Origin: Thermodesulfovibrionia bacterium
GTDB lineage: Bacteria > Nitrospirota > Thermodesulfovibrionia > UBA6902 > BMS3Bbin08
Length of the DNA: 64,000 nt
NCBI GenBank assembly: GCA_030694425.1
Contig: JAUXYI010000063.1
Span: 57,150 to 121,149 of the forward strand
Direction of reading: 5' to 3'
The notes under the pieces were generated by a model. That model ran no database searches and was not told where the DNA came from. It saw nothing but the letters and a program-made list of their open reading frames with translations. Both the position numbers and the translations under genes were made by a program. Positions 1 through 64,000 of this stretch are shown here, piece by piece. Positions within the stretch are counted from its first letter, which is position 1. Each line of letters opens with the position of its first letter.

Positions 1-1037
1 CCGACAAAATAGTGTGTCCAGATATGTCCTCTATCAGGCCCGTTATCACACGCCTTGCCAGGATTGTCAGGTCTCTCGGTCTTTCCTGTTGAGGGGATTC
101 CGGGTCTTTGCCTCATATGGCAGTCCTGACAGTTGACAGTTGTCTCAGGATTTCCTGTGTTGTAGGGACTGTTTTTCCACTCATCATAGGTCCGTTCAAT
201 CGGCATTTTATTTGCTACATGAGAGACATTATGACAGAGTCCACAGAATTCGGACTTTGTATGCAACTCTGAGTATTTTGAAGGATGGAAATCTGAGGTT
301 GAATCTTTAAAAGGACCTAACATGGTTGATGGGTCATCAATTCCACCCCCTGGCTCCACTTCATATCCTGCATCTCCGATATGTTTTACCTCACTTATAT
401 TATGGCACCAGTTACAGAAAATTCCCTGAGCCGGAAGTTTCGCAAGTTTGTCATAATCATCCTTAGGCGAGGTTATTGAATGAGAGCGAAAACCAAGCGG
501 TGTATGGCATTTTACACACGCCTTCATCTCAAGGATTTGTTCACTTGTAACAGCCTCTTTGAAAAATAACTTTGTTGCTGCCCGCCAGAGCGGATCAACA
601 AATGCCTTACTGTGCATAGAGCCGCTCCATTGTTTATATATTTCAGAGTGACATTCACCACAAACAGAAGGCTCTATAAACTGATTAACCCTTACCTTTT
701 TGAAATTAAATATTTCACCTCTTTCAATTTTGGCAATCTCCTCACTCTCCTTATCAACTTCTTTTTCTATTTTCTCTGCTTTTCTTACCTCATACCTTCC
801 AGCCAGATATTCTGCTATCGTCTCTGCCTCCTTATCTGCAATAAATCCCTCAGAGTGTCTTACCATCCTCTTTGTTGTTCTTTTCCATTCCTCCAAGTCT
901 TTCACAGCACTTAATGAACGCTCAAGGGAATGACATGCATTGCACTTTCTTTCAAACAATCTTTCACCATCCCGCACTGAAGCAGAAGCAAACGAAGCAG
1001 CAAAAATTGCTGTTAAAAAAATTGATAACCCTTTCAA
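1..1037 (-). CDS. multiheme c-type cytochrome (partial; C-terminus lies beyond window start)
   Basis: Reverse-complement frame carries at least six CxxCH haem-binding motifs (CQDCH, CGLCH, CNWCH, CVKCH, CGECH, CNACH). Apparent TTG start at 1037 is followed by a signal-peptide-like LKGLSIFLTAIFAASFASA. Absent from ORF track because of non-ATG start and edge truncation. Confidence 0.55.
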   Translation of the reverse strand, partial: MKGLSIFLTAIFAASFASASVRDGERLFERKCNACHSLERSLSAVKDLEEWKRTTKRMVRHSEGFIADKEAETIAEYLAGRYEVRKAEKIEKEVDKESEEIAKIERGEIFNFKKVRVNQFIEPSVCGECHSEIYKQWSGSMHSKAFVDPLWRAATKLFFKEAVTSEQILEMKACVKCHTPLGFRSHSITSPKDDYDKLAKLPAQGIFCNWCHNISEVKHIGDAGYEVEPGGGIDDPSTMLGPFKDSTSDFHPSKYSELHTKSEFCGLCHNVSHVANKMPIERTYDEWKNSPYNTGNPETTVNCQDCHMRQRPGIPSTGKTERPDNPGKACDNGPDRGHIWTHYFV

Positions 1038-1279
1038 GAGATACTCTCCATATTCAGCTTTTAGCTTATTATTTTATGATTTCAATTTGAATCCTGCATC
1101 AATACTCAAAATGTTATAACACAAATTTCAGAATAACACAAATTTCAGGCATCTGAACGAGTGCAACCATTCTCTTATCCATAGAGATGCCTTTTTACGG
1201 TTGTGTTATAATAAATTTCTAATGAATAGCCTTGGTAAAAAAGGCCTTTTCTGGGATGTAGATAGAGAAAAACTTTCTC

Positions 1280-1900
1280 TTGAAAGGGAATAGTAGAATG
1301 TCAGATAACCAAAAGTCTAATCTTGATTTTGAAGAACTGCTTAATGAATCTGTGAAGATACACGGTCACCTTTGTCCTGGACAGGTTCTCGGAGTAAGAA
1401 TGAGCATGCTCGGACTCAGAAGGATAGGGATTGAGGATCCAAAGGGCAAAAACAGAAAAGATATCATGGTTTTTGTTGAAATAGACAGATGCGCAACTGA
1501 TGCGATTCAGTCTGTTACAGGCTGCAGCCTGGGAAAAAGGAGCCTGAAGTTTCTTGATTATGGAAAAATGGCTGCTACTTTTTTAAACCTCAAAACAGGA
1601 AATGCCGTAAGAATTCTTGCAAAAGAAGAAGCAAAAGACATGGCAAAAAACTATTTTCCTGATATTGCTGACAAATACCAGTGCCAGACTGCTGCTTATA
1701 AGGTAATGCCTGATGAAGAACTTTTTAGTCTGGAAGGTGTGAAGATTGAGATACCAGCGCAGGATATGCCGGGAAGACCATTAAAGAGAGTGAAATGTGA
1801 TAAATGCAGAGAATATGTCCAGGATAAAAGAGAAGTTACTATGGATGGAAAGCTCTTGTGCAAAGCCTGCGCGCAGGGTACTTATTACAGAGTTAAATAG
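1280..1900 (+). CDS. FmdE/FwdE family protein (formylmethanofuran dehydrogenase subunit E-like)
   Basis: HGHLCPG motif and C-terminal CxxC...CxxC pairs are typical of the FmdE family. Alternative start at 1298. Confidence 0.65.
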   Translation: MKGNSRMSDNQKSNLDFEELLNESVKIHGHLCPGQVLGVRMSMLGLRRIGIEDPKGKNRKDIMVFVEIDRCATDAIQSVTGCSLGKRSLKFLDYGKMAATFLNLKTGNAVRILAKEEAKDMAKNYFPDIADKYQCQTAAYKVMPDEELFSLEGVKIEIPAQDMPGRPLKRVKCDKCREYVQDKREVTMDGKLLCKACAQGTYYRVK

Positions 1901-1999
1901 GGCTTGCAGGGACTACCCGGTGGGTCGCCCTTTTTGTCAATTGATACTCCCGGTTTCACGGGCGAGACAGTGCCTCGACACTACAATTAAATTTTTTTC

Positions 2000-2028
2000 T
2001 TGACATCGTTATGCAAATTTGTTATAAC
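2000..2028 (+). promoter_or_regulatory. sigma70-like promoter (TTGACA-17-TATAAC) overlapping a GTTATAAC / TATAACAACG palindromic putative ModE-type operator
   Basis: Read directly. Palindromic CGTTAT...GTTATAACG...TATAACAACG lies just upstream of the ModE-like gene. Confidence 0.35.
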
Positions 2029-2042
2029 GTTAATATAACAAC

Positions 2043-2414
2043 GTGGAGATTCGGTCAAAAATATGGCTTGAAATTAATGGGGAACCTGTTTTTGGCAGTG
2101 GAAGAGACGCTCTGCTTCAGGGCATTGACAAATATGGCTCTATAAATAAGGCGGCAAAGGTAATTAACATCTCATACAGAAAGGCTTTAAGTTATATACA
2201 GATAATGGAAAAAAGGCTCAGGATTAAGCTCGTAGAAAGAAAAGCCGGTGGAAAGCACGGCGGCGGCGCAAAACTTACAAAAAAAGCAAAAGAATTTTTA
2301 AAAAAATATGAAGCGCTTGAAGAAGGGATAAACGAAATACTTGATAAGAGATTTTCAGAGGTATTTGGGAATAAAAAAGGATTCAAGGGGCAAAGGGTTC
2401 AAGGATTCAAGTGA
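2043..2414 (+). CDS. ModE-family N-terminal-domain transcriptional regulator (molybdate/tungstate responsive)
   Basis: Pattern IWLE..GE.VFG.GR..LL..I...GSI..AAK...ISYRKA...I..ME.....LVER..GG..GGGA.LT matches the ModE HTH domain. GTG start. Confidence 0.65.
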   Translation: MEIRSKIWLEINGEPVFGSGRDALLQGIDKYGSINKAAKVINISYRKALSYIQIMEKRLRIKLVERKAGGKHGGGAKLTKKAKEFLKKYEALEEGINEILDKRFSEVFGNKKGFKGQRVQGFK

Positions 2415-2541
2415 GAAAAACTGATACAGGATTCATGATAGTATGATTTATAATTTTTCTTGCATCGTGCATTTTGTATCTTGTATCGTGCAAACACTTG
2501 AACCCTAGAATCCTTGAGTCCTCGAACCCTATTAAACAAAT

Positions 2542-3732
2542 ATGTGTGAAATGCATAGCAATAATAATGGTGGTGTCGGAATAAAAACAGTGCCTGTAAC
2601 AGAGGCAGTTGGCATGGTTATCGCCCATGATATTACTGAAATAATACCGGGGAAATTCAAGGGCAGGGCATTTAAAAAAGGACATATTATAAGAGAAGAG
2701 GATGTCTGTCATCTTCAGATGATCGGGAAGGAAAATCTTTTTATCCTTGAGATGAAAGAAGATGAGATGCACGAAAACGACGCAGCCTATGCCATTGCAA
2801 ATGCACTCGCCGGCAGCGGAGTAAAACTGGATGGGGAACCACGGGAAGGCAGGATAAATCTTGTTGCGGAAATAGACGGGTTATTAAAGGTTGACCGTAA
2901 AGCCCTTTTTAAATTCAATATGCTTGGCGAGGTTATGTGCGCTACGGTTCACAATAACTCAGTTGTTAAAAAAGGACAGGTTGTTGCTGGAACAAGGGCA
3001 ATCCCTCTTGTTGTAAAGAAATCTGTAATAGAGGAGGCAATGAGAATTGCAAGGGGGTCATCCCGACTATTCGGGACGAATCCTGGAACCCTCGAATCCT
3101 GTCATTCCACTGGTGTTATTGAAGTAAAAGAAATGAGAAAGCCAAAAACAGGAATAGTTATAACAGGCAACGAGGTCTATTACGGCAGGGTAAAAGATGC
3201 TTTTGGACCAGTAATAACAAAAAAAATAATGAGCATGGATGGGGAAGTCGTTGGTGTATATTTTGCGCCTGATGATGCTAAATATATTGAAGACAGGATT
3301 AAAGAATTGATAGCTGCCGGCGCTGACCTGATTATCACAACAGGAGGAATGTCTGTTGACCCAGATGATGTTACGAGATTTGCAATCAGGAATATCGGTG
3401 TTGATGAACTCTCATATGGAACCCCTGTGCTTCCAGGCGCAATGTTTCTTATTGCATACCTTGAAGACAGTAACAAGTTATCAGTAACGAGTAACGAGAT
3501 AAAACATGAAAAAGAAAACCCGTCACTTGTCACTCGTCACTCTGAACTTATCCCCATCATTGGAATACCTGCCTGCGGCATGTACAGCAATATAACTGTA
3601 TTTGATATTATACTGCCGAGGGTTCTTGCTGGTGAAAGAATTGGCAGGGAGGAATTGGCGGAACTTGGGCATGGCGGGTTATGTCTAAAATGTAGTGAAT
3701 GCCGCTACCCTGTTTGTCCTTTTGGAAAATAA
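2542..3732 (+). CDS. MoeA-like molybdopterin-binding protein (MoeA_N plus MoCF-biosynthesis domain) with Cys-rich C-terminus
   Basis: GIVITGNEV...ITTGGMSVDPDDVT is a MoCF_biosynth-type motif. Carries two in-frame repeat insertions (3055-3110 and 3470-3545). Confidence 0.55.
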   Translation: MCEMHSNNNGGVGIKTVPVTEAVGMVIAHDITEIIPGKFKGRAFKKGHIIREEDVCHLQMIGKENLFILEMKEDEMHENDAAYAIANALAGSGVKLDGEPREGRINLVAEIDGLLKVDRKALFKFNMLGEVMCATVHNNSVVKKGQVVAGTRAIPLVVKKSVIEEAMRIARGSSRLFGTNPGTLESCHSTGVIEVKEMRKPKTGIVITGNEVYYGRVKDAFGPVITKKIMSMDGEVVGVYFAPDDAKYIEDRIKELIAAGADLIITTGGMSVDPDDVTRFAIRNIGVDELSYGTPVLPGAMFLIAYLEDSNKLSVTSNEIKHEKENPSLVTRHSELIPIIGIPACGMYSNITVFDIILPRVLAGERIGREELAELGHGGLCLKCSECRYPVCPFGK

Positions 3733-3752
3733 CAAGCCGCTACTTTAGACTT

Positions 3753-5270
3753 TTAATTTTCTATAAGGCTTTTCCCTCTCATCTCCTCAGGTTTTTTTAT
3801 TTCCATCAATTCAAGTATTGTCGGAGCAACGTCTGCAAGTATGCCATTTTCACGCAACTTTATTCCGTCTTTTAGCAGGATGAAAGGCACAAGATTTGTT
3901 GTATGAGCTGTGTAAGGGCTATCGCCTTCCATCATTTCCTCACAATTTCCATGGTCAGCAGTTATTATAGCTATACCCCCAATGCCCTGGACCTTAGACA
4001 CAATCCTTTCAAGACACCTGTCAATTGCCTCGCATGCCTTTATTGCTGCGTCCATAATTCCAGTATGTCCTACCATATCAGGGTTGGCAAAATTTAATAA
4101 TATAAAATCATATCTGCATTCATCTATTTTTCTTGTAACTTCGTCTGTTACTTCATAGGCGCTCATCTCTGGTTTTAAATCATAAGTTGGGACATCCCTT
4201 GGAGACTTGATAAGGCGCCTGTCCTCTCCGTCAAATGATATTTCCTCTCCGCCATTAAAGAAATATGTAACATGTGCATATTTCTCTGTCTCAGCAATCC
4301 TGAGCTGTTTTAACCCTTTTTTGCTTATAATCTCACCAAGGATATTTGTTAATTTCACTGGCGGGAATGCGACAGGCAGGGTAAAAGTCTCATCATATAG
4401 GGTCATTGTTACATAAGTGCGCAGCCCTGGGATTTTTGCTCTCTCAAAAAAAGTAAAATTCTTATCTGTCAAAGCGGTTGTAAGTTCTCTTGCCCGGTCA
4501 GCCCTGAAATTGAAAAATATTACTGAATTGCCATCCTGTATTTTTCCGTTCGGCTCTTTTCCGCTGCATATAACAGTAGGTTTTATGAATTCATCTGTCT
4601 CGTTAATCTCGTAACTCTGCCTGACGGCCTCTCCTGCTGATTGTGCCTTTTCTCCGTCTCCAAGCACAATGGCATTATATGCCCGTTTTATCCTCTCCCA
4701 TCGCTTATCTCTATCCATTGCCCAGTATCTTCCTGTTACCGTGGCAATCTTTACTTGAGGTTTGTTTTTTATAAAAGATTCAAGCTGTGTTATAAAATTG
4801 ATGCCGGAAGCAGGCAGGGTATCTCTTCCATCCATAAATGCATGGACAAATACTTTTTTGACTCCGTTTGCTATTGCCATGTCAATCAAAGCATAGAGGT
4901 GATTTAGATGGCTGTGCACACCTCCGTCTGAAACAAGACCGAGCAGATGTAAGGCGCCTTCACCAGAAAAATTCATCACGTTAAGAAGGACTGAATTTTT
5001 GATAAAATCGCCGGTTTTTACGGCTTTATTTATCCTTGTATAGTCCTGATAAACAATCCTGCCGGCACCCAAATTAAGATGTCCTACTTCGGAGTTGCCC
5101 ATCTGACCTTCAGGCAATCCCACAGCCCCTCCTGATGCATTAAGGGCTGTATGCGGATATTTCTTTAAAAGACTTTTATAGAAAGGAATATTTGCCTTTT
5201 CCGTGGCATCAACAGCAGGATTGCTTCCTATTCCCCAGCCGTCAAGGACTATAAGGATAAGGGGTCTCAT
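3753..5270 (-). CDS. gpmI: 2,3-bisphosphoglycerate-independent phosphoglycerate mutase
   Basis: Full-length iPGM signature: MRPLILIVLDGWGIG..., metal-binding motifs. Confidence 0.9.
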   Translation of the reverse strand: MRPLILIVLDGWGIGSNPAVDATEKANIPFYKSLLKKYPHTALNASGGAVGLPEGQMGNSEVGHLNLGAGRIVYQDYTRINKAVKTGDFIKNSVLLNVMNFSGEGALHLLGLVSDGGVHSHLNHLYALIDMAIANGVKKVFVHAFMDGRDTLPASGINFITQLESFIKNKPQVKIATVTGRYWAMDRDKRWERIKRAYNAIVLGDGEKAQSAGEAVRQSYEINETDEFIKPTVICSGKEPNGKIQDGNSVIFFNFRADRARELTTALTDKNFTFFERAKIPGLRTYVTMTLYDETFTLPVAFPPVKLTNILGEIISKKGLKQLRIAETEKYAHVTYFFNGGEEISFDGEDRRLIKSPRDVPTYDLKPEMSAYEVTDEVTRKIDECRYDFILLNFANPDMVGHTGIMDAAIKACEAIDRCLERIVSKVQGIGGIAIITADHGNCEEMMEGDSPYTAHTTNLVPFILLKDGIKLRENGILADVAPTILELMEIKKPEEMRGKSLIEN

Positions 5271-5438
5271 TAAAAATTTTACCAGCTACTATTATGCTTT
5301 GTCAAAAAATGTTTGTCCGAGGGTTTCGTAGTTGATTGCATTGTATGAAAAGTATTAAACTTAAAATCTAACCTGATTTTGGTTAGCATGACATAAATAT
5401 TACGTATGGAGAGCATATTCCCACTTTAGGAGATTTTT

Positions 5439-6473
5439 ATGATGGAACTGCATTTTACAAAAACTAACGGCCCTGCGGATGAGGCGATTGACGAATTAAT
5501 CAGGCTTGTTGGCGGCGTACATCACCAGGAACTTATCCGCGAAATGATTCTTGCTGCGCTAAAGGCAGGGCAGGAAGAAGATGACAGGGCAAACCTGAGA
5601 CTTATGAACACCACGATGAAAGAGATGCGGTTTACCGGAAAGATATTTGGAGCCTACCGCAATATACGAAAAGTTACTGTTTTTGGTTCCGCGCGGACAA
5701 AGCCCGATGAGTCAGTTTATGAAGTGGCGCGTCTTTTAGGGCAGAGGCTTGCCGAAGCCGGGTACATGGTTATTACTGGAGGCGGGGGCGGCATTATGCA
5801 GGCAGCCAATGAAGGCGCCGGACCCGGACATTCATTCGGAATTAACATTCAATTACCCTATGAACAGAGACCAAATCCTGTACTTATTGGAAATCCACGT
5901 CTTATTACATATAAATATTTTTTCATTAGAAAAGTGGCGTTTATTAAGGAAGCTGATGCAATCGCGCTTTTCCCCGGCGGCTTTGGCACCCTTGATGAAG
6001 CCATGGAAACGCTTACACTTTTGCAGACAGGGAAGCATAATTTAATTCCGCTCGTTCTTATTGACGAACCAGGCAGCGCCTACTGGCCGAGGTGGCTTAA
6101 GTTTCTTAAAGAAGAATTACTGGCGGATGGTTATATCAGTGAGTCTGATTTCAACCTGTTTGAGTGCGTTGATTCTGTAGACGCTGCAATTGAAAAAATT
6201 AACCGTTTCTACCGTCGTTACCACAGCCTGCGATATGTGAATAAAAAACTTGTAATACGGCTTATATCCAAGGTAGATACTCAATATATCGAGAAGCTTA
6301 ACAAACAATTTTCTGATATCTTAATCCCAGGCGGCAAAATTTATCTTTCTGAACGTTTACCAGAAGAATCTAATGAGATGGAAATTGCTGAACTGCCGAG
6401 ATTAGTAATTAATTTCAACTGCAAGGACTACGGAAGGCTGAGATGTCTTGTTGATGAAATTAATAATTACTGA
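5439..6473 (+). CDS. LOG family protein (Rossmann-fold nucleotide-binding, lysine-decarboxylase-like)
   Basis: TVFGSAR...GYMVITGGGGGIMQAANEGA motif. AGGAG ribosome-binding site upstream. Confidence 0.55.
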   Translation: MMELHFTKTNGPADEAIDELIRLVGGVHHQELIREMILAALKAGQEEDDRANLRLMNTTMKEMRFTGKIFGAYRNIRKVTVFGSARTKPDESVYEVARLLGQRLAEAGYMVITGGGGGIMQAANEGAGPGHSFGINIQLPYEQRPNPVLIGNPRLITYKYFFIRKVAFIKEADAIALFPGGFGTLDEAMETLTLLQTGKHNLIPLVLIDEPGSAYWPRWLKFLKEELLADGYISESDFNLFECVDSVDAAIEKINRFYRRYHSLRYVNKKLVIRLISKVDTQYIEKLNKQFSDILIPGGKIYLSERLPEESNEMEIAELPRLVINFNCKDYGRLRCLVDEINNY

Positions 6474-6576
6474 ACGGAGAAGATAAGAAGATTATCTTTG
6501 TCAAAGGTGAAAAAGCGACCCCTATAAATTTTATAATACAAAGAATTTTGACAAAAACATCTTCACTTTCATGAAA

Positions 6577-6744
6577 TTATAACACAGATTTGTAACAAAA
6601 AATACCGGAATGCATAAAAATTATGGAGTGATTAATTATTTGGGATATTCCCTTATCAGCCTTATCTCTAAATTCTTTAGATACAATATGGGCACAGCCA
6701 AAGATAAGAGATGTTATAGTAAAAAGAATGAGTAAACGTTTCAT
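6577..6744 (-). CDS. small hypothetical lipoprotein-like protein (55 aa)
   Basis: Minus-strand ORF MKRLLILFTITSLIFGCAHIVSKEF... with signal peptide and Cys. Below the ORF-track size cutoff. Confidence 0.25.
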   Translation of the reverse strand: MKRLLILFTITSLIFGCAHIVSKEFRDKADKGISQIINHSIIFMHSGIFCYKSVL

Positions 6745-6840
6745 ATATTTATTATAATAAAAGTTTAAAAGATATTCATTTGTAATTACAGCGTTTTCAG
6801 ATGGATTCCTTTGCTGTATAAATCATAAGCAGAAAAAATT

Positions 6841-8178
6841 ATGGAAACACATGACGATAAAATAAAAAAGAGCCTGAAATACTCCATAATAGACGGCATT
6901 TTTGCTGCATCCATGATTGGTTTCGGGGAATCTTTTTTTGCAGCCTTTGCAGTTTTTCTGAAGGCAAACAACATACAGCTTGGATTATTAAGTTCCCTAC
7001 CCCTTACCATAGGTTCATTATCACAGCTCCTGTCCAATAAATTGATTAAACTTTTCAATTCAAGAAAAAAATTTGTCTATATCATGGCGTTGTTTCAGGG
7101 GTTAATGTATATACCCATAGCCCTTGTATTTTTCTTTGGAGAATTGCGGGTATTTCATCTAATTTTCTTCACATGCCTGTACTGGATATTCGGGATGATT
7201 CTTGGGCCCGCATGGAATAGCTGGATGGGAGATTTAGTGGATGAGAAAGAGCGGGGCGCTTATTTTGGGAAAAGAGGCAAGATTACAGGATTTGCTGCTT
7301 TCGTGTCTTTTCTAATAGCAGGGTACATCCTTCAAAGATTCACCGGCTCAACCGCAACTCAATATATCGGTTTTGTTACAATCTTCTGCCTGGCGCTCAT
7401 ATCAAGAATTATCTCTTTCATTTACCTGACTAAAAAATATGAACCTGAATATAAGGTCGCACATGAAGCAGAATTCAGTTTTTTAGATTTTGTTAAACAG
7501 GCAAGGTTCAGAAATTTTGGTTTATTTGTCATCTATCTCTGCTCAATGAATTTTTCATTATATATATCCGCCCCATTTTTTACTCCTTACATGCTGACTG
7601 ATTTAAAATTAGATTACCTGACATTTACAATCATTAATGTAACAATGATAATCGTAAAACTATTCTTTATGCCTGTGTGGGGCAAGGCATCAGACAGGTT
7701 TGGCAGAAAAAAAGTGCTCAGCTTAACAGGGTTTTTAATGCCTATCACACCCCTTTTATGGCTTTTTTCGCAAAATATTTTTTACCTTATCATAATCCAG
7801 ATATATTCTGGTTTTATCTGGGCAGGGTTTGAAATCTCGTCATTTAATTTTATCTTTGACACAACAACCTCTCAAAAGAGGGCAACCTGCGTAGCATATT
7901 ATAATGTAATTAACGGAGTCTCTATATTAGCAGGCGCCATGACAGGCAGCCTTATTGTTAAATATAATTCTGTTTTCTGGTCAAAATACCTCCTTGTGTT
8001 TGTTGTAAGTTGTCTGCTTAGATACTTAGCCTCATTTATTTTTATCCCCCGGCTTAGAGAAGCAAGACCTGTTGAGGATATAGGATACCCAAGATTGTTT
8101 CTGGAGATTATAAGCACAATGCCGGCAAGCGGGCTTGTGTATAGTTTAATACCTTTCTGGAAAAAAACAGAAAAGTAG
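6841..8178 (+). CDS. MFS-type transporter
   Basis: About 12 predicted hydrophobic segments; MFS-like loop with GRKK. Confidence 0.5.
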   Translation: METHDDKIKKSLKYSIIDGIFAASMIGFGESFFAAFAVFLKANNIQLGLLSSLPLTIGSLSQLLSNKLIKLFNSRKKFVYIMALFQGLMYIPIALVFFFGELRVFHLIFFTCLYWIFGMILGPAWNSWMGDLVDEKERGAYFGKRGKITGFAAFVSFLIAGYILQRFTGSTATQYIGFVTIFCLALISRIISFIYLTKKYEPEYKVAHEAEFSFLDFVKQARFRNFGLFVIYLCSMNFSLYISAPFFTPYMLTDLKLDYLTFTIINVTMIIVKLFFMPVWGKASDRFGRKKVLSLTGFLMPITPLLWLFSQNIFYLIIIQIYSGFIWAGFEISSFNFIFDTTTSQKRATCVAYYNVINGVSILAGAMTGSLIVKYNSVFWSKYLLVFVVSCLLRYLASFIFIPRLREARPVEDIGYPRLFLEIISTMPASGLVYSLIPFWKKTEK

Positions 8179-8230
8179 AATAAAAGGCAAACGATGTTCA
8201 CTCTTAAAAATCGCATAGCAGTTCATCTAC

Positions 8231-8261
8231 TTGACTTTTTATGAAGCCGATAAGTTATAAT
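8231..8261 (+). promoter_or_regulatory. candidate sigma70 promoter (TTGACT ... TATAAT) driving riboswitch leader
   Basis: Hexamers read from sequence; 19-nt spacer. Confidence 0.4.
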
Positions 8262-8269
8262 CGTTCTGT

Positions 8270-8555
8270 CTTGTTCAGGTGCCCATTTTGGGCTTAAAGG
8301 GGAATCCCGTGAAAGACGGGAGCGGACCCGCCGCTGTAATCCTGATTCCGATTCATTCGGAATAAAAACTTCTATCAGTTAAAGCCACTTTTCCCGATGT
8401 ATCGGGGATGGGAAGGCAGATAGAAATCAGGAGAGCCAGAAGACCAACCTGGACAAAACCTCACATAAAAGCCTTCGTGGTATGAGGTTGTGAAGGTAAA
8501 AGTTATATAGCTTTTATCCCCAGCTTTCATAACGAGGGCTGGGGTTTTTATTTTT
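8270..8555 (+). promoter_or_regulatory. cobalamin (AdoCbl) riboswitch with terminator expression platform
   Basis: AAAGGGGAATCCCGTGAAAGACGGGAGCGGACCCGCCGCTGTAA core, GGGAAGGC, and B12 box AGCCAGAAGACC. Followed by a CCCCAGC...GCTGGGG hairpin plus T-run at 8517-8555. Confidence 0.7.
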
Positions 8556-9134
8556 ATGGCGCATTACATGCATATAAGAGACACTAAAAATATCAAAAAT
8601 GTCACCCTGAACTTGTTTCAGGGTCTAAAAAATGTAGCCGCAAACTTTAGTTTGCGTTTTATTTCGCAGGCTAAAGCCTGCGGCTACACAATTATTATAT
8701 TTTTGTTTCTGCTGTTCACTGTTCACTATTCACTGTTAACCGTCTCTTACGCTGAAACTCCTAACCGTATTATCTCCCTTGCCCGCAGTGTAACGGAGAT
8801 TCTTTTTGCCGCAGGGTTTGGAGATAGAGTCGTGGGCGTAACAAACTTCTGCGACTATCCTCCTGAAGCGAAGCAGAAACCAAAAATCGGGGGCATGTCA
8901 AATCCCTCGCTTGAAGCAGTAGTATCATTAAAACCGGACATCGTTGTATTGACCACTGATGGAAATCCAGAGGAGTTTGAACATAAGCTCCATTCAATGA
9001 AAATAAAAACTCATGTATTCGAAGCAGTTACGCTTCCTGAACTGGCGGATGGTATAAGAAAAATGGGCATTGCCCTTGATGCAAAGGAGAGTTTTAACTC
9101 CCTTGCATCAGGGCGCGGGGCTGTTGCTTCTTGA
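8556..9134 (+). pseudogene. btuF: btuF-like periplasmic B12-binding protein, 3'-truncated remnant
   Basis: Mature-protein homology (ETPNRIISLARSVTEILFAAGFGDRVVGV...) runs about 125 aa and then stops. The reading frame switches at about 9085 into an ABC ATPase C-terminus. Confidence 0.55.
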
Positions 9135-9408
9135 TGAGCCACTTGCAAATCTGGACATAAAATACCAGATAGAACTTCTAAAACTGCTTAAAGAATTGCA
9201 GGAGAAAAGAGAAATAGCGGTTTTGATGGCGCTTCATGATATAAATATTGCCTTGCAGTTTGAAAAGATAATACTAATCAAAGAAGGGAAAGTTCTCAGT
9301 ATTGGTAAGCCTGAAGCGGTGCTGACAGAAGATTTACTTAAGCAGGCATTTGATGTTGTGGTTGAAATTAAAAGACATGACTCAGGAGGAGCGTATATAA
9401 AGTATTAA
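9070..9408 (+). pseudogene. btuD: btuD/fecE-like ABC ATPase, C-terminal fragment only (post-signature, Walker B LLLLDEP, H-loop)
   Basis: Begins right after the ABC signature region. No Walker A and no permease gene. Consistent with a roughly 2 kb deletion fusing btuF to the end of btuD. Confidence 0.55.
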
Positions 9409-9515
9409 ATGCAAAATGTAAAATTAAAGAAAAGGCAGCAGGCACAGAGTTTTTGTCGTTCTTTGTGCCTTTGCCACTTTGTGCCTTTTGTAATTTTGAT
9501 TTTTGAGGTAACTTT

Positions 9516-10037
9516 GTGAGCAGCAAAATTATTTTCATTATAGGCGGGGCGCGAAGCGGAAAAAGTTCATTTGCCTTGAAGGAGGCTTCTAATATTTCAG
9601 GCAAAAAGGCATACATTGCAACTGCAGAGGCGCTTGACAGCGAAATGAAAGGCCGTATTGAGAAGCACAGAAAAGACAGAGGGAATAATTGGGACGTTTA
9701 TGAAGAACCATTAAAAATTTCTGATGTTCTGTCTGATATTAAGACGAAGTACGATGTTGTTGTTATTGATTGTCTGACGCTCTGGCTCTCAAATCTGATG
9801 CATAGTAATAAAGATATAAAAAGTGAAATTGAATCTTTTTGTAGTTCACTGTTCACTGTCCACTGTCCACTGTTCACTGTTTCCAACGAAGTAGGAATGG
9901 GCATTGTACCTGACAACAAACTGGCAAGAGAGTTCAGGGATCTGGCAGGGTTTTTGAACCAAAAAATTGCAGAAATAGCAGATGAAGTGTATGTAGTTAC
10001 AGCAGGGATACCTGTAAAAATTAAAAATGCAAAATGA
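9516..10037 (+). CDS. cobU: adenosylcobinamide kinase / adenosylcobinamide-phosphate guanylyltransferase
   Basis: P-loop GGARSGKS and the CobU family pattern. GTG start. In-frame (GTTCACT)n insertion at 9838-9880. Confidence 0.85.
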   Translation: MSSKIIFIIGGARSGKSSFALKEASNISGKKAYIATAEALDSEMKGRIEKHRKDRGNNWDVYEEPLKISDVLSDIKTKYDVVVIDCLTLWLSNLMHSNKDIKSEIESFCSSLFTVHCPLFTVSNEVGMGIVPDNKLAREFRDLAGFLNQKIAEIADEVYVVTAGIPVKIKNAK

Positions 10038-10044
10038 AAAATTC

Positions 10045-10178
10045 ATGTCTTGTCATTGCGAGGCGAAGCCGAAGCAATCTCTAAAGACGAGATTCCTCGC
10101 GGAGTTTACCCTGAGCGAAAAGGCGAGATTCTTCACTTCGTTCAGAATGACTGAGAGCGAAGGGCTCGGAATGACAAA
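10045..10178. repeat. GTCATTGCGAGG...CTCGGAATGAC palindromic intergenic element
   Basis: Shares termini with elements at 21588, 31043, 32869 and 63648. The ORF-track 10027..10212 is its spurious translation. Confidence 0.45.
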
Positions 10179-10190
10179 AGAGGAGGAATT

Positions 10191-11276
10191 ATGGAACTTA
10201 GTCTGGTTTTAAGGGAGATACCGGCAATAAATGAAAAATTCTATGAGACTGCTCAAAAACGTCTTGACAATTTAACCAAACCGCAGGGAAGTTTGGGAAG
10301 GCTTGAGGAATTTGCAAGGAGAATAGTTGCAATTACTGAAAACCCTCTGCCTGTGCTTGATAAGAAAGCAATTTTTACTTTTGCAGGAGACCACGGAGTT
10401 GCCCAAGAAGGCGTGTCTGCTTTTCCAAAAGAAGTCACCAGGCAGATGGTTCTTAATTTTCTGAATGGAGGAGCAGGAATAAATGTCCTCGCAAGGCATG
10501 GAGGAGCAGATGTTGTAGTGGTGGATATAGGAGTTGATTTTGATTTTGTTAATCCCCCTTCACCCCCCTTTGGTAAAGGGGGGATGGGATTTGTTTCAAA
10601 AAAGGTTGTGATGGGGACAAAAAATATAAGAAAAGGTTCTGCTATGACAAGAAATGAGGCAGAAAGGTGTATAGATGTCGGAATAGAATTAGCAAATGAA
10701 TATGCAGAGAGAGGTTATAAAATTTTTGGCACAGGAGACATGGGTATTGCGAATACAACACCCTCAAGCGCCATAGCAGCAGTGTTTACCGGAAAGTTCG
10801 TTGAGAAGGTTACTGGAAGAGGAACAGGAATAAACGATGACTTATGGATGAACAAGGTTCAGGTTATCAAAGACGCAATATCTATAAATAAACCTGATGT
10901 CTCAGACCCTATTGATGTACTTTCAAAAGTAGGCGGTGCGGAGATAGGCGGTATTGCTGGGTTGATTATAGGTGCTGCAGCAAACAGGATTCCAGTAGTT
11001 ATAGACGGTTTTATATCAACCGCAGGAGCGCTTATAGCGTATGCAATTGAACCAAAGACAAGAGACTATATGTTTGCAGCACATAATTCTCAGGAAATAG
11101 GACACAAGGCAATGCTTGATTACATAGGTCTAAAACCCATACTTGACCTTGAGTTAAGACTCGGCGAAGGGACAGGCGCTGCACTTGCGATGCTGATTAT
11201 TGAGGCAGGGGTAAAGATTTATAAGGAGATGGCAACTTTTGGAGAGGCAGGGGTAGCGACAAAAGATCATAAATAA
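10191..11276 (+). CDS. cobT: nicotinate-nucleotide--dimethylbenzimidazole phosphoribosyltransferase
   Basis: Full-length CobT pattern. In-frame C/G hairpin insertion at 10550-10595 ([12 protein letters not shown]). Confidence 0.9.
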
Positions 11277-11277
11277 G

Positions 11278-11300
11278 AACACAGAGCACAGAACACAGAC
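11278..11300. repeat. (CAGAACA)-type heptamer array, left inverted arm of IVS-protein cassette
   Basis: GAACACAGAGCACAGAACACAGAC. Its reverse complement is present at 11661-11693. Confidence 0.6.
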
Positions 11301-11313
11301 GAAGAGAATTAAA

Positions 11314-11661
11314 ATGCATAATTTTAGAAAACTTAAAATTTATCAAAAGGCAATTAATTTTGCTGTTGAGATATATAGACTTACAAAATCTTTTCCAAAA
11401 GACGAACTTTTTGGATTGACTAATCAACTTAGAAGAGCAGTAACATCTATCTCTTTAAATATTGCGGAGGGGAGTAGGAATAAATCAAGCAAAGAATTTA
11501 GACGATATTTAGAAATCTCTTTAAGATCAACTTATGAAGTAATGACATGTCTTGAGATTGCATTACGATTAAATTATTGCAAAGGGGAGGATTTTAAAAG
11601 ACTGATTGCAGAATCAGATGAAATAGCTGCAATGATAGTAGGTTTTTCTAAACAGCTTTAG
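11314..11661 (+). CDS. four-helix-bundle protein (23S rRNA intervening-sequence protein family)
   Basis: Sequence pattern ...KSFPKDELFGLTNQLRRAVTSISLNIAEG... is typical of the IVS four-helix-bundle family. Flanked by inverted heptamer arrays. Confidence 0.75.
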   Translation: MHNFRKLKIYQKAINFAVEIYRLTKSFPKDELFGLTNQLRRAVTSISLNIAEGSRNKSSKEFRRYLEISLRSTYEVMTCLEIALRLNYCKGEDFKRLIAESDEIAAMIVGFSKQL

Positions 11662-11693
11662 TCTGCATTCTGTATTCTGTGCTCTGTGTTCTG
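11661..11693. repeat. (TGTTCTG)-type heptamer array, right inverted arm of IVS-protein cassette
   Basis: GTCTGCATTCTGTATTCTGTGCTCTGTGTTCTG is the reverse complement of the 11278 arm. Confidence 0.6.
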
Positions 11694-12475
11694 ATGAGAA
11701 AGATTTTACTCGCATTCCAGTTTTTGACAATTATTCCTGTAAAGGAGATGAAAGATGTCTCTGAGAAAGAGATAGGGGGCGCTTCTGCTTTCTTTCCTTT
11801 AATAGGCTGGATTCAGGGGGCTTTATTTGTGGTATCAGCGGTTTTATTCTTAAAGATTTTCCCTCCAGAATTGGTAAATGGACTTCTTATCCTTGTAATT
11901 GTTACAACCAGCGGCGGTCTTCACCTTGACGGGCTTGCAGATACCTTTGATGCAGTTGCCTCAAAAGGAGATAGGGAAAAGAAGCTTTCTGTTATGAAAG
12001 ACAGCACAATCGGCCCTGTAGGTGTAATTGCGATAGTTCTGGCATTGCTTCTTAAATTCCTTGCCTTGAATAGTCTTTTTCACTATTCACTATTCACTAT
12101 TCACTATTTCTGATGCCTGTTTTTTCGCGATGGGTAATGGTTACAGCAATTTTTCACGGTAAATCAGCAAGACAGGACGGCATTGGAAAGATATTTATTG
12201 AAAATACAAAATTAAAGGAATTAGTGATAGCGACCCTGTTAGTTATTGGCTGCTGGTTATTAGTTGTTAGCTTCTTATTGTCTTCACTATTCACTATTCA
12301 CTATTCACTGTTTTTAGTGTCTATACCTGTACTTTACATCTTCAGTCTCGTATCAGTTTGGTTCTGCAATAAAAAATTTGGCGGTATGACAGGAGATACA
12401 TTCGGGGCGGTTTCCGAAATTTCAGAGATATTATTTTTGATAATGGCGGTAATATGCTCACAAGACTTTATTTAA
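11679..12475 (+). pseudogene. cobS: adenosylcobinamide-GDP ribazoletransferase (cobalamin synthase), split by a frameshift inside a (CACTATT)x4 tract at 12081-12108
   Basis: ORFs 11679..12113 and 12113..12475 together cover the full CobS homology (GLHLDGLADT...MKDS.IG then SRW...GGMTGD). The frame changes exactly within the heptamer array. A 5-copy or 2-copy array would restore the frame. Confidence 0.7.
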
Positions 12476-13209
12476 TAAGACACGGGGAAACAGAGGGCGG
12501 ACAACTAAACCGCTATAAAGGGCATATAGACGTGCCTCTTTCTGAGAATGGTATTAAGCAGATGGAACAGTTATCAGAATATATACGACAGAACACAGAA
12601 CATAGAACACAGAACATAGATAACCCCCCCATCCCCCCCTTAAATAAGGGGGGGCAAAGGGGGGTTACATCCGTTTACTGTTCTGATTTAAGCCGTGCTC
12701 TAAAAAGCGCTGAGATTATTGCTAAGCCGCATAAATTAAGGCCTATTGTTATGCCTGAGCTGAGAGAGCGTAATTTCGGCATATGGGAAGGCATGACATT
12801 TAATGAGATAAAGGAAAAATATCCGCAGGAATTTGATGCATGGGTGAGTAATCCTTTAAAATTCAGTCCCGTACAGGGAGAGAGCACTATTGAGGTAAGA
12901 GATAGGGTTTTAACTGCCTTAGATAAGATATTAAATAGTTTTAGGATTCAAGGGGTCAAGGAGTCAAGTGAAAAAATAAAAAATGCACTGGAACCCTCGA
13001 ACCCTCAAACCCTCGAACCCTTTTCTGTTGAAAATGTTGCCATCGTCTCCCACGGTGGAGTAAACAGAGTAATATTATGTCATTTCCTTGAAATACCTTT
13101 TGAGAATATATTCGGGATTGAGCAGGACTTTGGAGCGCTTAATATTGTTGAATTTCATGATAATTATCCGGTGGTGAAACTGATTAATTTTACTTGTCAC
13201 CCTGAGTGA
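12454..13209 (+). CDS. cobC: alpha-ribazole phosphatase (histidine phosphatase family)
   Basis: LYLIRHGETE motif. Two in-frame insertions (12590-12665 and 12985-13025). Confidence 0.8.
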   Translation: MLTRLYLIRHGETEGGQLNRYKGHIDVPLSENGIKQMEQLSEYIRQNTEHRTQNIDNPPIPPLNKGGQRGVTSVYCSDLSRALKSAEIIAKPHKLRPIVMPELRERNFGIWEGMTFNEIKEKYPQEFDAWVSNPLKFSPVQGESTIEVRDRVLTALDKILNSFRIQGVKESSEKIKNALEPSNPQTLEPFSVENVAIVSHGGVNRVILCHFLEIPFENIFGIEQDFGALNIVEFHDNYPVVKLINFTCHPE

Positions 13210-13268
13210 AACGAAGGGTCTCGTTTTCTTGAGATTCTTCCCCCGAACTGTCGGGGTCAGAATGACAA

Positions 13269-14903
13269 ATGGAGGCTTTATTGTCTAAGGCATTAATGAT
13301 ACAGGGAACAGGTTCTGGTGCTGGTAAAAGTGTCATTGTCGCGGGCATATGCAGGATATTCAGAGATATGGGAATTAAAGTAGCACCTTTTAAGGCACAG
13401 AATATGGCGCTGAATTCATTCATTACAAAAGAAGGCGGTGAAATAGGCCGGGCACAGGCATTCCAAGCAGAGGCCGCAGGCATTGAACCTTTTAATGACA
13501 TAAATCCGATATTGCTCAAGGCAACAGGAGAATCTGGATGTCAGGTGATTTTAAACGGCAAGGTTTATGGGAATATGACTGCAATTGATTATTACGCTTT
13601 TAAAGATACAGCTTGGAAGGCAGTCACATCTGCTTATGACAAACTTTCACAAAATTACGATGTTATTGTGATTGAAGGTGCTGGCAGTCCCGCAGAAATT
13701 AATCTGCAGAAAGAAGAAATAGTAAATATGAGTGTAGCACGTTATACAGGCGCGCCTGTTATCCTCGTCGGAGATATTGATAAAGGAGGTGTTTTTGCAT
13801 CTTTTTACGGGACCATAGGCCTACTTGATGGCGATGCTGATTACATAAAGGCATTCATTGTGAACAAATTCAGAGGGGATATAGGAATACTCCGCCCCGG
13901 TCTGAGGATGATAGAAAACAAAACAGGCAGGCCTGTTATAGGCGTGATTAATTATTTTGGAGACCTCGGACTCCATGAGGAAGATGCAATACCAATTGAA
14001 CGGCTTATCCCGAAACGTCGGGATGAACCGTTTAAAGCGATAAAGATTGTAGTTTTGAGATTAAGATATATAGCAAACTTCACAGATTTCGACCCTTTCA
14101 TGTATGAGCCTGGGGTTGAACTTAAATACTCATTAAGGGAAGAGGATATTAACAATGCAGACCTTATCATTATCCCTGGCTCAAAGAATACTGTAAGTGA
14201 TTTATTGTTCTTGAGACAAAATGGTATAGAAGAGTGTGTAAAGTTAGCGGTTAATAAAGGAATCCCCCTTATTGGAATTTGCGGTGGATATCAAATGCTC
14301 GGAAAGAAAATTTTTGATCCTTACAACATAGAAAGCAGTGAGAAAGAAGTAGAAGGCATGGGATTTCTTGATATTGTTACAAGCATTGAAAAGACAAAGA
14401 CTACGTATCAGGTAGAGGCAGAACTTATAAATGGTTCAAAATTGTTTAATGTTGTTCAAGATAGTTCAAACGATGGTTTTAAGAATTTAAAAGGCTACGA
14501 GATCCATATGGGAGTAACTACAGGTGATATTGGTTTATTTAGATTATATAGATACCAGAACACAGGACTCAGAGCACAGAGCACAGAAAATCCCCCCTCA
14601 CCCCCCTTTAACAAAGGGGAGCTGGGGGGATTTGAAGTCCTTGACGGATCAATGAAAGGCAATGTCTGGGGGATTTACATACATGGGCTGTTTGACAATG
14701 ATAGTTTCAGGACTGCGCTGCTTAACTCATTGAGATACAGAAAAGGATTACCGCCTATTAAGGGAACAATCAACTATTTTGAACTCAAAGAAAATGCAAT
14801 AGACAAATGGGCAGATGTTTTAAGAAGCAGTGTTGATATATGTTTTATTTTGAGGCTACTGGATATGGAATATTGCAAGGAGCATCTAATCAGAGGTATT
14901 TAA
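13269..14903 (+). CDS. cobQ: cobyric acid synthase
   Basis: N-terminal ATPase plus C-terminal GATase domain. In-frame insertions at about 13990 and 14555-14640. Confidence 0.9.
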   Translation: MEALLSKALMIQGTGSGAGKSVIVAGICRIFRDMGIKVAPFKAQNMALNSFITKEGGEIGRAQAFQAEAAGIEPFNDINPILLKATGESGCQVILNGKVYGNMTAIDYYAFKDTAWKAVTSAYDKLSQNYDVIVIEGAGSPAEINLQKEEIVNMSVARYTGAPVILVGDIDKGGVFASFYGTIGLLDGDADYIKAFIVNKFRGDIGILRPGLRMIENKTGRPVIGVINYFGDLGLHEEDAIPIERLIPKRRDEPFKAIKIVVLRLRYIANFTDFDPFMYEPGVELKYSLREEDINNADLIIIPGSKNTVSDLLFLRQNGIEECVKLAVNKGIPLIGICGGYQMLGKKIFDPYNIESSEKEVEGMGFLDIVTSIEKTKTTYQVEAELINGSKLFNVVQDSSNDGFKNLKGYEIHMGVTTGDIGLFRLYRYQNTGLRAQSTENPPSPPFNKGELGGFEVLDGSMKGNVWGIYIHGLFDNDSFRTALLNSLRYRKGLPPIKGTINYFELKENAIDKWADVLRSSVDICFILRLLDMEYCKEHLIRGI

Positions 14904-16018
14904 TGATAGAATCAGCCACACTTACATTAGCATATTTCTTAGATCTGGCAATAGGCGACCCGAGATGGCTTCCCCATCCCGTAAGGATTACGGGAAAGGC
15001 TATAACAAAAACTGAAAATTTCTTAAGACGCATAATACAGAATACAAAACACAGAACACAGCCTGCCCCGCTTTGCGGCCTGCCCTGCTTCGCCGAGCGA
15101 GGACAGGGAGCAAGGCCGGGGAACATAGATAACCCCCCAACCCCCCCCATAGCAAAGGGGGGTGAGGGGGGATTTGAAAAACTGGCTGGGATTTTCCTTG
15201 TTTTAATTATAGTAGGATCCACTTATGGATTATTTTTTGTTATTAATTTACTTCTCACTTCTCACTTCTCACTTCTCACTTTTATTTTCCTTGTCTATCT
15301 CATCTCCACTACGCTTGCAACGCATGAGCTTCTGAAATCAGCGCATTCAGTGATTAATGCCTTAAAAGCTGACCATATTGATAATGCAAGAAGAAATCTC
15401 AGTTTCATAGTTGGCAGAGATACTACTCAACTCAGCCGAAAAGACGTATTAAAGGCAACAGTTGAAACCCTTGCTGAAAATGCCTCTGATGGTATAATTG
15501 CCCCTCTTTTTTATTTCTCAATCGGCGGTTTGCCTCTTGCGATGGCGTATAAGGCAATAAACACCCTTGATTCAATGGTTGGATATAAAAATGAAAAATA
15601 TAAAGATTTTGGATGGGCATCAGCACGTCTTGATGACTCCGCAAATTATATACCGGCAAGGATAACAGGAATCCTTATTGTTATTTCATCTGCTATCGTA
15701 TCCCGTTCACTGTTCACTGTTCACTGTTCACTGTCTACAATGCTCCGTGATGGTAGAAATCACTTAAGCCCAAATAGCGGAGTTCCCGAGGCAGCAATGG
15801 CAGGCGCACTCGGCATAAGACTTGGAGGATCATCAAGGTATGGAGGAATAATCGTAGATAAACCATATATTGGGGAGAAAAGACAGATGGATAGAACACA
15901 GAGCACAGACGAAATACATTTAGAAGCTTCTATGAAAGCTGTTACGATTATAAAGGTCACATCTTTTCTTGGATTAGTTAGTGCATTGGCGATTTTATAT
16001 TTGAGGAATAATTTATGA
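14903..16018 (+). CDS. cbiB: adenosylcobinamide-phosphate synthase
   Basis: CbiB/CobD membrane-protein pattern. ATG at 14903 overlaps the cobQ stop (TAATG). Three in-frame insertions. Confidence 0.8.
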   Translation: MIESATLTLAYFLDLAIGDPRWLPHPVRITGKAITKTENFLRRIIQNTKHRTQPAPLCGLPCFAERGQGARPGNIDNPPTPPIAKGGEGGFEKLAGIFLVLIIVGSTYGLFFVINLLLTSHFSLLTFIFLVYLISTTLATHELLKSAHSVINALKADHIDNARRNLSFIVGRDTTQLSRKDVLKATVETLAENASDGIIAPLFYFSIGGLPLAMAYKAINTLDSMVGYKNEKYKDFGWASARLDDSANYIPARITGILIVISSAIVSRSLFTVHCSLSTMLRDGRNHLSPNSGVPEAAMAGALGIRLGGSSRYGGIIVDKPYIGEKRQMDRTQSTDEIHLEASMKAVTIIKVTSFLGLVSALAILYLRNNL

Positions 16019-17271
16019 AAGTACAGAACTCAGAATATAGAATTCAGAATATAGACAAAGCTCCCCTCCCCCTCGCCCCCTCCCGCAAGGGGAGGGGGGT
16101 TAATTTGACACCCTCCCCATTGAAGGGGGAGGGTAAGAGAGGGGGTGATAGTCTGGGTTCTGGGTTCTGTATTCTGAGTTCTGATACAAGTCATGGTGGT
16201 AATATTTACAGGCTTGCAGAGGAACTCGGGTTGCCTGAAAGTAAAATCATTGATTTCAGTGCCTCTATCAATCCCCTCGGTGTTTCAAAAAGAGTGGGGG
16301 ACAAGATTAAAAAAGGGCTGAAAGATTTGTCTCACTATCCAGACCCTGATACCAAAGAATTGAGAGGGAAAATCGCACAATACCATGATATAGAACCAGA
16401 GACGCTACTCTGCGGCAACGGAAGCACCGAATTAATCTATCTTGTACCGAGGGCATTCAAACCTGAAAAGGTTCTTATACCTTCACCTACATTTTCAGAA
16501 TATGAAAGGGCATGCAACTTCAGTAACGAGTTACGAGTTACGAGTTACGAGTTACGGGAAAAAAATAATTTTGATATAAACACAGATACATTTATTCAAA
16601 CTATGGACAAACTTGTCACTCGTCACTCGTCACTTGTCACTGCTGTTATGGCGTTTTTGTGTAATCCGAACAACCCTACAGGAAGGCTTATGAAGAAAGA
16701 AGAAGTATTAAAGATTGCAGAAGCTGCGAAGAAATTAAAATGTCTTTTGATAGTTGATGAGGCTTTTATTGATTTTCATCCAGAGGAATCTGTGATTAAA
16801 GACACTCATGATAATCCTTATTTGATAGTTTTACGGTCAATGACAAAGTTTTATGCACTCACAGGGTTAAGAGTCGGTTATGGGGTCTTCCCCTCTTACC
16901 TCATCAACAAACTAAAAGAATTTAAAGAGCCTTGGACCGTAAATACACTGGCTCAAAAAGCAGCAATGGCAGCACTCGGAGACAATGAATATATAGGTAA
17001 GACCCTCCGGTTAATTAAGAGTGAAAAAGATTTTCTTGAAGGAAGTTTCAGAAAAATAGGTATTGAGTTTTTTCCATCAGATGCCAATTTTTATCTTTTG
17101 AAATTCAATAATGCAAATGAGATAATTCTCTCTCTCCTCAAAAAGGGCATTCTTGTTAGGGATTGCTCAAACTTTAAGGGACTTAATGGGTCATATATCA
17201 GGATTGCAGTCAAATCAAGGGAAGACAATATGCAATTGCTGGAGGAGCTATCTTTATGGCAAAAGGCTTAG
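16015..17271 (+). CDS. cobD: L-threonine-O-3-phosphate decarboxylase (class I/II aminotransferase fold)
   Basis: HGGNIY start motif and PLP-lysine region. The true start may be downstream of the composite repeat. Confidence 0.8.
   Translation: MKVQNSEYRIQNIDKAPLPLAPSRKGRGVNLTPSPLKGEGKRGGDSLGSGFCILSSDTSHGGNIYRLAEELGLPESKIIDFSASINPLGVSKRVGDKIKKGLKDLSHYPDPDTKELRGKIAQYHDIEPETLLCGNGSTELIYLVPRAFKPEKVLIPSPTFSEYERACNFSNELRVTSYELREKNNFDINTDTFIQTMDKLVTRHSSLVTAVMAFLCNPNNPTGRLMKKEEVLKIAEAAKKLKCLLIVDEAFIDFHPEESVIKDTHDNPYLIVLRSMTKFYALTGLRVGYGVFPSYLINKLKEFKEPWTVNTLAQKAAMAALGDNEYIGKTLRLIKSEKDFLEGSFRKIGIEFFPSDANFYLLKFNNANEIILSLLKKGILVRDCSNFKGLNGSYIRIAVKSREDNMQLLEELSLWQKA
16024..16183. mobile_element. composite MITE-like element: inverted (CAGAAYA)n arms flanking two C-rich/G-rich hairpins
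   Basis: Left arm 16024-16056, right arm 16151-16183. Interior is CCCCTCCCCC...GGGGAGGGGGG. Lies in frame at the annotated N-terminus of cobD. Confidence 0.5.
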
Positions 17272-18701
17272 TCATAGCAGGCACACACAGCGGCTGCGGC
17301 AAAACAACCGTGACTCTCGGCATTCTCGCTGCCTTAAAGAAAAAGGGATTGCGTGTGCAGTCATTCAAGGCAGGCCCTGATTTTATAGACTCAGGTCTTC
17401 ACAGACTTATTACAGGCAGGCATTCAAGAAACCTTGATTTGTGGATGTGCGGAGAAGATTATGTCAGTGATTGTTTTTACAGGCATTCCATGGATGCCGA
17501 TATATCGGTGGTGGAAGGGGTTATGGGGCTGTATGACGGGGAATTCAGCACTGCAAGGCTTTCAAGCGTGTTAAACCTGCCTGTTATCCTTGTTGTTGAT
17601 GCCTATGGAATGGCAGAGAGCGCGGGCGCGGTGGTTAAAGGATTTGTCAAATACAGTGACCAGATACAAGTAACGAGTAACGAGTTAAAGAATAAAAAAT
17701 ATTCCGAAGACTCATCACTCGTCACTTGTCACTTATCACTTAATTGGTTAGGTGTTATCTTTAACCGCGTGGCATCTGAGAAACATTATAAACGTCTGAA
17801 AGATAGTGTTCATAACATTTCTGTGTTTGGCTATCTCCCGCGGGAGCTGGATTTTGAAATTCCTCACAGGCATCTCGGGTTAACCGTTGCAGAGGAAAAT
17901 CCCATCACGGTAGAGAACATAGAAAAACTTGCAGATACGGTTTTGAAGTATATAGATGTTGAGACCATAATTCAAAAGACAGGAGACAGGGCACAGAAAA
18001 CAGACAAAGGGGAAAATAGTCTGTCATCTGTGTTCTGTGCCCGGTCTCCTGAAGTTAAAATTGCCGTAGCCTGTGACAGGACATTCTGCTTTTATTACGA
18101 GGATAATCTGGATTTATTAAAAGATGCAGGGGCAGGGATAATAACATTCAGCCTTATTTCTGATACCAAAATTCCTGATAATGTTGATGCCTTATACATT
18201 GGAGGGGGATATCCAGAATTATATGCAAAGGAACTGTCTGAAAATGCATCAATGCTAAAATCCATTAGCGATTGGGCTAATTCATGGAAACCAATATACG
18301 CTGAATGCGGAGGGCTGATGTATCTCTCAAGAGGGATTTATGATTTTGAAGGAAACTTCCACAGAATGGCGCAGGTATTCCCTTTTGAGACGGTTATGAA
18401 AAAAGACAAGGTAAATCTCGGGTATAGAGAAATAAGACTGCTCACTGACTCTATTCTGGGGATACAAGGTGATGTTCTACGGGGCCACGAATTTCACTAT
18501 TCAGAGATAACAGACAGAGCACAGAACACAGAACACAGAACACAGACAAAAAAGATTTACTCAATGAAAGATAACAAGAACTATAATCTTTATAACGAAG
18601 GATACAGATTTAAAAACACTCTTGCAAGTTATGTGCACGTGCATTTCGGTTCAAACCTTAATATTGCCAAAAACTTCGTAAATTTTCTCAGGGAGGCATA
18701 A
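17256..18701 (+). CDS. cbiA: cobyrinic acid a,c-diamide synthase
   Basis: CbiA/CobB pattern. Two in-frame insertions. Confidence 0.9.
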   Translation: MAKGLVIAGTHSGCGKTTVTLGILAALKKKGLRVQSFKAGPDFIDSGLHRLITGRHSRNLDLWMCGEDYVSDCFYRHSMDADISVVEGVMGLYDGEFSTARLSSVLNLPVILVVDAYGMAESAGAVVKGFVKYSDQIQVTSNELKNKKYSEDSSLVTCHLSLNWLGVIFNRVASEKHYKRLKDSVHNISVFGYLPRELDFEIPHRHLGLTVAEENPITVENIEKLADTVLKYIDVETIIQKTGDRAQKTDKGENSLSSVFCARSPEVKIAVACDRTFCFYYEDNLDLLKDAGAGIITFSLISDTKIPDNVDALYIGGGYPELYAKELSENASMLKSISDWANSWKPIYAECGGLMYLSRGIYDFEGNFHRMAQVFPFETVMKKDKVNLGYREIRLLTDSILGIQGDVLRGHEFHYSEITDRAQNTEHRTQTKKIYSMKDNKNYNLYNEGYRFKNTLASYVHVHFGSNLNIAKNFVNFLREA

Positions 18702-19771
18702 TGGATGCAATACTTCTTATAGGACATGGAAGCAGGCTGTCAGAGGCAAACAATGCGCTTAAACAGGTTGCTTCTATGGTGAAAGATTTAGGAAACGTTC
18801 CTTTGGTTGAAACAGCATTTTTACAGTTTGCAAAGCCTGATTTTTTTGAGGCTGTCTCTACATGCGTTTCAAGCGGAGCCAGGAAGATAATTGTACACCC
18901 CTATTTCCTTTATAAAGGGAGGCACTTTGAGGAAGACCTTACTGAAATGGTTGGTAAAGCACGGAAAAGATATTCAGATATTGAGTTTATCCTTACAGAA
19001 CCCCTCGGTGTACACGAAAACATCGCAAAGGTTGTCCTTGAAAGGTCAATGAAAGACATCAAACCAGTGAAAATACTTAAACCGCATGAGATAGAGGAGA
19101 AGAGTTTTGAGATAATCACCAGAGAGATGGGGAAGACAGACTTCAGGGATATTGAGACGCCGATAGTAAAAAGGGTGATACATGCAACGGGAGATTTTGA
19201 CTTTGCCAAAAACATGCGTTTTCACTCTGATGCAGTGGAGGTAGGAATTAAAGCAATAAAAAAGGGAATGGATATTCTGGTGGACGTAAAAATGGTTGAG
19301 GCGGGGATAAACAAGAGATTACTTCAGAAATGGAGAGGGAAAGTCATATGTAAAATTCAGAACACAGAACACAGACTACAGACTACAGATAACCCCCCCA
19401 TCCCACCCTTAAATAAGGGGGGGATGGGGGGGGTTACAGAAAGGGGGGGTGAGGGGGAATTTGAGACCGATACCCAAACGAGAGCGGAACAGGGAATTGA
19501 ATCAGCAGTTAAAGAAAACAATAACATCGGCATTGTTGCAATAGGTAATGCACCTACAGCTCTCTACAGGACAATGAAGTTAATAAGAGATAATGGTTTT
19601 AACCCTGAGCTTGTGGTAGGCGTGCCTGTCGGTTTTGTCAAGGCAGTTGAATCAAAAGAGGTTCTTTTGCATATGGAATATCCTTTTATAACATCACTGG
19701 GAAGAAAGGGTGGAAGTACAGTTGCAGCGGCAATTGTAAATGCATTATTGAAAATAGCGGAAGGGGGGTGA
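18701..19771 (+). CDS. cbiXC: fusion of sirohydrochlorin cobaltochelatase (CbiX small type) with precorrin-8X methylmutase (CbiC)
   Basis: N-terminal 125 aa is CbiX-like (ILLIGHGSR). The remainder is CbiC (HATGDFDF...GNAPTALY). In-frame insertion at 19355-19470. Confidence 0.7.
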   Translation: MDAILLIGHGSRLSEANNALKQVASMVKDLGNVPLVETAFLQFAKPDFFEAVSTCVSSGARKIIVHPYFLYKGRHFEEDLTEMVGKARKRYSDIEFILTEPLGVHENIAKVVLERSMKDIKPVKILKPHEIEEKSFEIITREMGKTDFRDIETPIVKRVIHATGDFDFAKNMRFHSDAVEVGIKAIKKGMDILVDVKMVEAGINKRLLQKWRGKVICKIQNTEHRLQTTDNPPIPPLNKGGMGGVTERGGEGEFETDTQTRAEQGIESAVKENNNIGIVAIGNAPTALYRTMKLIRDNGFNPELVVGVPVGFVKAVESKEVLLHMEYPFITSLGRKGGSTVAAAIVNALLKIAEGG

Positions 19772-19829
19772 TAAATAAAAAGTTCAAAAATGGGAAGTAA
19801 GAAGCAGAAATAAAAAAATCAAGGGAATA

Positions 19830-19980
19830 AAAACGAGGAAAGGGGTGAGAATCCCCTGCTGTCCCGCAGCCGTAAAGGGAACGAAAACCCAACAGAAGTC
19901 ACTGTGCCGAATCTTCGACATGGGAAGACGGGTAAGTAGGCAGCCCTGAGCCGGAAGACCGTTTGTTCCCGCAACCTCGA
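19830..19980 (+). promoter_or_regulatory. cobalamin riboswitch (variant)
   Basis: GTGAGAATCC, CCCGCAGCCGTAAAGGGAA, GTCACTGTGCC, GGGAAGACGG, GCCGGAAGACCG. Upstream of the outer-membrane protein / cbiMNQO block. Confidence 0.55.
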
Positions 19981-19996
19981 CGGAAGGAGAAAAAAA

Positions 19997-20782
19997 ATGA
20001 TTAAGAAAGTTTTTACAATGATTGTAATCGTATTATGGTATGGAGCGGCGTTTGCTGCTCACCCGCTTATAACTGATGACACCGGGTCACAGGGCAAAGG
20101 GAAATTATTGATTGAGATGAATAGTGAATTCACACATAACAAAGAAACAGAAGAAGATGTAATCATCAAAGAGACCGGCGGTGAGGTGGCAGCAATACTG
20201 TCCTACGGAATTACAGACAATGCAGATATTGTTTTGGGACTTCCGTATCAATGGTCAAAAACTAAAGAAGATGGAGAAACGACCTCGGACGAGGACGGCG
20301 TATCAGATATGTCTTTGGAAATCAAATGGAGGTTTTTTGAAAAAGAAGGTTTAAGCCTCGCGTTAAAACCGGGGCTTACTCTGCCCACAGGCGATGAAGA
20401 AAAAGGATTAGGCAATGGAAGGGCGTCATACGGGCTTAATTTCATAACAACAAAAGAGGTTAAGCCGTGGGCATTTCATCTTAATGTTGCCTATACACAT
20501 AATGAATATAAATTGGAAGCAGACAAAGATGCCAATAGGAAAGACATATGGCATGTATCCCTTGCGACCGAAGTAGAGGTTGTAAAAAATCTCAGACTTG
20601 TTGCAAACGCCGGTATGGAAAGGAATGCCAATAAGGAATTACATACACATCCTGCATTTATTCTCGGAGGGTTTATATATTCTGTATCAGAAAGGCTTGA
20701 TGTGGATTTCGGCGTCAAAGCCGGAATTAATAAATCTGAAACAGACTATACAATTCTTGCAGGACTTGCGAGGAGGTTTTAA
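19997..20782 (+). CDS. outer-membrane beta-barrel protein (MetA-pathway/transporter-like family)
   Basis: Signal peptide and alternating amphipathic strands. Confidence 0.45.
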   Translation: MIKKVFTMIVIVLWYGAAFAAHPLITDDTGSQGKGKLLIEMNSEFTHNKETEEDVIIKETGGEVAAILSYGITDNADIVLGLPYQWSKTKEDGETTSDEDGVSDMSLEIKWRFFEKEGLSLALKPGLTLPTGDEEKGLGNGRASYGLNFITTKEVKPWAFHLNVAYTHNEYKLEADKDANRKDIWHVSLATEVEVVKNLRLVANAGMERNANKELHTHPAFILGGFIYSVSERLDVDFGVKAGINKSETDYTILAGLARRF

Positions 20783-21547
20783 ATGAAAAATGAAAAATCA
20801 TCCCGAATAAGTCGGGACAAAATTCTTTTACTTGTCACTTGTTACTTGTCACTTGTCACTGACGCGCATGCTATGCATATTTCAGAAGGCATTTTGCCGT
20901 TCAACTGGGCAGCCTTATGGTTTGCGGTTGCATTACCCTTTGTCGCTTATGGCTTATACAGGTTAAAAAAACTTTCTGCTGTTGACCTGTCGTTCAAGCC
21001 GCTCGTCGGCCTTATGGCTGCGATAGTGTTTGTAATATCCTGCATGCCGATTCCTGTGCCAACAGCAGGGACATGTTCCCATCCTGGAGGTACGGCAATT
21101 CCGGCAATATTGGTTGGTCCCTCTATTAGTGTTCTCGTTACAGCAGTTGCGCTTCTTATTCAGGCTCTTTTTCTTGCTCACGGCGGATTGAGCACCTGGG
21201 GAGCAGATATAGTCTCCATGGGAGTGATGGGAGCTTTTACAGGTTTTGCTGTCTTTAGGCTCCTGAGAAGATTTAATTTGAGCCTTGCAGTCTCAGGATT
21301 CTTTGCGGGTATCCTTTCTGACTGGGCTATATATCTCACAACCTCTGTTCAGCTCGCATCAGGCATAAGAGGTGATGAGCCTTTTACGCCGCTATTTACA
21401 AAGATAGTCATTGCCTTTGTTCCAACACAGCTTCCGCTTGGCATCCTTGAGGGAGCCATGACAGCAGGCATGGTCGTACTGCTTTACAAAAAGAGACCTG
21501 ACTTGCTTGTGAAGATGAAGGTATTAAAGCCAGAGGAGGCAATATGA
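20783..21547 (+). CDS. cbiM: cobalt ECF transporter S component
   Basis: AHA then MHISEGILP. The N-terminal leader is built from a minihairpin and a (CTTGTCA)n repeat. Confidence 0.85.
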   Translation: MKNEKSSRISRDKILLLVTCYLSLVTDAHAMHISEGILPFNWAALWFAVALPFVAYGLYRLKKLSAVDLSFKPLVGLMAAIVFVISCMPIPVPTAGTCSHPGGTAIPAILVGPSISVLVTAVALLIQALFLAHGGLSTWGADIVSMGVMGAFTGFAVFRLLRRFNLSLAVSGFFAGILSDWAIYLTTSVQLASGIRGDEPFTPLFTKIVIAFVPTQLPLGILEGAMTAGMVVLLYKKRPDLLVKMKVLKPEEAI

Positions 21548-21978
21548 AAAAACAGATTGGTTTGGCGGGATTTTTCAGACGCATTTTCGTCATTCCGCAC
21601 TTGATGCGGAATCCAGTCTTTTTTCTGGATTCCCGCTTTCGCGGGAATGACGCCTATCGGAACAGGATACACTATGGAATAACCATTTTAATTTTATCTG
21701 TTCTCGTCACTTGTCACTTCTCACTTGTCACTGCCGCCGAGTGGGGTGGTGTTGACGAATCAGTTGTGGAGAAATATGCAAAGGAGCACGGCAGGGAGGC
21801 AAGAGAGCCCTTGATAAACACTGATCAGGGAGACTTGCTTCTATTTGTGTTTTTGCTCGCAGGCGCCATCGGAGGATTTGCAGCGGGGTATTACTGGAGG
21901 GTGCTGACAGAGAACAGAGCAGAAAGCAGTAAAAACAGAACAAACACTTACGAGCCTTTAGCTCAAAAAAAGGAGTAG
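21544..21978 (+). CDS. cbiN: cobalt transport protein CbiN
   Basis: ATGA overlap with cbiM. C-terminal TDQGDLLLFVFLLAGAIGGFAAGYYW. A palindromic repeat is inserted in frame near the N-terminus. Confidence 0.7.
   Translation: MKKQIGLAGFFRRIFVIPHLMRNPVFFLDSRFRGNDAYRNRIHYGITILILSVLVTCHFSLVTAAEWGGVDESVVEKYAKEHGREAREPLINTDQGDLLLFVFLLAGAIGGFAAGYYWRVLTENRAESSKNRTNTYEPLAQKKE
21588..21650. repeat. GTCATTCCGC...GCGGGAATGAC palindromic element (RFRGND / VIPAKAGIQ-type), in frame in cbiN
   Basis: Read directly. Antisense spurious ORF at 21484..21672. Confidence 0.5.
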
Positions 21979-22055
21979 AAATATAATCCCCTTTCCCCCC
22001 TTTTCTAAAAGGGGGGAAAGGGGGGACTTGAAAACCGTTTTCGGAGCAAAGACAA

Positions 22056-22823
22056 ATGGAAATTTTTTCTGAGCATTTTAACAAAGACAACTTTCTCTCA
22101 AAAATCGACGTGAAGGTGAAGTTGCTCGTTGTACTCTCACTTTTGGTGATGGTGCTGAGTTGCACAAAAATCTTTTTCCCTATACTCATTGCTATGGGCT
22201 GTTTTTTGCTTTGCCTGAAAATGAAAATAGCGCCGCGTGTGCTGCTTCTGAGAATGGCACAGCCTTTATTTTTTGCGTTAGTGATTTTATTGCTGAAGCT
22301 CTTTTTTTCCGGCAAAGACACTATGTTTTCCATCTCACTTCCGACTTCTGACTTCTCACTTCTCACTTTGACAGGTCACAGAGACGGACTCATTGAAGGG
22401 TTAAAGATCACAAGCAGAATACTCGGCGGGGTATCGCTTGTAATGGCATTTGGATTTGCCACACCTTTTGCCGAAATCCTTGCAGGACTTTCATGGCTCA
22501 GGCTGCCGAAGCAGTTCATTGAAATAACAATGTTTGCCTACAGATATATTTTCATGTTTCTTGAAGATGCGCACACTATCTACAATGCGCAGAAAAATCG
22601 TCTTGGTTATTCGGGAATGAGAAAAGGCATGAAGTCCTTCGGCACACTTGCAGGTTCGCTCGTGATAAGGGGATTTGACCAGAGCCAGAAGACATCCGAG
22701 GCAATGATCCAACGCGGATACACAGGGGATATGCCTATGATAGATGGAAGACCATTGAGATTCGGTGAAGTCTTTTTTGCTGCGATATTCGTGTTTTTTG
22801 CAGGTGCAGTATGGATGATTTAA
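22056..22823 (+). CDS. cbiQ: cobalt ECF transporter T component
   Basis: CbiQ pattern. In-frame (CTTCTCA)n at 22340-22375. Confidence 0.8.
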   Translation: MEIFSEHFNKDNFLSKIDVKVKLLVVLSLLVMVLSCTKIFFPILIAMGCFLLCLKMKIAPRVLLLRMAQPLFFALVILLLKLFFSGKDTMFSISLPTSDFSLLTLTGHRDGLIEGLKITSRILGGVSLVMAFGFATPFAEILAGLSWLRLPKQFIEITMFAYRYIFMFLEDAHTIYNAQKNRLGYSGMRKGMKSFGTLAGSLVIRGFDQSQKTSEAMIQRGYTGDMPMIDGRPLRFGEVFFAAIFVFFAGAVWMI

Positions 22824-23788
22824 AAAGAACACAGAACACAGAACACAGACTAAAGACTAAAGATAACCCTCCCATCCCCTCCTTATTTAAGGGGGGGCAA
22901 AGGGGGGTTACCGCAAAGGGAAGTGAGGGGGGATTTAGGAATGCTTTGTCGGTTGAGAAACTCTCATACAAGTACCCTGACGGGACGTCTGCGTTGACTG
23001 ATATTACCTTTAATGTAAGGAAAGGTAAGTTTATCGGACTGCTTGGAGCAAACGGCTCCGGGAAAACAACGCTTCTTCGCGCGATGGATGGACTTATGAA
23101 GAACTTTGAAGGCGGTGTTTATCTGGAAGGGATTGATATAAGAAAGCTCACGCCGAAGCAGATTTACAAAAAGATCGGGCTTGTGTTTCAAAACCCCGAT
23201 GACCAGCTCTTTGCGCCCACTCTCTTTGAGGATGTTGCCTTCGGTCCTTTGAATATGGGTTTTGACGCAGGAGAAGTTAAGAAAAGGGTATTAAATGCCT
23301 TAAATGAAGTTGAGCTTACAGGTCTTGAAAAAAAATCCGTTCACAATCTGAGCTTTGGTCAGAGGAAGCGCGCGTGCATCGCAGGACTTCTTGCGATGGG
23401 ACATGAAATGCTTTTGCTTGATGAACCGACAGCGGGGCTTGACCCGATGGGCGAATACAGGATGATGAAGCTGCTTCAGAAATTGAACAAAGAAAACGGC
23501 GTGACAATTGTCATGGCGACTCACAGCGTGGACCTTGTGCCTCTTTTTCTTGATGAGCTTTACATCCTGAGTAAAGGCAGAATCACAAGAGGCGGCACAC
23601 CGGAGGAGGTGTTTAATGCGCCTGAAGATATGTCAAATGTTAAACTCAGGCTTCCCCACATCGCAGAGCTGATTTATAAACTGAAGCATGAAGATAAACT
23701 GGACTTTGAACGTATTCCCCTCACTATTGGTGAGGCAAGAAGGGAGATCCTGAAAATATATACATACAGAAAAGGTGATGGAAGATGA
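22811..23788 (+). CDS. cbiO: cobalt ECF transporter ATPase
   Basis: Walker A GANGSGKTT, signature LSFGQRKR, Walker B LLLDEP. N-terminal 40 aa derive from a heptamer array plus a C/G hairpin. Confidence 0.85.
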   Translation: MDDLKRTQNTEHRLKTKDNPPIPSLFKGGQRGVTAKGSEGGFRNALSVEKLSYKYPDGTSALTDITFNVRKGKFIGLLGANGSGKTTLLRAMDGLMKNFEGGVYLEGIDIRKLTPKQIYKKIGLVFQNPDDQLFAPTLFEDVAFGPLNMGFDAGEVKKRVLNALNEVELTGLEKKSVHNLSFGQRKRACIAGLLAMGHEMLLLDEPTAGLDPMGEYRMMKLLQKLNKENGVTIVMATHSVDLVPLFLDELYILSKGRITRGGTPEEVFNAPEDMSNVKLRLPHIAELIYKLKHEDKLDFERIPLTIGEARREILKIYTYRKGDGR

Positions 23789-24570
23789 AGAAAATATATC
23801 TTATTGGAATTGGGACTGGGAAGCTTGATTACTTGACTCTCCAGGCAATAGACACCATGAAAAAAGTAGACGTATTCTTTCTCCTTGAAAAAGAAGGAGA
23901 GAGGAAGAAAGAGTTTCTTAAGATAAGAAAGGAGATATTAGAAAGATGTCGGGATAGGGGGACATATAGGGTTGTAACTGCAAAGATTCCTAAAAGGAGA
24001 AAAAGCGGTAAGTCATATAAGGAAGGGGTTAAGACATGGCGTCAACAAAAAGCAGAAGTTATGACTGGATTGATTAAAGACAAGATGAAAGATAGTGAAA
24101 GCGGTGCCTTTCTTGTCTGGGGCGATCCCTCTCTGTATGATGGGCATTTAGAAATTTTACAGCATATTCTTAAAGAAGGAAGAATAAATTTTGAGTATGA
24201 GGTGATACCAGGAATTACTAGCGTTCAGGTGTTAACCGCCAAGCATAAAATCCCTTTAAACCGTATCGGGGAGACTATTGTGATTACAACAGGCAGAAGA
24301 CTGAAAGAATACTCCCCTGTCGAGATTAGAAATACTGTAGTATTGTTAGACTCTTATTCTACCTTTAAGCATTTTAAGGATGCAGATATTGACATCTATT
24401 GGGGGGGATATCTAGGGAGTAAGGATGAAATTCTCCTTTCAGGGAAGTTAAAGGACATAATTGAGGAGCTTAAAAAGATAAGAAGTGAGGCTAAAAAGAA
24501 AAAAGGTTGGCTCATGGATACATATATTTTAAGACGATCAGAATACTTGGGAAATAGCACAGAAGAATAG
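23785..24570 (+). CDS. tetrapyrrole methylase family protein, CobF (precorrin-6A synthase)-like
   Basis: IYLIGIGTG...VDVFFLLEKEG...GDPSLYDG. Family-level call only. Confidence 0.45.
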   Translation: MKKIYLIGIGTGKLDYLTLQAIDTMKKVDVFFLLEKEGERKKEFLKIRKEILERCRDRGTYRVVTAKIPKRRKSGKSYKEGVKTWRQQKAEVMTGLIKDKMKDSESGAFLVWGDPSLYDGHLEILQHILKEGRINFEYEVIPGITSVQVLTAKHKIPLNRIGETIVITTGRRLKEYSPVEIRNTVVLLDSYSTFKHFKDADIDIYWGGYLGSKDEILLSGKLKDIIEELKKIRSEAKKKKGWLMDTYILRRSEYLGNSTEE

Positions 24571-24586
24571 TTTGTGCTTATAAGTT

Positions 24587-25858
24587 GTGAGTATGACTAA
24601 AATTCATGTCATAGGCATTGGCTATAAACCACTTGATAAAGGTGCAAGGGAAGTTATCTTGAATTCATCAGTCATCCTTGCGTCCAACAGGCTTTTTGAA
24701 GTTTTTCAGGGATATAAGGAATATGAAAAAGTGAAAGATAAAGTAAAAGTGATAAACAATGTAGATGAGACAATAAAATTCATTCACTCGTCACTCGTTA
24801 CTCGTCACTCGTCACTCATCACACTTCTTGCCTCCGGAGACCCGCTTTTTTTTGGTATCGGTAGAAGGGCTGTGAGAGAATTTGGAAAAGACATCGTGAA
24901 AATACTGCCTGATCTATCATCTATTCAGATGGCATTTGCAAAGATAAAAGAACCGTGGGATGATGCATTCCTCATGAGCCTTCATGGCGGCCCTGACCCG
25001 ACAAAAAGAAGGAAGCTGAAATATGAACTAAGTGACATTTCTGAACTACTCGCTAAACATAATAAAATTGCTATCCTGACTGACAAAGAAAATAACCCTC
25101 AGAAGATTGCACAGGTTCTTAACTTGTCACTTGTCACTCGTCACTCGTCACTTATTATGTTTGTCTGTGAACGGCTCGGTTATCCTGATGAGAAAATAAC
25201 AGAAGGAACACCTGAGGAAATTACAAAGATAGAGTTTTCAGACCCAAATGTTGTGATAATTCAGAGCACAGAACACAGAACACTTAACACAGACTTAAAA
25301 TTTGGATTAACAGAAAGCGAAATTCTTCATTCTAAGGGACTCATAACAAAGGACGAGGTCAGAGCTGTAACAATTCAAAAATTAAGGCTCCCGCAAAAGG
25401 GCATATTCTGGGATATTGGTGCTGGCTCTGGATCAGTATCAATAGAAGTAGCAAGGCTTTATCCTGAATTAAAAGTTTTTGCCATCGAAAGAGACGAAGA
25501 ACAGGTTAATCATATCAAGGAAAACATGATTAGACGCAACACATCTAATATTGAAATAATAAAAGGTGATGCCCCTGAAACCCTGGCAAATCTTCCACAT
25601 CCGGACAGAGTATTTATAGGAGGAAGCGGTGGAAGGATTAAAGAGATAATAGAATTTGTGAGCAATAAGATATCGTCTGGAGTCATCGTAATAAATGCCA
25701 CTACAATAGAGACACTGAATGGGGCAGTTCAACATCTTGAGAACAATGCATTTAATGTGGGAGTCTCTGAAATTTCTGTTTCCAGAGCAAAAACCGTGGG
25801 TGGCAAAAGACACATGAGTGCTTTAAATCCTGTATTTATTATAACAGGAGAAAGATAG
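24587..25858 (+). CDS. cbiET: precorrin-6Y C5,15-methyltransferase (decarboxylating), CbiE-CbiT fusion
   Basis: N-terminal methylase domain plus C-terminal SAM methyltransferase (DIGAGSGS). Three in-frame insertions. Confidence 0.85.
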   Translation: MSMTKIHVIGIGYKPLDKGAREVILNSSVILASNRLFEVFQGYKEYEKVKDKVKVINNVDETIKFIHSSLVTRHSSLITLLASGDPLFFGIGRRAVREFGKDIVKILPDLSSIQMAFAKIKEPWDDAFLMSLHGGPDPTKRRKLKYELSDISELLAKHNKIAILTDKENNPQKIAQVLNLSLVTRHSSLIMFVCERLGYPDEKITEGTPEEITKIEFSDPNVVIIQSTEHRTLNTDLKFGLTESEILHSKGLITKDEVRAVTIQKLRLPQKGIFWDIGAGSGSVSIEVARLYPELKVFAIERDEEQVNHIKENMIRRNTSNIEIIKGDAPETLANLPHPDRVFIGGSGGRIKEIIEFVSNKISSGVIVINATTIETLNGAVQHLENNAFNVGVSEISVSRAKTVGGKRHMSALNPVFIITGER

Positions 25859-25860
25859 AA

Positions 25861-26685
25861 ATGACAGGCAAACTGTATGTGGTGGGCGTAGGTCCCGGAG
25901 ACCCCGAACTGCTGACACTAAAGGCAGTGCGGATTCTCAGGGAAGTTAAGTGCATCTGTGTTCCAAAGAGCAGGGAAGAAGGAAGCAGTCTTGCATTATC
26001 CATTGTTAAAAAAGCTATTAACATTGATGGCAAAGAGATCATAGAGGCATATTTTCCAATGAGAAAGACAAAAGACAGTAACAAGTCGCAAGTAACGAGT
26101 AACGAGTTAAAGAATAAAAAATATCCTGAAGACTTGTCACTCGTCACTGAGCCTGCCCTGAGCTTGTCGAAGGGTCACTCGTCACTGCCTTTGGATTGCG
26201 AACTGGATACGAAATGGCAGGAAACAATAGATGCCGTTTATAGCAGACTGGATAAAGGAATTGATACGGCTTTTATCACTATCGGAGATCCTACAATATA
26301 CAGCACCTTTTTTTATCTCCATGATGGACTCCTTGATCTCAATCCAGAATTAAATATAGAAATAATTCCAGGAGTATCTTCCATAAATGCCTCTGCCTCA
26401 AGGGCAAAAATATCCCTCAGTCTTGCTGATGAAAGGATTGCCATACTTCCAGCGAATTACACGACTGACTTAAAGAATGCATTAGAAAGGTTTGATACCG
26501 TTGTGCTTATGAAGGTTCATAAAGTGTTCAGAAATATATTAAATGTCTTAAATGAAACAGAACTCCTGAATAAAGCAGTCTATATTTCAAAGGTGGGTAT
26601 GGAAGATGAAAGGATAATCAAAAATATCAGAGATGTAAAAGAAGAAGACCTCAATTACTTTTCAATGGTGATAATAAGGAAATGA
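25861..26685 (+). CDS. cbiL: precorrin-2 C20-methyltransferase
   Basis: LYVVGVGPGDPELLTLKA...GDPTIYSTF. Insertion at 26080-26200. Confidence 0.8.
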   Translation: MTGKLYVVGVGPGDPELLTLKAVRILREVKCICVPKSREEGSSLALSIVKKAINIDGKEIIEAYFPMRKTKDSNKSQVTSNELKNKKYPEDLSLVTEPALSLSKGHSSLPLDCELDTKWQETIDAVYSRLDKGIDTAFITIGDPTIYSTFFYLHDGLLDLNPELNIEIIPGVSSINASASRAKISLSLADERIAILPANYTTDLKNALERFDTVVLMKVHKVFRNILNVLNETELLNKAVYISKVGMEDERIIKNIRDVKEEDLNYFSMVIIRK

Positions 26686-27437
26686 GCAAGGTCTATTTCA
26701 TAAGTGCAGGGCCTGGCGCCCCTGAGTTAATAACAATCAAGGGTAGAAAACTCCTTGATAATGCCAATGTAGTAATTTATGCAGGAAGCCTTGTGAATCC
26801 TGAACTCTTAAACAACATAAAGGCAGAAATATTTGATTCGTCAAAACTTACCCTCAATGAAATAATAAAGATTATAAAAGACTCAATAGATAAAGATAAG
26901 ATGGTTGTAAGGCTGCACACAGGTGACACCTCTTTATACAGTGCCATATCAGAGCAGATAGAAAGGCTCCGCGAATTGAACATAGATTATGAAGTCATTC
27001 CAGGGGTTTCTTCTGCAATGGCCGGTGCAGCAATACTGGGACAGGAACTCACCATTCCTGAGATAAGCCAGACTGTCATATTTACACGCCTTGAAGGAAG
27101 GACTCCTGTACCTGAAACCGAAAAGCTCAGTGAGTTGGCTAAACACAAAGCAACGATGGTGATATTTTTGAGTGCAGGAATGAGTGAAAAGTTAAGAGAC
27201 GAATTACTAAAAAGCTATCCAGAAGATACGCCTGTGGTGATAATTGAGAAGGTATCCTGGCCGGAACAGAAAATTATAAGAGGCAGACTAAAAAATATTG
27301 TTGAATTGATTAAAACTGCCAATATAAAAAGGACTGCACTTATATATGTTGGTGAGGCTTTAAGGGCATCGGAAGAATCGTTGGGCAAAAAATCAAAGCT
27401 CTACAACAAAGACTTTACACATGAATACAGAAAATAA
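26682..27437 (+). CDS. cbiF: precorrin-4 C11-methyltransferase
   Basis: VYFISAGPGAPELITIKG. No insertion. Confidence 0.85.
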   Translation: MSKVYFISAGPGAPELITIKGRKLLDNANVVIYAGSLVNPELLNNIKAEIFDSSKLTLNEIIKIIKDSIDKDKMVVRLHTGDTSLYSAISEQIERLRELNIDYEVIPGVSSAMAGAAILGQELTIPEISQTVIFTRLEGRTPVPETEKLSELAKHKATMVIFLSAGMSEKLRDELLKSYPEDTPVVIIEKVSWPEQKIIRGRLKNIVELIKTANIKRTALIYVGEALRASEESLGKKSKLYNKDFTHEYRK

Positions 27438-29301
27438 AGGCAACAAGACAGAAGTCAGAAGTCAGCCTTCAGCCTTATTTTACATAACAGACAAGGGACT
27501 TATGCTTGCCAAAAAGCTCAAAGAACTTTTCCCTAATTCACAGATGGTGAAATTTAAATCAGAGGCTGTTTCTGAGGTCTGGAGCGAGTGCAAAAATCTA
27601 ATATTCATCATGGCAGCAGGAATTGTTGTCAGGACTATCGCCCCCTTAATAAAAGGCAAAAGGACAGATCCTGCTGTTGTTGTGCTGGACGAGAAAGGGG
27701 AATATGCAATCAGCCTTTTAGGTGGACATCTTGGAGGTGCAAATAAGATTGCAAAGGAGATTGCTGATTTCTTAGGAGGCAGAGCGGTAATAACAACAGC
27801 ATCTGATGTAAATAATCTGCCAGCCATAGATTTATGGGCAAGAGAAAATAATTTAGTGGTAGAAAATTGGGATTTGCTGCCGAAAATTGGTACGCTGCTT
27901 TTAAACAAGGGTTTTTTGAAAGTCTATGCGGATATAGGTATTAAATTGACTGACAAATTACAAAAAACAGACAATCCTGAAACTGCTGACATCCTTATTA
28001 CAAACAAAAACAACCTGTTTGCTCATACACCCATTCATCTTTATTTAAGACCCAAAAATCTTATTATTGGTATTGGCTGTAACAGCGGAACATCAGCAGA
28101 TGAAATAGAAGACGCTGTTAAAAGTATACTGGCGGAAAACAATCTATCATTTCTATCGGTTTACTCCATAGCGACCATTGATAAAAAAAGCAGCGAGCCT
28201 GGTCTGATTGCATTCACTGAAAAGTATGGTTTTAAGGTTAAAACGTTCACATCCGACGAACTGAATAATGTCAAAGGTGTAGTGAAATCAGAAGCTGCAT
28301 TCAAAGCAACTGGAGCCAAAGCAGTAGCAGAGCCAGCAGCATTACTCGCATCAGGAGCAAAGAAACTGCTTGTGCCAAAACAAAGGATAGGAAATGTCAC
28401 GATAGCAATAGCACTCAAAGGCAGTAACGAGTTACAAGTAACAAGTAACAAGTTAAAAAATAAAGGCTCGTCACTCGTCACTCGTCACTCGTCACTTTAC
28501 ATCGTTGGCACTGGCCCGGGAAGCATTGAACATATTACGCCTTATGCCCAAAATGCAATAAGAAACTCCGATGTTATAGTTGGATACGGCACATATCTTG
28601 AACTAATACAGGAGTTAATTAAGGATAAAGAAGTCGTATCCACAGGCATGACGCAGGAGATAGACAGATGTAAAAGAGCAGTGGAACTGGCAATGTCAGG
28701 AAAAACCGTTTCTATCATAAGTGGTGGAGACCCTGGTATCTATGCCATGGCAGGATTGGTGTTTGAAATATTGAAAAACAGTAACGAGTTACAAGTAACA
28801 AGTAACAAGTCAGTAGAGAGTCGGGAGTCAAAAAACTCGTCACTCGTCACTCGTCACTCGTCACTTATTGATGTTGAGGTTATTCCCGGTATTTCTGCCT
28901 TAAATGCCTGTGCAGCAAGGCTCGGTGCGCCACTCATGCATGATTTTGCATGCATAAGTCTTTCTAACAGGCTTACGTCTTGGGATTTGATAGAAAAAAG
29001 ACTTGAGGCCGCTACAACGGCTGATTTTGTGATTGTGCTTTATAACCCAAAGAGCATGGGCAGGCAGGGGCATATCAATAAGGCAAGGGATATCATCTTG
29101 AGATATAGAACTCCTGAAACACCTGTGGGAATAGTAAAGTCTGCAATGAGGGAGAACGAAAAAATAATCATTACAAATCTTAAAGACATGCTTGACCACG
29201 ATATTGATATGCAGAGCACGGTAATTATCGGGAATTCGCAAACATTTTTATGGGAAGGGTGGATGATAACACCGAGGGGATATGCAAACAAAAAACAGTG
29301 A
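27421..29301 (+). CDS. cbiGH: CbiG fused in frame to precorrin-3B C17-methyltransferase CbiH
   Basis: CbiG homology to about aa 340. A repeat insertion at 28425-28500 replaces the cbiH start. Then LYIVGTGPG...GGDPGIY. Confidence 0.8.
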   Translation: MNTENKGNKTEVRSQPSALFYITDKGLMLAKKLKELFPNSQMVKFKSEAVSEVWSECKNLIFIMAAGIVVRTIAPLIKGKRTDPAVVVLDEKGEYAISLLGGHLGGANKIAKEIADFLGGRAVITTASDVNNLPAIDLWARENNLVVENWDLLPKIGTLLLNKGFLKVYADIGIKLTDKLQKTDNPETADILITNKNNLFAHTPIHLYLRPKNLIIGIGCNSGTSADEIEDAVKSILAENNLSFLSVYSIATIDKKSSEPGLIAFTEKYGFKVKTFTSDELNNVKGVVKSEAAFKATGAKAVAEPAALLASGAKKLLVPKQRIGNVTIAIALKGSNELQVTSNKLKNKGSSLVTRHSSLYIVGTGPGSIEHITPYAQNAIRNSDVIVGYGTYLELIQELIKDKEVVSTGMTQEIDRCKRAVELAMSGKTVSIISGGDPGIYAMAGLVFEILKNSNELQVTSNKSVESRESKNSSLVTRHSSLIDVEVIPGISALNACAARLGAPLMHDFACISLSNRLTSWDLIEKRLEAATTADFVIVLYNPKSMGRQGHINKARDIILRYRTPETPVGIVKSAMRENEKIIITNLKDMLDHDIDMQSTVIIGNSQTFLWEGWMITPRGYANKKQ

Positions 29302-30751
29302 CGAGTTACGAGTAACGAGTAACAAGTCAGTAAAGAGTCGGGAGTCAAAAAACTCGTCACTCGTCACTCGTCACTCGTCACTTAAAAATGATGTTGCCTT
29401 TTTGTGGGATGAGTCTCTTCTATGGGGATTAATGGCATATAAGGCATTGAAGTCACGTAACCTGCCTTTTAATATTATTCGTTCTGCTGATATTAAAAAC
29501 AGGCAACTCAAAAATTACAAAATGCTATTTGTCCCTGGTGGATGGGCATCAAATAAGCTAAAGGCTCTCGGTAAAAAGGGCATCACTGAGATAAAAAGAT
29601 TTGTCAGAGGCGGAGGCAATTACCTCGGTCTTTGCGGCGGTGCAGGGCTTGCAACTCAGGAGAGTGTAGGACTCTTAAATGTCAGGAGAAGACCTACAAA
29701 GAACCGCGTCCCGAGCTTCAGCGGGAAGATATATCTAAATATAAGTGAGCATCCTATCTGGAATGGTTTGGTTGGAGGAAACAGCAATGAAAATAGTGCA
29801 AATACGGTAATTCAAAATAACTCATCACTCATCACTCCCCGGCCTCGTCCCGAAGCGTCGGGACGGGGCGGGCATTACTCGTCACTGCCTTTTCATGCCT
29901 GGTGGCCATCGCAATTTTTAGTAGAGGATAAGGGTATAAAGGTACTTGCTATATTTGGAGGCGCCTTACCGGATTCTTTCAGCTCTGACCTAAATATCGG
30001 GGATGTAGAGGCAGATGGCAGTTGGGCTGAACTTGAAAAAATCTATAAGATAAATCTTAATCCTGAAAAACTTATAAACGAGCCTGCTGTTCTGGAAGGC
30101 AGTTATGGACTTGGTAAAGTAATTTTATCACTTATCCATTTTGATACCACTCAGGACAGGAATGGTGCTGAGGTTTTAAAAAATCTATGGGAATATCTCG
30201 CAGGACAGAAGACAGAAGTTAGGAAGATAAGAAATTGGGAAGATAAGAGCCTCTCAACTTCTCAACTTATAGGCTCCAAAACAAACCTGTCACTGCTCAA
30301 GGAACTTGAAATGTTAGTTGATGAGTTGATTTCCCTCGGCGAACGGAATTTCCTCTGGTTCTGGCGAAACCCAATGCTTCTTCAGTGGCGGAGGGGAGTA
30401 AGGGGGCTTGAATACTGCACGCTGTATGTGATGATAAAAGAGATTACCGCAATACTTAAAAATGGACAAGTAGCGAAAGCCAGGGGACAAAGAAACATTG
30501 AATTATTAATTGGAGATAGCTTGGGGAGAATCAGGAGATTGCTTATACCATTTATAGAAAAAACCAAACGCTTACTAATCATGGAAAGGTATGCCTTACA
30601 GAATGGACATATCACCTATGAGAGATGTGATAGTCCAGAGATTCAGAAATTAAGGTGTGAACTTTTCTCCACCTCAAAAAGCCATGGAGGATTGTTCAAA
30701 AAACTTATTGATGAAGTGGACAAAGTTTTGTATAGTTTGTTGATTAACTAA
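29282..30751 (+). CDS. class-I glutamine amidotransferase-like (BPL_N-type) domain protein
   Basis: LFVPGGWASN...GGGNYLGLCGGAGLA. N-terminus sits in a repeat element. Second insertion at 29815-29890. Confidence 0.35.
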   Translation: MQTKNSDELRVTSNKSVKSRESKNSSLVTRHSSLKNDVAFLWDESLLWGLMAYKALKSRNLPFNIIRSADIKNRQLKNYKMLFVPGGWASNKLKALGKKGITEIKRFVRGGGNYLGLCGGAGLATQESVGLLNVRRRPTKNRVPSFSGKIYLNISEHPIWNGLVGGNSNENSANTVIQNNSSLITPRPRPEASGRGGHYSSLPFHAWWPSQFLVEDKGIKVLAIFGGALPDSFSSDLNIGDVEADGSWAELEKIYKINLNPEKLINEPAVLEGSYGLGKVILSLIHFDTTQDRNGAEVLKNLWEYLAGQKTEVRKIRNWEDKSLSTSQLIGSKTNLSLLKELEMLVDELISLGERNFLWFWRNPMLLQWRRGVRGLEYCTLYVMIKEITAILKNGQVAKARGQRNIELLIGDSLGRIRRLLIPFIEKTKRLLIMERYALQNGHITYERCDSPEIQKLRCELFSTSKSHGGLFKKLIDEVDKVLYSLLIN

Positions 30752-30813
30752 GAGTTCTTTAAGTTTTTGAAGGATTTTGTAGCACAACTTAACAAAGGAA
30801 GGAGGTGAAAAAA

Positions 30814-30966
30814 ATGGAAAAGAAAAAAAATAAAACCACAAACAAGAAGGAGTCAAGGACAAAACCAGATGTTATTTCTTATCACCTGAAATGCGCAAAG
30901 ACAGCTAACGGATTAACTCATTTTGTAATGTACGGAGATGTGGCAAAGAAACAGATGCCATTGTAA
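30814..30966 (+). CDS. small Lys-rich peptide (50 aa), candidate precursor or partner of downstream radical SAM/SPASM enzyme
   Basis: Strong ribosome-binding site AGGAGGTG 7 nt upstream of the ATG. Sequence MEKKKNKTTNKKESRTKPDVISYHLKCAKTANGLTHFVMYGDVAKKQMPL. Confidence 0.35.
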   Translation: MEKKKNKTTNKKESRTKPDVISYHLKCAKTANGLTHFVMYGDVAKKQMPL

Positions 30967-31042
30967 GATGGGCTTAAAACCTGAACGGTTTGGATAGTTC
31001 AGGCTGTTCAAACCGTTCAAGCTATTTAAACAGATTAAGTCT

Positions 31043-31137
31043 GTCATTCCCGTGAAAACGGGAATCCAGAGAGGTTAAAGGTATTTCTGGATTCCTGCTG
31101 GAGTTTATCCCGTACTTAGATACGGGGCAGGAATGAC
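31043..31137. repeat. GTCATTCCCG...CAGGAATGAC palindromic element
   Basis: Same family as 21588 and 41715. Confidence 0.5.
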
Positions 31138-31165
31138 AATACAAATAAAAAGAAGGAGGAATATC

Positions 31166-32509
31166 ATGAGTAAAAACCACAGGGAGCTTTCGTTTTCTGA
31201 TATTGATGATAAGTGGAAGTTGGCACTTGATCCTGACAACATTTTTTGGGGAGTAATAACCAAAAATAATGGAAATTTTTTATTGCCTGATGACTTGATT
31301 GACCTTTACAAAAAAGAACGGAAACATCTTGATTCCGAGATTCATGATTTCAGATTTAATACTGATTTAAACTGCATATATATTGACCCCACTGACAGGT
31401 GTAATGCCAATTGTACTTACTGTTATATTCCCTCAAAAATAAGAAAACACGGCGTACAGATGGATAGTAAACAATTAGACTCTCTATTAAAAAAGATTGC
31501 CGCTTATTTTAAAAATTCAAAAAAGAAGCCGGTAATTGTTTTTCATGCGGCTGAGCCTTTACTGGTAAAAAATATCCTTTTTGATGCAATACATAGATTC
31601 CGCAGTCAATTTCTTTTTGGACTTCAGACTAACGCACTCTTGCTTGAAAAAACGGATGTGGAGTTTTTAAAGAAACACCGAGTAGGCGTTGGTATATCGC
31701 TTGATTCTCCGGATGCTGATATAAATAACCGACAGCGGGTAAGTGTAAGAGATGGAGGCAATTTTGAAAAAGCGGTACAGGCGATTAAGTGGTTCAATGG
31801 TTATGAGGGATTAAATGTAATCACAACTGTTACAAAACACAATGTCAGCCAGTTGTCAGATTTGGTGAAATTTTTTCATGCAAAAAAAGTTAGCTGCGTA
31901 CTTTTTAACCCGGTCAGATTAACCCAAAAACCTTCATTAAACCTGAAACCTGATGAAAAAGTGTTTGCTGAATATTTTATCACTGCTGTTGAAAAGGCAA
32001 TAGAGTTATCAAAAAAATCAGGTCGCCAGATTGTAATAGGTAATTTTGCAAATGTAATACTTGCAATAATATCACCGACTGCCAGACGGATGATGTGCGA
32101 TATATCCCCTTGCGGAGGAGGCCGCACTTTTATGACAGTTACTGCTAACGGCGATATGGTTCCGTGCGGAGAATTTATTGGTTTGAAAGAATTTGCAGGC
32201 GGAAATATTTTTGAGACATCAATTTCAGAGGCTATGAACTCCGAGTCGTTTAAGAAAATCAGGGCAAGGATTGTGGAAAAAATTGATGAATGCAATGTAT
32301 GTGATTTCAGAAATATATGCGGTGCGCCATGTCCTGCAGAATTACATGCACGAGGCAATATGTACCAAAAAGCAGAATTCTGCGAATTCTATAAAGAGAT
32401 AATAAGATATGCCTTTAAATTAATAGCTGAAGATAAGGTTAAATATCTTCTTCGGGAAGATGCGATACAGCAGCTTAAGTATGAGTATAAATATTCTGAT
32501 AGAAATTAA
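31166..32509 (+). CDS. radical SAM/SPASM domain protein (anSME or peptide-maturase-like)
   Basis: CNANCTYC (Cx3Cx2C). C-terminal SPASM cysteines CGGGRTF...CNVCDFRNICGAPCP. AGGAGG ribosome-binding site before the ATG at 31166. An 85-aa N-terminal extension precedes the radical SAM core. Confidence 0.8.
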   Translation: MSKNHRELSFSDIDDKWKLALDPDNIFWGVITKNNGNFLLPDDLIDLYKKERKHLDSEIHDFRFNTDLNCIYIDPTDRCNANCTYCYIPSKIRKHGVQMDSKQLDSLLKKIAAYFKNSKKKPVIVFHAAEPLLVKNILFDAIHRFRSQFLFGLQTNALLLEKTDVEFLKKHRVGVGISLDSPDADINNRQRVSVRDGGNFEKAVQAIKWFNGYEGLNVITTVTKHNVSQLSDLVKFFHAKKVSCVLFNPVRLTQKPSLNLKPDEKVFAEYFITAVEKAIELSKKSGRQIVIGNFANVILAIISPTARRMMCDISPCGGGRTFMTVTANGDMVPCGEFIGLKEFAGGNIFETSISEAMNSESFKKIRARIVEKIDECNVCDFRNICGAPCPAELHARGNMYQKAEFCEFYKEIIRYAFKLIAEDKVKYLLREDAIQQLKYEYKYSDRN

Positions 32510-32563
32510 TTGTAGCCGCAGACTTTAGTCGGCGTTCTTAAACTGTGATTGACAGTTCAAATA

Positions 32564-32778
32564 GGTATTCCAGAGGAATCTCGTGAAAAACGAGAACTGC
32601 CCCGCAACTGTAAAGGGAGCGAAAACCTAAAAAGGCAGTGAAGAGTAAACAGTGAATAGTTAAGAGTTACAGAATTCAAAAACTTTTAACTTTCAACTGC
32701 TTTTAAGTCACTGTCCCGAAGCGTCGGGACGGGAAGGCAGGTGAGTAGAGAGCCCTAAGTCAGGAGATTCCGAATACC
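32564..32778 (+). promoter_or_regulatory. cobalamin riboswitch with no downstream gene (orphan)
   Basis: P1 GGTATTC...GAATACC. GTGAAAAACGAG, CCCCGCAACTGTAAAGGGAGC, GGGAAGGC, AGTCAGGAGA. Next plus-strand product is only a 6-aa ORF. Confidence 0.6.
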
Positions 32779-32868
32779 TTTTAAAAACCAATACCCTTCG
32801 AGGGAAGAGGAGGCAACATGAGAAATAACACATCGTAAAATTAGTCAATCCAAACGCATAGATAAAGT

Positions 32869-32950
32869 GTCATTGCGAGGAGCAAAGTGGTTGCGAAGCG
32901 AAGCTGAAGCAAACTCGGAGATTCCTCTGGTATTCAGGCTGAATTGAATG
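32869..32950. repeat. GTCATTGCGAGGAGC... element
   Basis: Same family as 10045 and 63648. Confidence 0.4.
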
Positions 32951-32959
32951 ATGTTTTAC

Positions 32960-33343
32960 TTATTGTTTTGAGGAGTATTTCTTAAACCATTCAACGATAT
33001 TTTCCAATGAGACTTTGCATGTAGCCACCTTAATGGTAAATAGCTCAAGTTCGTTCTGTGTGGTTTTGAGATAATAACCATTTATCTGAAGAAAAATACC
33101 TGCAGATGTTATGGCAGTTCTCTTATTCCCATCAATGAAGGGGTGATTTTTTATGAGAGATTCCATCAAGGCAGCAGCTTTATGGCAGATATCGGGATAT
33201 AGATCTTCGCTCCCGAATGTTGCTTTTGGCCTTGAGACAGCAGATTGAAGAAGCCCCAAATCCCTGATGCCGTGAGAGCCGCCTGTTTCATCAATGAGCC
33301 TGCTGTGAATAAAGAGAACCTGCTCTGCAGTAAGGTATCTCAC
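32960..33343 (-). CDS. doc: Fic/Doc family toxin (death-on-curing)
   Basis: HPFIDGNKR motif. Confidence 0.8.
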   Translation of the reverse strand: MRYLTAEQVLFIHSRLIDETGGSHGIRDLGLLQSAVSRPKATFGSEDLYPDICHKAAALMESLIKNHPFIDGNKRTAITSAGIFLQINGYYLKTTQNELELFTIKVATCKVSLENIVEWFKKYSSKQ

Positions 33344-33588
33344 TTCTTTGCGAGTTCTTTGAGCGCCGGTTCGTATTTTGCAATAAAATCATTCACCTGA
33401 GCAACAAATTCCTTATCAATGTTCTTAGGGTATTTCTTCTTTCTCACTGGTTCAATAACTATTCTTGAACTCTTTTCGTCAAGTTTTACGTCAATTTCGG
33501 AACCGACTGACAGATTGAGCTTTTCAAGCACATCAAGCGGGATTGACACCCCTTGACTATTGCCTATAGAACATATCTTTCTATGCAT
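33340..33588 (-). CDS. AbrB/MazE-fold antitoxin (Phd-like partner of Doc)
   Basis: SpoVT/AbrB swapped-hairpin pattern. Overlaps the doc start. Confidence 0.6.
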   Translation of the reverse strand: MHRKICSIGNSQGVSIPLDVLEKLNLSVGSEIDVKLDEKSSRIVIEPVRKKKYPKNIDKEFVAQVNDFIAKYEPALKELAKK

Positions 33589-33604
33589 AATTGCCTCCGT
33601 ACCA

Positions 33605-33745
33605 ATGTTATAACATAATTATAACAGAAAGCAATATTTCCTTTTCCCTTAAACTCCAAGATTCCTTTGTCTCTGAGACTCTATCCGAATCGGACTGACG
33701 GATTGTGGGGCGAATGTGTTTGTTGTCGGGATGAAGCTTAAGGAT
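33605..33745. repeat. toxin-antitoxin island boundary repeat copy 1 (AATCCCTTTGTCT ... GGATTGTGGGGCGRATG family)
   Basis: Read directly. Six copies, all in the same orientation. Confidence 0.4.
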
Positions 33746-33755
33746 GATGTATAGT

Positions 33756-34112
33756 TCAAGGGAGCGGACTAATTCTGATTCTGCCAGGACTGATAACAGC
33801 TACTTTATTTTTGAGTCTGTGGAGTTCTATTTTTTTAAAAGATCCTTTAAAAATATTTGTAATAATCGGAGCTTTGAAATTTGCTGGAACACGAATTAAT
33901 ATTACTCCAAAAGGTGCAGGCCTTAATTTTGGTATGGGGTAATCAAGGTCTCTTGTAACAATAATGCTTTTCTCCTTTGCAGCCTTAGCCCAGAGGATTT
34001 TATCTGAAGACCCTCTAAGATTTGAAGCTGCGACATCAAAAACATCATGTTTTAATGATGAGAGAAATTCTACGATTCCGAATGGCAGGTTTTCGTCAAC
34101 GAGAAACCGCAA
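33756..34112 (-). CDS. DUF5615 (Mut7-C/PIN-like) putative toxin
   Basis: RFLVDENLP start motif. TTG start overlaps the upstream DUF433 gene. Confidence 0.55.
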   Translation of the reverse strand: MRFLVDENLPFGIVEFLSSLKHDVFDVAASNLRGSSDKILWAKAAKEKSIIVTRDLDYPIPKLRPAPFGVILIRVPANFKAPIITNIFKGSFKKIELHRLKNKVAVISPGRIRISPLP

Positions 34113-34329
34113 TAAGGTGTTCCTCGGAAAGAGTTTCTGCTGCATAAGCAAGTGCAGCCCTCACGTCTTCCTCTTTGATTCTATATTCCTTGCACACTTC
34201 TCCGATGGTCATACCGCCAGCCAGCCCGCCGACGATTACCTTAACAGGTACTCGTGTGCCTTTAATAACGGGTTTGCCGCCCATGATATCAGGATGGATT
34301 TCTATTCTCTTTTTCCAGTCTGTCTTCAT
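34096..34329 (-). CDS. DUF433 antitoxin-like protein
   Basis: GGKPVIKGTRVPV and EDVRAALAYA. Confidence 0.7.
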   Translation of the reverse strand: MKTDWKKRIEIHPDIMGGKPVIKGTRVPVKVIVGGLAGGMTIGEVCKEYRIKEEDVRAALAYAAETLSEEHLIAVSR

Positions 34330-34339
34330 GTTTTAAATC

Positions 34340-34500
34340 TAACATAAACAGGCATTCTTTTCAATTATCTTTTATCTTTGAAAATTTAAAACAGGATACT
34401 GTATTGCCCTTTCTCCCTGGACTCCAGAATCCCTTTATCTCCGAGAATCTGTAACTGCTTGCGGATTTTGGGGGCGGATGTGCGTTTTGTTTTAAAATAT
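34340..34500. repeat. toxin-antitoxin island boundary repeat copy 2
   Basis: ...AGAATCCCTTTATCTCCGAG...GCGGATTTTGGGGGCGGATG. Confidence 0.4.
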
Positions 34501-34516
34501 TGTAGAATGTTAATAA

Positions 34517-34765
<249 letters not shown>

Positions 34766-34779
34766 GCCTAAATAACAGG

Positions 34780-34932
34780 ATGAAATTCAAGCTTGATGAA
34801 AACTTTGGCACATTGCTTGAGCAATTGGTGAAGCAGTTTCTGAAAGCTCTGAGCACGATACCCATTGCAAAAAATTTATGGATTGTTGAAATAGGACGGA
34901 TCCGGATACATCAGTTGGATACAGAGGAATAG
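34780..34932 (+). pseudogene. DUF5615 toxin, truncated (50 aa: MKFKLDENF...)
   Basis: Only the N-terminal DUF5615 motif is retained. Confidence 0.35.
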
Positions 34933-34939
34933 ACTTCAG

Positions 34940-35205
34940 GATATAATCCCATACCTCCCATTTCCTTTAAATTCAAGAATCCCTTTGTCTCTTCTGCACT
35001 CATGCCTGCCGGTAGGCAGGTTGGAACTGTCGTGCTTTCTGTCCGGTACGGAGTGGCGGAACTTCTCCGAAGCCCCGGGGTCAGACAGTTTAGAATTTTT
35101 AACCCTCGCAGTTCTTTGCATATCTAAAACAATCAATGGGGTGCGGACCTGACTGCCCAGTGCGGAGTGGCAGATTTTTGGGATGGATGTGATTGTGGCC
35201 ATAAT
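34940..35205. repeat. toxin-antitoxin island boundary repeat copy 3 (extended)
   Basis: ...AAGAATCCCTTTGTCTCTTCTGCACTC...GATTTTTGGGATGGATG. Confidence 0.4.
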
Positions 35206-35207
35206 TA

Positions 35208-35236
35208 TTGACACATTTCAATAAGGCTGATATAAT
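35208..35236 (+). promoter_or_regulatory. sigma70 promoter TTGACA-17-TATAAT for the phd/vapC operon
   Basis: Perfect consensus hexamers with a 17-nt spacer. AGGAGG ribosome-binding site follows. Confidence 0.6.
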
Positions 35237-35251
35237 ATTTTAGGAGGAAAT

Positions 35252-35518
35252 ATGAAGGTAGCAACAGTAAGAGAATTCAGAGACAAAGCCACAAGATATT
35301 TTAAGAATGAAGAGCCTATTCTTGTTACAAGACATGGCAAAGTAACAGGTCTTTATCTGCCTATTGAACATCCGGAAAGTTTTCCGATTGAACTCAGAAA
35401 AGAATTGCTTATTCGCTTTGGTGAATCCATAAGCCGCTCGCTTGTGAAAAAAGGGATAACCGAGGAAAAACTTCTTGCAGACTTTAAAACCTTTAAAAAA
35501 ACTCGCCGCAGACGCTAA
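35252..35518 (+). CDS. Phd/YefM family antitoxin
   Basis: VREFRDKATRYF...PILVTRHGK. Confidence 0.75.
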   Translation: MKVATVREFRDKATRYFKNEEPILVTRHGKVTGLYLPIEHPESFPIELRKELLIRFGESISRSLVKKGITEEKLLADFKTFKKTRRRR

Positions 35519-35897
35519 TGTCATCCTGTCTGCCGCTGCCGGCAAGGCAGCTCTTCGCATATTCCTCAAAGAGGATATTGAAATCATAACCACACAGTTT
35601 AATGTTAATGAAGTCAGAGAATACCTTGGGGTTATTGCAGAACAATATGCTTTTAGCGAGGAAATTCTTGAATCTCAGTTAAGACTCCTTCCCCTGAAAA
35701 TTTATCCAAGACATTTATATGAAGACTTTATTAAGAAGGCGTCAAAAAAGTTGTCAGGCAGAGACGAAGACGACATAGAACTGCTTGCACTTGCAATGAA
35801 ATTAAATGTACCTGTCTGGAGCAATGACAGAGATTTTCAACATTCAGGCGTTGAAATATATACAACCGCAAAGCTCTTGAAAATTCTGAAAGCATGA
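35475..35897 (+). CDS. vapC: PIN-domain toxin (VapC-like)
   Basis: DANVILSA motif. TTG start overlaps the antitoxin gene. Confidence 0.7.
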   Translation: MQTLKPLKKLAADANVILSAAAGKAALRIFLKEDIEIITTQFNVNEVREYLGVIAEQYAFSEEILESQLRLLPLKIYPRHLYEDFIKKASKKLSGRDEDDIELLALAMKLNVPVWSNDRDFQHSGVEIYTTAKLLKILKA

Positions 35898-35904
35898 TGA
35901 TCAA

Positions 35905-36045
35905 TTCCTTTACTCTATAAAACTATACTCCCCAATTCCATAATCCCTTTGTCTTCTTGATTATTTTTACTGCTGTGCTATGGAACTTCTGCGCTCAGAG
36001 ACTTTGGAACTGTTGTCCCTAATGGATTTTGGGGGAGGAGTAGGT
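35905..36045. repeat. toxin-antitoxin island boundary repeat copy 4
   Basis: AACTATACTCCCCAATTCCATAATCCCTTTGTCTTCTTGATTATTTTTACTGCTGTGCTATGGAAC...GGATTTTGGGGGAGGAG. Confidence 0.4.
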
Positions 36046-36323
36046 TAGGGATAGTATCTGTAAATTTCTTTTCTGTGCAGTGCCCTGCAACACTCTATAA
36101 CTTTTGATTCAATATCAATCTCTATGCCGACGCAATAATCACCGAAACGTACTTTATAAGATTTCTCATAACCTACAAGTTTTTCTAATCCTTTAATATC
36201 CGCCAGATTATCAATTTCAGGGAGAATGTCAAAACATAAATGCTCGGTCTTTATGCGAATATTTTTGAGGAGTTTTTTCAGTTCTTTCAAAAATGTCTTT
36301 TTGTAGAGGATTTGAAATTTCAA
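36045..36323 (-). CDS. RelE/ParE family toxin
   Basis: Typical RelE/ParE length and C-terminal pattern. Confidence 0.65.
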   Translation of the reverse strand: MKFQILYKKTFLKELKKLLKNIRIKTEHLCFDILPEIDNLADIKGLEKLVGYEKSYKVRFGDYCVGIEIDIESKVIECCRALHRKEIYRYYP

Positions 36324-36568
36324 GAGCGGGTTCTTTTACCATAAAACTTTTTTGCTTCTGCTATTGTTAGAGATTTTTCATCTTTAACTTCAAGGACATA
36401 CTGCCCAAGAGCGTAGTCTTCCAATACTTCTTCTATCTTCTTATATGTTTCAATAGGTATCTGAACGGCGATCTTTTTATTTTTGTCATCAACGATATAC
36501 TTCTTAGCTAAAGTTAACATCATGCCTCCTATAGAAACATTATAACTATTATCTCCCTGAAGCTGCAA
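36320..36568 (-). CDS. cognate antitoxin (small, overlaps the toxin gene)
   Basis: Positional call with 4-nt overlap. Confidence 0.45.
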   Translation of the reverse strand: MQLQGDNSYNVSIGGMMLTLAKKYIVDDKNKKIAVQIPIETYKKIEEVLEDYALGQYVLEVKDEKSLTIAEAKKFYGKRTRS

Positions 36569-36569
36569 C

Positions 36570-36700
36570 TGCTTTCATACAGCTTCCACGCTATTGTTCT
36601 TTTGGCTAATTGCACTCCTGATTATTTTTACTGCTGTGCTATTGCACTCATGTACTTAGGACCTGTTGAAACTGGCGGGTTTTGTGGGCGGATGTTAAGA
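36570..36700. repeat. toxin-antitoxin island boundary repeat copy 5
   Basis: ...TGATTATTTTTACTGCTGTGCTATTGCACTC...GGCGGGTTTTGTGGGCGGATG. Confidence 0.4.
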
Positions 36701-36741
36701 AATATATTGTTAAACCAAGATATTTCATATAAAATAACTAC

Positions 36742-37005
36742 ATGAAAACAGTAACCATACCGTATCCCGAAGGACTTCCTCAAACATTAAAGTTATCAGA
36801 TTCTGAATTTACAAAAGAAGTAAGATTTCTTGCAGCCGCAAAGCTTTATGAACTGGGGAAAATATCCTCAGGAAAAGCAGCAAAAATGGCTGGTTTGGAC
36901 AGGGTGTCTTTTCTTAAGAAGCTCGGTCATTATAAAATGCCCGCAATAAACATACAGGCTGAAGAAATAGAAAAGGAAGCAGAAGCAGTAAGATCTCTTA
37001 GATGA
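36742..37005 (+). CDS. UPF0175 family antitoxin
   Basis: Pattern ...EVRFLAAAKLYELGKIS.GKAAKMAG. Confidence 0.7.
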   Translation: MKTVTIPYPEGLPQTLKLSDSEFTKEVRFLAAAKLYELGKISSGKAAKMAGLDRVSFLKKLGHYKMPAINIQAEEIEKEAEAVRSLR

Positions 37006-37484
37006 AGATTGTCGTCAATACCGGCCCGCTTGTATTCCTTTCAAAAATAGACAGACTACACATCCTGCAAAAATTCGGAAACATACTTGTCCCTAAAGGC
37101 ATTATATCTGAAATCAGGCACAAGAAGGATGATGTATCAGCGGCGGTCGGCAAGATTTCTAATGACTGGCTAAAAATCAACGCTATAAAAAATAAAAACC
37201 TGCTCAATGTGCTTACAAAAGAGCTTGACGGCGGTGAAGCCGAAGTAATTTGTCTTGCCATTGAACAAAAAGCTGATTGGGTTGTTCTTGACGATCAGGA
37301 TGCCCGCCGCTTTGCTCATAGATACGGGCTGAATGTTATCGGGACATTAGGTCTTCTTGCCTGGGCAAAGAAAAAGGGTTTTATAAAAAGTTTTAAGAAT
37401 GAGGTAGAAAAACTGCGGAAAGCCGGTTTTTATGCAACCATTGCCCTTATTGAGAAATTATTACAGGAAGTAGAAGAAGATTAA
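37002..37484 (+). CDS. DUF3368 (PIN-like) toxin
   Basis: 4-nt overlap with UPF0175. VVNTGPL...EAEVI pattern. Confidence 0.7.
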   Translation: MKIVVNTGPLVFLSKIDRLHILQKFGNILVPKGIISEIRHKKDDVSAAVGKISNDWLKINAIKNKNLLNVLTKELDGGEAEVICLAIEQKADWVVLDDQDARRFAHRYGLNVIGTLGLLAWAKKKGFIKSFKNEVEKLRKAGFYATIALIEKLLQEVEED

Positions 37485-37494
37485 CTAACCTGTC

Positions 37495-37665
37495 CTTATT
37501 AAAACTATACTGCCATTTTCCTTAAAATTCCTCTGCGAGTCATAGACAGAATCCCTTTGTCTTGTCTGCACTTCTGATTATCTTTACTACTGCGCTATTG
37601 CACTTCTGCGCTTTGGAACTGTTTGAAGCTGGCGGATTGTGGGGCGGATGAAATACGGGAAGTGT
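37495..37665. repeat. toxin-antitoxin island boundary repeat copy 6
   Basis: AACTATACTGCCATT...AGAATCCCTTTGTCTTGTCTGCACTTCTGATTATCTTTACTACTGCGCTATTGCAC...GGCGGATTGTGGGGCGGATG. Confidence 0.4.
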
Positions 37666-37793
37666 CTCTGCCTAGTTCCCAAAATATAATCATCAGGATT
37701 TTTATTCTCTATGTGCTTCATCAAGAGTTCCCATAGCTCAGGCGTGAGGCGTAAGGCCGGGGGATATCCACGGCCTTACTTATGGGATGTGAA

Positions 37794-38021
37794 TTAACTT
37801 CTTCCGTAAGTTCTTGTGTTCTTATGGCAGGTTGCACACATGGCGGTTAAATTACTCAAAGTGTCTGGACCTCCTGCTGTACGATGATGAGCGTCCCAAT
37901 ATCCTACAGATAGACTCCTGCTACATCTCCTGTCACCATGGTCACAATTTATCATGGTGCATTCACATCTCCCACCAGCTCTCTGATAGAGTGCCTTTTT
38001 GGTTTCTTCTGAAATTGCCAT
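37794..38021 (-). CDS. small HNH endonuclease
   Basis: CxxC...HH...N...CxxCH: an HNH zinc finger in 75 aa. Confidence 0.6.
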   Translation of the reverse strand: MAISEETKKALYQRAGGRCECTMINCDHGDRRCSRSLSVGYWDAHHRTAGGPDTLSNLTAMCATCHKNTRTYGRS

Positions 38022-38214
38022 AATACCTCCTGTCCCCTGACTCTTGACAGGCGATCGTAAGCATGTTAGGCTTAATTACACTACGACGCCTGAGCAATCA
38101 GGGGTTCTTTAGGGGTTAAAGAACTCAACTTTCTTTAACCCCTTTTGTTAATAATAGATACAAGCCCCATCCCATTACTACTGCAATTATTTATCATATA
38201 TCACCCCCTTTCTT

Positions 38215-39318
38215 TTAGATGTCAATTGCTTCTATGATTTGAGTTTTGATTTTCTCGATACTTCTCTCTGTTGAAACTTTAATATCGTCCCAAATTTTAT
38301 TGTCAAGAAGCATTTTTAATTTTTCTTCTACGGCCTCCCACTTAATCTTGTCTGTCTCACAATATGCTGCACCTAAAGAATTATCGCCGCCACCTGCTTG
38401 CATAAGTATCTTCCCAGCAAAATAACCCAATGTTTCAAAAGGATGGCGTTTACAAATATTTTTAACGTGCTCCTGTTTTGATTTATCCTCAGAAGTTTTC
38501 GGTTTATGCATCCAATTTGGTTTTATAAGAATGCTGGTAATCAAGTTTGTAATTTTATTGACGTTTTCAACTTCTTCTTCTCTCAGGCTTAAAGATTTTT
38601 CAACAGGCGTAGTTTTTATTAACTGTTGCAAAAAAAATCCTAAATTTATGCTTGTAATTGGGGCATCCTTGCTCTGCCTGTCACTAATAAATTTACTTAT
38701 TAGGCTTTGTTCATGATCAATTACTTGTTGAATCATTCTTGAGATCAGGTATTTCTTAATGTCTCCGGGACTATAAATTCCAAGATGTTCGAAAACTTTA
38801 ATTTCATTTATTTCTGTGTTTGGATCTGCATCTTCCAAGTCATCTTTAGTTGACAACAGAATATCCTTTACCTTTCTTGCTAAATCGCCACCACTCAATG
38901 CTTTAGCACGATCTTCTCTATTTGCCTCTATACCGCACAGTAAAGCCAACTGTTTATCCATATTGATATAGACAATGCAGGGGATTTTTTCCATTTTAAG
39001 AATATCTTTACAAGCTCGCCACCTATGTTGGCCTTCTGTGACTAGAATTTTATTTGTCTTTTCATCAAGCCTGCATAGAATTGGTTGCATAAGAATTTTT
39101 CTGTTAATGCTCCTAGCAATTTTTTTTGCTTGGTTTTCATTAAAAGTTCGGGGTTGAGCGTCTTCGTCACGTTCTAACTCATTCACATCTATACAGTCCA
39201 GAAAAAATTTATGCCCCTTCATTTCATATATGGGCACTTCGTAAGAACCGCGTCCATCCTGTCTATAATGCGGCTTGCCAGTATATGTGCAACTTGCTGT
39301 CATCTTCTTGTCGAGCAT
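38215..39318 (-). CDS. DGQHR-domain (DndB-like, ParB/Srx fold) protein
   Basis: TEGQHRW motif in an N-terminal ParB-like fold. 367 aa. Standalone, next to a restriction-modification system. Confidence 0.65.
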   Translation of the reverse strand: MLDKKMTASCTYTGKPHYRQDGRGSYEVPIYEMKGHKFFLDCIDVNELERDEDAQPRTFNENQAKKIARSINRKILMQPILCRLDEKTNKILVTEGQHRWRACKDILKMEKIPCIVYINMDKQLALLCGIEANREDRAKALSGGDLARKVKDILLSTKDDLEDADPNTEINEIKVFEHLGIYSPGDIKKYLISRMIQQVIDHEQSLISKFISDRQSKDAPITSINLGFFLQQLIKTTPVEKSLSLREEEVENVNKITNLITSILIKPNWMHKPKTSEDKSKQEHVKNICKRHPFETLGYFAGKILMQAGGGDNSLGAAYCETDKIKWEAVEEKLKMLLDNKIWDDIKVSTERSIEKIKTQIIEAIDI

Positions 39319-39505
39319 ATTAACCTCCTATCATTATTATCGCTAATCATTAATATTGTATATCATTGTTAATGACGTGTCAAGAAAAAAATATTGAATA
39401 TCAATGTGTTGGTTAAATGCTTAGGTTTATTTAGGCGGCTTACCTAAAAGAACTATCGACCAAAATTATAAACATTTTCAGGTCCATAGCATTGCGTAGC
39501 GGTTT

Positions 39506-40255
39506 TTATAGGTTATTTACAACAATATCCTCCAATAAACCTTCAGTCAGCATTTTCAAATTGAGAAGATATTCTATATGATTAAATGTTTCTTCTAACG
39601 GTCTGCTTGTCGATTGCCAACCGATTCCGTCAGTGATCCAGACAAATTTATGCCTATCCTTTGTAAGAAAATCATAAAGAGCCTTGTATTCCCCCGCAGT
39701 AGATTTAAGTTTTGAACCTCCACCGCCATAGTAGTTTGTTTCTATAAGATAAAGTGACTTGCCATTATATACGGCAAAATCGAATCGTCTGCTTGATTTA
39801 TCAACTCCGAGTTTTAGTCCCCACTGTTCTAAAACTTTTTCAGCAGTTGCTTCTTTAATATATTTAAAATCGTGACTGGTACAAATCTCTTTTACAAAAT
39901 TTTCTGTAACTTTTTCCATGGCTGTTCCGCCACGGTTTTTCCGTCCATTGCTATCGAGCCCGACTTCAATTCCTATTGTGTAATCAACAACATTTTTAAT
40001 AGTTTTGTCTTTGAATATTTTCAACAAACCACTTTTTTGAGCAAAACGGACAGCTTTTGAAATTTCGGGATCGGAAAGATTTTTCTTCTCCTCAAATGAA
40101 AAATCTTCATACTTAAGATTCCCCTCAGAAAGATCTGTGAGGATTTTAAACTTATTCTCTCTACATGCAAGAAGGACAGGAATTAATCTCACAATCTGTG
40201 GATGCTTTTTTAAGAGATAGCCAAACTCTTTTTGGATATTTTCTTTACCGATCAA
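39506..40255 (-). CDS. type II restriction endonuclease, DpnII/MboI family (GATC-type predicted)
   Basis: VDYTIGIEVGLDSNGRKNRGG...IETNYYGGGGSKL...FVWITDGIGW matches the DpnII family. The annotated TTG start lacks about 60 aa of family N-terminal homology. That homology continues in frame up to about 40430, with no ATG or GTG, and overlaps the methyltransferase 3' end. Confidence 0.7.
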   Translation of the reverse strand: MIGKENIQKEFGYLLKKHPQIVRLIPVLLACRENKFKILTDLSEGNLKYEDFSFEEKKNLSDPEISKAVRFAQKSGLLKIFKDKTIKNVVDYTIGIEVGLDSNGRKNRGGTAMEKVTENFVKEICTSHDFKYIKEATAEKVLEQWGLKLGVDKSSRRFDFAVYNGKSLYLIETNYYGGGGSKLKSTAGEYKALYDFLTKDRHKFVWITDGIGWQSTSRPLEETFNHIEYLLNLKMLTEGLLEDIVVNNL

Positions 40256-40449
40256 ATAGTTAAGAATATTTAAGTCTACCTCTAAGTCTTTAGTATTACC
40301 AATAACTTTTTTCCAATTTACAAAATAATCCCAATATCTTATAGAATCGTTGAGATTGTTTATGAGGTAAGCAAAAACTTCCGTTGTGTTATTACAGTCG
40401 ATTTTCTTTTTTAATATAGAATAATATTTAATCTGCTTTCGACCTTTTT

Positions 40450-41382
40450 TTAATCTGGTAAGTTGGTTACTTTATTTTCAATTGCTTCTTCCAATCTTTT
40501 CTTAGAAAGCTGAAGATATTCCTCCTCCAACTCAATCCCAACATATTTTCTATTAAGTAGAACTGCTGCTACGCCTGTTGTTGAACTGCCACAAAACGGG
40601 TCTAAAACCAAGTCGCCTTCTTTTGTAGAGGCTTGAATTATTCTTTTTAAAAGCTCTACTGGTTTTTGTGTTGGATGTTTCCCAAACTTTTTTTCCTCGG
40701 CTGGTGGAGCTGAAATTTCCCACACATTGCGCATTTGTTTACCGTTATTCATTTTTTTCATCAATTTATAATCAAAGTAATGTTTGCTCTTTTCATTCTT
40801 TGCTGCCCATAAAACTATCTCTGTGGAATGGGTAAAGTATCTGCATGAAAGATTTGGTGGAGCATTACGTTTATACCAGATGATATCATTGAGAATTTTG
40901 TATCCGAGTTCCTGCATGGCAAAACCAACTAAGTAAATAATGTGTGTTGTTCCAGATACCCAAATAGTGCCGTTAGGTTTTAAAACTCGTTGACAAGCCT
41001 TTAACCATTCAAGAGTAAATTTGTGATTTTCTTCTATGCCTTTTGACTTATCCCATTTTCCTTTATTAACAGACACCATTTTCCCTGCATGGCAAGTAAT
41101 ACCTCCGTTGGAAAGACAATAAGGCGGGTCGGCAAAGATCATGTCAACACTGTTTTCTCTTGCCTGATTAAGTATTTCTACACAGTCTCCTTTGAGGAGT
41201 CTTACCGAATGTTCAGGATTGTCATAATAACGGGTAAATAGTTTTTTCTTCCCATAGATTGCTGTTTCTTCGGAGATATAGAATTCAATAGGATTTACTT
41301 TATAGCTATGGATTAATTCCCTTTTTTTCTTTGCTGATAATACCGGGGACTTATTACTTTTTTTTCTTTTCATTAATTTCAT
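40450..41382 (-). CDS. beta-class DNA methyltransferase (N6-adenine/N4-cytosine; DpnA/MboIB-like)
   Basis: Motif IV DPPY (IFADPPYCLSNGG) precedes motif I (DPFCGSSTTG). Confidence 0.85.
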   Translation of the reverse strand: MKLMKRKKSNKSPVLSAKKKRELIHSYKVNPIEFYISEETAIYGKKKLFTRYYDNPEHSVRLLKGDCVEILNQARENSVDMIFADPPYCLSNGGITCHAGKMVSVNKGKWDKSKGIEENHKFTLEWLKACQRVLKPNGTIWVSGTTHIIYLVGFAMQELGYKILNDIIWYKRNAPPNLSCRYFTHSTEIVLWAAKNEKSKHYFDYKLMKKMNNGKQMRNVWEISAPPAEEKKFGKHPTQKPVELLKRIIQASTKEGDLVLDPFCGSSTTGVAAVLLNRKYVGIELEEEYLQLSKKRLEEAIENKVTNLPD

Positions 41383-41608
41383 TAAATAAATCGCTGATTT
41401 TTACGTTTAATGCCCGTGCTATCTTTGAAATATTCTCAAGGGAGATATTCCTTTCCCCGCGTTCAACACTTCCGATATATGTCCTGTGAAGTCCGCAAAG
41501 GTCAGAGAGCTTTTCTTGAGTCATATTCATGGATTCACGAATAAGACGTATGTTTTTCCCGAATATCTTCTTAATGTCAGACATATTGCTGATCAAATTG
41601 TTGATCAA
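41354..41608 (-). CDS. XRE-family HTH controller (C) protein of the restriction-modification system
   Basis: HTH_3 pattern. Sits immediately upstream of the methyltransferase with an overlap. Confidence 0.65.
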   Translation of the reverse strand: MINNLISNMSDIKKIFGKNIRLIRESMNMTQEKLSDLCGLHRTYIGSVERGERNISLENISKIARALNVKISDLFNEINEKKKK

Positions 41609-42083
41609 TTGATGCCTATAAGTCTACAGACTATAAGTATCATTTTAATCGGGGAATTCTCCACTTTCCTTAAGGGTATAATTTTTGTTCGTTATGCCTG
41701 CAACAGCCTGAATACAAAAGAAAAAAGATACTGGATTCCGCCTCAAGTGCGGAATGACAGGCTTATTATGATTTCACAAGAAAGAACAAATTCTATATCC
41801 CTCTTGCTTACAAAGTCATGGAACGGTTTTTAAAGGTCGGCTTTGTTTTGAGGGAGGACATTATCAAACTCCAGCATAACTGCAAGGCAACAGGTTTCTG
41901 GTCACAGACTCGTAGAGGTAAAAAAGTCTAAACTCTACAATTTTCTTTTAATAATGCATGAACATATTTTTGTATTTCAGAAAGTGCAGTAGCGCAGAAG
42001 AGCGGAAGTAAAATACCCCTCACCCTTACCCTCTCCCGCAAGGGGAGAGGGGTATTAGCTGAAAAACCTGCAAATTCGACAGT

Positions 42084-42122
42084 CTCGTCGCCAGAGAAAC
42101 AGGGAAAGCGGTTTATCTGTAA
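42084..42122. repeat. 35-bp cassette boundary repeat (TCGCCAGAGAA...GTTTATCTGTAA) copy 1
   Basis: Three copies precede or follow each toxin-antitoxin unit in 42.0-43.7 kb. Confidence 0.5.
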
Positions 42123-42145
42123 AATATAACTTCCATATTAGTAAT

Positions 42146-42412
42146 ATGCTAAAATATAAACACTCGGAGGTTATTATGCAAAAAACAATAGATGCAATAT
42201 ATGAAGATGGTGTTTTTAAGCCGACAAAAAAGGTTGCTATACGGGAGCATACTAAATTAAAACTTGTTGTACTTAAAGAGGATAAAGACGCCGGGATTGT
42301 TGCAAAGAAACAGTCCGGGGCGCTTCTTTCGCTCGCTGGTATCTGGGAAAGCGGGGTCATGAATGTAAGTGAAGAACATGACAAATACCTTTACGGAACT
42401 TCCCCAAAATAA
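42146..42412 (+). CDS. antitoxin, AF2212/DUF104-like (AIYEDGVFKP motif)
   Basis: N-terminal motif typical of VapB-type antitoxins of this family. Confidence 0.5.
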   Translation: MLKYKHSEVIMQKTIDAIYEDGVFKPTKKVAIREHTKLKLVVLKEDKDAGIVAKKQSGALLSLAGIWESGVMNVSEEHDKYLYGTSPK

Positions 42413-42600
42413 TTGATTTAATTCTTGTTGACACATCTGCCTATTACGCCATCTTTGATAAGTCTGATAAAAACCACAGTAAAGCAAAAAATTTTCTGAA
42501 AAAGAATGTATTCCCTTTAATTACAACCTTATCGCCAGAGAAGTCACCAAAGCAGTTTATCTGTAAAAAATCGCTTGATTTTTTGAGACAAGTGATATAA
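42409..42600 (+). pseudogene. PIN-domain VapC, lacks canonical start and is 3'-truncated by a boundary repeat
   Basis: IDLILVDTSAYYAIFDKSDKNHSKAKNFL is a PIN N-terminus. The rest is a translation of the 35-bp repeat, then a stop. Confidence 0.45.
42529..42566. repeat. 35-bp cassette boundary repeat copy 2
   Basis: ATCGCCAGAGAAGTCACCAAAGCAGTTTATCTGTAA. Confidence 0.5.
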
Positions 42601-42603
42601 TAT

Positions 42604-43161
42604 TTGATACAAATGTATCAGAAAATTATACAGCTTAAAGTGCTCTCTCTTTTTATGGATAACCCATACGAAAAATACTATCTCAGAGAAGCAGCGAGAC
42701 TCCTTAAAATCAGCCCAATGACACTTAAGCGTTCTCTTGATTTCCTCATAAAAAACAAGCTCATCCTGAAAGATACAGTAAAAAACCAGATTCTCTATTT
42801 CGCCAATGCGCAGAATCCCGCATTCAGATACCTTAAAATTTCCTATAACCTTTCATGGCTTGTGAATAAAAAATTAGTAGAGTTTATGAGGAAAGAAATA
42901 CCAGAGGCAAGCGCTATCGTACTTTATGGAAGTTTTGCAAAAGGCGAAAATGATGGTAATAGCGATATAGATATCCTTATCATCTCTACTGTAAAAAGGA
43001 GCATATCCAATGATGTCTCTGAACTGCTCGGTAAAGATGTTAATCTGTCTTCCTTCAGCCCTGCACAATGGAGCAAGCAAGCTAAAACCAACAGGGCGTT
43101 TTATCTTGACGTTATAACAGAAGGGATTGTTCTTTACGGTACGAGGCCGGTGGCTGAATGA
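42604..43161 (+). CDS. nucleotidyltransferase (MNT-type) with N-terminal wHTH
   Basis: LYGSFAKGENDGNSDIDILII (GS...D.D motif). Confidence 0.7.
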   Translation: MIQMYQKIIQLKVLSLFMDNPYEKYYLREAARLLKISPMTLKRSLDFLIKNKLILKDTVKNQILYFANAQNPAFRYLKISYNLSWLVNKKLVEFMRKEIPEASAIVLYGSFAKGENDGNSDIDILIISTVKRSISNDVSELLGKDVNLSSFSPAQWSKQAKTNRAFYLDVITEGIVLYGTRPVAE

Positions 43162-43592
43162 ATATAAAAGAATGTTTTGAAAAAAGGCTCTTAAGAAAAG
43201 GACGGCCTGATCGACTTAAAAGCGAAAAGGCACTTGAAATAGCAAAGAAAAATGTTGGAAAAGCAGAGCGTCTGCTAAAACATGGTTTTTATTCTGAGGC
43301 GATTATCACAGCCTATACTGCTATGTTTCAGTCTGCAAGGGCTTTGCTTTTTAAAGATGGTATTTTTGAGCGCAGCCATTATTGTGTTGTTGAATACCTT
43401 AAAGAGAATTATGTAAAAAAGTATCTTCTTTCACACGACTATCTTCACTCTATAGATGTTTATAGAACACAACGGCACGAGGCGCTTTATGGTCTTGAGG
43501 AGGTTTCTTACGAAAAGATTGAAGTGGAAGATGCAATTGAAAAAACAAAAAAGTTTATTAAGGCAATTTCAAAGATAATAAGTGAGAAGTAA
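43158..43592 (+). CDS. HEPN domain protein (partner of MNT)
   Basis: 4-nt overlap with the nucleotidyltransferase. HEPN-like helical pattern with the R...H region. Confidence 0.6.
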   Translation: MNIKECFEKRLLRKGRPDRLKSEKALEIAKKNVGKAERLLKHGFYSEAIITAYTAMFQSARALLFKDGIFERSHYCVVEYLKENYVKKYLLSHDYLHSIDVYRTQRHEALYGLEEVSYEKIEVEDAIEKTKKFIKAISKIISEK

Positions 43593-43627
43593 ATCCCTAT
43601 ATCTTAAAAGCTACAAATTCCACAATC

Positions 43628-43665
43628 TTGTCGCCAGAGAAGTCACCAAAGCAGTTTATCTGTAA
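43628..43665. repeat. 35-bp cassette boundary repeat copy 3
   Basis: TTGTCGCCAGAGAAGTCACCAAAGCAGTTTATCTGTAA. Confidence 0.5.
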
Positions 43666-43739
43666 GTCGTAGTTATTTATTTAAAAATCTATTGACGCGG
43701 TGTATTATAAGTGATACACTATTTGAGGAGGTAAACATT

Positions 43740-43964
43740 ATGCCAACAAAAAATCCAAGAATTAATGTTGTTCTGGAAGAACCTATTTATCATAACATTG
43801 AACGCCTTGCAAAGAGGGATGGAGTTTCTTTGTCTCTTAAGGTGCGTGACCTTGTAAGAGAGGCTCTGGAAATCGAGGAGGATATTGTACTGTCGCATTT
43901 CGCTGAAAAGAGGGAAAAAACCTTTGAAAAGAAAAAATCCTTAAAACATGATGAGGTTTGGTAG
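43740..43964 (+). CDS. ribbon-helix-helix (CopG/ParD-like) antitoxin
   Basis: GAGGAGGT ribosome-binding site before the ATG at 43740. The ORF-track start at 43692 lies inside the promoter. Confidence 0.6.
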   Translation: MPTKNPRINVVLEEPIYHNIERLAKRDGVSLSLKVRDLVREALEIEEDIVLSHFAEKREKTFEKKKSLKHDEVW

Positions 43965-44242
43965 ATTTGTCTTTTGAGCTAAGATACCACCCTGATGTTA
44001 AAGCGATTGATATACCACGCCTTAATGTAACCCTGAGAAAACGTATTAAAAACGCAATAGAAACCCGACTTATGACAGCTCCCCACCAATATGGGGAACC
44101 ATTAAGAAAGACACTTAAAGGATACTGGAAACTTAGAGTTGGAGACTATAGGGTTGTTTTTAAGATATCAGGGAATGAAGTCAGAATATACGGTATTATT
44201 AATCGAAAAGATGTATATGAAAAGATATTTAAAAGGTTGTGA
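43958..44242 (+). CDS. relE: RelE/ParE family toxin
   Basis: KLRVGDYRVVFKISGNEVRIYGIINRKDVY. Confidence 0.7.
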   Translation: MVDLSFELRYHPDVKAIDIPRLNVTLRKRIKNAIETRLMTAPHQYGEPLRKTLKGYWKLRVGDYRVVFKISGNEVRIYGIINRKDVYEKIFKRL

Positions 44243-44332
44243 TTACATTAAGCCCTGCAGGAGAATATAAGAAAGAGAGGCAGGTAGTTTAATTCAGTTG
44301 TTTTCAATTGCAAATTGCAGTAAAATTTCCTC

Positions 44333-46486
44333 ATGGAAAAAGTTCCCACAATATGTCCATACTGCGGCTGTGGCTGCGGTCTTTATCTCCATGTTGATAA
44401 AGGCATTATATGCGGTGTCTCTCCAAGCAGAAACCATCCGGTAAGCAAAGGCAGTCTCTGCGTTAAAGGCTGGAACTGCTATGAATTTATCCAGCACCCT
44501 GACAGGCTTACAAAACCACTTATTAGAATAAATTCTAAAGAACATACAACGTCAAAAAAAAATCCCCCCTTACCCCCCTTTAGCAAAGGGGGGCGTGGGG
44601 GGATTAACTCGTCACTCGTTACCCATAACTCATCACTATTCCGTGAGGCCTCATGGGATGAGGCTCTAAGTTATATCGCTAAAAAACTCACAAAGATAAA
44701 AAATACTTCTGGTCCGGATTCTATCGGGGTCCTGAGCTCCGCCAAATGCACGAACGAAGAAAATTACCTGATGATGAAATTTGCAAGGGCAGTATTAGGG
44801 ACAAATAACATTGACCACTGTGCAAGGCTCTGCCATTCATCCACATTAGGCGGCCTTGCAAGCACATTTGGTTCAGGAGCAATGACTAATTCAATAAGCG
44901 AGATAGCAGATGCCAGGGTTATTTTTGTCATAGGTTCAAATACCACTGAACAGCATCCAATGATAGGGATGCACATGCTTGATGCCGTGAACAGAGGTGC
45001 TATATTGATGGTTGCCGACCCCAGAAGGAACATGATTGCAGAGCTTGCGCATATTCACTTGAAGCATAAGAGCGGTACAGATGTGGCGCTGCTTAACAGC
45101 ATAATGAATGTCATTATTAATGAAGGGCTTGTTGATATCGCATTTATAAAAAGAAGAACAGAGAATTTTGACGAGTTTGAGAAGGTTATAAGCAAATATT
45201 CGCCAGACATAGGTGAGGCTATAACAGGTGTTTCAGCAGATGATATAAGAAAGGTTGCGAGGATGTATGCAGCAGAAACCAGGTCTATGCTGTTTTTTTC
45301 AATGGGGATAACACAGCACATTACCGGTGTTGATAATGTTCGTGCTTGTGCCAACCTTGCAATGCTTACTGCGCATGTTGGACATGCTATGACAGGGCTT
45401 AATCCTCTGAGGGGACAGAATAATGTGCAGGGTTCATGCGACATGGGGGCAATTCCAGAGGTATATTCAGGCTATCAGAATGTTAAGGACGCATCAGCAA
45501 GGAAAAAATTTGAGGCCGCGTGGGGAGTAAGCCTTCCCAAAAAGTCAGGACTTACGCTTATAGAAATGCTGAACGCCTCCCGAAGAAACAAGTTAAAGGC
45601 AATGTATATCATGGGCGAAAATCCCGTTATATCAGACCCGGATGTAAAGCACACTATTGAGGCGCTAAAAAAGCTTAATTTTTTAATTGTACAGGATATA
45701 TTTATGACAGAAACTGCTAAATTTGCACATGTTGTTCTTCCCGCGGCAAGTTTTGCCGAGAAGGAAGGGACTTTTACAAATACAGAAAGAAGGGTGCAGA
45801 AGATCAGGAAAGCAATTGAACCTGCCGGCAAAGCAATGCCCGACTGGCAGATAATATGCGAACTCTCAAAGAAGATGGGATATAACATGGATTATAAAGC
45901 GCCTTATGAGGTAATGGAGGAAATAGCGCTTCTTACCCCATCATACAGGGGCATACTGCATCACAGGCTTGATGACGGCTATGGTCTGCAGTGGCCATGC
46001 ACAGATGTTAATCATCCCGGCACCCAGTTTTTGCACAGAAAAAAATTTGCAAGAGGACTTGGCTCATTTATACCTGTTCATTACCTCCCTCCTGACGAGC
46101 AGCCTGATGAAAAATATCCATTTATTCTTACAACCGGAAGGAGTTACTTCCAGTACCATACAGGAACCATGACCAGAAGAACCACAACACTTGAGAGAGA
46201 ACAGCCAGAATGCACTGTGGAGATTAATGCTGAGGATGCAGAGCAGTTTGGCATTAAGAACAGGGCCAAGATAAAGGTTTCAACAAGGAGAGGCAGCATA
46301 GAGGCTGTTGCAGATGTCACTGATAAGATAATTCCGGGCACTATTTTTATCCCTTTTCATTTTCATGAAGCATCAGCGAATGTGCTTACAAATCCTGCCC
46401 TTGACCCTTATGCAAAAATCCCGGAATATAAAGTATGCGCTGCAAAGGTAGAAAGGATACATGAAGAAAGACCTTATATTAAATAA
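44333..46486 (+). CDS. fdhA: formate dehydrogenase alpha subunit (molybdopterin oxidoreductase), Cys-type
   Basis: N-terminal 4Fe-4S motif CPYCGCGCG. HCARLCHSS has Cys at the position of the selenocysteine/cysteine ligand. In-frame C/G hairpin insertion at 44555-44640. Confidence 0.85.
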   Translation: MEKVPTICPYCGCGCGLYLHVDKGIICGVSPSRNHPVSKGSLCVKGWNCYEFIQHPDRLTKPLIRINSKEHTTSKKNPPLPPFSKGGRGGINSSLVTHNSSLFREASWDEALSYIAKKLTKIKNTSGPDSIGVLSSAKCTNEENYLMMKFARAVLGTNNIDHCARLCHSSTLGGLASTFGSGAMTNSISEIADARVIFVIGSNTTEQHPMIGMHMLDAVNRGAILMVADPRRNMIAELAHIHLKHKSGTDVALLNSIMNVIINEGLVDIAFIKRRTENFDEFEKVISKYSPDIGEAITGVSADDIRKVARMYAAETRSMLFFSMGITQHITGVDNVRACANLAMLTAHVGHAMTGLNPLRGQNNVQGSCDMGAIPEVYSGYQNVKDASARKKFEAAWGVSLPKKSGLTLIEMLNASRRNKLKAMYIMGENPVISDPDVKHTIEALKKLNFLIVQDIFMTETAKFAHVVLPAASFAEKEGTFTNTERRVQKIRKAIEPAGKAMPDWQIICELSKKMGYNMDYKAPYEVMEEIALLTPSYRGILHHRLDDGYGLQWPCTDVNHPGTQFLHRKKFARGLGSFIPVHYLPPDEQPDEKYPFILTTGRSYFQYHTGTMTRRTTTLEREQPECTVEINAEDAEQFGIKNRAKIKVSTRRGSIEAVADVTDKIIPGTIFIPFHFHEASANVLTNPALDPYAKIPEYKVCAAKVERIHEERPYIK

Positions 46487-47588
46487 AAATTACCTCTCCT
46501 ATTGGCTCCGTCAGTTAAGGAAAGAAATGCAGCTCATAGGGCCGATGAGGGGCTTCAAAGGAGATTTTGTTTTCAAGAGCATTGGGCAGATTCATGAGAT
46601 TAGCCTTGACTGTCCCGCATCTGCGCCTTTGCCGAAGGAATTTGTATTCCCCCATGTTGAAGAAATGTTTGAAAAAGTTTTTTCAGAGCAAGAAATTAAA
46701 GACCTACAAAATAATGACAAGAGGATTATCTTCGGCATAAGACCGTGTGATATGTCAGCAATAAATCTGATTGATAGATTTTACAGCAGCAAGTTTGAAT
46801 CATCTTATGACCTCGCACATCCAAACAGGAAATCTGAAGACAGCTATTATATGGCAAGAAGGAGGAATACTGTATTTATTTCCATCGGGTGCAATAATCC
46901 TGACCCTACATGTTTTTGTAACAGTGTAGGCACAGGGCCGTTTCTTGAAAGCGGGTTTGATGTTCAGCTTACAGATTTAGGTGATAGATATTTTGTCCAG
47001 ACAGGTTCTAAGGCAGGTAAAACCATTACAAATTCTTACAGGTATTTATTTGAAGAGGCACAAAGACAGGACTACGATGATCAGTATGAAATTATGCTCA
47101 GCGCCCTGACAAAGTTTGAAAAAAGAATCAATCTTGAGGAGACAAGACAGAAAATCCTTGCGGGCAAAGTAAGAGATTCTTTCTGGGAGTGGGTCAGTAC
47201 AAGATGTTTTGAATGCGGAGGTTGTGTTTATGAATGCCCTGTGTGCACATGTTTTAATATTGTGGAAAGGACTGAGACAGATAAATCCCCCCGTCCTCCT
47301 CTACGAGCCATGGCATTTACTAAGGGGGGGCAAGGGGGGATTAAAGGGAAAAGAATCAGGATATGGGATACATGCTTTTTTAAGGGATTTACCCGAATGG
47401 CGGGAGGCAATATCCCTGCTGAGAAAAAAGTCATGAGGACAAAGAGGTGGTGGTTTCATAAGCTGCTTTATTATCCTGAGCAGTTTAAACGATTCGGATG
47501 TGTTGGCTGCGGCAGATGCACAATTACATGCCCCGGCAGGATTGATATTGCAACTATATCACAGAAGATAAAAGTGGAGATTAAATAA
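46461..47588 (+). CDS. 4Fe-4S cluster electron-transfer subunit (sulfhydrogenase beta / AsrA-like)
   Basis: CFECGGCVYECPVC and CVGCGRCTITCP. In-frame insertion at 47280-47350. Confidence 0.55.
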   Translation: MKKDLILNKNYLSYWLRQLRKEMQLIGPMRGFKGDFVFKSIGQIHEISLDCPASAPLPKEFVFPHVEEMFEKVFSEQEIKDLQNNDKRIIFGIRPCDMSAINLIDRFYSSKFESSYDLAHPNRKSEDSYYMARRRNTVFISIGCNNPDPTCFCNSVGTGPFLESGFDVQLTDLGDRYFVQTGSKAGKTITNSYRYLFEEAQRQDYDDQYEIMLSALTKFEKRINLEETRQKILAGKVRDSFWEWVSTRCFECGGCVYECPVCTCFNIVERTETDKSPRPPLRAMAFTKGGQGGIKGKRIRIWDTCFFKGFTRMAGGNIPAEKKVMRTKRWWFHKLLYYPEQFKRFGCVGCGRCTITCPGRIDIATISQKIKVEIK

Positions 47589-47743
47589 ATGCAAAAATTA
47601 AAAATCAAAAGTCAAAATTATGGAGAAAATATTTTAAGTTTAAAAAATAAAACTTCCTTAATTTTGATTTTTTATTTTTACATTTTAATTTTTATTTGGC
47701 ATTTGAGCTTTAACATTTGAAATTTATACAAGGGAACTATTAA

Positions 47744-48604
47744 ATGACCGGAAGCAATAACAATATATACATGCCTTTTAAGGCAGTAATAGAAGAAGCT
47801 ATTGACATGGGATGTAATGTAAAATTTTTTAAGGTAATCCCAATCCCCCCTCACCCCCCTTTGTCAAAGGGGGGCAGAGGGGGATTTATAGATTATATCC
47901 CCGGTCAGTTCTTTATGGTGTCTCAATGGGGTGCAGGCGAGGCGCCCATATCAGTAACATCTACCAGAGGACTCCAGAGGCATATTGAATTTGCCATAAA
48001 AAAAGTCGGCGCTGTTACAACTGTTCTGCATAAACTTAAGAAAAGCGACACTATATGGCTCAGGGGTCCGTATGGAAATGGATTTAATGCTGACGCAGCA
48101 AAGAAAAGGGATGTTGTTTTTATTGCGGGTGGTATTGGAATAGTTCCTTTACGCTCATTAATTAATTTTATCCAGATGCACAAAAAACAGTATGGAAAGA
48201 TATTTTTGCTCTACGGCGCAAAAAATCCCTCCGAGATACTTTTTAAAGAAGATTTGAAAGCATGGAATAAAAAAGGCATTGAGATTACCCTTACAGTTGA
48301 CGTAAAAGATGAATCATGGAAAGGCAATACAGGCGTTGTCACAGGCCATTTAGACAGGGTAAAGACTGATTTTAAAAACGCCTGCTCATATATCTGCGGC
48401 CCTGACATTATGATAGAAAAAACAATGAAAGAACTCACATCAAGAGGCATGCCCGACAGACAGATTATAACCACCCTTGAGGCACGCATGAAATGCGGCA
48501 TTGGCAAATGCGGACAGTGCTACCACGGCATAGAATACATCTGTACAAACGGACCTGTTTATACATACGAGGAAATAAAAAAGAGAAGGGTTTACGGGCC
48601 GTAA
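47744..48604 (+). CDS. FAD/NAD(P)-binding oxidoreductase with C-terminal 2Fe-2S (HydG/AsrB/PyrK-like)
   Basis: FNR-like fold with the pattern RGPYGNGF...FIAGGIGIVPL. C-terminal CGIGKCGQC. Insertion at 47830-47885. Confidence 0.6.
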   Translation: MTGSNNNIYMPFKAVIEEAIDMGCNVKFFKVIPIPPHPPLSKGGRGGFIDYIPGQFFMVSQWGAGEAPISVTSTRGLQRHIEFAIKKVGAVTTVLHKLKKSDTIWLRGPYGNGFNADAAKKRDVVFIAGGIGIVPLRSLINFIQMHKKQYGKIFLLYGAKNPSEILFKEDLKAWNKKGIEITLTVDVKDESWKGNTGVVTGHLDRVKTDFKNACSYICGPDIMIEKTMKELTSRGMPDRQIITTLEARMKCGIGKCGQCYHGIEYICTNGPVYTYEEIKKRRVYGP

Positions 48605-48634
48605 CCTGTTACCATTTTATATTAAAAAAGACTT

Positions 48635-48940
48635 CTACCACTTCTCTTCCTCTGTTAATGCCCCTGGTTTTAATAATATGTTGTCTGGAATGCCCATCTT
48701 GCCTATATCGTGTAAGAGAGCCCCCCTTCTTATGTGCATAAGTTCTTCCTCTTTTATTCCTAACTCACGAGCTATACGAAGGGTCATGTCTGTAACACGC
48801 TGGGAGTGACCTTCTGTCTCTTTGTCTTTCAGGTCCAGAGCATGAGACCAACCCTCTATGGTTGTGTCATAGGCAAGAGTAAGCTCAATATTAGAACGCT
48901 GAAAAGAGTCATTGCTATTAAGGAAATAGGGGAGATTCAT
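48635..48940 (-). pseudogene. HD-domain (HD-GYP-type) protein, truncated shortly after the HDIGK motif
   Basis: Only about 100 aa. Lacks the rest of the HD-GYP domain. Confidence 0.4.
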
Positions 48941-48962
48941 TTATGAGGATGCTTGAAAAGTG

Positions 48963-50216
48963 TCAGCAATTATTTATTTTTTTACGTATTGCCCTTACTC
49001 TCTGTACAACCGGCGGATGGGAATAATGGAATGCAGCATACAGCGGATGCGGATGGAGATTCGAGAGGTTGTCCTTTGAAAGTTTTATGAGTGAAGTTGC
49101 AAGGCTATCAGGATTACCCGTAAGTTCACAGGCAAAGCAGTCCGCCTGCCTTTCATGCCTCCTAAAAAGATAACTAACTAACGGTCCCAAGGGGAAGACA
49201 GCAATACTCCCAATAAATCCGAGAATAACTATTTTCGCAAAAAAAGAGTCTGCTTTAACGGAAAACATCTTTAATAAAAAATCAGTTTGAAGGATTTTAA
49301 AAGAAATATAAATTGCTATAAAGGCTATGACCTCTGAGACCATAATACGCTTTAACACGTGTTTTTTCTTCCAGTGGCCTATTTCGTGGGCAAGCACTGC
49401 AATAGTCTCATCAATGTCCATTTTCTCCAACAGCGTATCGTAAAGTATTATCCTTTTAACCTTGCCTATGCCGGTAAAATAGGCATTCGTATGCGTGCTC
49501 CTTTTTGATGCATCCATCTTAAGTATCCTGCTTACTTTTATACCGACCTTTTGCACAAGATTTTTAATCTTATCCTCAAGAGCTTTATCCTCAATGGGCG
49601 TGAATTTATTGAAAAGAGGTTCAATAACATAAGGCGATATATACATGATAAAAAGACTGAAGACAAGAAAAAATCCCCATACCCATACCCACCAGTAATC
49701 AGGACTTGCGCTAACCAGCCATAAACTAACAGAGATAATAATGCCCATGAGCATTGTAGAAAGCATGACGGATTTTAAAAAGTCAATTATCCAGAGCCTT
49801 GGTGTCATTGTGTTAAACCCATATTTATTCTCTATATTAAACGTGCTGTACAGGCTGAAGGGGATGGAGATAAATGTTTCAGCATAAGTTAAAAACAGGA
49901 AGAAGGCAAGACCAGAAAGGATAAAATTCCAGTTCAGGGACAGTATCCATGAATTATAAATATTCAGCAAGCCGCCGAATAAAAACACAAGCAGGATAAT
50001 ATTGTCAAAAACAGATTTGACAAATGAAAACCTGTTGTTCTCAACAGTATAGTCACGGGTTTTTTTCAGCAACTCGGCATTGATATAACCTTCAAATTCA
50101 GGCGGAATGTCTGCCCCGTATTTTTTTAGATGCCTGAGGTTTAGCGCCTTCAGATAATAGCCAAAAAACACAACAAGGAGATAACTCAAAAAAATTATTG
50201 ATAAATATATTTCCAT
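48963..50216 (-). CDS. M48 family zinc metalloprotease (Ste24/HtpX-like) with N-terminal membrane domain
   Basis: HEIGHWKKKH motif. Confidence 0.8.
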   Translation of the reverse strand: MEIYLSIIFLSYLLVVFFGYYLKALNLRHLKKYGADIPPEFEGYINAELLKKTRDYTVENNRFSFVKSVFDNIILLVFLFGGLLNIYNSWILSLNWNFILSGLAFFLFLTYAETFISIPFSLYSTFNIENKYGFNTMTPRLWIIDFLKSVMLSTMLMGIIISVSLWLVSASPDYWWVWVWGFFLVFSLFIMYISPYVIEPLFNKFTPIEDKALEDKIKNLVQKVGIKVSRILKMDASKRSTHTNAYFTGIGKVKRIILYDTLLEKMDIDETIAVLAHEIGHWKKKHVLKRIMVSEVIAFIAIYISFKILQTDFLLKMFSVKADSFFAKIVILGFIGSIAVFPLGPLVSYLFRRHERQADCFACELTGNPDSLATSLIKLSKDNLSNLHPHPLYAAFHYSHPPVVQRVRAIRKKINNC

Positions 50217-50363
50217 TTGTTTGATATGCTGCTATGCCGCTCTGCGAGTCTGCGACCGTCTGCTCAAAATAAAGACTGCTGTAAGACATGGTATCCGGCC
50301 GTAGGGATATTGTAGTATTTACAAGAAAACAGGTCAATAAAACTTATTTCCCCATAAATAAAA

Positions 50364-50921
50364 TTGCAGTTGATAGAAAAAAAGGTTTTTGATAATATGT
50401 GTTTATCATATAAACTTTCCCGGCTTATACGCTCCATGATTTTGAATAACCAAACAGAAAACACCACACAAAAGCAGGAACTTTCTAACAGGATAGAACA
50501 TAAAGAAATTTATACACTTGGCACAGGACTGCGGAGCATAGAAGATTTTATTGAAATAATTAGCGGTTACAATGTAGAAGCGGTTATTGATGTAAGGAGT
50601 TTTCCATCAAGCAAACTTGACCATTTCAAGAGAATAAATCTGGAAGCTTTCCTTAAAAAAGAGATGGTTGAGTATTATTACCTTGGTAAAGAGCTCGGAG
50701 GTTTTAGAAAAGAAGGGTATGAAAAATATACCCACACCGAGGAGTTTGCTCTTGGCCTAAATAAACTGGAAGGCATCGCATCTATAAAAACATCAGTAAT
50801 AATATGTGCAGAACACTTCCCATGGAAATGCCACAGAAGGTTTATAGCAAGGGCATTACAGAGAAGGGGATGGGCAGTTGAACATATAATAGATAAAGGA
50901 AAAGTCTGGACACCGAAATAA
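50364..50921 (+). CDS. DUF488 family protein
   Basis: YTLGTG...DVRSFPSS...GKELGG pattern. Confidence 0.6.
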   Translation: MQLIEKKVFDNMCLSYKLSRLIRSMILNNQTENTTQKQELSNRIEHKEIYTLGTGLRSIEDFIEIISGYNVEAVIDVRSFPSSKLDHFKRINLEAFLKKEMVEYYYLGKELGGFRKEGYEKYTHTEEFALGLNKLEGIASIKTSVIICAEHFPWKCHRRFIARALQRRGWAVEHIIDKGKVWTPK

Positions 50922-51002
50922 AGGATGTACAGTCTACGACTTGTAGAGCGGCAGGAGCAAATATTTTTATAAAAAGCATCCTGCCACTGTTTTTTAGAGA
51001 AA

Positions 51003-51425
51003 CTATTTCTTTGGTGCTGGTTCCGCTGCTGGCTTTGCAGGTTCTTCTTTAGCCTTTAGCGCCACTGCAATAGCAATAGATTTTGCTGTATTTTTGCCGC
51101 CTTCCTCTGTATACTTAGCTGTTACTTTCTCACCTGCCTTTAAATCAGCAATACCCTTTTTCTCTTTATCAAGGGTAATCTTGGTCTTGTCAGTAACAAC
51201 GAGGACTATTTCCTTCTTATCTTTCTTTACTGTAACTGTATTGGCTGCTGTGTCAACGGCTGCGACTTCGCCGGTAACTTGATGGGTTTTTACTTCAGCC
51301 TTTTTTTCAGCAGGGGCTGCCTCTTTCTTTTCAGCCGGAGCAGCTGCCTCTTGAGCCGCAAACACTACTGTGCCGAAGGCAACGACTAACAGCACGGATA
51401 TCAAAATAGCTATAGTTTTCTTCAT
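51003..51425 (-). CDS. secreted Ala/Lys/Pro-rich hypothetical protein
   Basis: Signal peptide. Repeats of AAPAEKK. Confidence 0.4.
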   Translation of the reverse strand: MKKTIAILISVLLVVAFGTVVFAAQEAAAPAEKKEAAPAEKKAEVKTHQVTGEVAAVDTAANTVTVKKDKKEIVLVVTDKTKITLDKEKKGIADLKAGEKVTAKYTEEGGKNTAKSIAIAVALKAKEEPAKPAAEPAPKK

Positions 51426-51608
51426 TGGTTAATCACCTCCTTTCTTATTATATTAGAGACTGTTATTGGTTAAAACCTATACTATAAAGTACAGGTAAAT
51501 ATAATTAGGCTTAACTATAGATTAAGTAAAATAGTTTGTCAATAGCTACCTCTCTTCTGGTGGTAGTGTGAATTGACAGCTAAATCACAGTAGAACTATA
51601 ATCTCCTT

Positions 51609-53963
51609 ATGATAAAGAAATTTATAGTTGGATTTTTTGTCTTTGCCGTTATTTTAGCCATTGGCGTTGGCATAGGCGCTTACCTTGCGCTTATTGAGGG
51701 GATTCCGCAAATAGAGGAGATTAAAAATTATAAGCCTTCTGAAGGGACAAAAGTATATGCAGACGATGATGTCTTTATAGGAGAATTCAGGGTTGAAAAG
51801 GGGCTGTATGTGCCAATCAAAAAAATCCCTGAACATCTTATACAGGCGGTTGTTGCTGTTGAAGACTCAAGGTTCTGGGTTCATAAGGGAGTGGACTACA
51901 TTGCTATTGTAAGAGCAGCATTCAAAGACATCCTTGCAGGCGGTATTAAAGAAGGTGCAAGCACAATAACACAGCAGCTTGCAAAAGTTGTCTTTCTCTC
52001 TCCTGAGAAGACCATTGTCAGAAAACTGAAAGAAGCCATACTCGCCTTCAGGCTTGAGAAAAATCTATCAAAAGAGGAAATTCTTGAGCTTTACCTTAAC
52101 AGAGTGTACTTTGGACACAGGGCATATGGAATTGAGATGGCATCAAGAAGGTATTTTGGCAAATCTGTTTCAGAGATAAAACTGGCTGAAGCTGCACTTT
52201 TAATCGGACTTATAAAGGCCCCAAACAATTATTCTCCTTATAACAATCTTGATAAAGCAAAAGAACGACAGTATATTGTGTTCAAAAGGATGCAGGAGGA
52301 AGGCTACATAACAAAAGAACAGGTAGATGAAGCATACAAACAGCCGCTTTATCTTGCAAGTGTAAGCCAGGGGCAGGATGCGCCAAAATATTTCCTTGAT
52401 TATGTACGGAAATACGTTGAAGAAAAATACGGTTTTGAGGTGGTGTACAAGGGAGATTTGAAGGTTTATACAACAATGAACAGAAAAATGCAGATAACTG
52501 CCGTAAAGTCTCTCCAGAAGGGTTTAAGAGATTTAGATAAGAGGCAGGGCTTCAGGGGGGTGCTCGGTCACAGGGATATAGACGCTGAAAAGGAAATGAG
52601 CGAAAAGGCGCTCTTTAAGAAAACAATCATGAATCCCGGAGATATTCTGACAGCCGCAGTGCTCAGTGTTTCTCCGGCAAAAGCAATAGTCAAAACAAGA
52701 GGGACTCTCGGCAGCCTTTTTCTTACAGACGCTATGTGGGCAGAAAAGCTCATAAATTCAAAAGGAAATGTAATTAAAAGATTTAAGCCTTTAAAACTTA
52801 CAGATATCTTGAAAACTGGAGATATTATCACAGTCGGGGTAAAGGATGTTACGGCTGGAGAGCCGGTCTTTATGCTTGAGCAGGAACCGCTTGTTCAGGG
52901 AGCTATGGTCGCCATAGAGCCGTCAACAGGCTATATTAGGGCATTGGTTGGAGGTTATGATTTCGGCAAGAGCGAGTTCAATAGGGCAATATATGCAAGA
53001 AGACAGGCGGGCTCTGCATTTAAGCCGATAATTTATTCTGCTGCTATGGACTATGGATTTACGCCTGCAAGCATAATTATAGACGAGCCCGTAGTATATC
53101 CAAATAGAACCTTTGAAGACTGGGCGCCTGAAAATTATGATAAGAAATTTCATGGACCAACAAGACTGAGAGAAGCCCTGGCATATTCAAGAAATATAGT
53201 TACAATAAAACTCCTTGAGAGGATTGGCGTTGAAAGAGCAATTAATTTTGCCAAGACGTTAGGCATTAAAGGTCCTTTCCAGCATAATCTTACCCTTGCC
53301 CTTGGAAGCCTTAGCGTAACCCCCCTTGAGATGGCGTCAACCTTTAGTGTGTTTGCCCATGATGGTGTCATGATGAATCCAATTGCAGTTAAATATATTA
53401 CAGACTCAAAAGGGAACATTCTTGAAAATAATGAGCCTAATGGCGCTAAAGCTATAAGTTCACAGACGGCTTTTCTTACAACATCTATGCTTGAAGATGT
53501 TGTTAACTATGGAACAGCCAAAAAAGCAAATGTGTTGAAAAGACATGTTGCAGGCAAGACAGGAACTACCAATGATTTCAAGGATGCATGGTTTATAGGT
53601 TATACACCTGAATTAACAGCGGCTGTCTGGGTGGGGTTTGATGACCTGCGGCAGCTTGGAAATAAAGAAACAGGGGCAAGGGCAGCGCTGCCGATATGGA
53701 TGTCTTTTATGGGAGAAACCCTCCCCGCTATTACGATTGACAGTAAGGGAAAGTCTTTCTCTGTTCCTGAAGAAATTGTAACCGCAGTAATTGACCCGTT
53801 AACAGGGCTGCTTGCTACAAACACATCAGACAAAATGATAGAGTTTTTTAAACAGGGAACGGTGCCGTCAAAATATTCCACTGAATCAGGAAGGGATTTA
53901 GCAAGAAAACAAAAAGAGAAATTTAAAGCGACAGAAGATACAGAGAGTACTGATATTGATTAA
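51609..53963 (+). CDS. mrcA: penicillin-binding protein 1A (bifunctional transglycosylase/transpeptidase)
   Basis: GT51 motifs EDSRFW and RKLKE. Transpeptidase SAFKP, SRN, KTGT. Confidence 0.9.
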   Translation: MIKKFIVGFFVFAVILAIGVGIGAYLALIEGIPQIEEIKNYKPSEGTKVYADDDVFIGEFRVEKGLYVPIKKIPEHLIQAVVAVEDSRFWVHKGVDYIAIVRAAFKDILAGGIKEGASTITQQLAKVVFLSPEKTIVRKLKEAILAFRLEKNLSKEEILELYLNRVYFGHRAYGIEMASRRYFGKSVSEIKLAEAALLIGLIKAPNNYSPYNNLDKAKERQYIVFKRMQEEGYITKEQVDEAYKQPLYLASVSQGQDAPKYFLDYVRKYVEEKYGFEVVYKGDLKVYTTMNRKMQITAVKSLQKGLRDLDKRQGFRGVLGHRDIDAEKEMSEKALFKKTIMNPGDILTAAVLSVSPAKAIVKTRGTLGSLFLTDAMWAEKLINSKGNVIKRFKPLKLTDILKTGDIITVGVKDVTAGEPVFMLEQEPLVQGAMVAIEPSTGYIRALVGGYDFGKSEFNRAIYARRQAGSAFKPIIYSAAMDYGFTPASIIIDEPVVYPNRTFEDWAPENYDKKFHGPTRLREALAYSRNIVTIKLLERIGVERAINFAKTLGIKGPFQHNLTLALGSLSVTPLEMASTFSVFAHDGVMMNPIAVKYITDSKGNILENNEPNGAKAISSQTAFLTTSMLEDVVNYGTAKKANVLKRHVAGKTGTTNDFKDAWFIGYTPELTAAVWVGFDDLRQLGNKETGARAALPIWMSFMGETLPAITIDSKGKSFSVPEEIVTAVIDPLTGLLATNTSDKMIEFFKQGTVPSKYSTESGRDLARKQKEKFKATEDTESTDID

Positions 53964-53980
53964 CCAGAATGTGTAATTGG

Positions 53981-54022
53981 ACACAGATAAATCTTTTAAA
54001 AATCTGTGTTCTATTGTTTTTT
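53981..54022 (+). terminator. rho-independent terminator after the PBP1A gene
   Basis: ACACAGAT...ATCTGTGT hairpin followed by TCTATTGTTTTTT. Confidence 0.5.
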
Positions 54023-54030
54023 GTATTTTT

Positions 54031-55575
54031 TCATAGGTCTTTCCGCACAACAACCCTCTGATAAAATTTACATTTTTTGCAGTCCCCTAATTTCTGGGCA
54101 ATAGCGCCGGTTACTCTTTTCCCGCAAAATGTCCCTGCCACAACCCAGCATATTCGTCCGTAATGAGGATAAGCAGCACATCTCATCTCCGCTGCTCCTT
54201 CTGCTTTTTCCACGTCGCATTTGTTGAATTCCCAGCATTTTATCTTTTTCTCCTCTTCTTCACACTGATAAGGAAAAAACAACTTAAAGGATGAACCCTT
54301 ACTTAGCTCACTTTCCACTGTTATCAATCCACAATGTTCATCTATAATTTTTTTGCATAGAGAAAGACCAAGCCCGCTGCCCTTTCCTATCTCTTTTGTA
54401 GTATAAAATGGTTCAAATATCATATCTAATTTTTCTTTAGGGATGCCAATGCCTGTGTCAGCAACCTCTACCACAATAAAATTGACATTATATAATTCTT
54501 TCATAAAGGTATTTATTTTCAGTATGCCTCCTTTAGGCATTACATCTACGGCATTGGATATAAGATTATTTACCGCCTGTCTCACTTGATCCTTTTCAAT
54601 TAAGATTAAAGGGAGTGATGTATCTAAATCTTCCTTAATCTCTATTGACTGTTCATTACATATATCGCCAAAAGTCTTAAGAGATTCTTTTACAACCCCA
54701 TTTATTTCTTGACGCTTCAAGTTGAATTTTGCTTCCCTTGAAAATGCGAGGACATCCCTGAGTATTCTTTCAAGTCTGTTAACCTCTGATATAATAAGCT
54801 CTGTGTACTCCCTTTCCTTCTCTTTTTCCTTTTCATCTTCTAATAGTTTTTTGTTAAGCCTCCTTGCAAAACCTCCTATGGAAGTCAATGGATTTCTTAT
54901 CTCATGGGCAACATCTGCAGTAAGCCGACCAACAGCAGCAAGCTTTTCCGCTTGAACAACTCTTCCCTGGAGAGACCTTAATGACTCCATAGATCCCTGT
55001 AACTCCTTATTAATATTTTCTAACTTCTCCTTACCCTTTTTTAGTTTCTCGGAAAGCATGCCAAGAGGCGCTGCCAACAGGAATAGAAATGCAGCCCTGA
55101 TGAAGAAATCAGTCCAGTGAAGAAGTTTGGCGAAATCAAAATTGCCGCCTACAAGATAAAGCATTATTGATAGAGTTGCCACAAGAATGCCCGTGAAAGC
55201 GCCATAGTAAAAAGAATATAGCGCTGTCATTAGATAAAACCCATTGGAAAACGGGCTCTCAAATCCGCCAGTCATATTTACAAGCAATGTCACAAAAGAA
55301 AGGTCAAAAAAAAGTGAAACGGCATAAATCGTTTTTTCTTTATGTGGGAAAAGGAACAACGAGATAAAAATACAGGCACTGCCTATAGCAAAGTAAATAA
55401 AAAGGCCACTGACATATCTGACAGTCTCTTCGGATATGTCCGAGAATATAATCCAGGCACATCCGCCTACAAGCACAACAATTCGCAAGATAACAAAAGC
55501 AATATCAGCAATCTCTATGTTGGTTTTAGCTATATTCCACTGTGTTTTTAGTTTTTTATAAATATTCTGGTTCAT
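54031..55575 (-). CDS. sensor histidine kinase with polytopic N-terminal domain and a Cys-rich C-terminal extension
   Basis: HEIRNPL (HisKA), HATPase_c G-boxes, and a C-terminal tail of about 70 aa with 8 Cys. Confidence 0.8.
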   Translation of the reverse strand: MNQNIYKKLKTQWNIAKTNIEIADIAFVILRIVVLVGGCAWIIFSDISEETVRYVSGLFIYFAIGSACIFISLFLFPHKEKTIYAVSLFFDLSFVTLLVNMTGGFESPFSNGFYLMTALYSFYYGAFTGILVATLSIMLYLVGGNFDFAKLLHWTDFFIRAAFLFLLAAPLGMLSEKLKKGKEKLENINKELQGSMESLRSLQGRVVQAEKLAAVGRLTADVAHEIRNPLTSIGGFARRLNKKLLEDEKEKEKEREYTELIISEVNRLERILRDVLAFSREAKFNLKRQEINGVVKESLKTFGDICNEQSIEIKEDLDTSLPLILIEKDQVRQAVNNLISNAVDVMPKGGILKINTFMKELYNVNFIVVEVADTGIGIPKEKLDMIFEPFYTTKEIGKGSGLGLSLCKKIIDEHCGLITVESELSKGSSFKLFFPYQCEEEEKKIKCWEFNKCDVEKAEGAAEMRCAAYPHYGRICWVVAGTFCGKRVTGAIAQKLGDCKKCKFYQRVVVRKDL

Positions 55576-55718
55576 TATTTATTATAACAAATGTAAATAA
55601 CAGGAACGTGAAAACAGAAATTTGAAAAAATTATAACAATTTTTTTACGGCGCGAAATATAAAATCATCTCACATCCTTTAGTTGAAGTTTTTCAGTATT
55701 ATCATACATAATAATACC

Positions 55719-56834
55719 ATGACTCTTATTTTTAATCAGGTTCATTCAGAGCTTGAGAAAGGCATAAGGCTTTCCAAGTGCAGGAAATGCGGCTGCATGA
55801 GGGGAACGCTGGAAAACCTGAAAGCATCACTTCCATCTATTAAAATCAAAGAAGCAAAGGATTTATTTAAGGGCGTAAATGAGTGCCAGGCGAAGCTTGA
55901 ACCTCTTGAGTACCCCTGTTTTGGGTGCAAATACTGCATACCAGCAGAGGCAATGACTAAACTTACATCAAAGTTTCCATCCCTTGCCTCTTCAACGCTA
56001 TCAAGTTGTGAGTTTGAGGTGAGTAAAAATTCATGGCCTCCTGTCTCGGGCGAATATACTGTGACAGATAAGTCGTCTCCTGTAGCGGTTTCTGTGCTTG
56101 CCAGCGCCAAACTCGAAGAAAAACTATCTAAATCCAGACCAGAAGGATTATGCATAATCGGCAAGACAGAAACAGAGAATATCGGCATTGATAAAATAGT
56201 TAAAAATGTTGTTACTAATCCTGCCATCAGCTTCCTAATTGTTGCTGGAAAGGACACTAAAGGGCACCAGAGCGGCAAGACCCTTTTAGCGTTGTGGGAG
56301 AACGGTGTGGACAAAAATATGCGGGTTATTGGCTCGACAGCCAGAAGGCCTATACTTAAAAATGTATCCCTATCAGAGGTGAATGCGTTCCGCAAGCAGA
56401 TACAGATTGATAACCTGATTGGCTGTGAAAACACAACAGCACTGTCTAAAAGAATTGAAGAACTTGCCCAGAAAGCGGTCCCGGCAAAAAGCACAGTAAG
56501 TTGCGGATGCCACAGCTGTTGTGATGAAGCAGAACCCATTGCTACGGTTCCTAAAATTAAAGCAGAAAAACCCAGGGCAATAAAACTTGACAAAGCAGGA
56601 TATTTTGTAATTATTCCATCAAAAAATGGTAAAATCATTACAGTTGAACATTATTCTTATGACAATAAACTGCTGAGAACTATAGAAGGTAAAAACAGCC
56701 GGGATATTTATTTTACAATCATTTCTAACCGCTGGATAACAGATTTAAGCCATGCTGCATATATCGGGAAAGAGCTTGAAAAAGCAGAACTCTCTATTAA
56801 AAAAGGGTTTAAATTTGTTCAGGACGGCGCATAA
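55719..56834 (+). CDS. MtrA-like (tetrahydromethanopterin S-methyltransferase subunit A homolog) protein with C-terminal DUF4346
   Basis: Central MtrA-like region (LCIIGKTETENIGIDKIV...) and a C-terminal DUF4346-like segment. Cys clusters CRKCGC and CGCHSCC. Start could also be at 55683. Confidence 0.45.
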   Translation: MTLIFNQVHSELEKGIRLSKCRKCGCMRGTLENLKASLPSIKIKEAKDLFKGVNECQAKLEPLEYPCFGCKYCIPAEAMTKLTSKFPSLASSTLSSCEFEVSKNSWPPVSGEYTVTDKSSPVAVSVLASAKLEEKLSKSRPEGLCIIGKTETENIGIDKIVKNVVTNPAISFLIVAGKDTKGHQSGKTLLALWENGVDKNMRVIGSTARRPILKNVSLSEVNAFRKQIQIDNLIGCENTTALSKRIEELAQKAVPAKSTVSCGCHSCCDEAEPIATVPKIKAEKPRAIKLDKAGYFVIIPSKNGKIITVEHYSYDNKLLRTIEGKNSRDIYFTIISNRWITDLSHAAYIGKELEKAELSIKKGFKFVQDGA

Positions 56835-56861
56835 AGAAAATTTAAAATTCAAAATGTAAAA

Positions 56862-56965
56862 TGCAAAATTGAGGAAGTTTATTAAATTTTTAAATTAATT
56901 TTTATTCCATAATTTTGTCCCGACTATTCGGGATGATATTTAATTTTTGATTTTTAAACATGAGC
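56862..56965. repeat. AT-rich intergenic repeat (AAAATGCAAAATTGAGGAAG...CCCGACTATTCGGGATGAT)
   Basis: Near-identical copy at 61908-62005. Related AT-rich motifs at 9405, 10015, 47585-47720 and 60480-60580. Confidence 0.45.
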
Positions 56966-57733
56966 AAGGTAATTGCAATAGCTAATCAAAAAGGCGGGGT
57001 TGGCAAAACCACCACTGCTATTAATATAGCCGCCTCTTTAGCTGCTGCTGAAAAACATATCCTTCTTATAGACACAGACCCGCAGGGGAATTCAACAAGC
57101 GGCATGGGAATAGGAAGGGAAAACCTTAACGGAAGCCTCTACAATATATATAATGGAACAAAAAACATAGAAGAGGTAATTCAAAACACAGAACTCAATC
57201 ATCTGAAAATTATCCCGTCAAACATTGACCTTATCGGCGCTGAATTGGAGCTTATTGCAAAAGAAGGCAGAGAAACAATTCTTAAGCGTGCAATCGAACC
57301 TGTTAAATCCCGGTTTGATTTTATTTTTATAGACTGTCCGCCTTCTCTAAGTCTTTTAACCCTCAATGCCCTTGTTGCGGCTGACAGCCTGCTAATTCCA
57401 ATGCAGTGCGAATATTACGCATTAGAGGGAATCAGTTCTTTAATTAAAACCCTTGAACTTGTAAGAGGGTCATTTAATTCGCATCTTGACATAGAAGGAA
57501 TTTTGCTTACAATGTTTGACGGAAGAAACACGCTTGCAAATCAGGTGGCTGCAGAACTGAAGAACCATTTTGGAGATAAGGTCTATAAGACAATGATTCC
57601 AAGAAATGTCACGCTTGCAGAGGCGCCAAGCCACGGGAAGCCGGTTATTTTATATGATATACATTCAAAAGGGGCACAGAGTTATCTTGAGCTTGCAAAG
57701 GAGATGATGGGGAATGAAAATGGCACTGGGTAA
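56960..57733 (+). CDS. parA: chromosome partitioning ATPase ParA/Soj
   Basis: KGGVGKTT deviant Walker A. Confidence 0.9.
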   Translation: MSKVIAIANQKGGVGKTTTAINIAASLAAAEKHILLIDTDPQGNSTSGMGIGRENLNGSLYNIYNGTKNIEEVIQNTELNHLKIIPSNIDLIGAELELIAKEGRETILKRAIEPVKSRFDFIFIDCPPSLSLLTLNALVAADSLLIPMQCEYYALEGISSLIKTLELVRGSFNSHLDIEGILLTMFDGRNTLANQVAAELKNHFGDKVYKTMIPRNVTLAEAPSHGKPVILYDIHSKGAQSYLELAKEMMGNENGTG

Positions 57734-58556
57734 AGGTCTTGGCGCCCTGATTCCTGAGAAAGAAAAAACATCAGGAATCCTTGAGCTTGACATAAACACA
57801 ATTGTCCCCAATGAAAACCAGCCAAGAAGGGTCTTCAATGATAACTCTTTAAATGAGCTTGCCTTATCAATCAAAGAAAAAGGCGTTATTCAGCCCGTTA
57901 TTGTAAGAAAAGGCTCTGACAATACTTACAGATTAATCGCAGGCGAAAGAAGATGGAGGGCTGCCAAAATAGCAGGCCTTACAAAACTTCCTGCCATTGT
58001 AAAAGATGCAACGCCGGCAGAGTCTCTTGAACTTGCGCTTATTGAAAATATTCAGAGAGAAGACCTGAATCCCATTGAAACAGCAGAGGCATTCAATAAG
58101 TTAATAACTGAATTTAACCTCACACACGATGAATTATCAAGAAAAGTAGGGAAAGACAGGGCAACCGTAACTAATTATCTTAGGCTGCTAAAACTTCATC
58201 CAGAAGTTAAGGCATGGCTTGCAGCAGGGTCTTTGAGCATAGGACATGCAAAAGCGCTTTTGCAGATAGAGAATACAAATATGCAGCTTGATGCTGCAAG
58301 AAGAATAATTCAGAAGAAATTAAGCGTACGCGAAGCAGAGGCTCTAAGCAAAAAATTGTCTTTGCCTCCTGCAACTTCAGGTAAGCTCCATACATGGAAA
58401 GACCCGCAGATAAGGTCGCTTGAGGAAAATCTCAAGCAAAGCCTTGGTACAAAAGTCTCTTTAATTCACAGGGGTAAAAAAGGCGGAAAGATAATAATAG
58501 AGTATTATTCACTTGATGAATTAGACAGACTTTTAGAAATCTTGACCCCTTCATAA
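57714..58556 (+). CDS. parB: chromosome partitioning protein ParB/Spo0J
   Basis: ParB box GERRWRA and HTH. Confidence 0.9.
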   Translation: MKMALGKGLGALIPEKEKTSGILELDINTIVPNENQPRRVFNDNSLNELALSIKEKGVIQPVIVRKGSDNTYRLIAGERRWRAAKIAGLTKLPAIVKDATPAESLELALIENIQREDLNPIETAEAFNKLITEFNLTHDELSRKVGKDRATVTNYLRLLKLHPEVKAWLAAGSLSIGHAKALLQIENTNMQLDAARRIIQKKLSVREAEALSKKLSLPPATSGKLHTWKDPQIRSLEENLKQSLGTKVSLIHRGKKGGKIIIEYYSLDELDRLLEILTPS

Positions 58557-58626
58557 CTTCTCTACGAGTCGTAGACAAGTATCCTTCTCTCTGCGATTTT
58601 TTTGAAAATATCCATAGGTTAAACTT

Positions 58627-58851
58627 TTATAGTTTTATATTCTTGTCAATCATTAGTTGGAAAGGTTTAGCAGCATGATTAATAAATTCATTAAACTGAG
58701 TTACGAATTCAATATAGGCATCCACATCAACCCTGCCATCTTTTAAAAACGGATTATGCCTGTTTGAAGCTATCTCTCTCATATCTCTCCTCAAAGAAGA
58801 GGATTGAGAAACCTCAAGGAGTTCTTTCTTCGCCTTTTTAGAGATTTTCAT
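58627..58851 (-). CDS. small hypothetical protein downstream of the nucleotidyltransferase (possible toxin-antitoxin partner)
   Basis: 4-nt overlap with the upstream gene. Confidence 0.3.
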   Translation of the reverse strand: MKISKKAKKELLEVSQSSSLRRDMREIASNRHNPFLKDGRVDVDAYIEFVTQFNEFINHAAKPFQLMIDKNIKL

Positions 58852-59390
58852 TTCATCTTTCCTTTAATTTTTTTATACTCTTTCTCCATATCAAAAAGTT
58901 TAAAATATATCTCTATCAATGACCAGTCAAAATTTTTCCCATGTAGTGATATAAGAGACTCTATATCCATCATATCAGTCTGTTTCCTTGAGGGGTCATT
59001 TTTTATAGCCTGAACTTTCAATCCAATCAAGTCTTCTGGTTTTACTATTTTAATCTTTAAAGAGCCGCCAAGAATATTCTTTTCTTCTGCCCTGTTAATC
59101 ATCTCAAGGCTTGCCTCTCTAAAGGCGTGCAAAAAATCAACCTCACCAAGAATATTTAAAGATGAAATATACTGGGATACATTTTCACTTCTATGTTTAC
59201 ATTCATAACTAAGTCCACGCATTATGTTGTCTACCTTATCCAAGTCATCACGATGAACTAAAAAGTCAATATCCACGGTAGCCCTTCCAACACCCCATAA
59301 TCCTAATGCATACCCACCCATAAGGGCATAACGAATATTTGCTTTTTTAAAGGCCGTTAAAAGCTTTTCTGTAACAACCTTGAAGTCCAT
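58848..59390 (-). CDS. nucleotidyltransferase-fold protein
   Basis: YALMGGYALGLWGVGRATVDIDFLV (GG...D.D-like). Confidence 0.45.
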   Translation of the reverse strand: MDFKVVTEKLLTAFKKANIRYALMGGYALGLWGVGRATVDIDFLVHRDDLDKVDNIMRGLSYECKHRSENVSQYISSLNILGEVDFLHAFREASLEMINRAEEKNILGGSLKIKIVKPEDLIGLKVQAIKNDPSRKQTDMMDIESLISLHGKNFDWSLIEIYFKLFDMEKEYKKIKGKMK

Positions 59391-59459
59391 ATCAATGATA
59401 TTCTACCCAATCCATATTTTTATTATCTACTTTGCCTATTTCACAGCCGCAACCATGAT

Positions 59460-59762
59460 TCACATCTTTCTGCCTTCAGTCCGTTTTATTATCTTTAGCG
59501 CCTCGTCAACTTTTTTCAATTCAATTTTTAATGCATTTCTTTCCTTTATCTGTTTTATAAGGTTTTCTGGTTTATTTTTCCCAAGATATTTTTGCATTAT
59601 TCTTTTGCCTGCTCGGTATTGCAAATAATGATATTTTTTACCGGCTATCTCTCTTTCTTTAACATTGCCTTTCGGAAGATTTGCCAGTTTCTTTTCTATT
59701 TTTTTCTTAATATCAAGATAATATTCTTTACTCTCCGATAAAATACCCTGTAAGACTTTCAT
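59460..59762 (-). CDS. hypothetical protein
   Basis: ORF only. Confidence 0.3.
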   Translation of the reverse strand: MKVLQGILSESKEYYLDIKKKIEKKLANLPKGNVKEREIAGKKYHYLQYRAGKRIMQKYLGKNKPENLIKQIKERNALKIELKKVDEALKIIKRTEGRKM

Positions 59763-59968
59763 GTTAATGACTCCTTTACACTACATTATACCTGAAATTA
59801 GAAAATGTAGTGTAAAATGTTAACGATGGGCTTTTTGTTTGGTTTAGAATGAGGTTTTGTCAAAGATAAAGAAACGACCCTCTATTTTCTCTTATATTTA
59901 ACGGATTCCTTGTTCAAATAAGAAAATAATTTTTTGAAAATTTCCATTTATTAACCTTTTATATATAT

Positions 59969-60463
59969 CTATTTCCTTTCAATCTTCCTTGCCTTTTTTA
60001 GCACTTCCTCTGCCATTTTTTTCTTATATGCCCTGAGGGTTTTTGTAAGCCCCGGATTTTTTGCCCTTAAAATCTGGGCTGCGAGTATGGCTGCATTTTT
60101 AGCGCCTGCTTTGCCGATTGCCATTGTGGCTACAGGGATGCCGGGCGGCATCTGGACTGTTGAAAACAGGGCATCAACGCCTTTAAGCGGAGAGGAATCA
60201 ATAGGCACTCCTATTACAGGCAGGATTGTATGCGCAGCTATTACGCCTGCAAGATGTGCAGCGCTGCCAGCGCCTGCAATTATTACCCCAATCCCTTTTT
60301 TTTCAGCTTCTGCTGTAAGCTTTACCGTCCTTTTCGGACTTCTGTGTGCAGAGGCAATGGTAATGTCATAAGGGATTTTAAATTCCTTTAAAACCTTTTC
60401 TGCCTCCTCCATTATCGGAAGGTCAGAATCACTGCCCATCACTATTAAAACTTTTGGTTTCAT
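59969..60463 (-). CDS. purE: N5-carboxyaminoimidazole ribonucleotide mutase
   Basis: VIMGSDSD...AGAGSAAHL pattern. Confidence 0.9.
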   Translation of the reverse strand: MKPKVLIVMGSDSDLPIMEEAEKVLKEFKIPYDITIASAHRSPKRTVKLTAEAEKKGIGVIIAGAGSAAHLAGVIAAHTILPVIGVPIDSSPLKGVDALFSTVQMPPGIPVATMAIGKAGAKNAAILAAQILRAKNPGLTKTLRAYKKKMAEEVLKKARKIERK

Positions 60464-60569
60464 ATATCACCTCTTGAAAATTAAAAATCAAATATCAAAA
60501 ATCAAAATTAAGGACAGAATAATATTTAAAAATTCTTATAAAAAATACCTTAATTTTACATTTTACACT

Positions 60570-61853
60570 TTAAATTTTAATTTTTCTTCTTATCGCTTTA
60601 TCACCAATATCTTTCCTGTAATGCATTCCATCAAAATGAATCTTTTTTATTGCTTGGTAGGCATTTTCTTTAGCGCTTCTTATGTCTTTGCCCAGGGCGG
60701 TTACTCCCAAAACCCTTCCGCCGGATGTAACAAACCCTTTATCATCCACGCTTGTTCCAGCGTGAAAGACCATTAAATCATCTCTGTTTTTTAATGAGTC
60801 AAGCCCTTTGATTACTTTGCCTTTTTCATAAGAGCCTGGATATCCTTTTGATGTAAGAACTACGCAAACAGATGCATCATTTTTCCACGAGAGTTTTATA
60901 TCTTTGAGTTTGCCTTCTGACGCTGCCTTTAATGCATCAAACAGGTCGCTATCAAGCCTCATCAGGACAGGCTGTGCCTCAGGGTCGCCGAACCTACAAT
61001 TAAATTCAAGCACATATGGCTTTCCATCACAAATCATAAGTCCCGCATAAATAATGCCTCTATAATTTATTCTCTCTTTTGCCAAACCTTTTATAACAGG
61101 TTTTATAATGTTCTTCATAATGTCGGCTTCAAGACTTTCTGTTATTATTGGGGCAGGGCTGTAGGCGCCCATCCCGCCTGTATTTGGTCCTTTATCATTG
61201 TCAAAAACCGTCTTATGGTCCTGAGATGTAGCAAGGGGAATAAATGTTTTCCCGTCTGTTAAAACCATAAAAGATGCCTCTTCTCCTTTTAAGCATTGCT
61301 CTACTATGACTTTATCACCGGCAGAACCAAATGCCCTTTCTTTTATTATTAATTTCAGGGCGTCTATTGACTCCTCAACACTTACTGCTACAAAAACCCC
61401 CTTGCCTGCTGCAAGCCCATCAGCTTTTATAACAATAGGTGCGCCTTTAAGCTGTATATATTCTTTTGCGTGTAAGTAAGATGTAAATGTTTTATATTCA
61501 GCAGTCGGGATTCCATATTTAAGCATGAATTCTTTTGCAAAGACTTTGCTGCCTTCAAGCTGCGCCCCTAATTTATCAGGACCAAAAATCCTGCGGTCTT
61601 CTTTTACAAATGCATCAACGATGCCTGCTGTGAGCGGGGCCTCGGGCCCAACAATTGTAAGGTCAATCCCTTCATATTTTGCAAAATTTACTAATGCGCC
61701 TATATCATCTGTTTTTATGTCAAGGCATTCCGCAATCTCAGAAATACCTGCATTTCCGGGGGTGCAGAAGATTTTATCTACTCTCTGGCTCTGACTTAAT
61801 TTCCATACAAGGGCGTGCTCCCTGCCCCCGCTGCCGATTACTAAGACCTTCAC
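60570..61853 (-). CDS. purD: phosphoribosylamine--glycine ligase
   Basis: Full-length ATP-grasp PurD. Confidence 0.9.
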   Translation of the reverse strand: MKVLVIGSGGREHALVWKLSQSQRVDKIFCTPGNAGISEIAECLDIKTDDIGALVNFAKYEGIDLTIVGPEAPLTAGIVDAFVKEDRRIFGPDKLGAQLEGSKVFAKEFMLKYGIPTAEYKTFTSYLHAKEYIQLKGAPIVIKADGLAAGKGVFVAVSVEESIDALKLIIKERAFGSAGDKVIVEQCLKGEEASFMVLTDGKTFIPLATSQDHKTVFDNDKGPNTGGMGAYSPAPIITESLEADIMKNIIKPVIKGLAKERINYRGIIYAGLMICDGKPYVLEFNCRFGDPEAQPVLMRLDSDLFDALKAASEGKLKDIKLSWKNDASVCVVLTSKGYPGSYEKGKVIKGLDSLKNRDDLMVFHAGTSVDDKGFVTSGGRVLGVTALGKDIRSAKENAYQAIKKIHFDGMHYRKDIGDKAIRRKIKI

Positions 61854-61907
61854 TTGTTACATCTCCTATTTTTAGCTTAGTTAGTAAGCTGGATTCGAGT
61901 ACTCGAG

Positions 61908-62005
61908 TATAATGTAAAAATCAAAATGCAAAATGCAAAATTAAGGAATTTTATTTTTAATCCCGAATAGTCGGGATGATTTTTGAGTTTTAATTTTTAA
62001 TTTTC
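61908..62005. repeat. AT-rich intergenic repeat, second copy
   Basis: Matches 56862-56965, including the ATCCCGAATAGTCGGGATGAT minihairpin. Confidence 0.45.
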
Positions 62006-62038
62006 CCACCTGAATCCTTGTCCACTTAACCCTTATTC

Positions 62039-63589
62039 TTAATGTTTAAAATGCCTCATCCCTGTAAATAGCATTGCCATATTGTATTCATCTGCAGCAG
62101 CTATGACATCGTTATCTTTGAGTGAGCCGCCGGGCTGGATTACTGCTGTTACACCAACTTTCGCAATAAAATCTATTCCATCCCTGTGAGGGAAAAAGGC
62201 ATCTGAAGCAACGACTGATTTTTCCAGCGGCTTGATTGCCTTCATCGCGCCTACTTTTGCTGCATCAACCCTGCTTGTCTGCCCAACGCCAATGCCGAGC
62301 GCCTGGTCTTTTGAGGTATAGATAATAGCATTTGACTTCACATGTTTGCAGACCTTCCACGCAAACTCAAGGGCAGTGAGCTCATCGTCTGTTGGTTTCC
62401 TTTTTGTAACTACTTTTAGAGATTCGAAATCATCTATCATCCCAGTATCTTTGTCCTGGACCAAAACGCCGCCTTGAATCTTTCTGATGTCAAAACTCAC
62501 AGCGTTTTTGGATAAATTTACTTCCAGCAGCCTTATATTAGGTTTTCGGCTTAAAATCTTCAATGCATCGGGTTCAAATCCAGGCGCAATAACCACCTCA
62601 ACAAAAAGTGTCATTATTTCATTTGCAGTAAGGACATCAACATCCCTGTTTAAGGCGATTACTCCCCCGAAGGCAGACACGGGGTCGGTCTCAAAAGATT
62701 TCTTATAAGCGGCGTTAATTGTTTCAGCTATTGCAACACCGCATGGATTATTATGCTTGACAATAACTGCTGCTGGTTCTTTAAATTCCTTTACAAGATC
62801 CAGCGCTGCGCCTGAATCAAGATAGTTATTAAAGGACATTTCTTTTCCCTGTAAGATTTTTGCATCAACAAGGGAAAAACCCCTGTAAAGAGGTTCTCTG
62901 TATAAAGCTGCTTTCTGGTGTGGATTTTCACCATACCTTAAATTACTCACCTTTAAGAAACTCAGGTTCAGATATTTAGGGAATTCCTCTGCAAGCCTTC
63001 CATGTCTTGCAAGATAATTGGCAATAAGCGTGTCATATCTGGCAGTATGGGCAAATACTTTTTGCGCAAGATAAAATTTCGTATCATAGCTGGCCTCGCC
63101 ATTAAGTGTTTTGAGTTCGTCAAGGACTTTTGAATAATCATCAGGGTCCACTATTACAACCATATCTTTAAAATTCTTTGATGCAGCCCTTAACATTGTA
63201 GGACCGCCTATATCAATATTTTCAATAGCCTCGTCAAAAGTAACATCAGGTTTTGATACAGTTGCCTCAAATGGATAAAGATTAACCACAACCATGTCTA
63301 TGGAATCTATCTGATTAACTTTCACCTCATCCCTATCTTGCGGGTCATCCCTTCTCCAGAGTATGCCGCCGTGAATCTTCGGGTGAAGAGTCTTGACCCT
63401 GCCTCCCAGAAGTTCTGGAAACTTTGTATATTCTGACACATCTTTTATCTTTAGCTTTGCTGCCCTTAATGTTTTTGCTGTTCCGCCGGTGGAGATTATC
63501 TCTATGCCGAGTTTGCTAATCTCCTGCGCGAACTCCTCGATACCCCTCTTATCTGAAACGCTTATAATTGCCCTTTTAACCTTTGCCAT
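62039..63589 (-). CDS. purH: bifunctional AICAR transformylase / IMP cyclohydrolase
   Basis: Full-length PurH. Confidence 0.9.
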
Positions 63590-63647
63590 CTTTCCTCCTT
63601 TTTATTTATCTCATATTAATAATAATTTATTGAAAAACTCCTTTGAT

Positions 63648-63737
63648 GTCATTGCGAGGAGCGATTTAAGCGACGAAGCAATCTCTAATTCATCGAGTTA
63701 TATGAAAGCAAGATTGCTTCGCTTTGCTCGCAATGAC
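63648..63737. repeat. GTCATTGCGAGGAGCG...CTCGCAATGAC palindromic element
   Basis: Near-perfect 90-bp palindrome between purH and radC. Confidence 0.55.
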
Positions 63738-63756
63738 TTCTTAACGGCTGACAAAT

Positions 63757-64000
63757 TTAAGCTTTTAAATAACCGCTTTCTATAAGGCTTAAATATCTGC
63801 CGTCCCCGATAATTATATGGTCTAACACATTAATACCGATGATTTTACCTGTTTCTATAAGTCTCTTTGTTATATCAATGTCATCCTTGCTCGGACTTGG
63901 ATCGCCGCTTGGGTGATTGTGAACAAACAACACAGATGCAGCAGCCTCCTTTATTGCGTATCTAAACACCTCCCGCGGATGAACAAGAGAAGATGTAAGC
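63757..64000 (-). CDS. radC: RadC/JAB-domain protein (UPF0758), partial; N-terminus beyond window end
   Basis: [21 protein letters not shown] is a JAMM motif. Confidence 0.75.

Follow-up and report, generated by a model that had tools for sequence, protein, structure and literature searches.

Heptanucleotide repeat arrays encode the interior of a predicted CbiM signal peptide in a Thermodesulfovibrionia cobalamin locus

Organization of the cobalt uptake operon and its repeat elements

We analyzed a 64,000-nucleotide stretch of DNA (the window) from the metagenome-assembled genome (MAG) of a Thermodesulfovibrionia bacterium, a groundwater organism. A cobalamin riboswitch precedes an operon of an outer-membrane barrel gene followed by cbiM, cbiN, cbiQ, and cbiO (Table 1). 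The open reading frame (ORF) at 20783-21547 of the forward strand was identified as cbiM, with the residues before MHISEG reading MKNEKSSRISRDKILLLVTCYLSLVTDAHA, and its product matched Pfam family PF01891 (180 bits) and the NCBIfam models NF006184 (260 bits; cut-off 180) and TIGR00123 (195 bits; cut-off 184). The cbiN-like ORF matched the NCBIfam CbiN model weakly (E 0.005), and its homologues adjoin cbiM in 68 loci.

Tandem arrays with a 7-nt unit and small palindromes were identified throughout the locus, at coordinates that the first-pass annotation had given correctly to within a few bases. The 65-nt multi-hairpin element in cbiN is of the same type as elements carried in the cbiM leaders of 2 related loci (L006 and L014), and at the site of the CbiN TM1 array, relatives read LLFTVHCSLFT or LLVTCHSSLVT. 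The cbiO composite, which occupies codons 5-45, combines (AGAACAC)3.4 and (AGACTAA)2.4 with the hairpin of 22864-22910 and a tail rich in G.

Table 1. Features of the window, with positions counted from its first letter
Feature	Position	Strand	Basis and remarks
(CTGTTCA)3.7 array in the leader of truncated btuF (8556-9134)	8712..8737	+	Codes LFTVHYSLL; TRF, sequence
Arrays and two G/C-rich hairpins after cobD codon 3	16025..16183	+	TRF
Cobalamin riboswitch	19794..19981	+	Rfam RF00174, 71.9 bits (gathering score 31.5)
Shine-Dalgarno GAGGAGG	20770..20776	+	6 nt 5' of ATG 20783, within 3' end of barrel gene; sequence reading
(AAATGAA)2.6 mini-array	20781..20798	+	Holds ATG 20783, codes MKNEK of signal-peptide n-region; TRF
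Minihairpin TCCCGA-ATAAG-TCGGGA, TCCCGAATAAGTCGGGA	20801..20817	+	Codes SRISR, two n-region Arg
(ACTTGTC)4.4 array	20830..20860	+	Codes LLVTCYLSLVT, hydrophobic h-region; TRF
c-region T-D-A-H-A, non-repeat	20858..20872	+	Predicted signal peptidase I site Ala30/Met31
Mature CbiM, from MHISEG	20873..21547	+	Pfam CbiM from residue 32; NCBIfam models from residue 31
cbiN-like small membrane protein	21544..21978	+	ORF; ATG overlaps cbiM stop (ATGA)
65-nt multi-hairpin palindromic element, in frame in cbiN N-terminal region, VIPHLMRNPVFFLDSRFRGND	21588..21652	+	Inverted repeats I7, I8, I11, I13
(GTCACTT)3.9 array	21706..21732	+	Codes VTCHFSLVT, part of CbiN TM1; TRF
Perfect 17-bp-stem hairpin, cbiN-cbiQ spacer, untranslated	21988..22023	.	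Inverted repeat I1, 100% complementary
(TCTCACT)5 array in cbiQ	22333..22372	+	Codes ISLPTSDFSLLTL; TRF; hydropathy +1.05
Ancestral cbiO start MDDL	22811..22822	+	Overlaps cbiQ stop; M[ED][DN][ILMV] at overlap conserved in relatives
Composite element after cbiO codon 4, in frame	22826..22945	+	TRF, inverted repeat I2
Palindromic composite (AGTAACA)4.4-spacer-(CTCGTCA)4.3, CbiG-CbiH linker	28423..28496	+	TRF, 7-copy family alignment
Composite element as in CbiG-CbiH linker, after codon 5 of ORF 29282-30751	29297..29382	+	TRF, alignment

Anatomy of the CbiM leader

The features of a Sec signal peptide were identified in the 30 residues before MHISEG, with a net charge of +3 in the n-region MKNEKSSRISRDK, an h-region (ILLLVTCYLSLV) of the hydrophobic length usual for such peptides (~7-15 residues), and small neutral residues at -3 and -1 in the A-H-A before Met31. 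The Kyte-Doolittle mean hydropathy of the array-coded core is 2.05-2.36, and the best 10-residue mean of the h-region is 2.36 versus a mean of 2.5 in relatives. Cys, Tyr, Ser, and Thr occur in the h-region, and its hydrophobicity is only moderate. The first-pass annotation had taken the whole N-terminus to be repeat-coded, which applies to the (AAATGAA) mini-array, the minihairpin, and the (ACTTGTC)4.4 array but not to the last 5 codons, TDAHA, which are non-repeat.

Solved CbiM/NikM chains begin at MHI, residue 1 of both 5X3X_M and 4M58_A aligning to residue 31 of this CbiM (MHISEGILP). In these proteins, Met1 and His2 form the metal site, Met1's free amino group coordinates the metal, the N-terminus lies outside the cell, and a single added N-terminal residue abolishes transport (PMC3945884). 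Among group-I ECF CbiM/NikM S components, the mature protein here is ordinary, and only the make-up of its cleavable leader is unusual. A search of the sequence upstream of Met31 found no Shine-Dalgarno site, against the GAGGAGG before ATG 20783. The NCBI annotation of this protein (P0001) nevertheless starts at Met31 and gives 224 aa, probably because the NCBIfam models begin at MHI. Exact look-ups of the 254-aa and the 224-aa form of the protein matched no recorded contig. Leaderless CbiM is functional in other bacteria (5X3X begins at MHI), with which initiation at Met31 would be compatible. The proposal of a cleavable signal peptide ending in AHA was supported by agreement among the Sec-type features, the Shine-Dalgarno site, the A-x-A leaders of relatives, and the structures, and from these sequence comparisons, we infer that translation and cleavage of the leader are very probable.

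Three other roles for this DNA were rejected. The leader block as a whole folds no better than shuffled sequence (z = 0.16), which excludes a linker-like palindrome of its A-rich and T-rich arrays. Matches to a promoter within the array (TTGTCA-17-CATATT) were not above shuffled expectation, and its transcription start would follow the ATG. Rescue of a +1-unit slip by a second ATG (20790, in the (AAATGAA) array) would fail at a TAA in the hairpin loop after 6 codons.

CbiM leaders in relatives and outgroups

Leaders of 8-56 residues with an open frame and a K/R-rich n-region were identified in 118 of 120 CbiM relatives, and the generality of what follows for CbiM leaders rests on this survey of relatives and loci. 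The -1 residue is Ala and the -3 residue A, V, S, or T in every one of the 118 leaders, and all 4 Ala codons are used at A-x-A (64 loci), the amino acid being kept under synonymous variation. Sites equivalent to GAGGAGG precede the leader ATG in relatives. Of the relatives that seemed to lack a leader or to have a short one, those checked (P0027 and P0101) proved to be gene-caller artefacts with in-frame leaders in the DNA. No out-of-frame leader was found among the consensus sequences of the 120 relatives or in ~75 scanned CbiM loci, 4 of which had no in-frame ATG (2 of these have an in-frame GTG). When metagenome contigs were scanned with exact 26-mers for strain-level variants, there was no match.

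The n-region arrays of relatives, (AAAATTC)n, (AGTCAAA)n, or (CTTCAAA)n, encode KFKIQNS-like n-regions, and the SSRISRDK peptide also occurs in the CbiM leader of one relative (P0121). The leaders of close relatives showed 437 identities at period 7 versus 159-320 at neighboring periods and comprised at least 5 heptamer unit types, and unit types differ inside 90%-identity clusters. The only length variant seen was between P0126 and P0128, whose leaders are exactly 3 units apart, in frame. Dissulfurispira thermophila (P0041; 2.4 Mb contig), which is an isolate, shares the same architecture, with the CbiM leader MKIQGSRFKIQNALIFVLSLIILHLSLVTEANA.

Ordinary A-x-A leaders before MHI were also present in repeat-free outgroups (Geobacter, Syntrophobacterales, and Acidobacteria). 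Contrary to what had been suggested, the repeats thus did not supply a new signal peptide; because the outgroups have such leaders, the arrays would have overwritten a pre-existing one, and as judged from these sequences, the CbiM signal peptide is ancestral to the repeats.

The btuF copy in the window is truncated, covering positions 1-110 of 235 of Pfam Peripla_BP_2. A heptamer array does lie within the hydrophobic core of its leader, as the first-pass annotation had it, but because this copy is a pseudogene remnant, its leader no longer has a function. Of 118 BtuF relatives, which came from a separate protein search, btuF homologues being absent from the cbiM-centered loci, 59 carry the same heptad core with the ending SYA/E. 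Hydrophobic cores made by heptamer arrays were supported clade-wide, in CbiM and BtuF leaders and in the CbiN TM1 of relatives; sequence comparison shows them repeatedly in the CbiM, CbiN, and BtuF leaders of Thermodesulfovibrionia, with fast turnover.

Elements at other gene starts and junctions

The cobD gene (threonine-phosphate decarboxylase; ORF 16015-17271) starts in an ATGA overlap with the cbiB stop, behind a GAGGA Shine-Dalgarno site, and its element makes up codons 4-55; the cobD genes of relatives start 2-8 residues ahead of HGGN. The element of ORF 29282-30751 occupies about codons 5-34, and relatives have 9-27 residues before FLWDES. In 17 of 18 lineages, the insert at the cbiO site is divisible by 3 in length and keeps the frame open. 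The idea that cobD, cbiO, and the 29282 ORF begin inside repeat elements was therefore not sustained, since the conserved starts overlap the stop of the upstream gene and the insertions lie a few codons downstream. A TTG codon at 22949 of cbiO and a fresh ATG just before LSVEKL in one related locus (L078) illustrate that downstream starts can evolve.

The cbiG and cbiH genes form a single ORF (27421-29301), in which the CbiG_C domain ends near residue 331 and the TP_methylase domain starts at residue 359. The linker element folds with z-scores of -5.3 on the forward and -9.6 on the reverse strand. The 2 genes are also fused in 6 relatives by unrelated linkers, some of them without repeats (non-repeat linkers in L018, L021, and L024). 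The element does form an in-frame linker, as proposed, but need not have caused the fusion. The split in the cobS gene falls precisely at a (TTCACTA)4.3 array, where 1 unit more or 2 units fewer would restore an ORF of 260-267 aa. The insertions in cbiO, cobD, and the 29282 ORF look tolerated rather than recruited, and together with the one in the CbiG-CbiH linker, they are probably in-frame, translated, neutral insertions at permissive junctions.

Repeat families and their coding context

The minihairpin pattern occurs 7 times in the window versus 0.01 expected, and the CTTGTCA dimer, when at most 2 mismatches are allowed, 35 times versus 0.39 expected. The intergenic minihairpins at 56918 and 61961 have A-rich and T-rich heptamer arrays on their flanks, and the (AGTAACG)n-(ACTCGTC)n element is present in 7 copies in 64 kb, as dispersed near-identical copies. 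Most arrays identified by TRF are 27-39 nt long (3.7-5.6 units), and the commonest length is near 31 nt (~4.4 units). In 1.3 Mb comprising the window and related loci, with a coding fraction of 0.90, 104 of 112 arrays (~93%) lie within ORFs, and between 2.5 and 30 kb of the window, the count is 35 of 38. The hydropathy of the array-encoded peptides is +0.79 in membrane or exported hosts versus -0.74 in soluble hosts (p = 0.001), and this tracking of host type indicates selection on the translated product. The broader claim that repeat DNA was recruited as functional coding sequence is supported for the signal-peptide and TM cores of CbiM, BtuF, and CbiN but not for cbiO, cobD, and the 29282 ORF. 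The open-access literature searched yielded no paper on heptamer arrays in either Nitrospirota or Thermodesulfovibrionia.

Discussion

We propose that many short heptanucleotide arrays and small hairpins, mostly intragenic, would persist where the encoded peptide is tolerated. Translation of cbiM from ATG 20783 would yield a 30-residue Sec signal peptide, with a Lys/Arg n-region supplied by the A-rich mini-array and the minihairpin and an h-region supplied by the (ACTTGTC)n array, whose 7-nt unit, read in all 3 frames, would always give the heptapeptide LVTCHLS. After the c-region TDAHA, an ordinary conserved sequence, signal peptidase I would cut behind AHA and free Met1-His2, whose amino group can bind cobalt only from outside the membrane. 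The leader itself would be ancestral, its interior repeatedly overwritten by arrays because signal peptides require only charge and hydrophobicity, and CbiN TM1 and the BtuF leaders would have been treated alike. This explanation as a whole, with arrays overwriting an ancestral, cleaved leader and elsewhere forming translated, probably neutral in-frame insertions, we regard as probable.

Slippage of the leader array, switching CbiM export or other array genes on and off as in Neisseria opa, would suit a unit length that is not divisible by 3, the restoration of cobS by a change of +1 or -2 units, the 3-unit in-frame polymorphism between P0126 and P0128, and the exact precedent of the CTCTT repeats in the opa leader-coding region (PMC3960869). 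The arrays here are, however, short (about 3-5 units, against 4-12 in opa), no out-of-frame leader was found in the consensus sequences of the 120 relatives or the ~75 loci (4 of these loci lack an in-frame ATG, and 2 of the 4 have GTG), the apparent exceptions P0027 and P0101 are in frame, and the consensus state is always on, which makes phase variation unlikely. Somewhat less likely still is that CbiM is made from Met31 and the repeat block is an untranslated 5' or intercistronic element acting as DNA or RNA. The NCBI start, the leaderless CbiM of other organisms, and the resemblance of the TTGTCA hexamer to a -35 box would fit that reading, but the strong Shine-Dalgarno site stands before ATG 20783 and none before Met31, A-x-A is kept as amino acids while its codons vary, 118 of 120 relatives have an open frame and an n-region rich in K/R, and neither the fold of the block (z = 0.16) nor its promoter-like matches exceed what shuffled sequence gives.

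That repeats created signal peptides, N-termini, and a gene fusion from scratch, as the first-pass annotation proposed, would agree with the repeat origin of both the n- and h-regions of CbiM and of the CbiG-CbiH linker in the window and with the MITE-derived signal peptide suggested for Yersinia YPO1552 (PMC2229807). Comparative sequence data appear to refute it largely, leaving it very improbable: outgroups have leaders without repeats, the conserved starts of cbiO, cobD, and the 29282 ORF lie upstream of the elements, and cbiG and cbiH are fused by non-repeat linkers in 3 loci. An assembly or binning artefact, which the MAG origin of the window and the cobS frameshift at an array might suggest, is hardly credible given that the same architecture, with frames preserved, recurs across different studies in dozens of independent MAGs and also in the D. 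thermophila isolate genome.

The favored reading, overwriting of an ancestral leader, has counterparts in known systems. Neisseria opa genes carry translated CTCTT pentamer repeats where the leader is encoded (PMC3960869; 10.1101/2020.09.16.300947). Both cases place a translated, non-triplet tandem repeat, here (ACTTGTC)4.4, inside the region coding for a signal peptide. The opa tracts are longer (4-12 units, and longer tracts are known), hypervariable, and in many cases out of frame, and they switch pathogen surface antigens on and off, whereas the consensus of the arrays here (about 3-5 units) is always in frame, their unit sequence turns over between relatives, and their hosts are housekeeping cobalt/B12 uptake genes of free-living anaerobes. 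Rickettsia RPEs and the enterobacterial MITEs ERIC and YPAL resemble the present elements as small dispersed palindromes translated in frame in conserved genes, and YPAL was proposed as part of the signal peptide of YPO1552 (PMC2229807). They are 100-170 bp long and non-tandem, unlike the heptamer-array arms here, and their signal-peptide cases are hypothetical proteins rather than well-characterized transporters that need precise cleavage.

Heptanucleotide SSR families have copies dispersed in their genomes, and the four-unit elements of Geobacter metallireducens (GGGACCG x4) lie inside genes as well (PMC4692102; PMC2700814). With these elements, the cyanobacterial STRR, and the Xanthomonas/Nostoc GGGAATC repeats, the arrays here share a 7-nt unit, a preference for about 4 units, and dispersal; those families are mainly intergenic and depleted from coding DNA, in contrast to the arrays here, which are also AT-rich to mixed in composition and filtered by protein context when translated. 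Compared with Borg tandem repeats, whose units in ORFs are reportedly multiples of 3 nt, the 7-nt unit here is read in all 3 frames and gives a 7-residue peptide period. Borg repeats are reported to create intrinsically disordered regions; like the arrays here, they evolve fast, lie inside ORFs, and are kept in frame by selection (PMC9879509).

More speculatively, a putative active process might seed and renew ~four-unit heptanucleotide arrays throughout Thermodesulfovibrionia coding DNA, the lineage using them as fast-evolving, interchangeable n- and h-regions, TM segments, and linkers; we consider this possible but doubtful. Because the heptapeptide encoded by a 7-nt unit does not depend on the frame, T-rich units that have a YACT core would be ready hydrophobic cores and A-rich units ready Lys/Gln/Asn-rich segments. 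If arrays are so seeded, unit-number slippage of the kind seen at cobS would also let B12 genes be switched on and off in a heritable way.

The comparative evidence suggests that non-triplet, microsatellite-like DNA can be the working signal-peptide core of essential transporters across a bacterial class, extending a principle seen chiefly in pathogens, in their phase-variable opa genes. One consequence for annotation is that model-based start calling truncates such leaders, as in the NCBI CbiM from MHI. The repeat system lies mostly inside genes, in a clade with a cultured member, D. thermophila, and amounts to a natural experiment on the minimal sequence information required of a signal peptide.

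The cobalamin locus and its heptamer arrays

The window derives from a MAG of Thermodesulfovibrionia, and its + strand carries at 8.5-31 kb a gene cluster for the biosynthesis and uptake of cobalamin. Approximately 45 period-7 arrays, with a typical length of ~31 nt (4.4 units), were identified at 2.5-30 kb with the tandem-repeat finder TRF. Heptamer repeats of Xanthomonas and Nostoc avoid coding regions (PMC4692102), whereas here 35 of 38 arrays at 2.5-30 kb, and 104 of 112 across 1.3 Mb of the window plus related loci, lie within ORFs. The mean Kyte-Doolittle value of the array-coded peptides was +0.79 in membrane or exported hosts (CbiM, CbiN, CbiQ, CobS, CbiB, and the BtuF leader) versus -0.74 in soluble enzymes (Mann-Whitney p = 0.001), with units containing CG, such as ACTCGTC coding SLVTRHS, sitting in soluble hosts and units with TG or TT in membrane segments. 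This split by host type is evidence for selection on the array-coded peptides.

Array density falls sharply past ~31 kb; in contrast, the cobalamin cluster is dense with intragenic arrays. Period-7 arrays are few at 31000-64000 (47.6, 56.8, 60.5, and 61.9 kb) and have a very high AT content; those beside hairpins at 56.9 and 62.0 kb, at least, are intergenic. Orthologous sites in CbiC, CbiE/T, CbiA, and CbiH bear arrays in many genomes with differing unit sequences (at one site, KVICKIQ followed by NTEHR, ESGVRSQ, GSGARGQ, or KTEDRRQ), a pattern that points to hotspots of insertion or to units turning over in place. The match to the third cobalamin riboswitch spans 276 nt, compared with 188-207 nt for the other two, and contains a TCCCGAAGCGTCGGGA minihairpin at 32714-32729 with heptamer-like flanks; a repeat element appears to be inserted within it.

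Coordinates of genes and repeat elements (L-numbers are genomic loci of relatives)
Feature	Position	Strand	Remark
Cobalamin riboswitch 1	8260-8466		
Cobalamin riboswitch 2	19794-19981		Heads cbiM operon
Cobalamin riboswitch 3	32513-32788		
Outer-membrane barrel gene	19997-20782		Operon member after riboswitch
cbiM	20783-21547		Operon member after barrel gene
cbiN-like gene	21544-21978		Operon member after cbiM
cbiQ	22056-22823		Operon member after cbiN-like gene
cbiO	22811-23788		Operon member after cbiQ
(AAATGAA)2.6	20781-20798	+	Includes ATG 20783; TRF
Minihairpin TCCCGAATAAGTCGGGA	20801-20817	+	
Short spacer			Between minihairpin and array of cbiM leader
(ACTTGTC)4.4	20830-20860	+	TRF
TDAHA, five non-repeat codons			End of cbiM leader
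Multi-hairpin element, 65 nt	21588-21652		N-terminal region of cbiN
Composite elements, (AGTAACG)n-spacer-(ACTCGTC)n	28415-28505, 28772-28872, 29290-29390		Imperfect palindromes
Orthologous array sites	19358-19389, 25122-25153, 18514-18546, 28780-28865		Loci L001, L004, L007, L011, L014, L016, L023, L024

Probable translation and predicted cleavage of the CbiM leader

The cbiM ORF starts with MKNEKSSRISRDKILLLVTCYLSLVTDAHA, a leader encoded by 90 nt, and continues with MHISEG. The first-pass annotation had described this leader as a minihairpin plus a heptamer array, and family counts far above chance bear this out, with 7 copies of the minihairpin pattern (0.01 expected) and 35 of the array dimer (0.39 expected) in the window. 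Intergenic minihairpins at 56918 and 61961, flanked by A-rich and T-rich heptamer arrays, have the same layout as the leader.

An untranslated leader is contradicted. The sequence GAGGAGG at 20770-20776 lies 6 nt upstream of ATG 20783, and inspection of the window sequence found no purine-rich stretch upstream of Met31, the first residue of MHISEG. Of the 120 nearest relatives in the database (70-87% identity), 118 carry a leader of 8-56 residues directly upstream of MHISEGILP; position -1 is Ala and position -3 is A, V, S, or T in all 118, with mostly His or Tyr at -2. All four Ala codons are used at both Ala positions across 64 genomic loci, and this synonymous variation indicates that selection acts on the peptide and not on the DNA. 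In the two checked relatives that seemed to lack a proper leader (P0027 and P0101), the DNA has an in-frame leader and SD, and their absent or short leaders are gene-caller choices. Solved CbiM/NikM chains begin at MHI, which aligns to query residue 31. The free amine of Met1 coordinates the metal, and one residue added at the N-terminus stops transport (PMC3945884), so a translated leader must be removed exactly between AHA and M, and the -3/-1 pattern predicts a cut at this position.

Origin and turnover of the leader

An A-x-A leader precedes MHI in every CbiM locus recovered, including those of Geobacter, Syntrophobacterales, Acidobacteria, and others, and heptamer arrays were absent from the leaders of recovered loci outside the Nitrospirota-type clade. 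The signal peptide is therefore ancestral, with arrays as secondary occupants, and de novo creation of leaders is contradicted. Thus, the proposal of a repeat-coded, cleavable signal peptide holds for a translated leader with a predicted end at AHA and fails for its supply by the repeats.

Array-coded leaders are general within the clade. In the DNA of relatives, an A-rich array codes the n-region, e.g., (AAAATTC)n giving KFKIQNS, and a T-rich array downstream of it codes the h-region, with units such as CTTGTCA (LVTCHLS), CTGTTCA (LFTVHCS), and CTGCTTA (LLTAYCL). Across 119 leaders, period-7 identities numbered 437, compared with 159-320 at periods 5, 6, 8, and 9, and approximately half had a recognizable heptad core, with at least 5 unit types. 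Different unit types occur in proteins that share at least 88-90% identity over their mature parts; the difference between P0126 and P0128 is exactly VHCSLFT, three units, and P0121 carries the hairpin peptide SSRISRDK as in the window. A leader therefore changes far more quickly than the protein behind it, yet remains charged and then hydrophobic. An assembly artefact is likewise contradicted as the source of the arrays.

Repeat elements in other cobalamin genes

CbiN-like proteins of the clade start with MK[VI]Q[NS]SKFK followed by a TM1, for example LLFTVHCSLFT or LLVTCHSSLVT; in the window, (GTCACTT)3.9 codes the TM1 part VTCHFSLVT. The multi-hairpin element codes VIP..., RFRGND, or AGMT-like peptides, lying in cbiN in the window and in the cbiM-leader n-region of relatives (loci L006 and L014; also P0047), and there its internal ATG may serve as a new start codon (MTSLM..., MTMFRY...).

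The hydrophobic core of the btuF leader, LFTVHYSLL, is indeed coded by an array, (CTGTTCA)3.7 at 8712-8737, in a gene that in the window is only a truncated remnant retaining Peripla_BP_2 (Pfam) positions 1-110 of 235 before a C-terminal ABC ATPase fragment. The same xT.H.SLxT heptad core, ending in SYA before E, occurs in 59 of 118 full-length BtuF relatives. The region 8556-9408 joins the 5' half of btuF to the 3' end of the ATPase (btuD/fepC-like, 9070-9408), implying that the permease gene was lost in a deletion, with the first riboswitch intact upstream.

Relatives of cbiO share the start M[ED][DN][ILMV] overlapping the cbiQ stop (MDDL in the window), and in many lineages inserts unrelated in sequence follow right after it, ahead of the conserved RLSV/LSVEKL. 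The insert distance is a multiple of 3 with an open frame in 17 of 18 lineages, including the window, compared with the approximately one third expected of untranslated inserts; the exception, L078, has a new ATG directly before LSVEKL. The cobD ATG, preceded by a GAGGA SD, overlaps the cbiB stop as ATGA; its relatives start 2-8 residues before HGGN, and the stretch between element and HGG in window cobD contains no in-frame ATG, GTG, or TTG. Relatives of ORF29282 have 9-27 variable residues before FLWDES, one including KFKIQSSK. Rather than beginning inside elements, as had been proposed, these three genes keep conserved ancestral starts, and the elements are in-frame, probably translated insertions a few codons downstream.

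The single cbiG-cbiH ORF is real in the window, with a palindromic (AGTAACA)n-spacer-(CTCGTCA)n linker. The genes are separate, with stop and start, in L045, L047, L050, L037, and L058 and fused in six other loci (L004, L011, L018, L021, L024, and L038), where the linkers vary in both sequence and length, two bearing other repeat elements and those of L018, L021, and L024 none. The element hence need not have created the fusion, as first suggested; the fusion is older than or independent of it, and the linker is a site at which insertions are tolerated. In L005 (16843-16852) and L007 (12989-12998), the frame changes at the junction with no cbiH start codon and only 9 nt between matches; either the fusion is frameshifted there or the sequence is in error. 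As minus-strand RNA, the composite elements form far more stable folds (-41 kcal/mol, z = -9.6, via G-U pairs) than as coding strand (-19 kcal/mol), and one arm shows systematic G-to-A differences.

Possible phase variation and known systems

A phase-variation switch at the leader and array genes is the serious alternative, with an exact precedent in the CTCTT leader repeats of opa. In addition, the window cobS (11679-12475) consists of two ORFs that part exactly at (TTCACTA)4.3, 12079-12108, with Pfam CobS positions 1-114 in the first and 118-207 in the second, and adding 1 unit or removing 2 rejoins them as one ORF of 260-267 aa; the break may reflect a genuine frameshift or off state, or an error in the MAG consensus. 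However, the arrays contain few units, and among the 120 relatives and the roughly 75 CbiM loci scanned, four of which lacked an in-frame ATG (two of these have in-frame GTG starts), there was no leader allele out of frame.

Among the closest known cases to translated arrays within ancestral leaders are the Neisseria opa leader repeats and, as in-frame fusions, the RPEs of Rickettsia and the MITEs of enterobacteria, with one proposed signal peptide of MITE origin (PMC2229807). Also close are the heptanucleotide elements of four units that Geobacter metallireducens carries within and between genes (PMC2700814). Our literature search, limited in reach, turned up no account of signal-peptide cores made of heptamer arrays in Nitrospirota. 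Interest would be higher if the array-generating process proves an active system.

For annotation, the practical sense lies in start calling. NCBI annotates the window CbiM (P0001) as 224 aa from the MHI methionine (20873), leaving out the 30-codon leader, probably because the family models (NCBIfam, Pfam CbiM) begin at MHI. Such models probably bias start calls for the entire CbiM family, with P0027 and P0101 similarly truncated.

Follow-up and report, generated by a model that had tools for sequence, protein, structure and literature searches.

The closest described relatives of the locus reported here form a family that has already been catalogued, with a peptide model, TIGR04164 ("modified peptide precursor CbpA"), and an enzyme model, TIGR04163 ("peptide-modifying radical SAM enzyme CbpB"). 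In the literature on CbpA and CbpB, on their TIGRFAM accessions, and on RiPPs together with cobalamin operons, we found no experiment on any CbpA or CbpB and no paper reporting modification of any CbpA. Better-described systems provide points of reference. The SCIFF peptide contains six cysteines. The PqqA/PqqE and MftA/MftC systems require further conserved genes, which code for a peptidase, an oxidase, and others. Sulfatase maturases (anSMEs) carry two auxiliary clusters that are fully ligated by cysteine, and the RRE (PqqD-like) fold is a winged helix in which a three-stranded sheet is followed by three helices. Lastly, anaerobic B12 biosynthesis, the setting of the genes described below, is generally regarded as having its full set of enzymes.

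A peptide gene and a radical SAM/SPASM gene

The window (i.e., the whole 64,000-nucleotide stretch of DNA that was analyzed) contains a small ORF followed on the same strand by a radical SAM gene (Table 1). This gene pair, cbpA-cbpB, almost certainly encodes a peptide and a dedicated radical SAM/SPASM enzyme of the CbpA/CbpB database family. It is an ordinary instance of that catalogued family, which was defined by bioinformatics alone. Public annotation in GenBank names the enzyme CbpB and leaves the small ORF as a "hypothetical protein." The original prediction read the two genes as a precursor/maturase pair of the RiPP type, and that reading is supported by an enzyme score above the curated cutoff (514 versus 375 bits), by the co-conservation of the two genes across phyla, and by CbpA being the only family match, albeit below cutoff, of the peptide's relatives. 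The prediction omitted the cobalamin operon under a B12 riboswitch in which the pair lies, a context that we regard as decisive.

Table 1. Coordinates of the features of the cbpA-cbpB locus and its operon, in positions of the window
Feature	Position	Strand	Description
Cobalamin riboswitch	19794..19981	+	Rfam RF00174, 71.9 bits (gathering score 31.5); heads 13-gene operon
cbpA ribosome-binding site AGGAGGTG	30800..30807	+	6 nt ahead of ATG, read from sequence
cbpA	30814..30966	+	50-aa precursor-like peptide, ATG 30814 to TAA 30966
Stable hairpin	30982..31019	+	Stem of about 17 bp, 16 nt past cbpA stop codon
Compound stem-loop	31042..31138	+	Closed by TGTCATTCC/GGAATGACA, three inner hairpins; rest of cbpA-cbpB spacer
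cbpB ribosome-binding site AAGGAGG	31153..31159	+	Read from sequence
cbpB	31166..32509	+	Radical SAM/SPASM enzyme, 447 aa

The CbpA peptide

In the window translation, the cbpA product is MEKKKNKTTNKKESRTKPDVISYHLKCAKTANGLTHFVMYGDVAKKQMPL, a peptide with 11 lysines among its 50 amino acids and one cysteine, at position 27; the ORF, its single cysteine, and its ribosome-binding site can be read from the sequence as originally described. The peptide is identical to GenBank MDP3297641.1, the "hypothetical protein" mentioned above. Co-conservation of the small peptide in related genomes, which the original prediction had put forward as a check, is extensive: among 80 species-representative loci carrying the enzyme gene, 75 have a cbpA ORF upstream of cbpB on the same strand, and in most of these 75 the orthologous ORF is preceded by the same AAAGGAGGTGA context. 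The pairs are spread over about ten phyla, and carriers with cbpA include Nitrospirota, Omnitrophota, Planctomycetota, Bacillota, Hydrogenedentota, Firestonebacteria, a deltaproteobacterium, and an archaeon. Each locus has a single precursor copy. An adjacent cbpA is absent from two loci (L046 and L077), in each of which the upstream sequence extends over 660 nt or more.

Conservation is concentrated in a C-terminal core from Y23 to D42 (nt 30880 to 30939), with the near-invariant sequence SY[HR][LM]KCAKTANGL[TS]HFVMYGD, and the Lys-rich N-terminal part is variable. The invariant residues are Cys27 (30892 to 30894), Gly33-Leu34, and His36 (30919 to 30921); across the aligned cbpA loci, the cysteine, Asn-Gly-Leu, and the histidine do not vary, and third codon positions are saturated. 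Nucleotide entropy in the core is 0.36, 0.25, and 1.40 bits at codon positions 1, 2, and 3, respectively, and the low values at the first two positions against the high value at the third indicate that cbpA is translated and under purifying selection. This codon-position pattern, along with conservation across genomes, rules out a spurious small ORF.

Among 1.84 billion representative proteins, searching with a profile recovered only 22 that are CbpA-like, and the C, GL, and H residues are kept in all 19 that were aligned. For 15 of these 19 diverse relatives, the TIGR04164 CbpA model is the only NCBIfam match, aligned over the C...GLSH(F/Y) core. The scores of orthologues and representative relatives, 11.9 to 23.3 bits (best E value, 3.8e-7), are below the 35-bit cutoff. 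The window CbpA itself has no match to TIGR04164 even at an E value of ≤10. The curated CbpA model misses the whole Nitrospirota/Omnitrophota-type clade, whose CbpA peptides are labeled "hypothetical" and in some assemblies may go uncalled.

The CbpB enzyme

The mechanical ORF for cbpB opens at 31133. We place the true start at the ATG at 31166 because AAGGAGG precedes it, because homologues begin there, and because the deposited 447-aa protein MDP3297642.1, which carries the name CbpB in a Thermodesulfovibrionia metagenome-assembled genome (MAG), is identical from that methionine. Consequently, the N-terminal extension noted in the original prediction stands, at a shorter length than first given: 78 residues precede the first cluster cysteine, rather than about 85 to 90. 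The predicted Cx3Cx2C motif is CNANCTYC, with cysteines C79, C83, and C86 (TGT codons at 31400, 31412, and 31421). Eight further cysteines, from C311 to C406 (32096 to 32383), lie in the C-terminal SPASM region, are invariant across 132 CbpB homologues, and agree with the SPASM auxiliary-cluster cysteines that had been reported. Pfam matches to Radical_SAM (62.8 bits) and SPASM (41.2 bits) point the same way.

The TIGR04163 CbpB model matches the enzyme at 514 bits (E value, 2.8e-154) over profile positions 5 to 426 of 428. The next NCBIfam families score at most 130 bits, and all of them are peptide-modifying SPASM enzymes or anSMEs; PapB (NF047865), for instance, reaches 120.5 bits against a cutoff of 340.

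Residues of about 8 to 65 are predicted to form a β3-α domain of three β-strands and one long helix. The structure model in question was built from 132 sequences and has a pLDDT of 90.9; a first model from 24 sequences (pLDDT, 64) was too poor for judging the N-terminal and SPASM parts. Pfam searches at an E value of ≤10 revealed no PqqD match in full-length CbpB or in 28 isolated N-terminal domains, and a profile of the domain had no sequence match in the PDB at the same threshold. The predicted fold has three strands and one helix, compared with three strands and three helices in an RRE. The N-terminal domain is thus without a recognizable RRE, and its modeled fold is only partly reminiscent of one; the earlier idea of a recognition domain finds no support in the sequence searches.

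The cobalamin operon and its relatives

The genes cbpA and cbpB are the last two of a 13-gene operon for cobalt uptake and corrin ring synthesis. Every ORF from 19997 to 32509 is on the plus strand, with gaps of at most 199 nt. Terminator-like and promoter-like sites in the operon show no excess over chance, and consensus scans for a promoter belonging to cbpA, or for a terminator after it, returned no more sites than shuffled sequence. We infer that the riboswitch at 19794 controls cbpAB. Co-regulation with B12 genes, in itself, is no proof of a role in B12 synthesis.

Elsewhere, too, the pair is nearly always found in operons for cobalamin or cobalt transport. Another cob or cbi gene is found on the same strand within the fetched 2- to 9-kb locus in 72 of the 80 loci, with an immediate neighbor of cbpAB that varies among CbiO, CbiB, CobD, CobT, CobU, and CbiD. 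The last of these follows cbpB in 23 loci and is absent from the window. In two loci (L053 and L040), a cobalamin riboswitch is directly upstream of cbpA. Less frequent companions, scored as recurrent families when clusters occurred in at least two loci, include a Diphthami_syn_2 PP-loop ATPase (10/80 loci, in six of which it abuts cbpB or cbpA) and an Asn_synthase-like gene (three loci). A 489-aa BPL_N/GATase-like gene adjoins cbpA in the window; of the other loci, only L018 and L038 have it upstream of cbpA, and it was left out as a system component. No exporter or other transporter, protease, leader peptidase, or immunity gene recurs beside cbpAB in the 80 loci.

The 199 nt between cbpA and cbpB in the window are highly structured. 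The segment from 30960 to 31160 has a folding energy of -72.6 kcal/mol, with z = -6.6 relative to 200 shuffled sequences. Related loci as a rule have structured cbpA-cbpB spacers as well, with a median z of -6.2 over 62 loci, whereas the other spacers in those loci have a median of -3.7 (P = 1.7e-5 by the Mann-Whitney test). Spacer length ranges from about -20 to 454 nt across loci, the sequence is unconserved, and no Rfam family matches the cbpA-cbpB spacer. A conserved RNA element was rejected for these reasons, high structure being all that the loci have in common. One inner hairpin of the window has a second copy at 21628 to 21649 on the minus strand. Structure is also seen in many further spacers of these genomes, and so the cbpA-cbpB hairpins may in part be repeat elements of the genome.

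A proposed function and its alternatives

We propose that CbpA is probably an intracellular, B12-repressed peptide that is oxidatively cross-linked by CbpB; it is likely to be the substrate of that enzyme. The chemistry, intracellular fate, and B12 link of CbpA that we infer are as follows. Scarcity of B12 would allow transcription of the operon, and cbpA would be translated from its consensus Shine-Dalgarno site. The very stable spacer hairpins could stabilize the cbpA message or damp read-through, leaving the peptide in excess over the enzyme. CbpB would then dock the conserved peptide core, possibly via its β3-α domain, and cut SAM at the C79/C83/C86 cluster. The resulting 5'-deoxyadenosyl radical would take a hydrogen atom within SY(H/R)(L/M)KC..T.NGL(T/S)H(F/Y)V, after which two fully Cys-ligated auxiliary clusters would remove a second electron to give an oxidative intramolecular cross-link. 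The likeliest product would be a thioether from the single invariant Cys27, followed by an aromatic-to-Cβ cyclophane; as a specific assignment, the Cys27 thioether is doubtful. The product may be kept in the cell to serve the metabolism of cobalt or corrinoids, for instance by escorting cobalt or corrin intermediates as a Cys/His-bearing peptide.

Among the alternatives, the one that survives best, improbable as we consider it, is that the substrate of CbpB is a small molecule of the B12 pathway, either a corrinoid or tetrapyrrole intermediate or some other one, and that CbpA serves instead as a small partner protein (i.e., a scaffold, chaperone, or ligand donor). The position of the pair within corrin synthesis operons is as expected, and SPASM-type radical SAM enzymes do include some that modify tetrapyrroles, of which heme b synthase AhbD matches CbpB at 68 bits (E value, 9e-19). 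The conservation of the CbpA core across phyla is unusual for RiPP cores, and the N-terminal domain of CbpB departs from the canonical RRE. However, peptides or proteins are the substrates of all families that score higher than AhbD and of the three best structural matches (anSME, DynA, PapB, HxsB, QhpD, ChlB, and CteB); the curated family is itself named "peptide-modifying," and the tight cbpA-cbpB order is the typical layout of a precursor and its maturase. Moreover, we know of no step in the anaerobic corrin pathway that lacks such an enzyme.

A classical secreted RiPP, such as an antimicrobial or signal of the sactipeptide or ranthipeptide type that sits beside cob genes by chance, is less probable still. 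It would account for the architecture of a small peptide beside a radical SAM/SPASM enzyme, for CteB being the best PDB sequence match of CbpB (1.2e-23), and for the variable, charged N-terminal part of CbpA, which could be a leader. Nevertheless, the functions that a secreted product would call for (transport, leader cleavage, and immunity) do not recur among the 80 loci, and there is one precursor copy per locus. Antimicrobial cores diversify, but that of CbpA hardly varies between bacteria and an archaeon. The pair also stays with cob operons though its immediate neighbors change, and riboswitches lie directly upstream of it in L053 and L040. Given this context, CbpA is more likely to be a housekeeping peptide that remains inside the cell than a secreted RiPP of the classical kind.

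The idea that CbpB is an anSME, converting Cys or Ser to formylglycine in a sulfatase encoded elsewhere and leaving the small ORF irrelevant, can be set aside as highly improbable, for although anSME is the second-best NCBIfam family (TIGR03942, 130 bits) and eight SPASM cysteines could give two fully Cys-ligated auxiliary clusters, that score is far under the 349-bit cutoff (PRK13758 reaches 84 bits against 441), no sulfatase occurs among the window ORFs scanned against Pfam or in the recurrent families of the 80 loci, CbpA has C-A-K-T-A in place of a C/S-x-P/A-x-R sulfatase motif, and the co-conserved peptide and cob context would go unexplained. On its family scores, membership of CbpB in the anSME family, which the original prediction had kept as its alternative, is refuted.

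Our preferred reading, a cross-linked and intracellular CbpA, bears on what is taken to be a complete pathway. A ribosomal peptide and its radical SAM enzyme accompany cob genes in about ten phyla while their neighbors change, and the placement of riboswitches, along with a nearly invariant core of 15 to 20 residues, suggests a function in the handling of cobalt or corrinoids that has yet to be assigned. On balance, we favor a role for CbpA and CbpB in B12 or cobalt physiology. More tentatively, we posit that anaerobic cobalamin metabolism may have an unrecognized peptide component in cross-linked CbpA, which could act on cobalt or corrin intermediates as a Cys/His-bearing escort, a ligand donor, or a redox helper in many anaerobic phyla and at least one archaeon. 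B12 would switch this component off via riboswitches, and in some Omnitrophota and Planctomycetota it may be further processed by a Dph6-like PP-loop ATPase whose gene abuts cbpB.

Comparison with known systems

The SCIFF/CteB system (PDB 5WGG) resembles CbpA/CbpB in pairing a small, highly conserved, housekeeping-type peptide with an N-terminally extended radical SAM/SPASM enzyme. The peptides differ in that CbpA has one cysteine. The enzymes differ too: the N-terminal domain is about 100 aa in CteB and 73 aa in CbpB, with no sequence alignment between them, CbpB has eight SPASM cysteines, and the SCIFF maturase model TIGR03974 scores CbpB at 83 bits against a cutoff of 425.

The likeness of anSMEcpe (PDB 4K36 to 4K39) to CbpB lies in a cysteine count sufficient for two fully ligated auxiliary clusters and in a substrate with a single reactive cysteine. 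In contrast, CbpB has about 65 extra N-terminal residues and, in cob operons, a small peptide as its dedicated partner, scores below the family cutoff, and has neither a sulfatase nor a sulfatase motif nearby.

Enzymes that form three-residue cyclophanes (ChlB, PDB 9GM3; GrrM/OscB, YhhB, and AmcB) match CbpB at 93 to 102 bits, with NCBIfam cutoffs of 310 to 445. Like cyclophane substrates, the CbpA core contains conserved aromatic-x-x triplets (Y-H/R-L/M, H-F-V, and Y-G-D), but its invariants are Cys, Gly-Leu, and His rather than a repeated aromatic motif.

PqqA/PqqE and MftA/MftC, which yield peptide-derived cofactors, combine, as cbpAB does, a short, highly conserved peptide with a SPASM enzyme in a setting of primary metabolism as opposed to antibiotic production. 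Unlike those systems, cbpAB has no further genes of that kind recurring beside it, except for Diphthami_syn_2 and the Asn_synthase-like gene in the minority of loci given above.

Finally, the closest comparison is with the CbpA/CbpB family model itself. The peptide core of the relatives aligns to positions 1 to 19 of the 25-position CbpA profile, and the clade of the window differs by an extra MYGD after SHFV and by its Lys-rich N terminus. Although the window peptide misses the model, it lies upstream of CbpB and within a cobalamin operon, as in the rest of the family.

A small peptide gene travels with cbpB

The gene for a radical SAM/SPASM enzyme, cbpB, is preceded by cbpA, a small Lys-rich ORF with a ribosome-binding site and a single Cys, just as the original prediction described. 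The cbpA product is identical to GenBank protein MDP3297641.1, a "hypothetical protein" from a Thermodesulfovibrionia MAG. That such a peptide should be conserved alongside the enzyme in related genomes was borne out by a scan for CbpB relatives in one genome per GTDB species. The scan returned at least 591 stretches, of which the best 80 loci (53-75% identity) were kept; these come from Nitrospirota/Thermodesulfovibrionia, Omnitrophota, Planctomycetota, Bacillota, Hydrogenedentota, Firestonebacteria, Deferribacteres-labelled and deltaproteobacterial MAGs, and the archaeon Candidatus Hydrothermarchaeum. In a tblastn search with the 50-aa query, 75 of the 80 proved to have a peptide ORF immediately 5' of cbpB and in the same orientation, usually preceded by AAAGGAGGTGA. 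Three of the five loci without a match have less than 400 nt of upstream sequence; from the other two (L046 and L077), an adjacent cbpA copy is truly absent.

Features of the cbpA-cbpB region and the surrounding cobalamin cluster
Feature	Position	Strand	Remarks
cbpA	30814-30966	+	product MEKKKNKTTNKKESRTKPDVISYHLKCAKTANGLTHFVMYGDVAKKQMPL, 50 aa, 11 Lys, one Cys (position 27)
cbpA ribosome-binding site			AGGAGGTG, 6 nt upstream of the ORF
17-bp spacer hairpin	30982-31019		
Compound spacer element	31042-31138		
Inner spacer hairpin	31045-31066	+	CATTCCCGTGAAAACGGGAATC
Second copy of inner hairpin	21628-21649	-	GCGAAAGC, two stem-preserving changes
cbpB ribosome-binding site	31153-31159		AAGGAGG, upstream of ATG 31166
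cbpB	31166-32509	+	447 aa
Operon 1			BtuF-like fragment, CobU, CobT, CobS, CobC, CobQ, CbiB, CobD, CbiA-type amidase, CbiX-CbiC
Operon 2	19997-32509		outer-membrane protein, CbiM, small ORF, CbiQ, CbiO, tetrapyrrole methylase, CbiE/T, another methylase, CbiF, CbiG-CbiH fusion, 489-aa BPL_N/GATase-like protein, cbpA, cbpB
489-aa protein	29282-30751	+	directly upstream of cbpA
23S rRNA-intervening sequence protein family gene	11314-11661	+	PF05635, 131.8 bits; between cobT and cobS in a riboswitch-controlled operon
CobS (cobalamin-5-phosphate synthase), two ORFs	11679-12113, 12113-12475		Pfam positions 1-114, 118-207
TTCACTA heptamer run	12079-12118		at the CobS break
Third cobalamin riboswitch	32513-32788	+	49.5 bits, 276 nt, 4 nt past the cbpB stop codon
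Fic/Doc module	32960-33343		
DpnII-type restriction-modification system	39506-41382		
(GTAACGA)n ... (ACTCGTC)n palindromes	17649-17726, 26071-26148, 28417-28494, 28774-28876, 29291-29393		
CAGAACA repeats	12612-12662, 14579-14629, 15121-15171, 19381-19431, 22855-22905, 44551-44601, 47832-47882		

The N-terminal 15-30 residues of the peptide vary in length and sequence, being mostly Lys-rich and acidic in a few lineages, and are followed by a near-fixed core, (I/V)SY(H/R)(L/M)KCAKTANGL(T/S)HFVMYGD(V)PKK.., whose stretch from the first Tyr to the Asp of MYGD is Y23-D42 in the window peptide. Across 75 core-pattern sequences, the 15 core codons show nucleotide entropies of 0.36, 0.25, and 1.40 bits at positions 1, 2, and 3, and invariant residues use all four Gly and six Leu codons, so it is the protein sequence of the core that is conserved. 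When 1.84 billion representative proteins were searched exhaustively with HMMER and a family profile, only 22 matched at an E value of ≤0.001; the 19 that were aligned share invariant Cys, Gly-Leu, and His residues and nearly invariant Arg and Tyr-Gly. The MYGD segment is missing in a minority (L071, L075, L076, L079, L080, and the peptide relative P0214), which read ...NGLSH(F/Y)VPxEKKxLV.

The window peptide has no NCBIfam or Pfam match even at an E value of ≤10. For 15 of 19 diverse relatives, the sole match is TIGR04164 (cobo_pep, "modified peptide precursor CbpA"), a 25-position profile with a cutoff of 35 bits that none of the scores shown reaches (11.9-23.3 bits; best E value, 3.8e-7). 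These alignments span the residue before SYR through SH(F/Y)V; those of the short VPxEKK type reach the farthest into the profile, to position 23. We infer that the window peptide and its clade represent a divergent branch of CbpA beyond the reach of the curated model, which would account for the "hypothetical protein" labels in public records.

Association with cobalamin genes

Cobalamin genes of the anaerobic type form a cluster of two operons in the window, and Rfam recognizes a cobalamin riboswitch at the head of each (89.8 and 71.9 bits). The genes of operon 2 lie on a single strand with short gaps throughout, and promoter-like and terminator-like sites within it show no excess over chance. 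Elsewhere, another cob or cbi gene occurs on the same strand within the fetched locus in 72 of the 80 loci. The immediate upstream neighbor changes (CbiO in 26, CbiB in 11, CobD in 7, CobT and CobU in 6 each), CbiD lies downstream of cbpB in 23 of the 80, and cbpA has a cobalamin or AdoCbl riboswitch directly 5' of it in L053 and L040. Because the association outlasts repeated reshuffling of neighbors and includes direct riboswitch control, it argues for a functional tie of cbpA-cbpB to B12 or cobalt physiology and against chance adjacency.

Other neighbors are more restricted. The 489-aa protein has weak matches only (BPL_N, 35.7 bits; CobB/CobQ-type GATase, 18.6 bits, under the Pfam cutoff of 27) and no NCBIfam family; among related loci, it is kept upstream of cbpA only in L018 and L038. 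A Dph6-like PP-loop ATPase (Diphthami_syn_2, PF01902, 171.6 bits) occurs in 10 Omnitrophota or Planctomycetota-type loci and adjoins cbpB, or cbpA in L043, in 6 of them. An Asn_synthase-like gene, which carries a C-terminal zinc ribbon, is present nearby in three loci; in L054 no stop codon separates it from cbpA, with which it is in frame, and it may be a fusion. Loci noted for one or other of these genes are L043, L045, L062, L063, L075, L076, and L080 (next to cbpB) and L054 (2872-3996). Both proteins may be lineage-specific extra processing enzymes.

Structured spacers, repeats, and disrupted genes

The 199-nt cbpA-cbpB spacer folds into the two elements tabulated (30960-31160, -72.6 kcal/mol, z = -6.6). 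Across loci, spacers run from about -20 to 454 nt, and neither length nor sequence is conserved, whereas strong structure is. In 62 loci, the median z is -6.2, with 79% at z < -4, versus -3.7 and 47% for other spacers in the same loci (Mann-Whitney p = 1.7e-5), in genomes that are rich in palindromic repeats anyway. We read these hairpins as the message-stabilizing or attenuating kind common after precursor genes. The second copy of the inner hairpin, within the small ORF between cbiM and cbiQ, suggests a dispersed hairpin repeat.

The (GTAACGA)n palindromes lie in frame within cob genes (the CbiA-type amidase, a tetrapyrrole methylase, CbiG-CbiH twice, and the start of the BPL_N-like gene) and encode segments such as ELQVTSNK...SSLVTRHSSL; orthologues do not have them and show gaps of 28-38 aa. 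In-frame palindromic elements have been described in Rickettsia, and those in the cob genes resemble them. In a second repeat family, runs of the heptamer CAGAACA precede C7...G7 hairpins (AACCCCCCCATCCCCCCC..GGGGGGGCAAAGGGG); several copies fall within cob ORFs for which the Pfam match is broken into two or three stretches. The split of CobS may stem from a frameshift, from misassembly, or from disruption by a repeat.

The third riboswitch is unusually long and has no + strand gene after it; on its 3' side, toxin-antitoxin modules (Fic/Doc, DUF5615, and others) and the restriction-modification system form an island. In L007, L013, and L018, cbpB is likewise followed by this riboswitch, with a TonB-receptor-like ORF next in L007, so the window copy looks orphaned by insertion.

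CbpB and a proposed role for the pair

The mechanical ORF of cbpB begins at 31133; the start is the ATG at 31166, on which the ribosome-binding site, homologue N termini, and the deposited protein all agree. That protein is MDP3297642.1, "peptide-modifying radical SAM enzyme CbpB," from a Thermodesulfovibrionia MAG. Pfam detects Radical_SAM (62.8 bits) and SPASM (41.2 bits), and the expected Cx3Cx2C motif (CNANCTYC) and Cys-rich C-terminal domain are present. The motif and eight further Cys (C314, C319, C337, C379, C382, C388, C392, and C409 in alignment numbering; subtract 3 to count from Met 31166) are invariant among homologues, whose mean column identity is 73% for 24 Nitrospirota-type and 54% for 132 broader sequences. 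Eight Cys suffice for two fully Cys-ligated auxiliary [4Fe-4S] clusters, as known from anaerobic sulfatase maturases (anSMEs). TIGR04163 (rSAM_cobopep, CbpB) scores 514 bits against a curated cutoff of 375 over nearly the whole profile, in keeping with the peptide-maturase reading; CbpB is a textbook example of this catalogued family, already so annotated. All other NCBIfam families score far under their own cutoffs: DynA, 128 bits (cutoff, 450); PapB, 120.5 (340); HxsB, 115 (370); QhpD-type, 104 (453); cyclophane synthases, 93-102 (310-445); SCIFF maturase, 83 (425); and AhbD, 68 (500).

We propose that B12 would repress cbpA-cbpB and that more peptide than enzyme would be made. CbpB would then abstract hydrogen inside the invariant segment Y23-V38, and one intramolecular cross-link would close oxidatively, the auxiliary clusters serving as electron outlet. 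With MYGD absent from the short variants, a modification common to all would have to fall between Y23 and V38. A thioether is tentatively favored, given the single invariant Cys and the likeness to CteB, PapB, and QhpD; a cyclophane, allowed by the likeness to ChlB and cyclophane families and by conserved aromatic-x-x triplets, is rather doubtful, and formylglycine-type oxidation of Cys27 quite unlikely. The product would remain intracellular and act in cobalt or corrinoid handling. Full-text literature searches found no experimental work on the CbpA/CbpB family; should the peptide turn out to be a working part of anaerobic B12 metabolism, a pathway already studied in depth would gain a notable component.

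Alternatively, CbpB might act on a corrinoid, with CbpA as partner and not substrate, although we consider this unlikely. A secreted antimicrobial RiPP is highly improbable, as the recurrent gene families of the 80 loci include no ABC exporter, leader peptidase, or immunity-type gene. The anSME function first offered as an alternative can hardly be correct, since TIGR03942 scores 130 bits against a cutoff of 349 and no sulfatase appears among those families or among the window ORFs scanned.

The N-terminal extension of CbpB is real, although it places 78 and not 85 residues ahead of the first cluster Cys. The suggestion that it is a recognition element found no backing in sequence searches: at an E value of ≤10, neither whole CbpB nor 28 isolated N-terminal domains matched a PqqD/RRE (RiPP recognition element) Pfam family, and the domain profile matched no PDB chain. 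The domain is highly conserved, with F, W, and FRF invariant, and is therefore functional; it may plausibly dock the peptide. In a confident structure model, three short strands (12-15, 20-25, and 30-35) and one long helix (45-68) precede the radical SAM barrel; a canonical RRE has three strands and then three helices. In a ranking of structural matches, TigE, SuiB, SkfB, and PqqE come lower down. By sequence, the best solved relative is CteB (1.2e-23); the alignment with CteB begins at residue 74 of the alignment profile and residue 101 of CteB.

Follow-up and report, generated by a model that had tools for sequence, protein, structure and literature searches.

Several described systems lie close to the locus considered here. 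In E. coli, the riboswitch leader of btuB imposes translational repression, and this is followed by Rho-dependent termination (PMC12360218). In M. tuberculosis, a B12 riboswitch upstream of ppe2 masks the Shine–Dalgarno (SD) sequence of a translated upstream ORF (uORF), uPPE2, whose translation is needed for the downstream gene (Kipkorir et al. 2024, PMC11260477). uPPE2 overlaps ppe2 by AUGA and works by termination–reinitiation (PMC11260477). There are also B12 riboswitches without ORF cargo, including Listeria AspocR (antisense to pocR) and Rli55, and E. faecalis EutX, where read-through gives an antisense or sequestering RNA (PMC8079631). Finally, mgtL/mgtA, tnaC, and speFL are Rho-coupled leader-peptide attenuators (PMC12360218). 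The locus described here shares features with each of these. In a window of DNA from a Thermodesulfovibrionia bacterium (the whole stretch that was analyzed, 64,000 nucleotides), an intact cobalamin riboswitch has likely lost its btuB-tonB cargo, and so become an orphan, through a deletion of about 2.9 kb, a reading that we base on comparison with related loci.

An initial sequence-only reading of the window had called a third B12 riboswitch at this site, and it is a genuine one. An Rfam cmscan of the whole window returned a plus-strand match to RF00174 at 32513-32788, spanning the full model (1-189) with 49.5 bits (E = 2.4e-09), where the gathering score of the family is 31.5 bits. Two further cobalamin riboswitches were found in the same scan, at 8260-8466 (89.8 bits) and 19794-19981 (71.9 bits); the latter had been put forward for covariance-model scoring together with the site at 32513-32788, and both lie above the threshold. 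The radical SAM gene seen upstream is cbpB (31166-32509, plus strand), which encodes a peptide-modifying radical SAM/SPASM enzyme and is the last gene of a cbi-cbpAB operon. Its product scored 513.9 bits against NCBIfam TIGR04163 (cutoff 375) and matched Pfam Radical_SAM and SPASM, and its homologues are named CbpB by their sources. Upstream of cbpB is a 50-aa CbpA-like ORF and, further upstream, a long anaerobic cobalamin-biosynthesis operon.

This 50-aa ORF (30814-30966) has a strong SD, sits directly upstream of cbpB, and is found beside cbpB in most of the 79 loci from species-representative genomes that formed our CbpB comparison set (42-100% identity, tblastn). It is presumably the CbpA precursor peptide; no NCBIfam model matched it at E ≤ 0.01, and a literature search on CbpA/CbpB with cobalamin found nothing relevant. 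A separate observation concerns the biosynthesis genes, in which palindromic heptamer-rich repeats (AGTAACGAGTTACAAG ... CTCGTCACTCGTCACT) lie in frame at 28420-28500, 29290-29390, and other cbi sites. The resulting peptide inserts (e.g., ..ELQVTSNK..SSLVTRHSSL..) occur in a cbiG/cbiH fusion, a BPL_N-like ORF, and cbiL, and are reminiscent of Rickettsia palindromic elements.

Downstream of the riboswitch, on the minus strand, a convergent toxin–antitoxin module occupies 32960-33588. The doc toxin gene (32960-33343) was identified by Pfam Fic and TIGR01550, in keeping with the doc/phd module first proposed, but the partner (33340-33588) is of the MazE/AbrB type (Pfam MazE_antitoxin) and not Phd. 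Beyond this module are more toxin–antitoxin pairs, a DpnII-type restriction-modification system, and a HEPN/nucleotidyltransferase pair, and then housekeeping genes. The earlier view that no gene is left for the riboswitch to control also held up, as ORF lists for both strands, with a lower limit of 20 aa, revealed no missed plus-strand gene within 1 kb downstream. These lists gave only a six-codon mini-ORF and a 26-aa frame, the latter consisting of a repeat and a tonB remnant (both described below). The riboswitch is consequently without a downstream B12-related gene in cis in the window, which does not affect its membership of the RNA family. We also considered whether btuB might lie farther downstream, past an inserted island, and rejected this, since the 717-aa ORF at 44333 is a molybdopterin oxidoreductase and not a TonB-dependent receptor.

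Comparison with related genomes, which the sequence-only reading had proposed for this site, showed that btuB-tonB occupies it in relatives. Proteins 73-96% identical to CbpB come from Nitrospirota/Thermodesulfovibrionia metagenome assemblies. In the closest informative relative, L003 (CbpB 82% identical), the order is cbpA, cbpB, a riboswitch (57.1 bits), ATGAGAAATAACACATCCTGA (MRNNTS*), a repeat element, btuB (615 aa, with Plug and TonB-dependent receptor domains), tonB (247 aa), and a convergent doc/mazE. The doc gene in the window is 93% identical to that of L003 (tblastn), where doc and its antitoxin follow tonB. The contig of L160 keeps the L003 order as far as a partial btuB, where it ends, and L004 keeps it through tonB and continues with cobU and cobT. 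Among the 79 CbpB loci, approximately 60 have no riboswitch after cbpB and other genes follow directly. In all nine cbpB-linked riboswitch loci with enough DNA (L002, L003, L004, L012, L021, L029, L035, L078, and L160), a btuB-like receptor comes next. At one of these, L012, the btuB match (5149-6985) falls into two segments that overlap and differ in reading frame (199- and 145-aa ORFs), which reflects either a frameshifted pseudogene or an assembly error.

The association extends beyond cbpB. An exact search of metagenome contigs with the 19-nt expression-platform motif CCCTTCGAGGGAAGAGGAG yielded 76 loci. All of the approximately 66 in which a riboswitch is present and the motif is followed by more than 250 nt carry a btuB-like gene 90-335 nt after the motif, and the three matches without btuB are also without a riboswitch. 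In some metagenome loci the riboswitch unit follows unrelated genes, for example btuFCD. The TonB-dependent receptor gene btuB is usually accompanied by tonB in relatives, and the orphan arrangement was seen in none of the approximately 75 other informative loci, which leaves the window as the sole orphan. Because most cbpB loci have no riboswitch, and btuB follows wherever one occurs with enough DNA behind it, the riboswitch is, on the evidence of gene order, an element of btuB and not of cbpB.

The aptamer extends from the 5′ strand to the 3′ strand of P1 (32563-32779, plus strand), as defined by RF00174, the minimum free energy (MFE) fold, and covariation. P1 pairs AGGTATTC (32563-32570) with GAATACCT (32772-32779). 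This is the helix recognized in the sequence-only reading; it is upheld by the MFE fold and by covariation over 56 relatives, and it differs from the outer helix forced by the covariance model, which is poor. P1 is closed in the MFE fold of 32560-32850 (-78.4 kcal/mol, z = -3.7), and six of its eight pairs are canonical in 44-54 of the 56 non-redundant relatives, with compensatory changes that alternate among T-A, C-G, and T-G and also include G-C and A-T. Support is weaker for the two innermost pairs (canonical in 37/56 and 26/56). The four loop-proximal pairs of P4 are canonical in 54-56 of 57 relatives, as CG, GC, AT, and TA. All of the core elements are present, namely the B12 box AGTCAGGAGA (32758-32767, plus strand, placed by the RF00174 alignment and the consensus of relatives, and already noticed earlier), the GGAA junction, CUGCCCCGCAACUGUAA, and GGGAAGGC. 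Five departures aside, the core agrees with the consensus of 57-66 relatives.

The variable region had been described as carrying embedded repeats, and these are unusual in part only. The supposed minihairpin, GTCCCGAAGCGTCGGGAC (32713-32730, plus strand), turned out to be the ordinary, canonical aptamer hairpin before GGGAAGGC; it aligns to the RF00174 consensus gCCACUGgcc..ggcCGGGAAGGc, and its sequence is swapped for other self-complementary ones in L003 (GGGCTTAAAAGCCC) and in L001, the locus with the most similar CbpB (96% identical). The heptamers, given as (CAGTGAA)n, do lie inside the variable region, but there are just two copies, 14 nt apart. Both are contained in a P6-extension insert (32628-32707, plus strand), a long hairpin that is stable in the MFE fold. 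This insert is common to L003, L160, and L001, and its left arm bears a weak resemblance to a repeat family scattered through the window.

A further hairpin lies just 5′ of P1 (32541-32557, plus strand; AACTGT / GATTG / ACAGTT) and was recognized by covariation. It covaries in most of 57 non-redundant relatives regardless of the upstream gene, with variants such as GCTGCC..GGCAGC, ACTGTC..GACAGT, GCTGCT..AGCAGC, and GCCGTC..GACGGT. Unlike the P2 hairpin of the Rfam model, it is outside P1, and there is complementarity between its 3′ arm (GGCAG/GACAG) and CUGCC in the P5 region. The conserved upstream TTGAC(A/G) was considered as a -35 box and rejected, as it is the 3′ arm of this covarying hairpin. 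Consensus scans of the plus strand gave neither a promoter-like nor a terminator-like site near the riboswitch, with no terminator-like site in 32300-33800 and no sigma-70-like promoter belonging to the riboswitch, which lies 3 nt after the cbpB stop codon. Since such sites were not found near the switch, it is probably co-transcribed with cbpB.

The expression platform follows the aptamer at 32794-32814 (plus strand). It consists of the conserved CCCTTCGAGGGAAGAGGAG(G), delimited by exact recurrence and the MFE fold, and forms a predicted hairpin that overlaps the SD. In the MFE pairing, CCCUUC is joined with GAAG(A)GG, i.e., CCCUUC[GAGG]GAAG(A)GG, and the 5′ half of the SD is occluded. The 19-nt motif recurs exactly in 73 riboswitch-bearing metagenome loci, although its sequence across these loci was fixed by the search itself, which used an exact query. 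Complementarity between L5 and the platform loop, and between the P1 3′ strand and the SD, was viewed by eye with a kissing-loop/anti-SD arrangement in mind; given a platform fixed by the search, we claim no such model. On the minus strand, the complement of the platform hairpin together with TATTGGTTTT (32794-32809) scores as intrinsic-terminator-like for transcripts arriving from the doc/antitoxin side.

The start codon of this platform is that of a six-codon ORF at 32818-32838 (plus strand), ATG AGA AAT AAC ACA TCG TAA (MRNNTS*), which begins 3-4 nt after a GAGGAGG SD and has an equal layout in all relatives. The sequence-only reading had located this ORF correctly but treated it as negligible, which it is not; its peptide is conserved, in 41 non-redundant loci, and it is probably the direct target of the riboswitch. 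Across those loci, the ORF has exactly six codons and follows the motif M-R-x-[D/N/E]-T-[G/S/T]-stop. The first codon is ATG in all, and the second is AGA in 36/41. The third is variable, as is the fourth, which is mostly D, N, or E. The fifth is ACN in 37 (with third bases reported as A22, T6, G7, and C6) and AGY in three, and the sixth is GGN in 25, TCN in eight, AGY in five, and ACN in two. All three stop codons (TGA, TAA, and TAG) are used. Because serine is drawn from two unrelated codon families (TCN and AGY) and third positions are free, the pattern points to selection at the level of the peptide and not for RNA pairing. In L001, the ORF is frameshifted (MRQQHILK*).

The riboswitch's score of 49.5 bits is within the range of relatives that retain btuB (47.5, 53, 54.9, 57.1, 60.2, 62.8, and 83 bits), and both the platform motif and the mini-ORF are intact. 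Counting only positions conserved in at least 90% of 57-66 relatives, there are five departures, three of which fall on two P3 pairs. G32575-to-A and C32768-to-T together make a compensated P3 pair (G-C to A-U), the change at 32769 weakens the second P3 pair (G-C to G-U), and those at 32757 and 32771 are uncompensated. With a score in the range of functional relatives, one P3 pair compensated, one weakened, and two changes uncompensated, we found no clear evidence of aptamer decay. With the platform motif and mini-ORF intact, the deletion must be of recent date unless the element remains in use; the intact aptamer, platform, and mini-ORF fit either case.

Divergence from L001 gives a different picture, as identity is approximately 99% up to about 32640 and then falls abruptly to approximately 75%. 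The cbpB gene is 97% identical to that of L001, and its synonymous sites (94.9%) are far above the 3′ two-thirds of the riboswitch. Past about 32640, the window is L003-like in part (in a comparison starting from L001 3672 onward). Relaxed constraint or neutral drift relative to L001 was rejected as the cause, since the abrupt change and the L003-like stretch indicate a recombination mosaic; they point to a recombination boundary inside the aptamer, near 32640.

The trace of the missing genes is found at the junction. By blastn, window positions 31141-32840 align to L003 1894-3595 at 79.7% identity, and 32924-33846 align to L003 6510-7443 at 90.3%. The intervening segment of L003 (3596-6509; 2,914 nt), which comprises the leader spacer, btuB, the intergenic region, and all of tonB except its last 7 codons, is replaced in the window by 83 nt. 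This filler (32841-32923, plus strand) has no counterpart in L003 and is made up of 28 unique nt and the left half of a GTCATTGCGAGGAGC repeat (32869-32923). A repeat element after the ORF had been noted from the sequence, and it is present from 32869 onward, but as half of an element only; a full copy with both inverted termini is found at 63648-63737, and a variant at 10052-10170 shows that the junction GAGATTCCTC is repeat-derived. Directly after the filler are the last seven codons and stop of tonB (32924-32947, plus strand; ..PLVFRLN*), matched by blastn to the 3′ end of L003 tonB, whose product ends ..PVVFRLN*. The tonB stop is 12 nt from the doc stop in both. Of the possibilities first raised for this riboswitch, that of a relic whose cargo gene was deleted is thus the one supported by the comparison, with btuB-tonB standing between riboswitch and doc in relatives and the last codons of tonB kept in the window. 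The most economical history would be a deletion running from inside the leader-spacer repeat to near the end of tonB.

A 16-nt inverted repeat (15/16 complementary) links the 5′ side of the aptamer (32567-32582) and the repeat/tonB-remnant junction (32918-32933). A related 19-mer (16/19) lies at 33651-33669, on the far side of doc/antitoxin. The inverted repeat is absent from L003 and is probably a repeat-derived chance match.

A second deletion in the same B12 locus affects the other side of corrinoid import. Downstream of the first riboswitch, an ORF at 8556-9134 covers only the first ~122 of 266 BtuF positions, and of a BtuD/HmuV-type ATPase only the last ~100 residues are left, in an ORF at 9070-9408. 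The btuF and btuD segments are 14 nt apart, versus 1.83-1.95 kb, with an intact btuF-btuC-btuD, in 12 metagenome loci. This btuF'-'btuD deletion lies in unique sequence, and riboswitch 1 (8260-8466) now effectively heads cobU, cobT, and subsequent genes. Together, the two losses suggest a genome that is shedding corrinoid import, with outer- and inner-membrane parts lost and the full biosynthetic cluster kept.

We propose the following sequence of events. In Nitrospirota/Thermodesulfovibrionia relatives, the 5′ hairpin, aptamer, SD hairpin, and six-codon ORF together head a btuB-tonB operon for outer-membrane corrinoid uptake. Bound B12 would stabilize the platform hairpin, so that the SD is occluded and the leader ORF is left untranslated, as expected from the SD-occluding hairpin and from characterized B12 switches (PMC11260477; PMC12360218). 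Expression of btuB would then fall, either by termination that depends on Rho or because unmasking by ribosomes is lost. In the lineage of the window, a deletion of about 2.9 kb, from the repeat in the leader spacer to tonB codon -7, would have taken btuB and nearly all of tonB, and the riboswitch would now gate the MRNNTS mini-ORF only. Any transcript reading through would enter the convergent doc/antitoxin pair in antisense and would most probably have no selected function. Such a loss would fit the wider shedding of corrinoid import by an organism encoding the full biosynthetic pathway. It concerns the site in the window, and there may be a btuB copy elsewhere in the genome.

Of the other explanations, a retained function as a noncoding RNA ranks highest, though we consider it unlikely. 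The sequence-only reading had raised this as well, and it could take the form of read-through at low B12 that is antisense to doc and the antitoxin, as in AspocR, or of a leader acting in trans as a B12-sensing small RNA, as with EutX or Rli55. The aptamer and platform are intact, 12 nt separate the tonB remnant from the convergent doc, the scan of 32300-33800 gave no terminator-like site on the plus strand, and the Listeria systems (reviewed in PMC8079631) offer precedents. However, tonB and doc already converge in L003, so the convergence is older than the deletion. Because the geometry was inherited in this way, the position of the riboswitch opposite doc is not evidence of design, and the orphan state was not seen in any of the ~75 informative loci.

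An assembly artefact is a highly improbable explanation. Here, the strain would still carry btuB-tonB, and the assembler would have collapsed a leader-spacer copy of the GTCATTGCGAGG repeat with a second one close to the 3′ end of tonB. The junction does lie inside a repeat family found elsewhere in the window, and the genome tolerates in-frame repeats inside genes. An independent assembler gave two Logan contigs from run SRR13727538 that are identical to the window on both junction flanks. L162 contains cbpB, the riboswitch (with the same RF00174 score of 49.5 bits), the mini-ORF, and filler to 32917, and L161 starts at 32898 and takes in doc, mazE, DUF5615, and DUF433. Both end within the repeat, where they overlap by only 18 nt, and neither alone bridges the junction, which is what a collapse would also allow. 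Nevertheless, collapse of complete copies would leave a complete element, and the window has half of one, which lacks the right terminal inverted repeat. The repeat stretch in common is also shorter than 60 nt, below typical read length, and the flanks on both sides were reproduced. Finally, the similar btuF'-'btuD deletion, in unique sequence, makes the loss biologically coherent and therefore a real loss of btuB-tonB more likely than an artefact. The weakest explanation, that the folded aptamer serves as a 3′-UTR element of the cbi-cbpAB operon and as a B12-dependent stabilizer, destabilizer, or terminator of the biosynthetic mRNA, draws on the position of the riboswitch 3 nt after the cbpB stop and its probable co-transcription in the lack of a sigma-70-like promoter, but it is barely credible when ~60/79 cbpB loci have no riboswitch, btuB follows wherever a riboswitch and enough DNA are present, and the unit also follows unrelated genes (btuFCD) in metagenome loci.

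Orphaning by deletion of btuB-tonB thus remains our preferred reading, and it provides a clean, datable example of the process, in which a repeat-associated deletion took the cargo and left the sensor, platform, and leader ORF intact. It also has practical consequences, as annotation pipelines and riboswitch-based regulon inference would misassign the target at an orphan site. The orphaned riboswitch itself is ordinary and is explained in kind. The part worth following is the conserved hexapeptide leader that the riboswitch probably gates. In this btuB riboswitch subfamily, the platform starts a conserved six-codon ORF at a fixed spacing to btuB, rather than btuB directly.

The leader stop lies 60-76 nt before the btuB start in 27/39 loci. 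In the Thermodesulfovibrionia loci, this distance is 167-252 nt, which results from repeat insertions. Other arrangements also occur in the metagenome loci. In approximately 17, the equivalent SD and ATG start btuB directly, in some cases with an N-terminal extension beginning MRKD/MREDAR, and further loci have leader variants of 7-10 codons. MFE folds of 29 short-spacer leaders revealed no consistent pairing between the mini-ORF and the btuB SD, and in the literature searched we found no description of btuB riboswitches with a conserved hexapeptide leader. From its conservation and placement, the six-codon ORF is probably a riboswitch-gated leader peptide. A more specific proposal, which we hold to be about equally likely to be right or wrong, is that the B12 riboswitch gates the hexapeptide leader, and that btuB, fixed 60-76 nt downstream, is licensed either when the leader is translated or by stalling or termination at the leader stop codon. 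Such a relay would be widespread among uncultivated Nitrospirota and among other bacteria of sediment and groundwater, and the window would hold an orphaned, intact copy that could, after the deletion, drive B12-dependent antisense transcription into doc. To our knowledge, M. tuberculosis is the single experimentally studied case of interplay between a B12 riboswitch and a uORF. If the relay exists, such interplay reaches a large environmental clade, and the loci would offer a compact system in which to study how a riboswitch signal is passed on via a mini-ORF.

Set against the systems described at the outset, the locus is a composite. It is like the E. coli btuB leader in its aptamer family (RF00174), its B12 box, its btuB cargo (in relatives), and, as we infer for this locus, translational control via an SD hairpin. 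It differs in that the cargo has been deleted, the switch follows cbpB, inside an operon or as its last element, the start codon in the platform is that of the six-codon leader ORF, and there is an extra conserved hairpin before P1. Similar to M. tuberculosis ppe2, the SD and start codon of a short ORF lie in the platform directly after the aptamer. Unlike uPPE2, the leader here has six codons and a conserved peptide, and it ends 60-76 nt (up to ~250 nt) before btuB. Because AUGA termination–reinitiation cannot apply at 60-76 nt, the coupling mechanism must differ. For AspocR and EutX, a similar geometry is possible, as the riboswitch faces the convergent doc. However, AspocR, Rli55, and EutX are conserved and were shown experimentally, while the arrangement in the window occurs in a single genome and is explained by deletion. 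The Rho-coupled attenuators also have a short conserved leader ORF, the translation status of which decides downstream transcription or translation, as we predict here. In contrast to mgtL, tnaC, and speFL, translation of the leader at this locus would be set by a metabolite-binding RNA and not by ligand sensing through the peptide.
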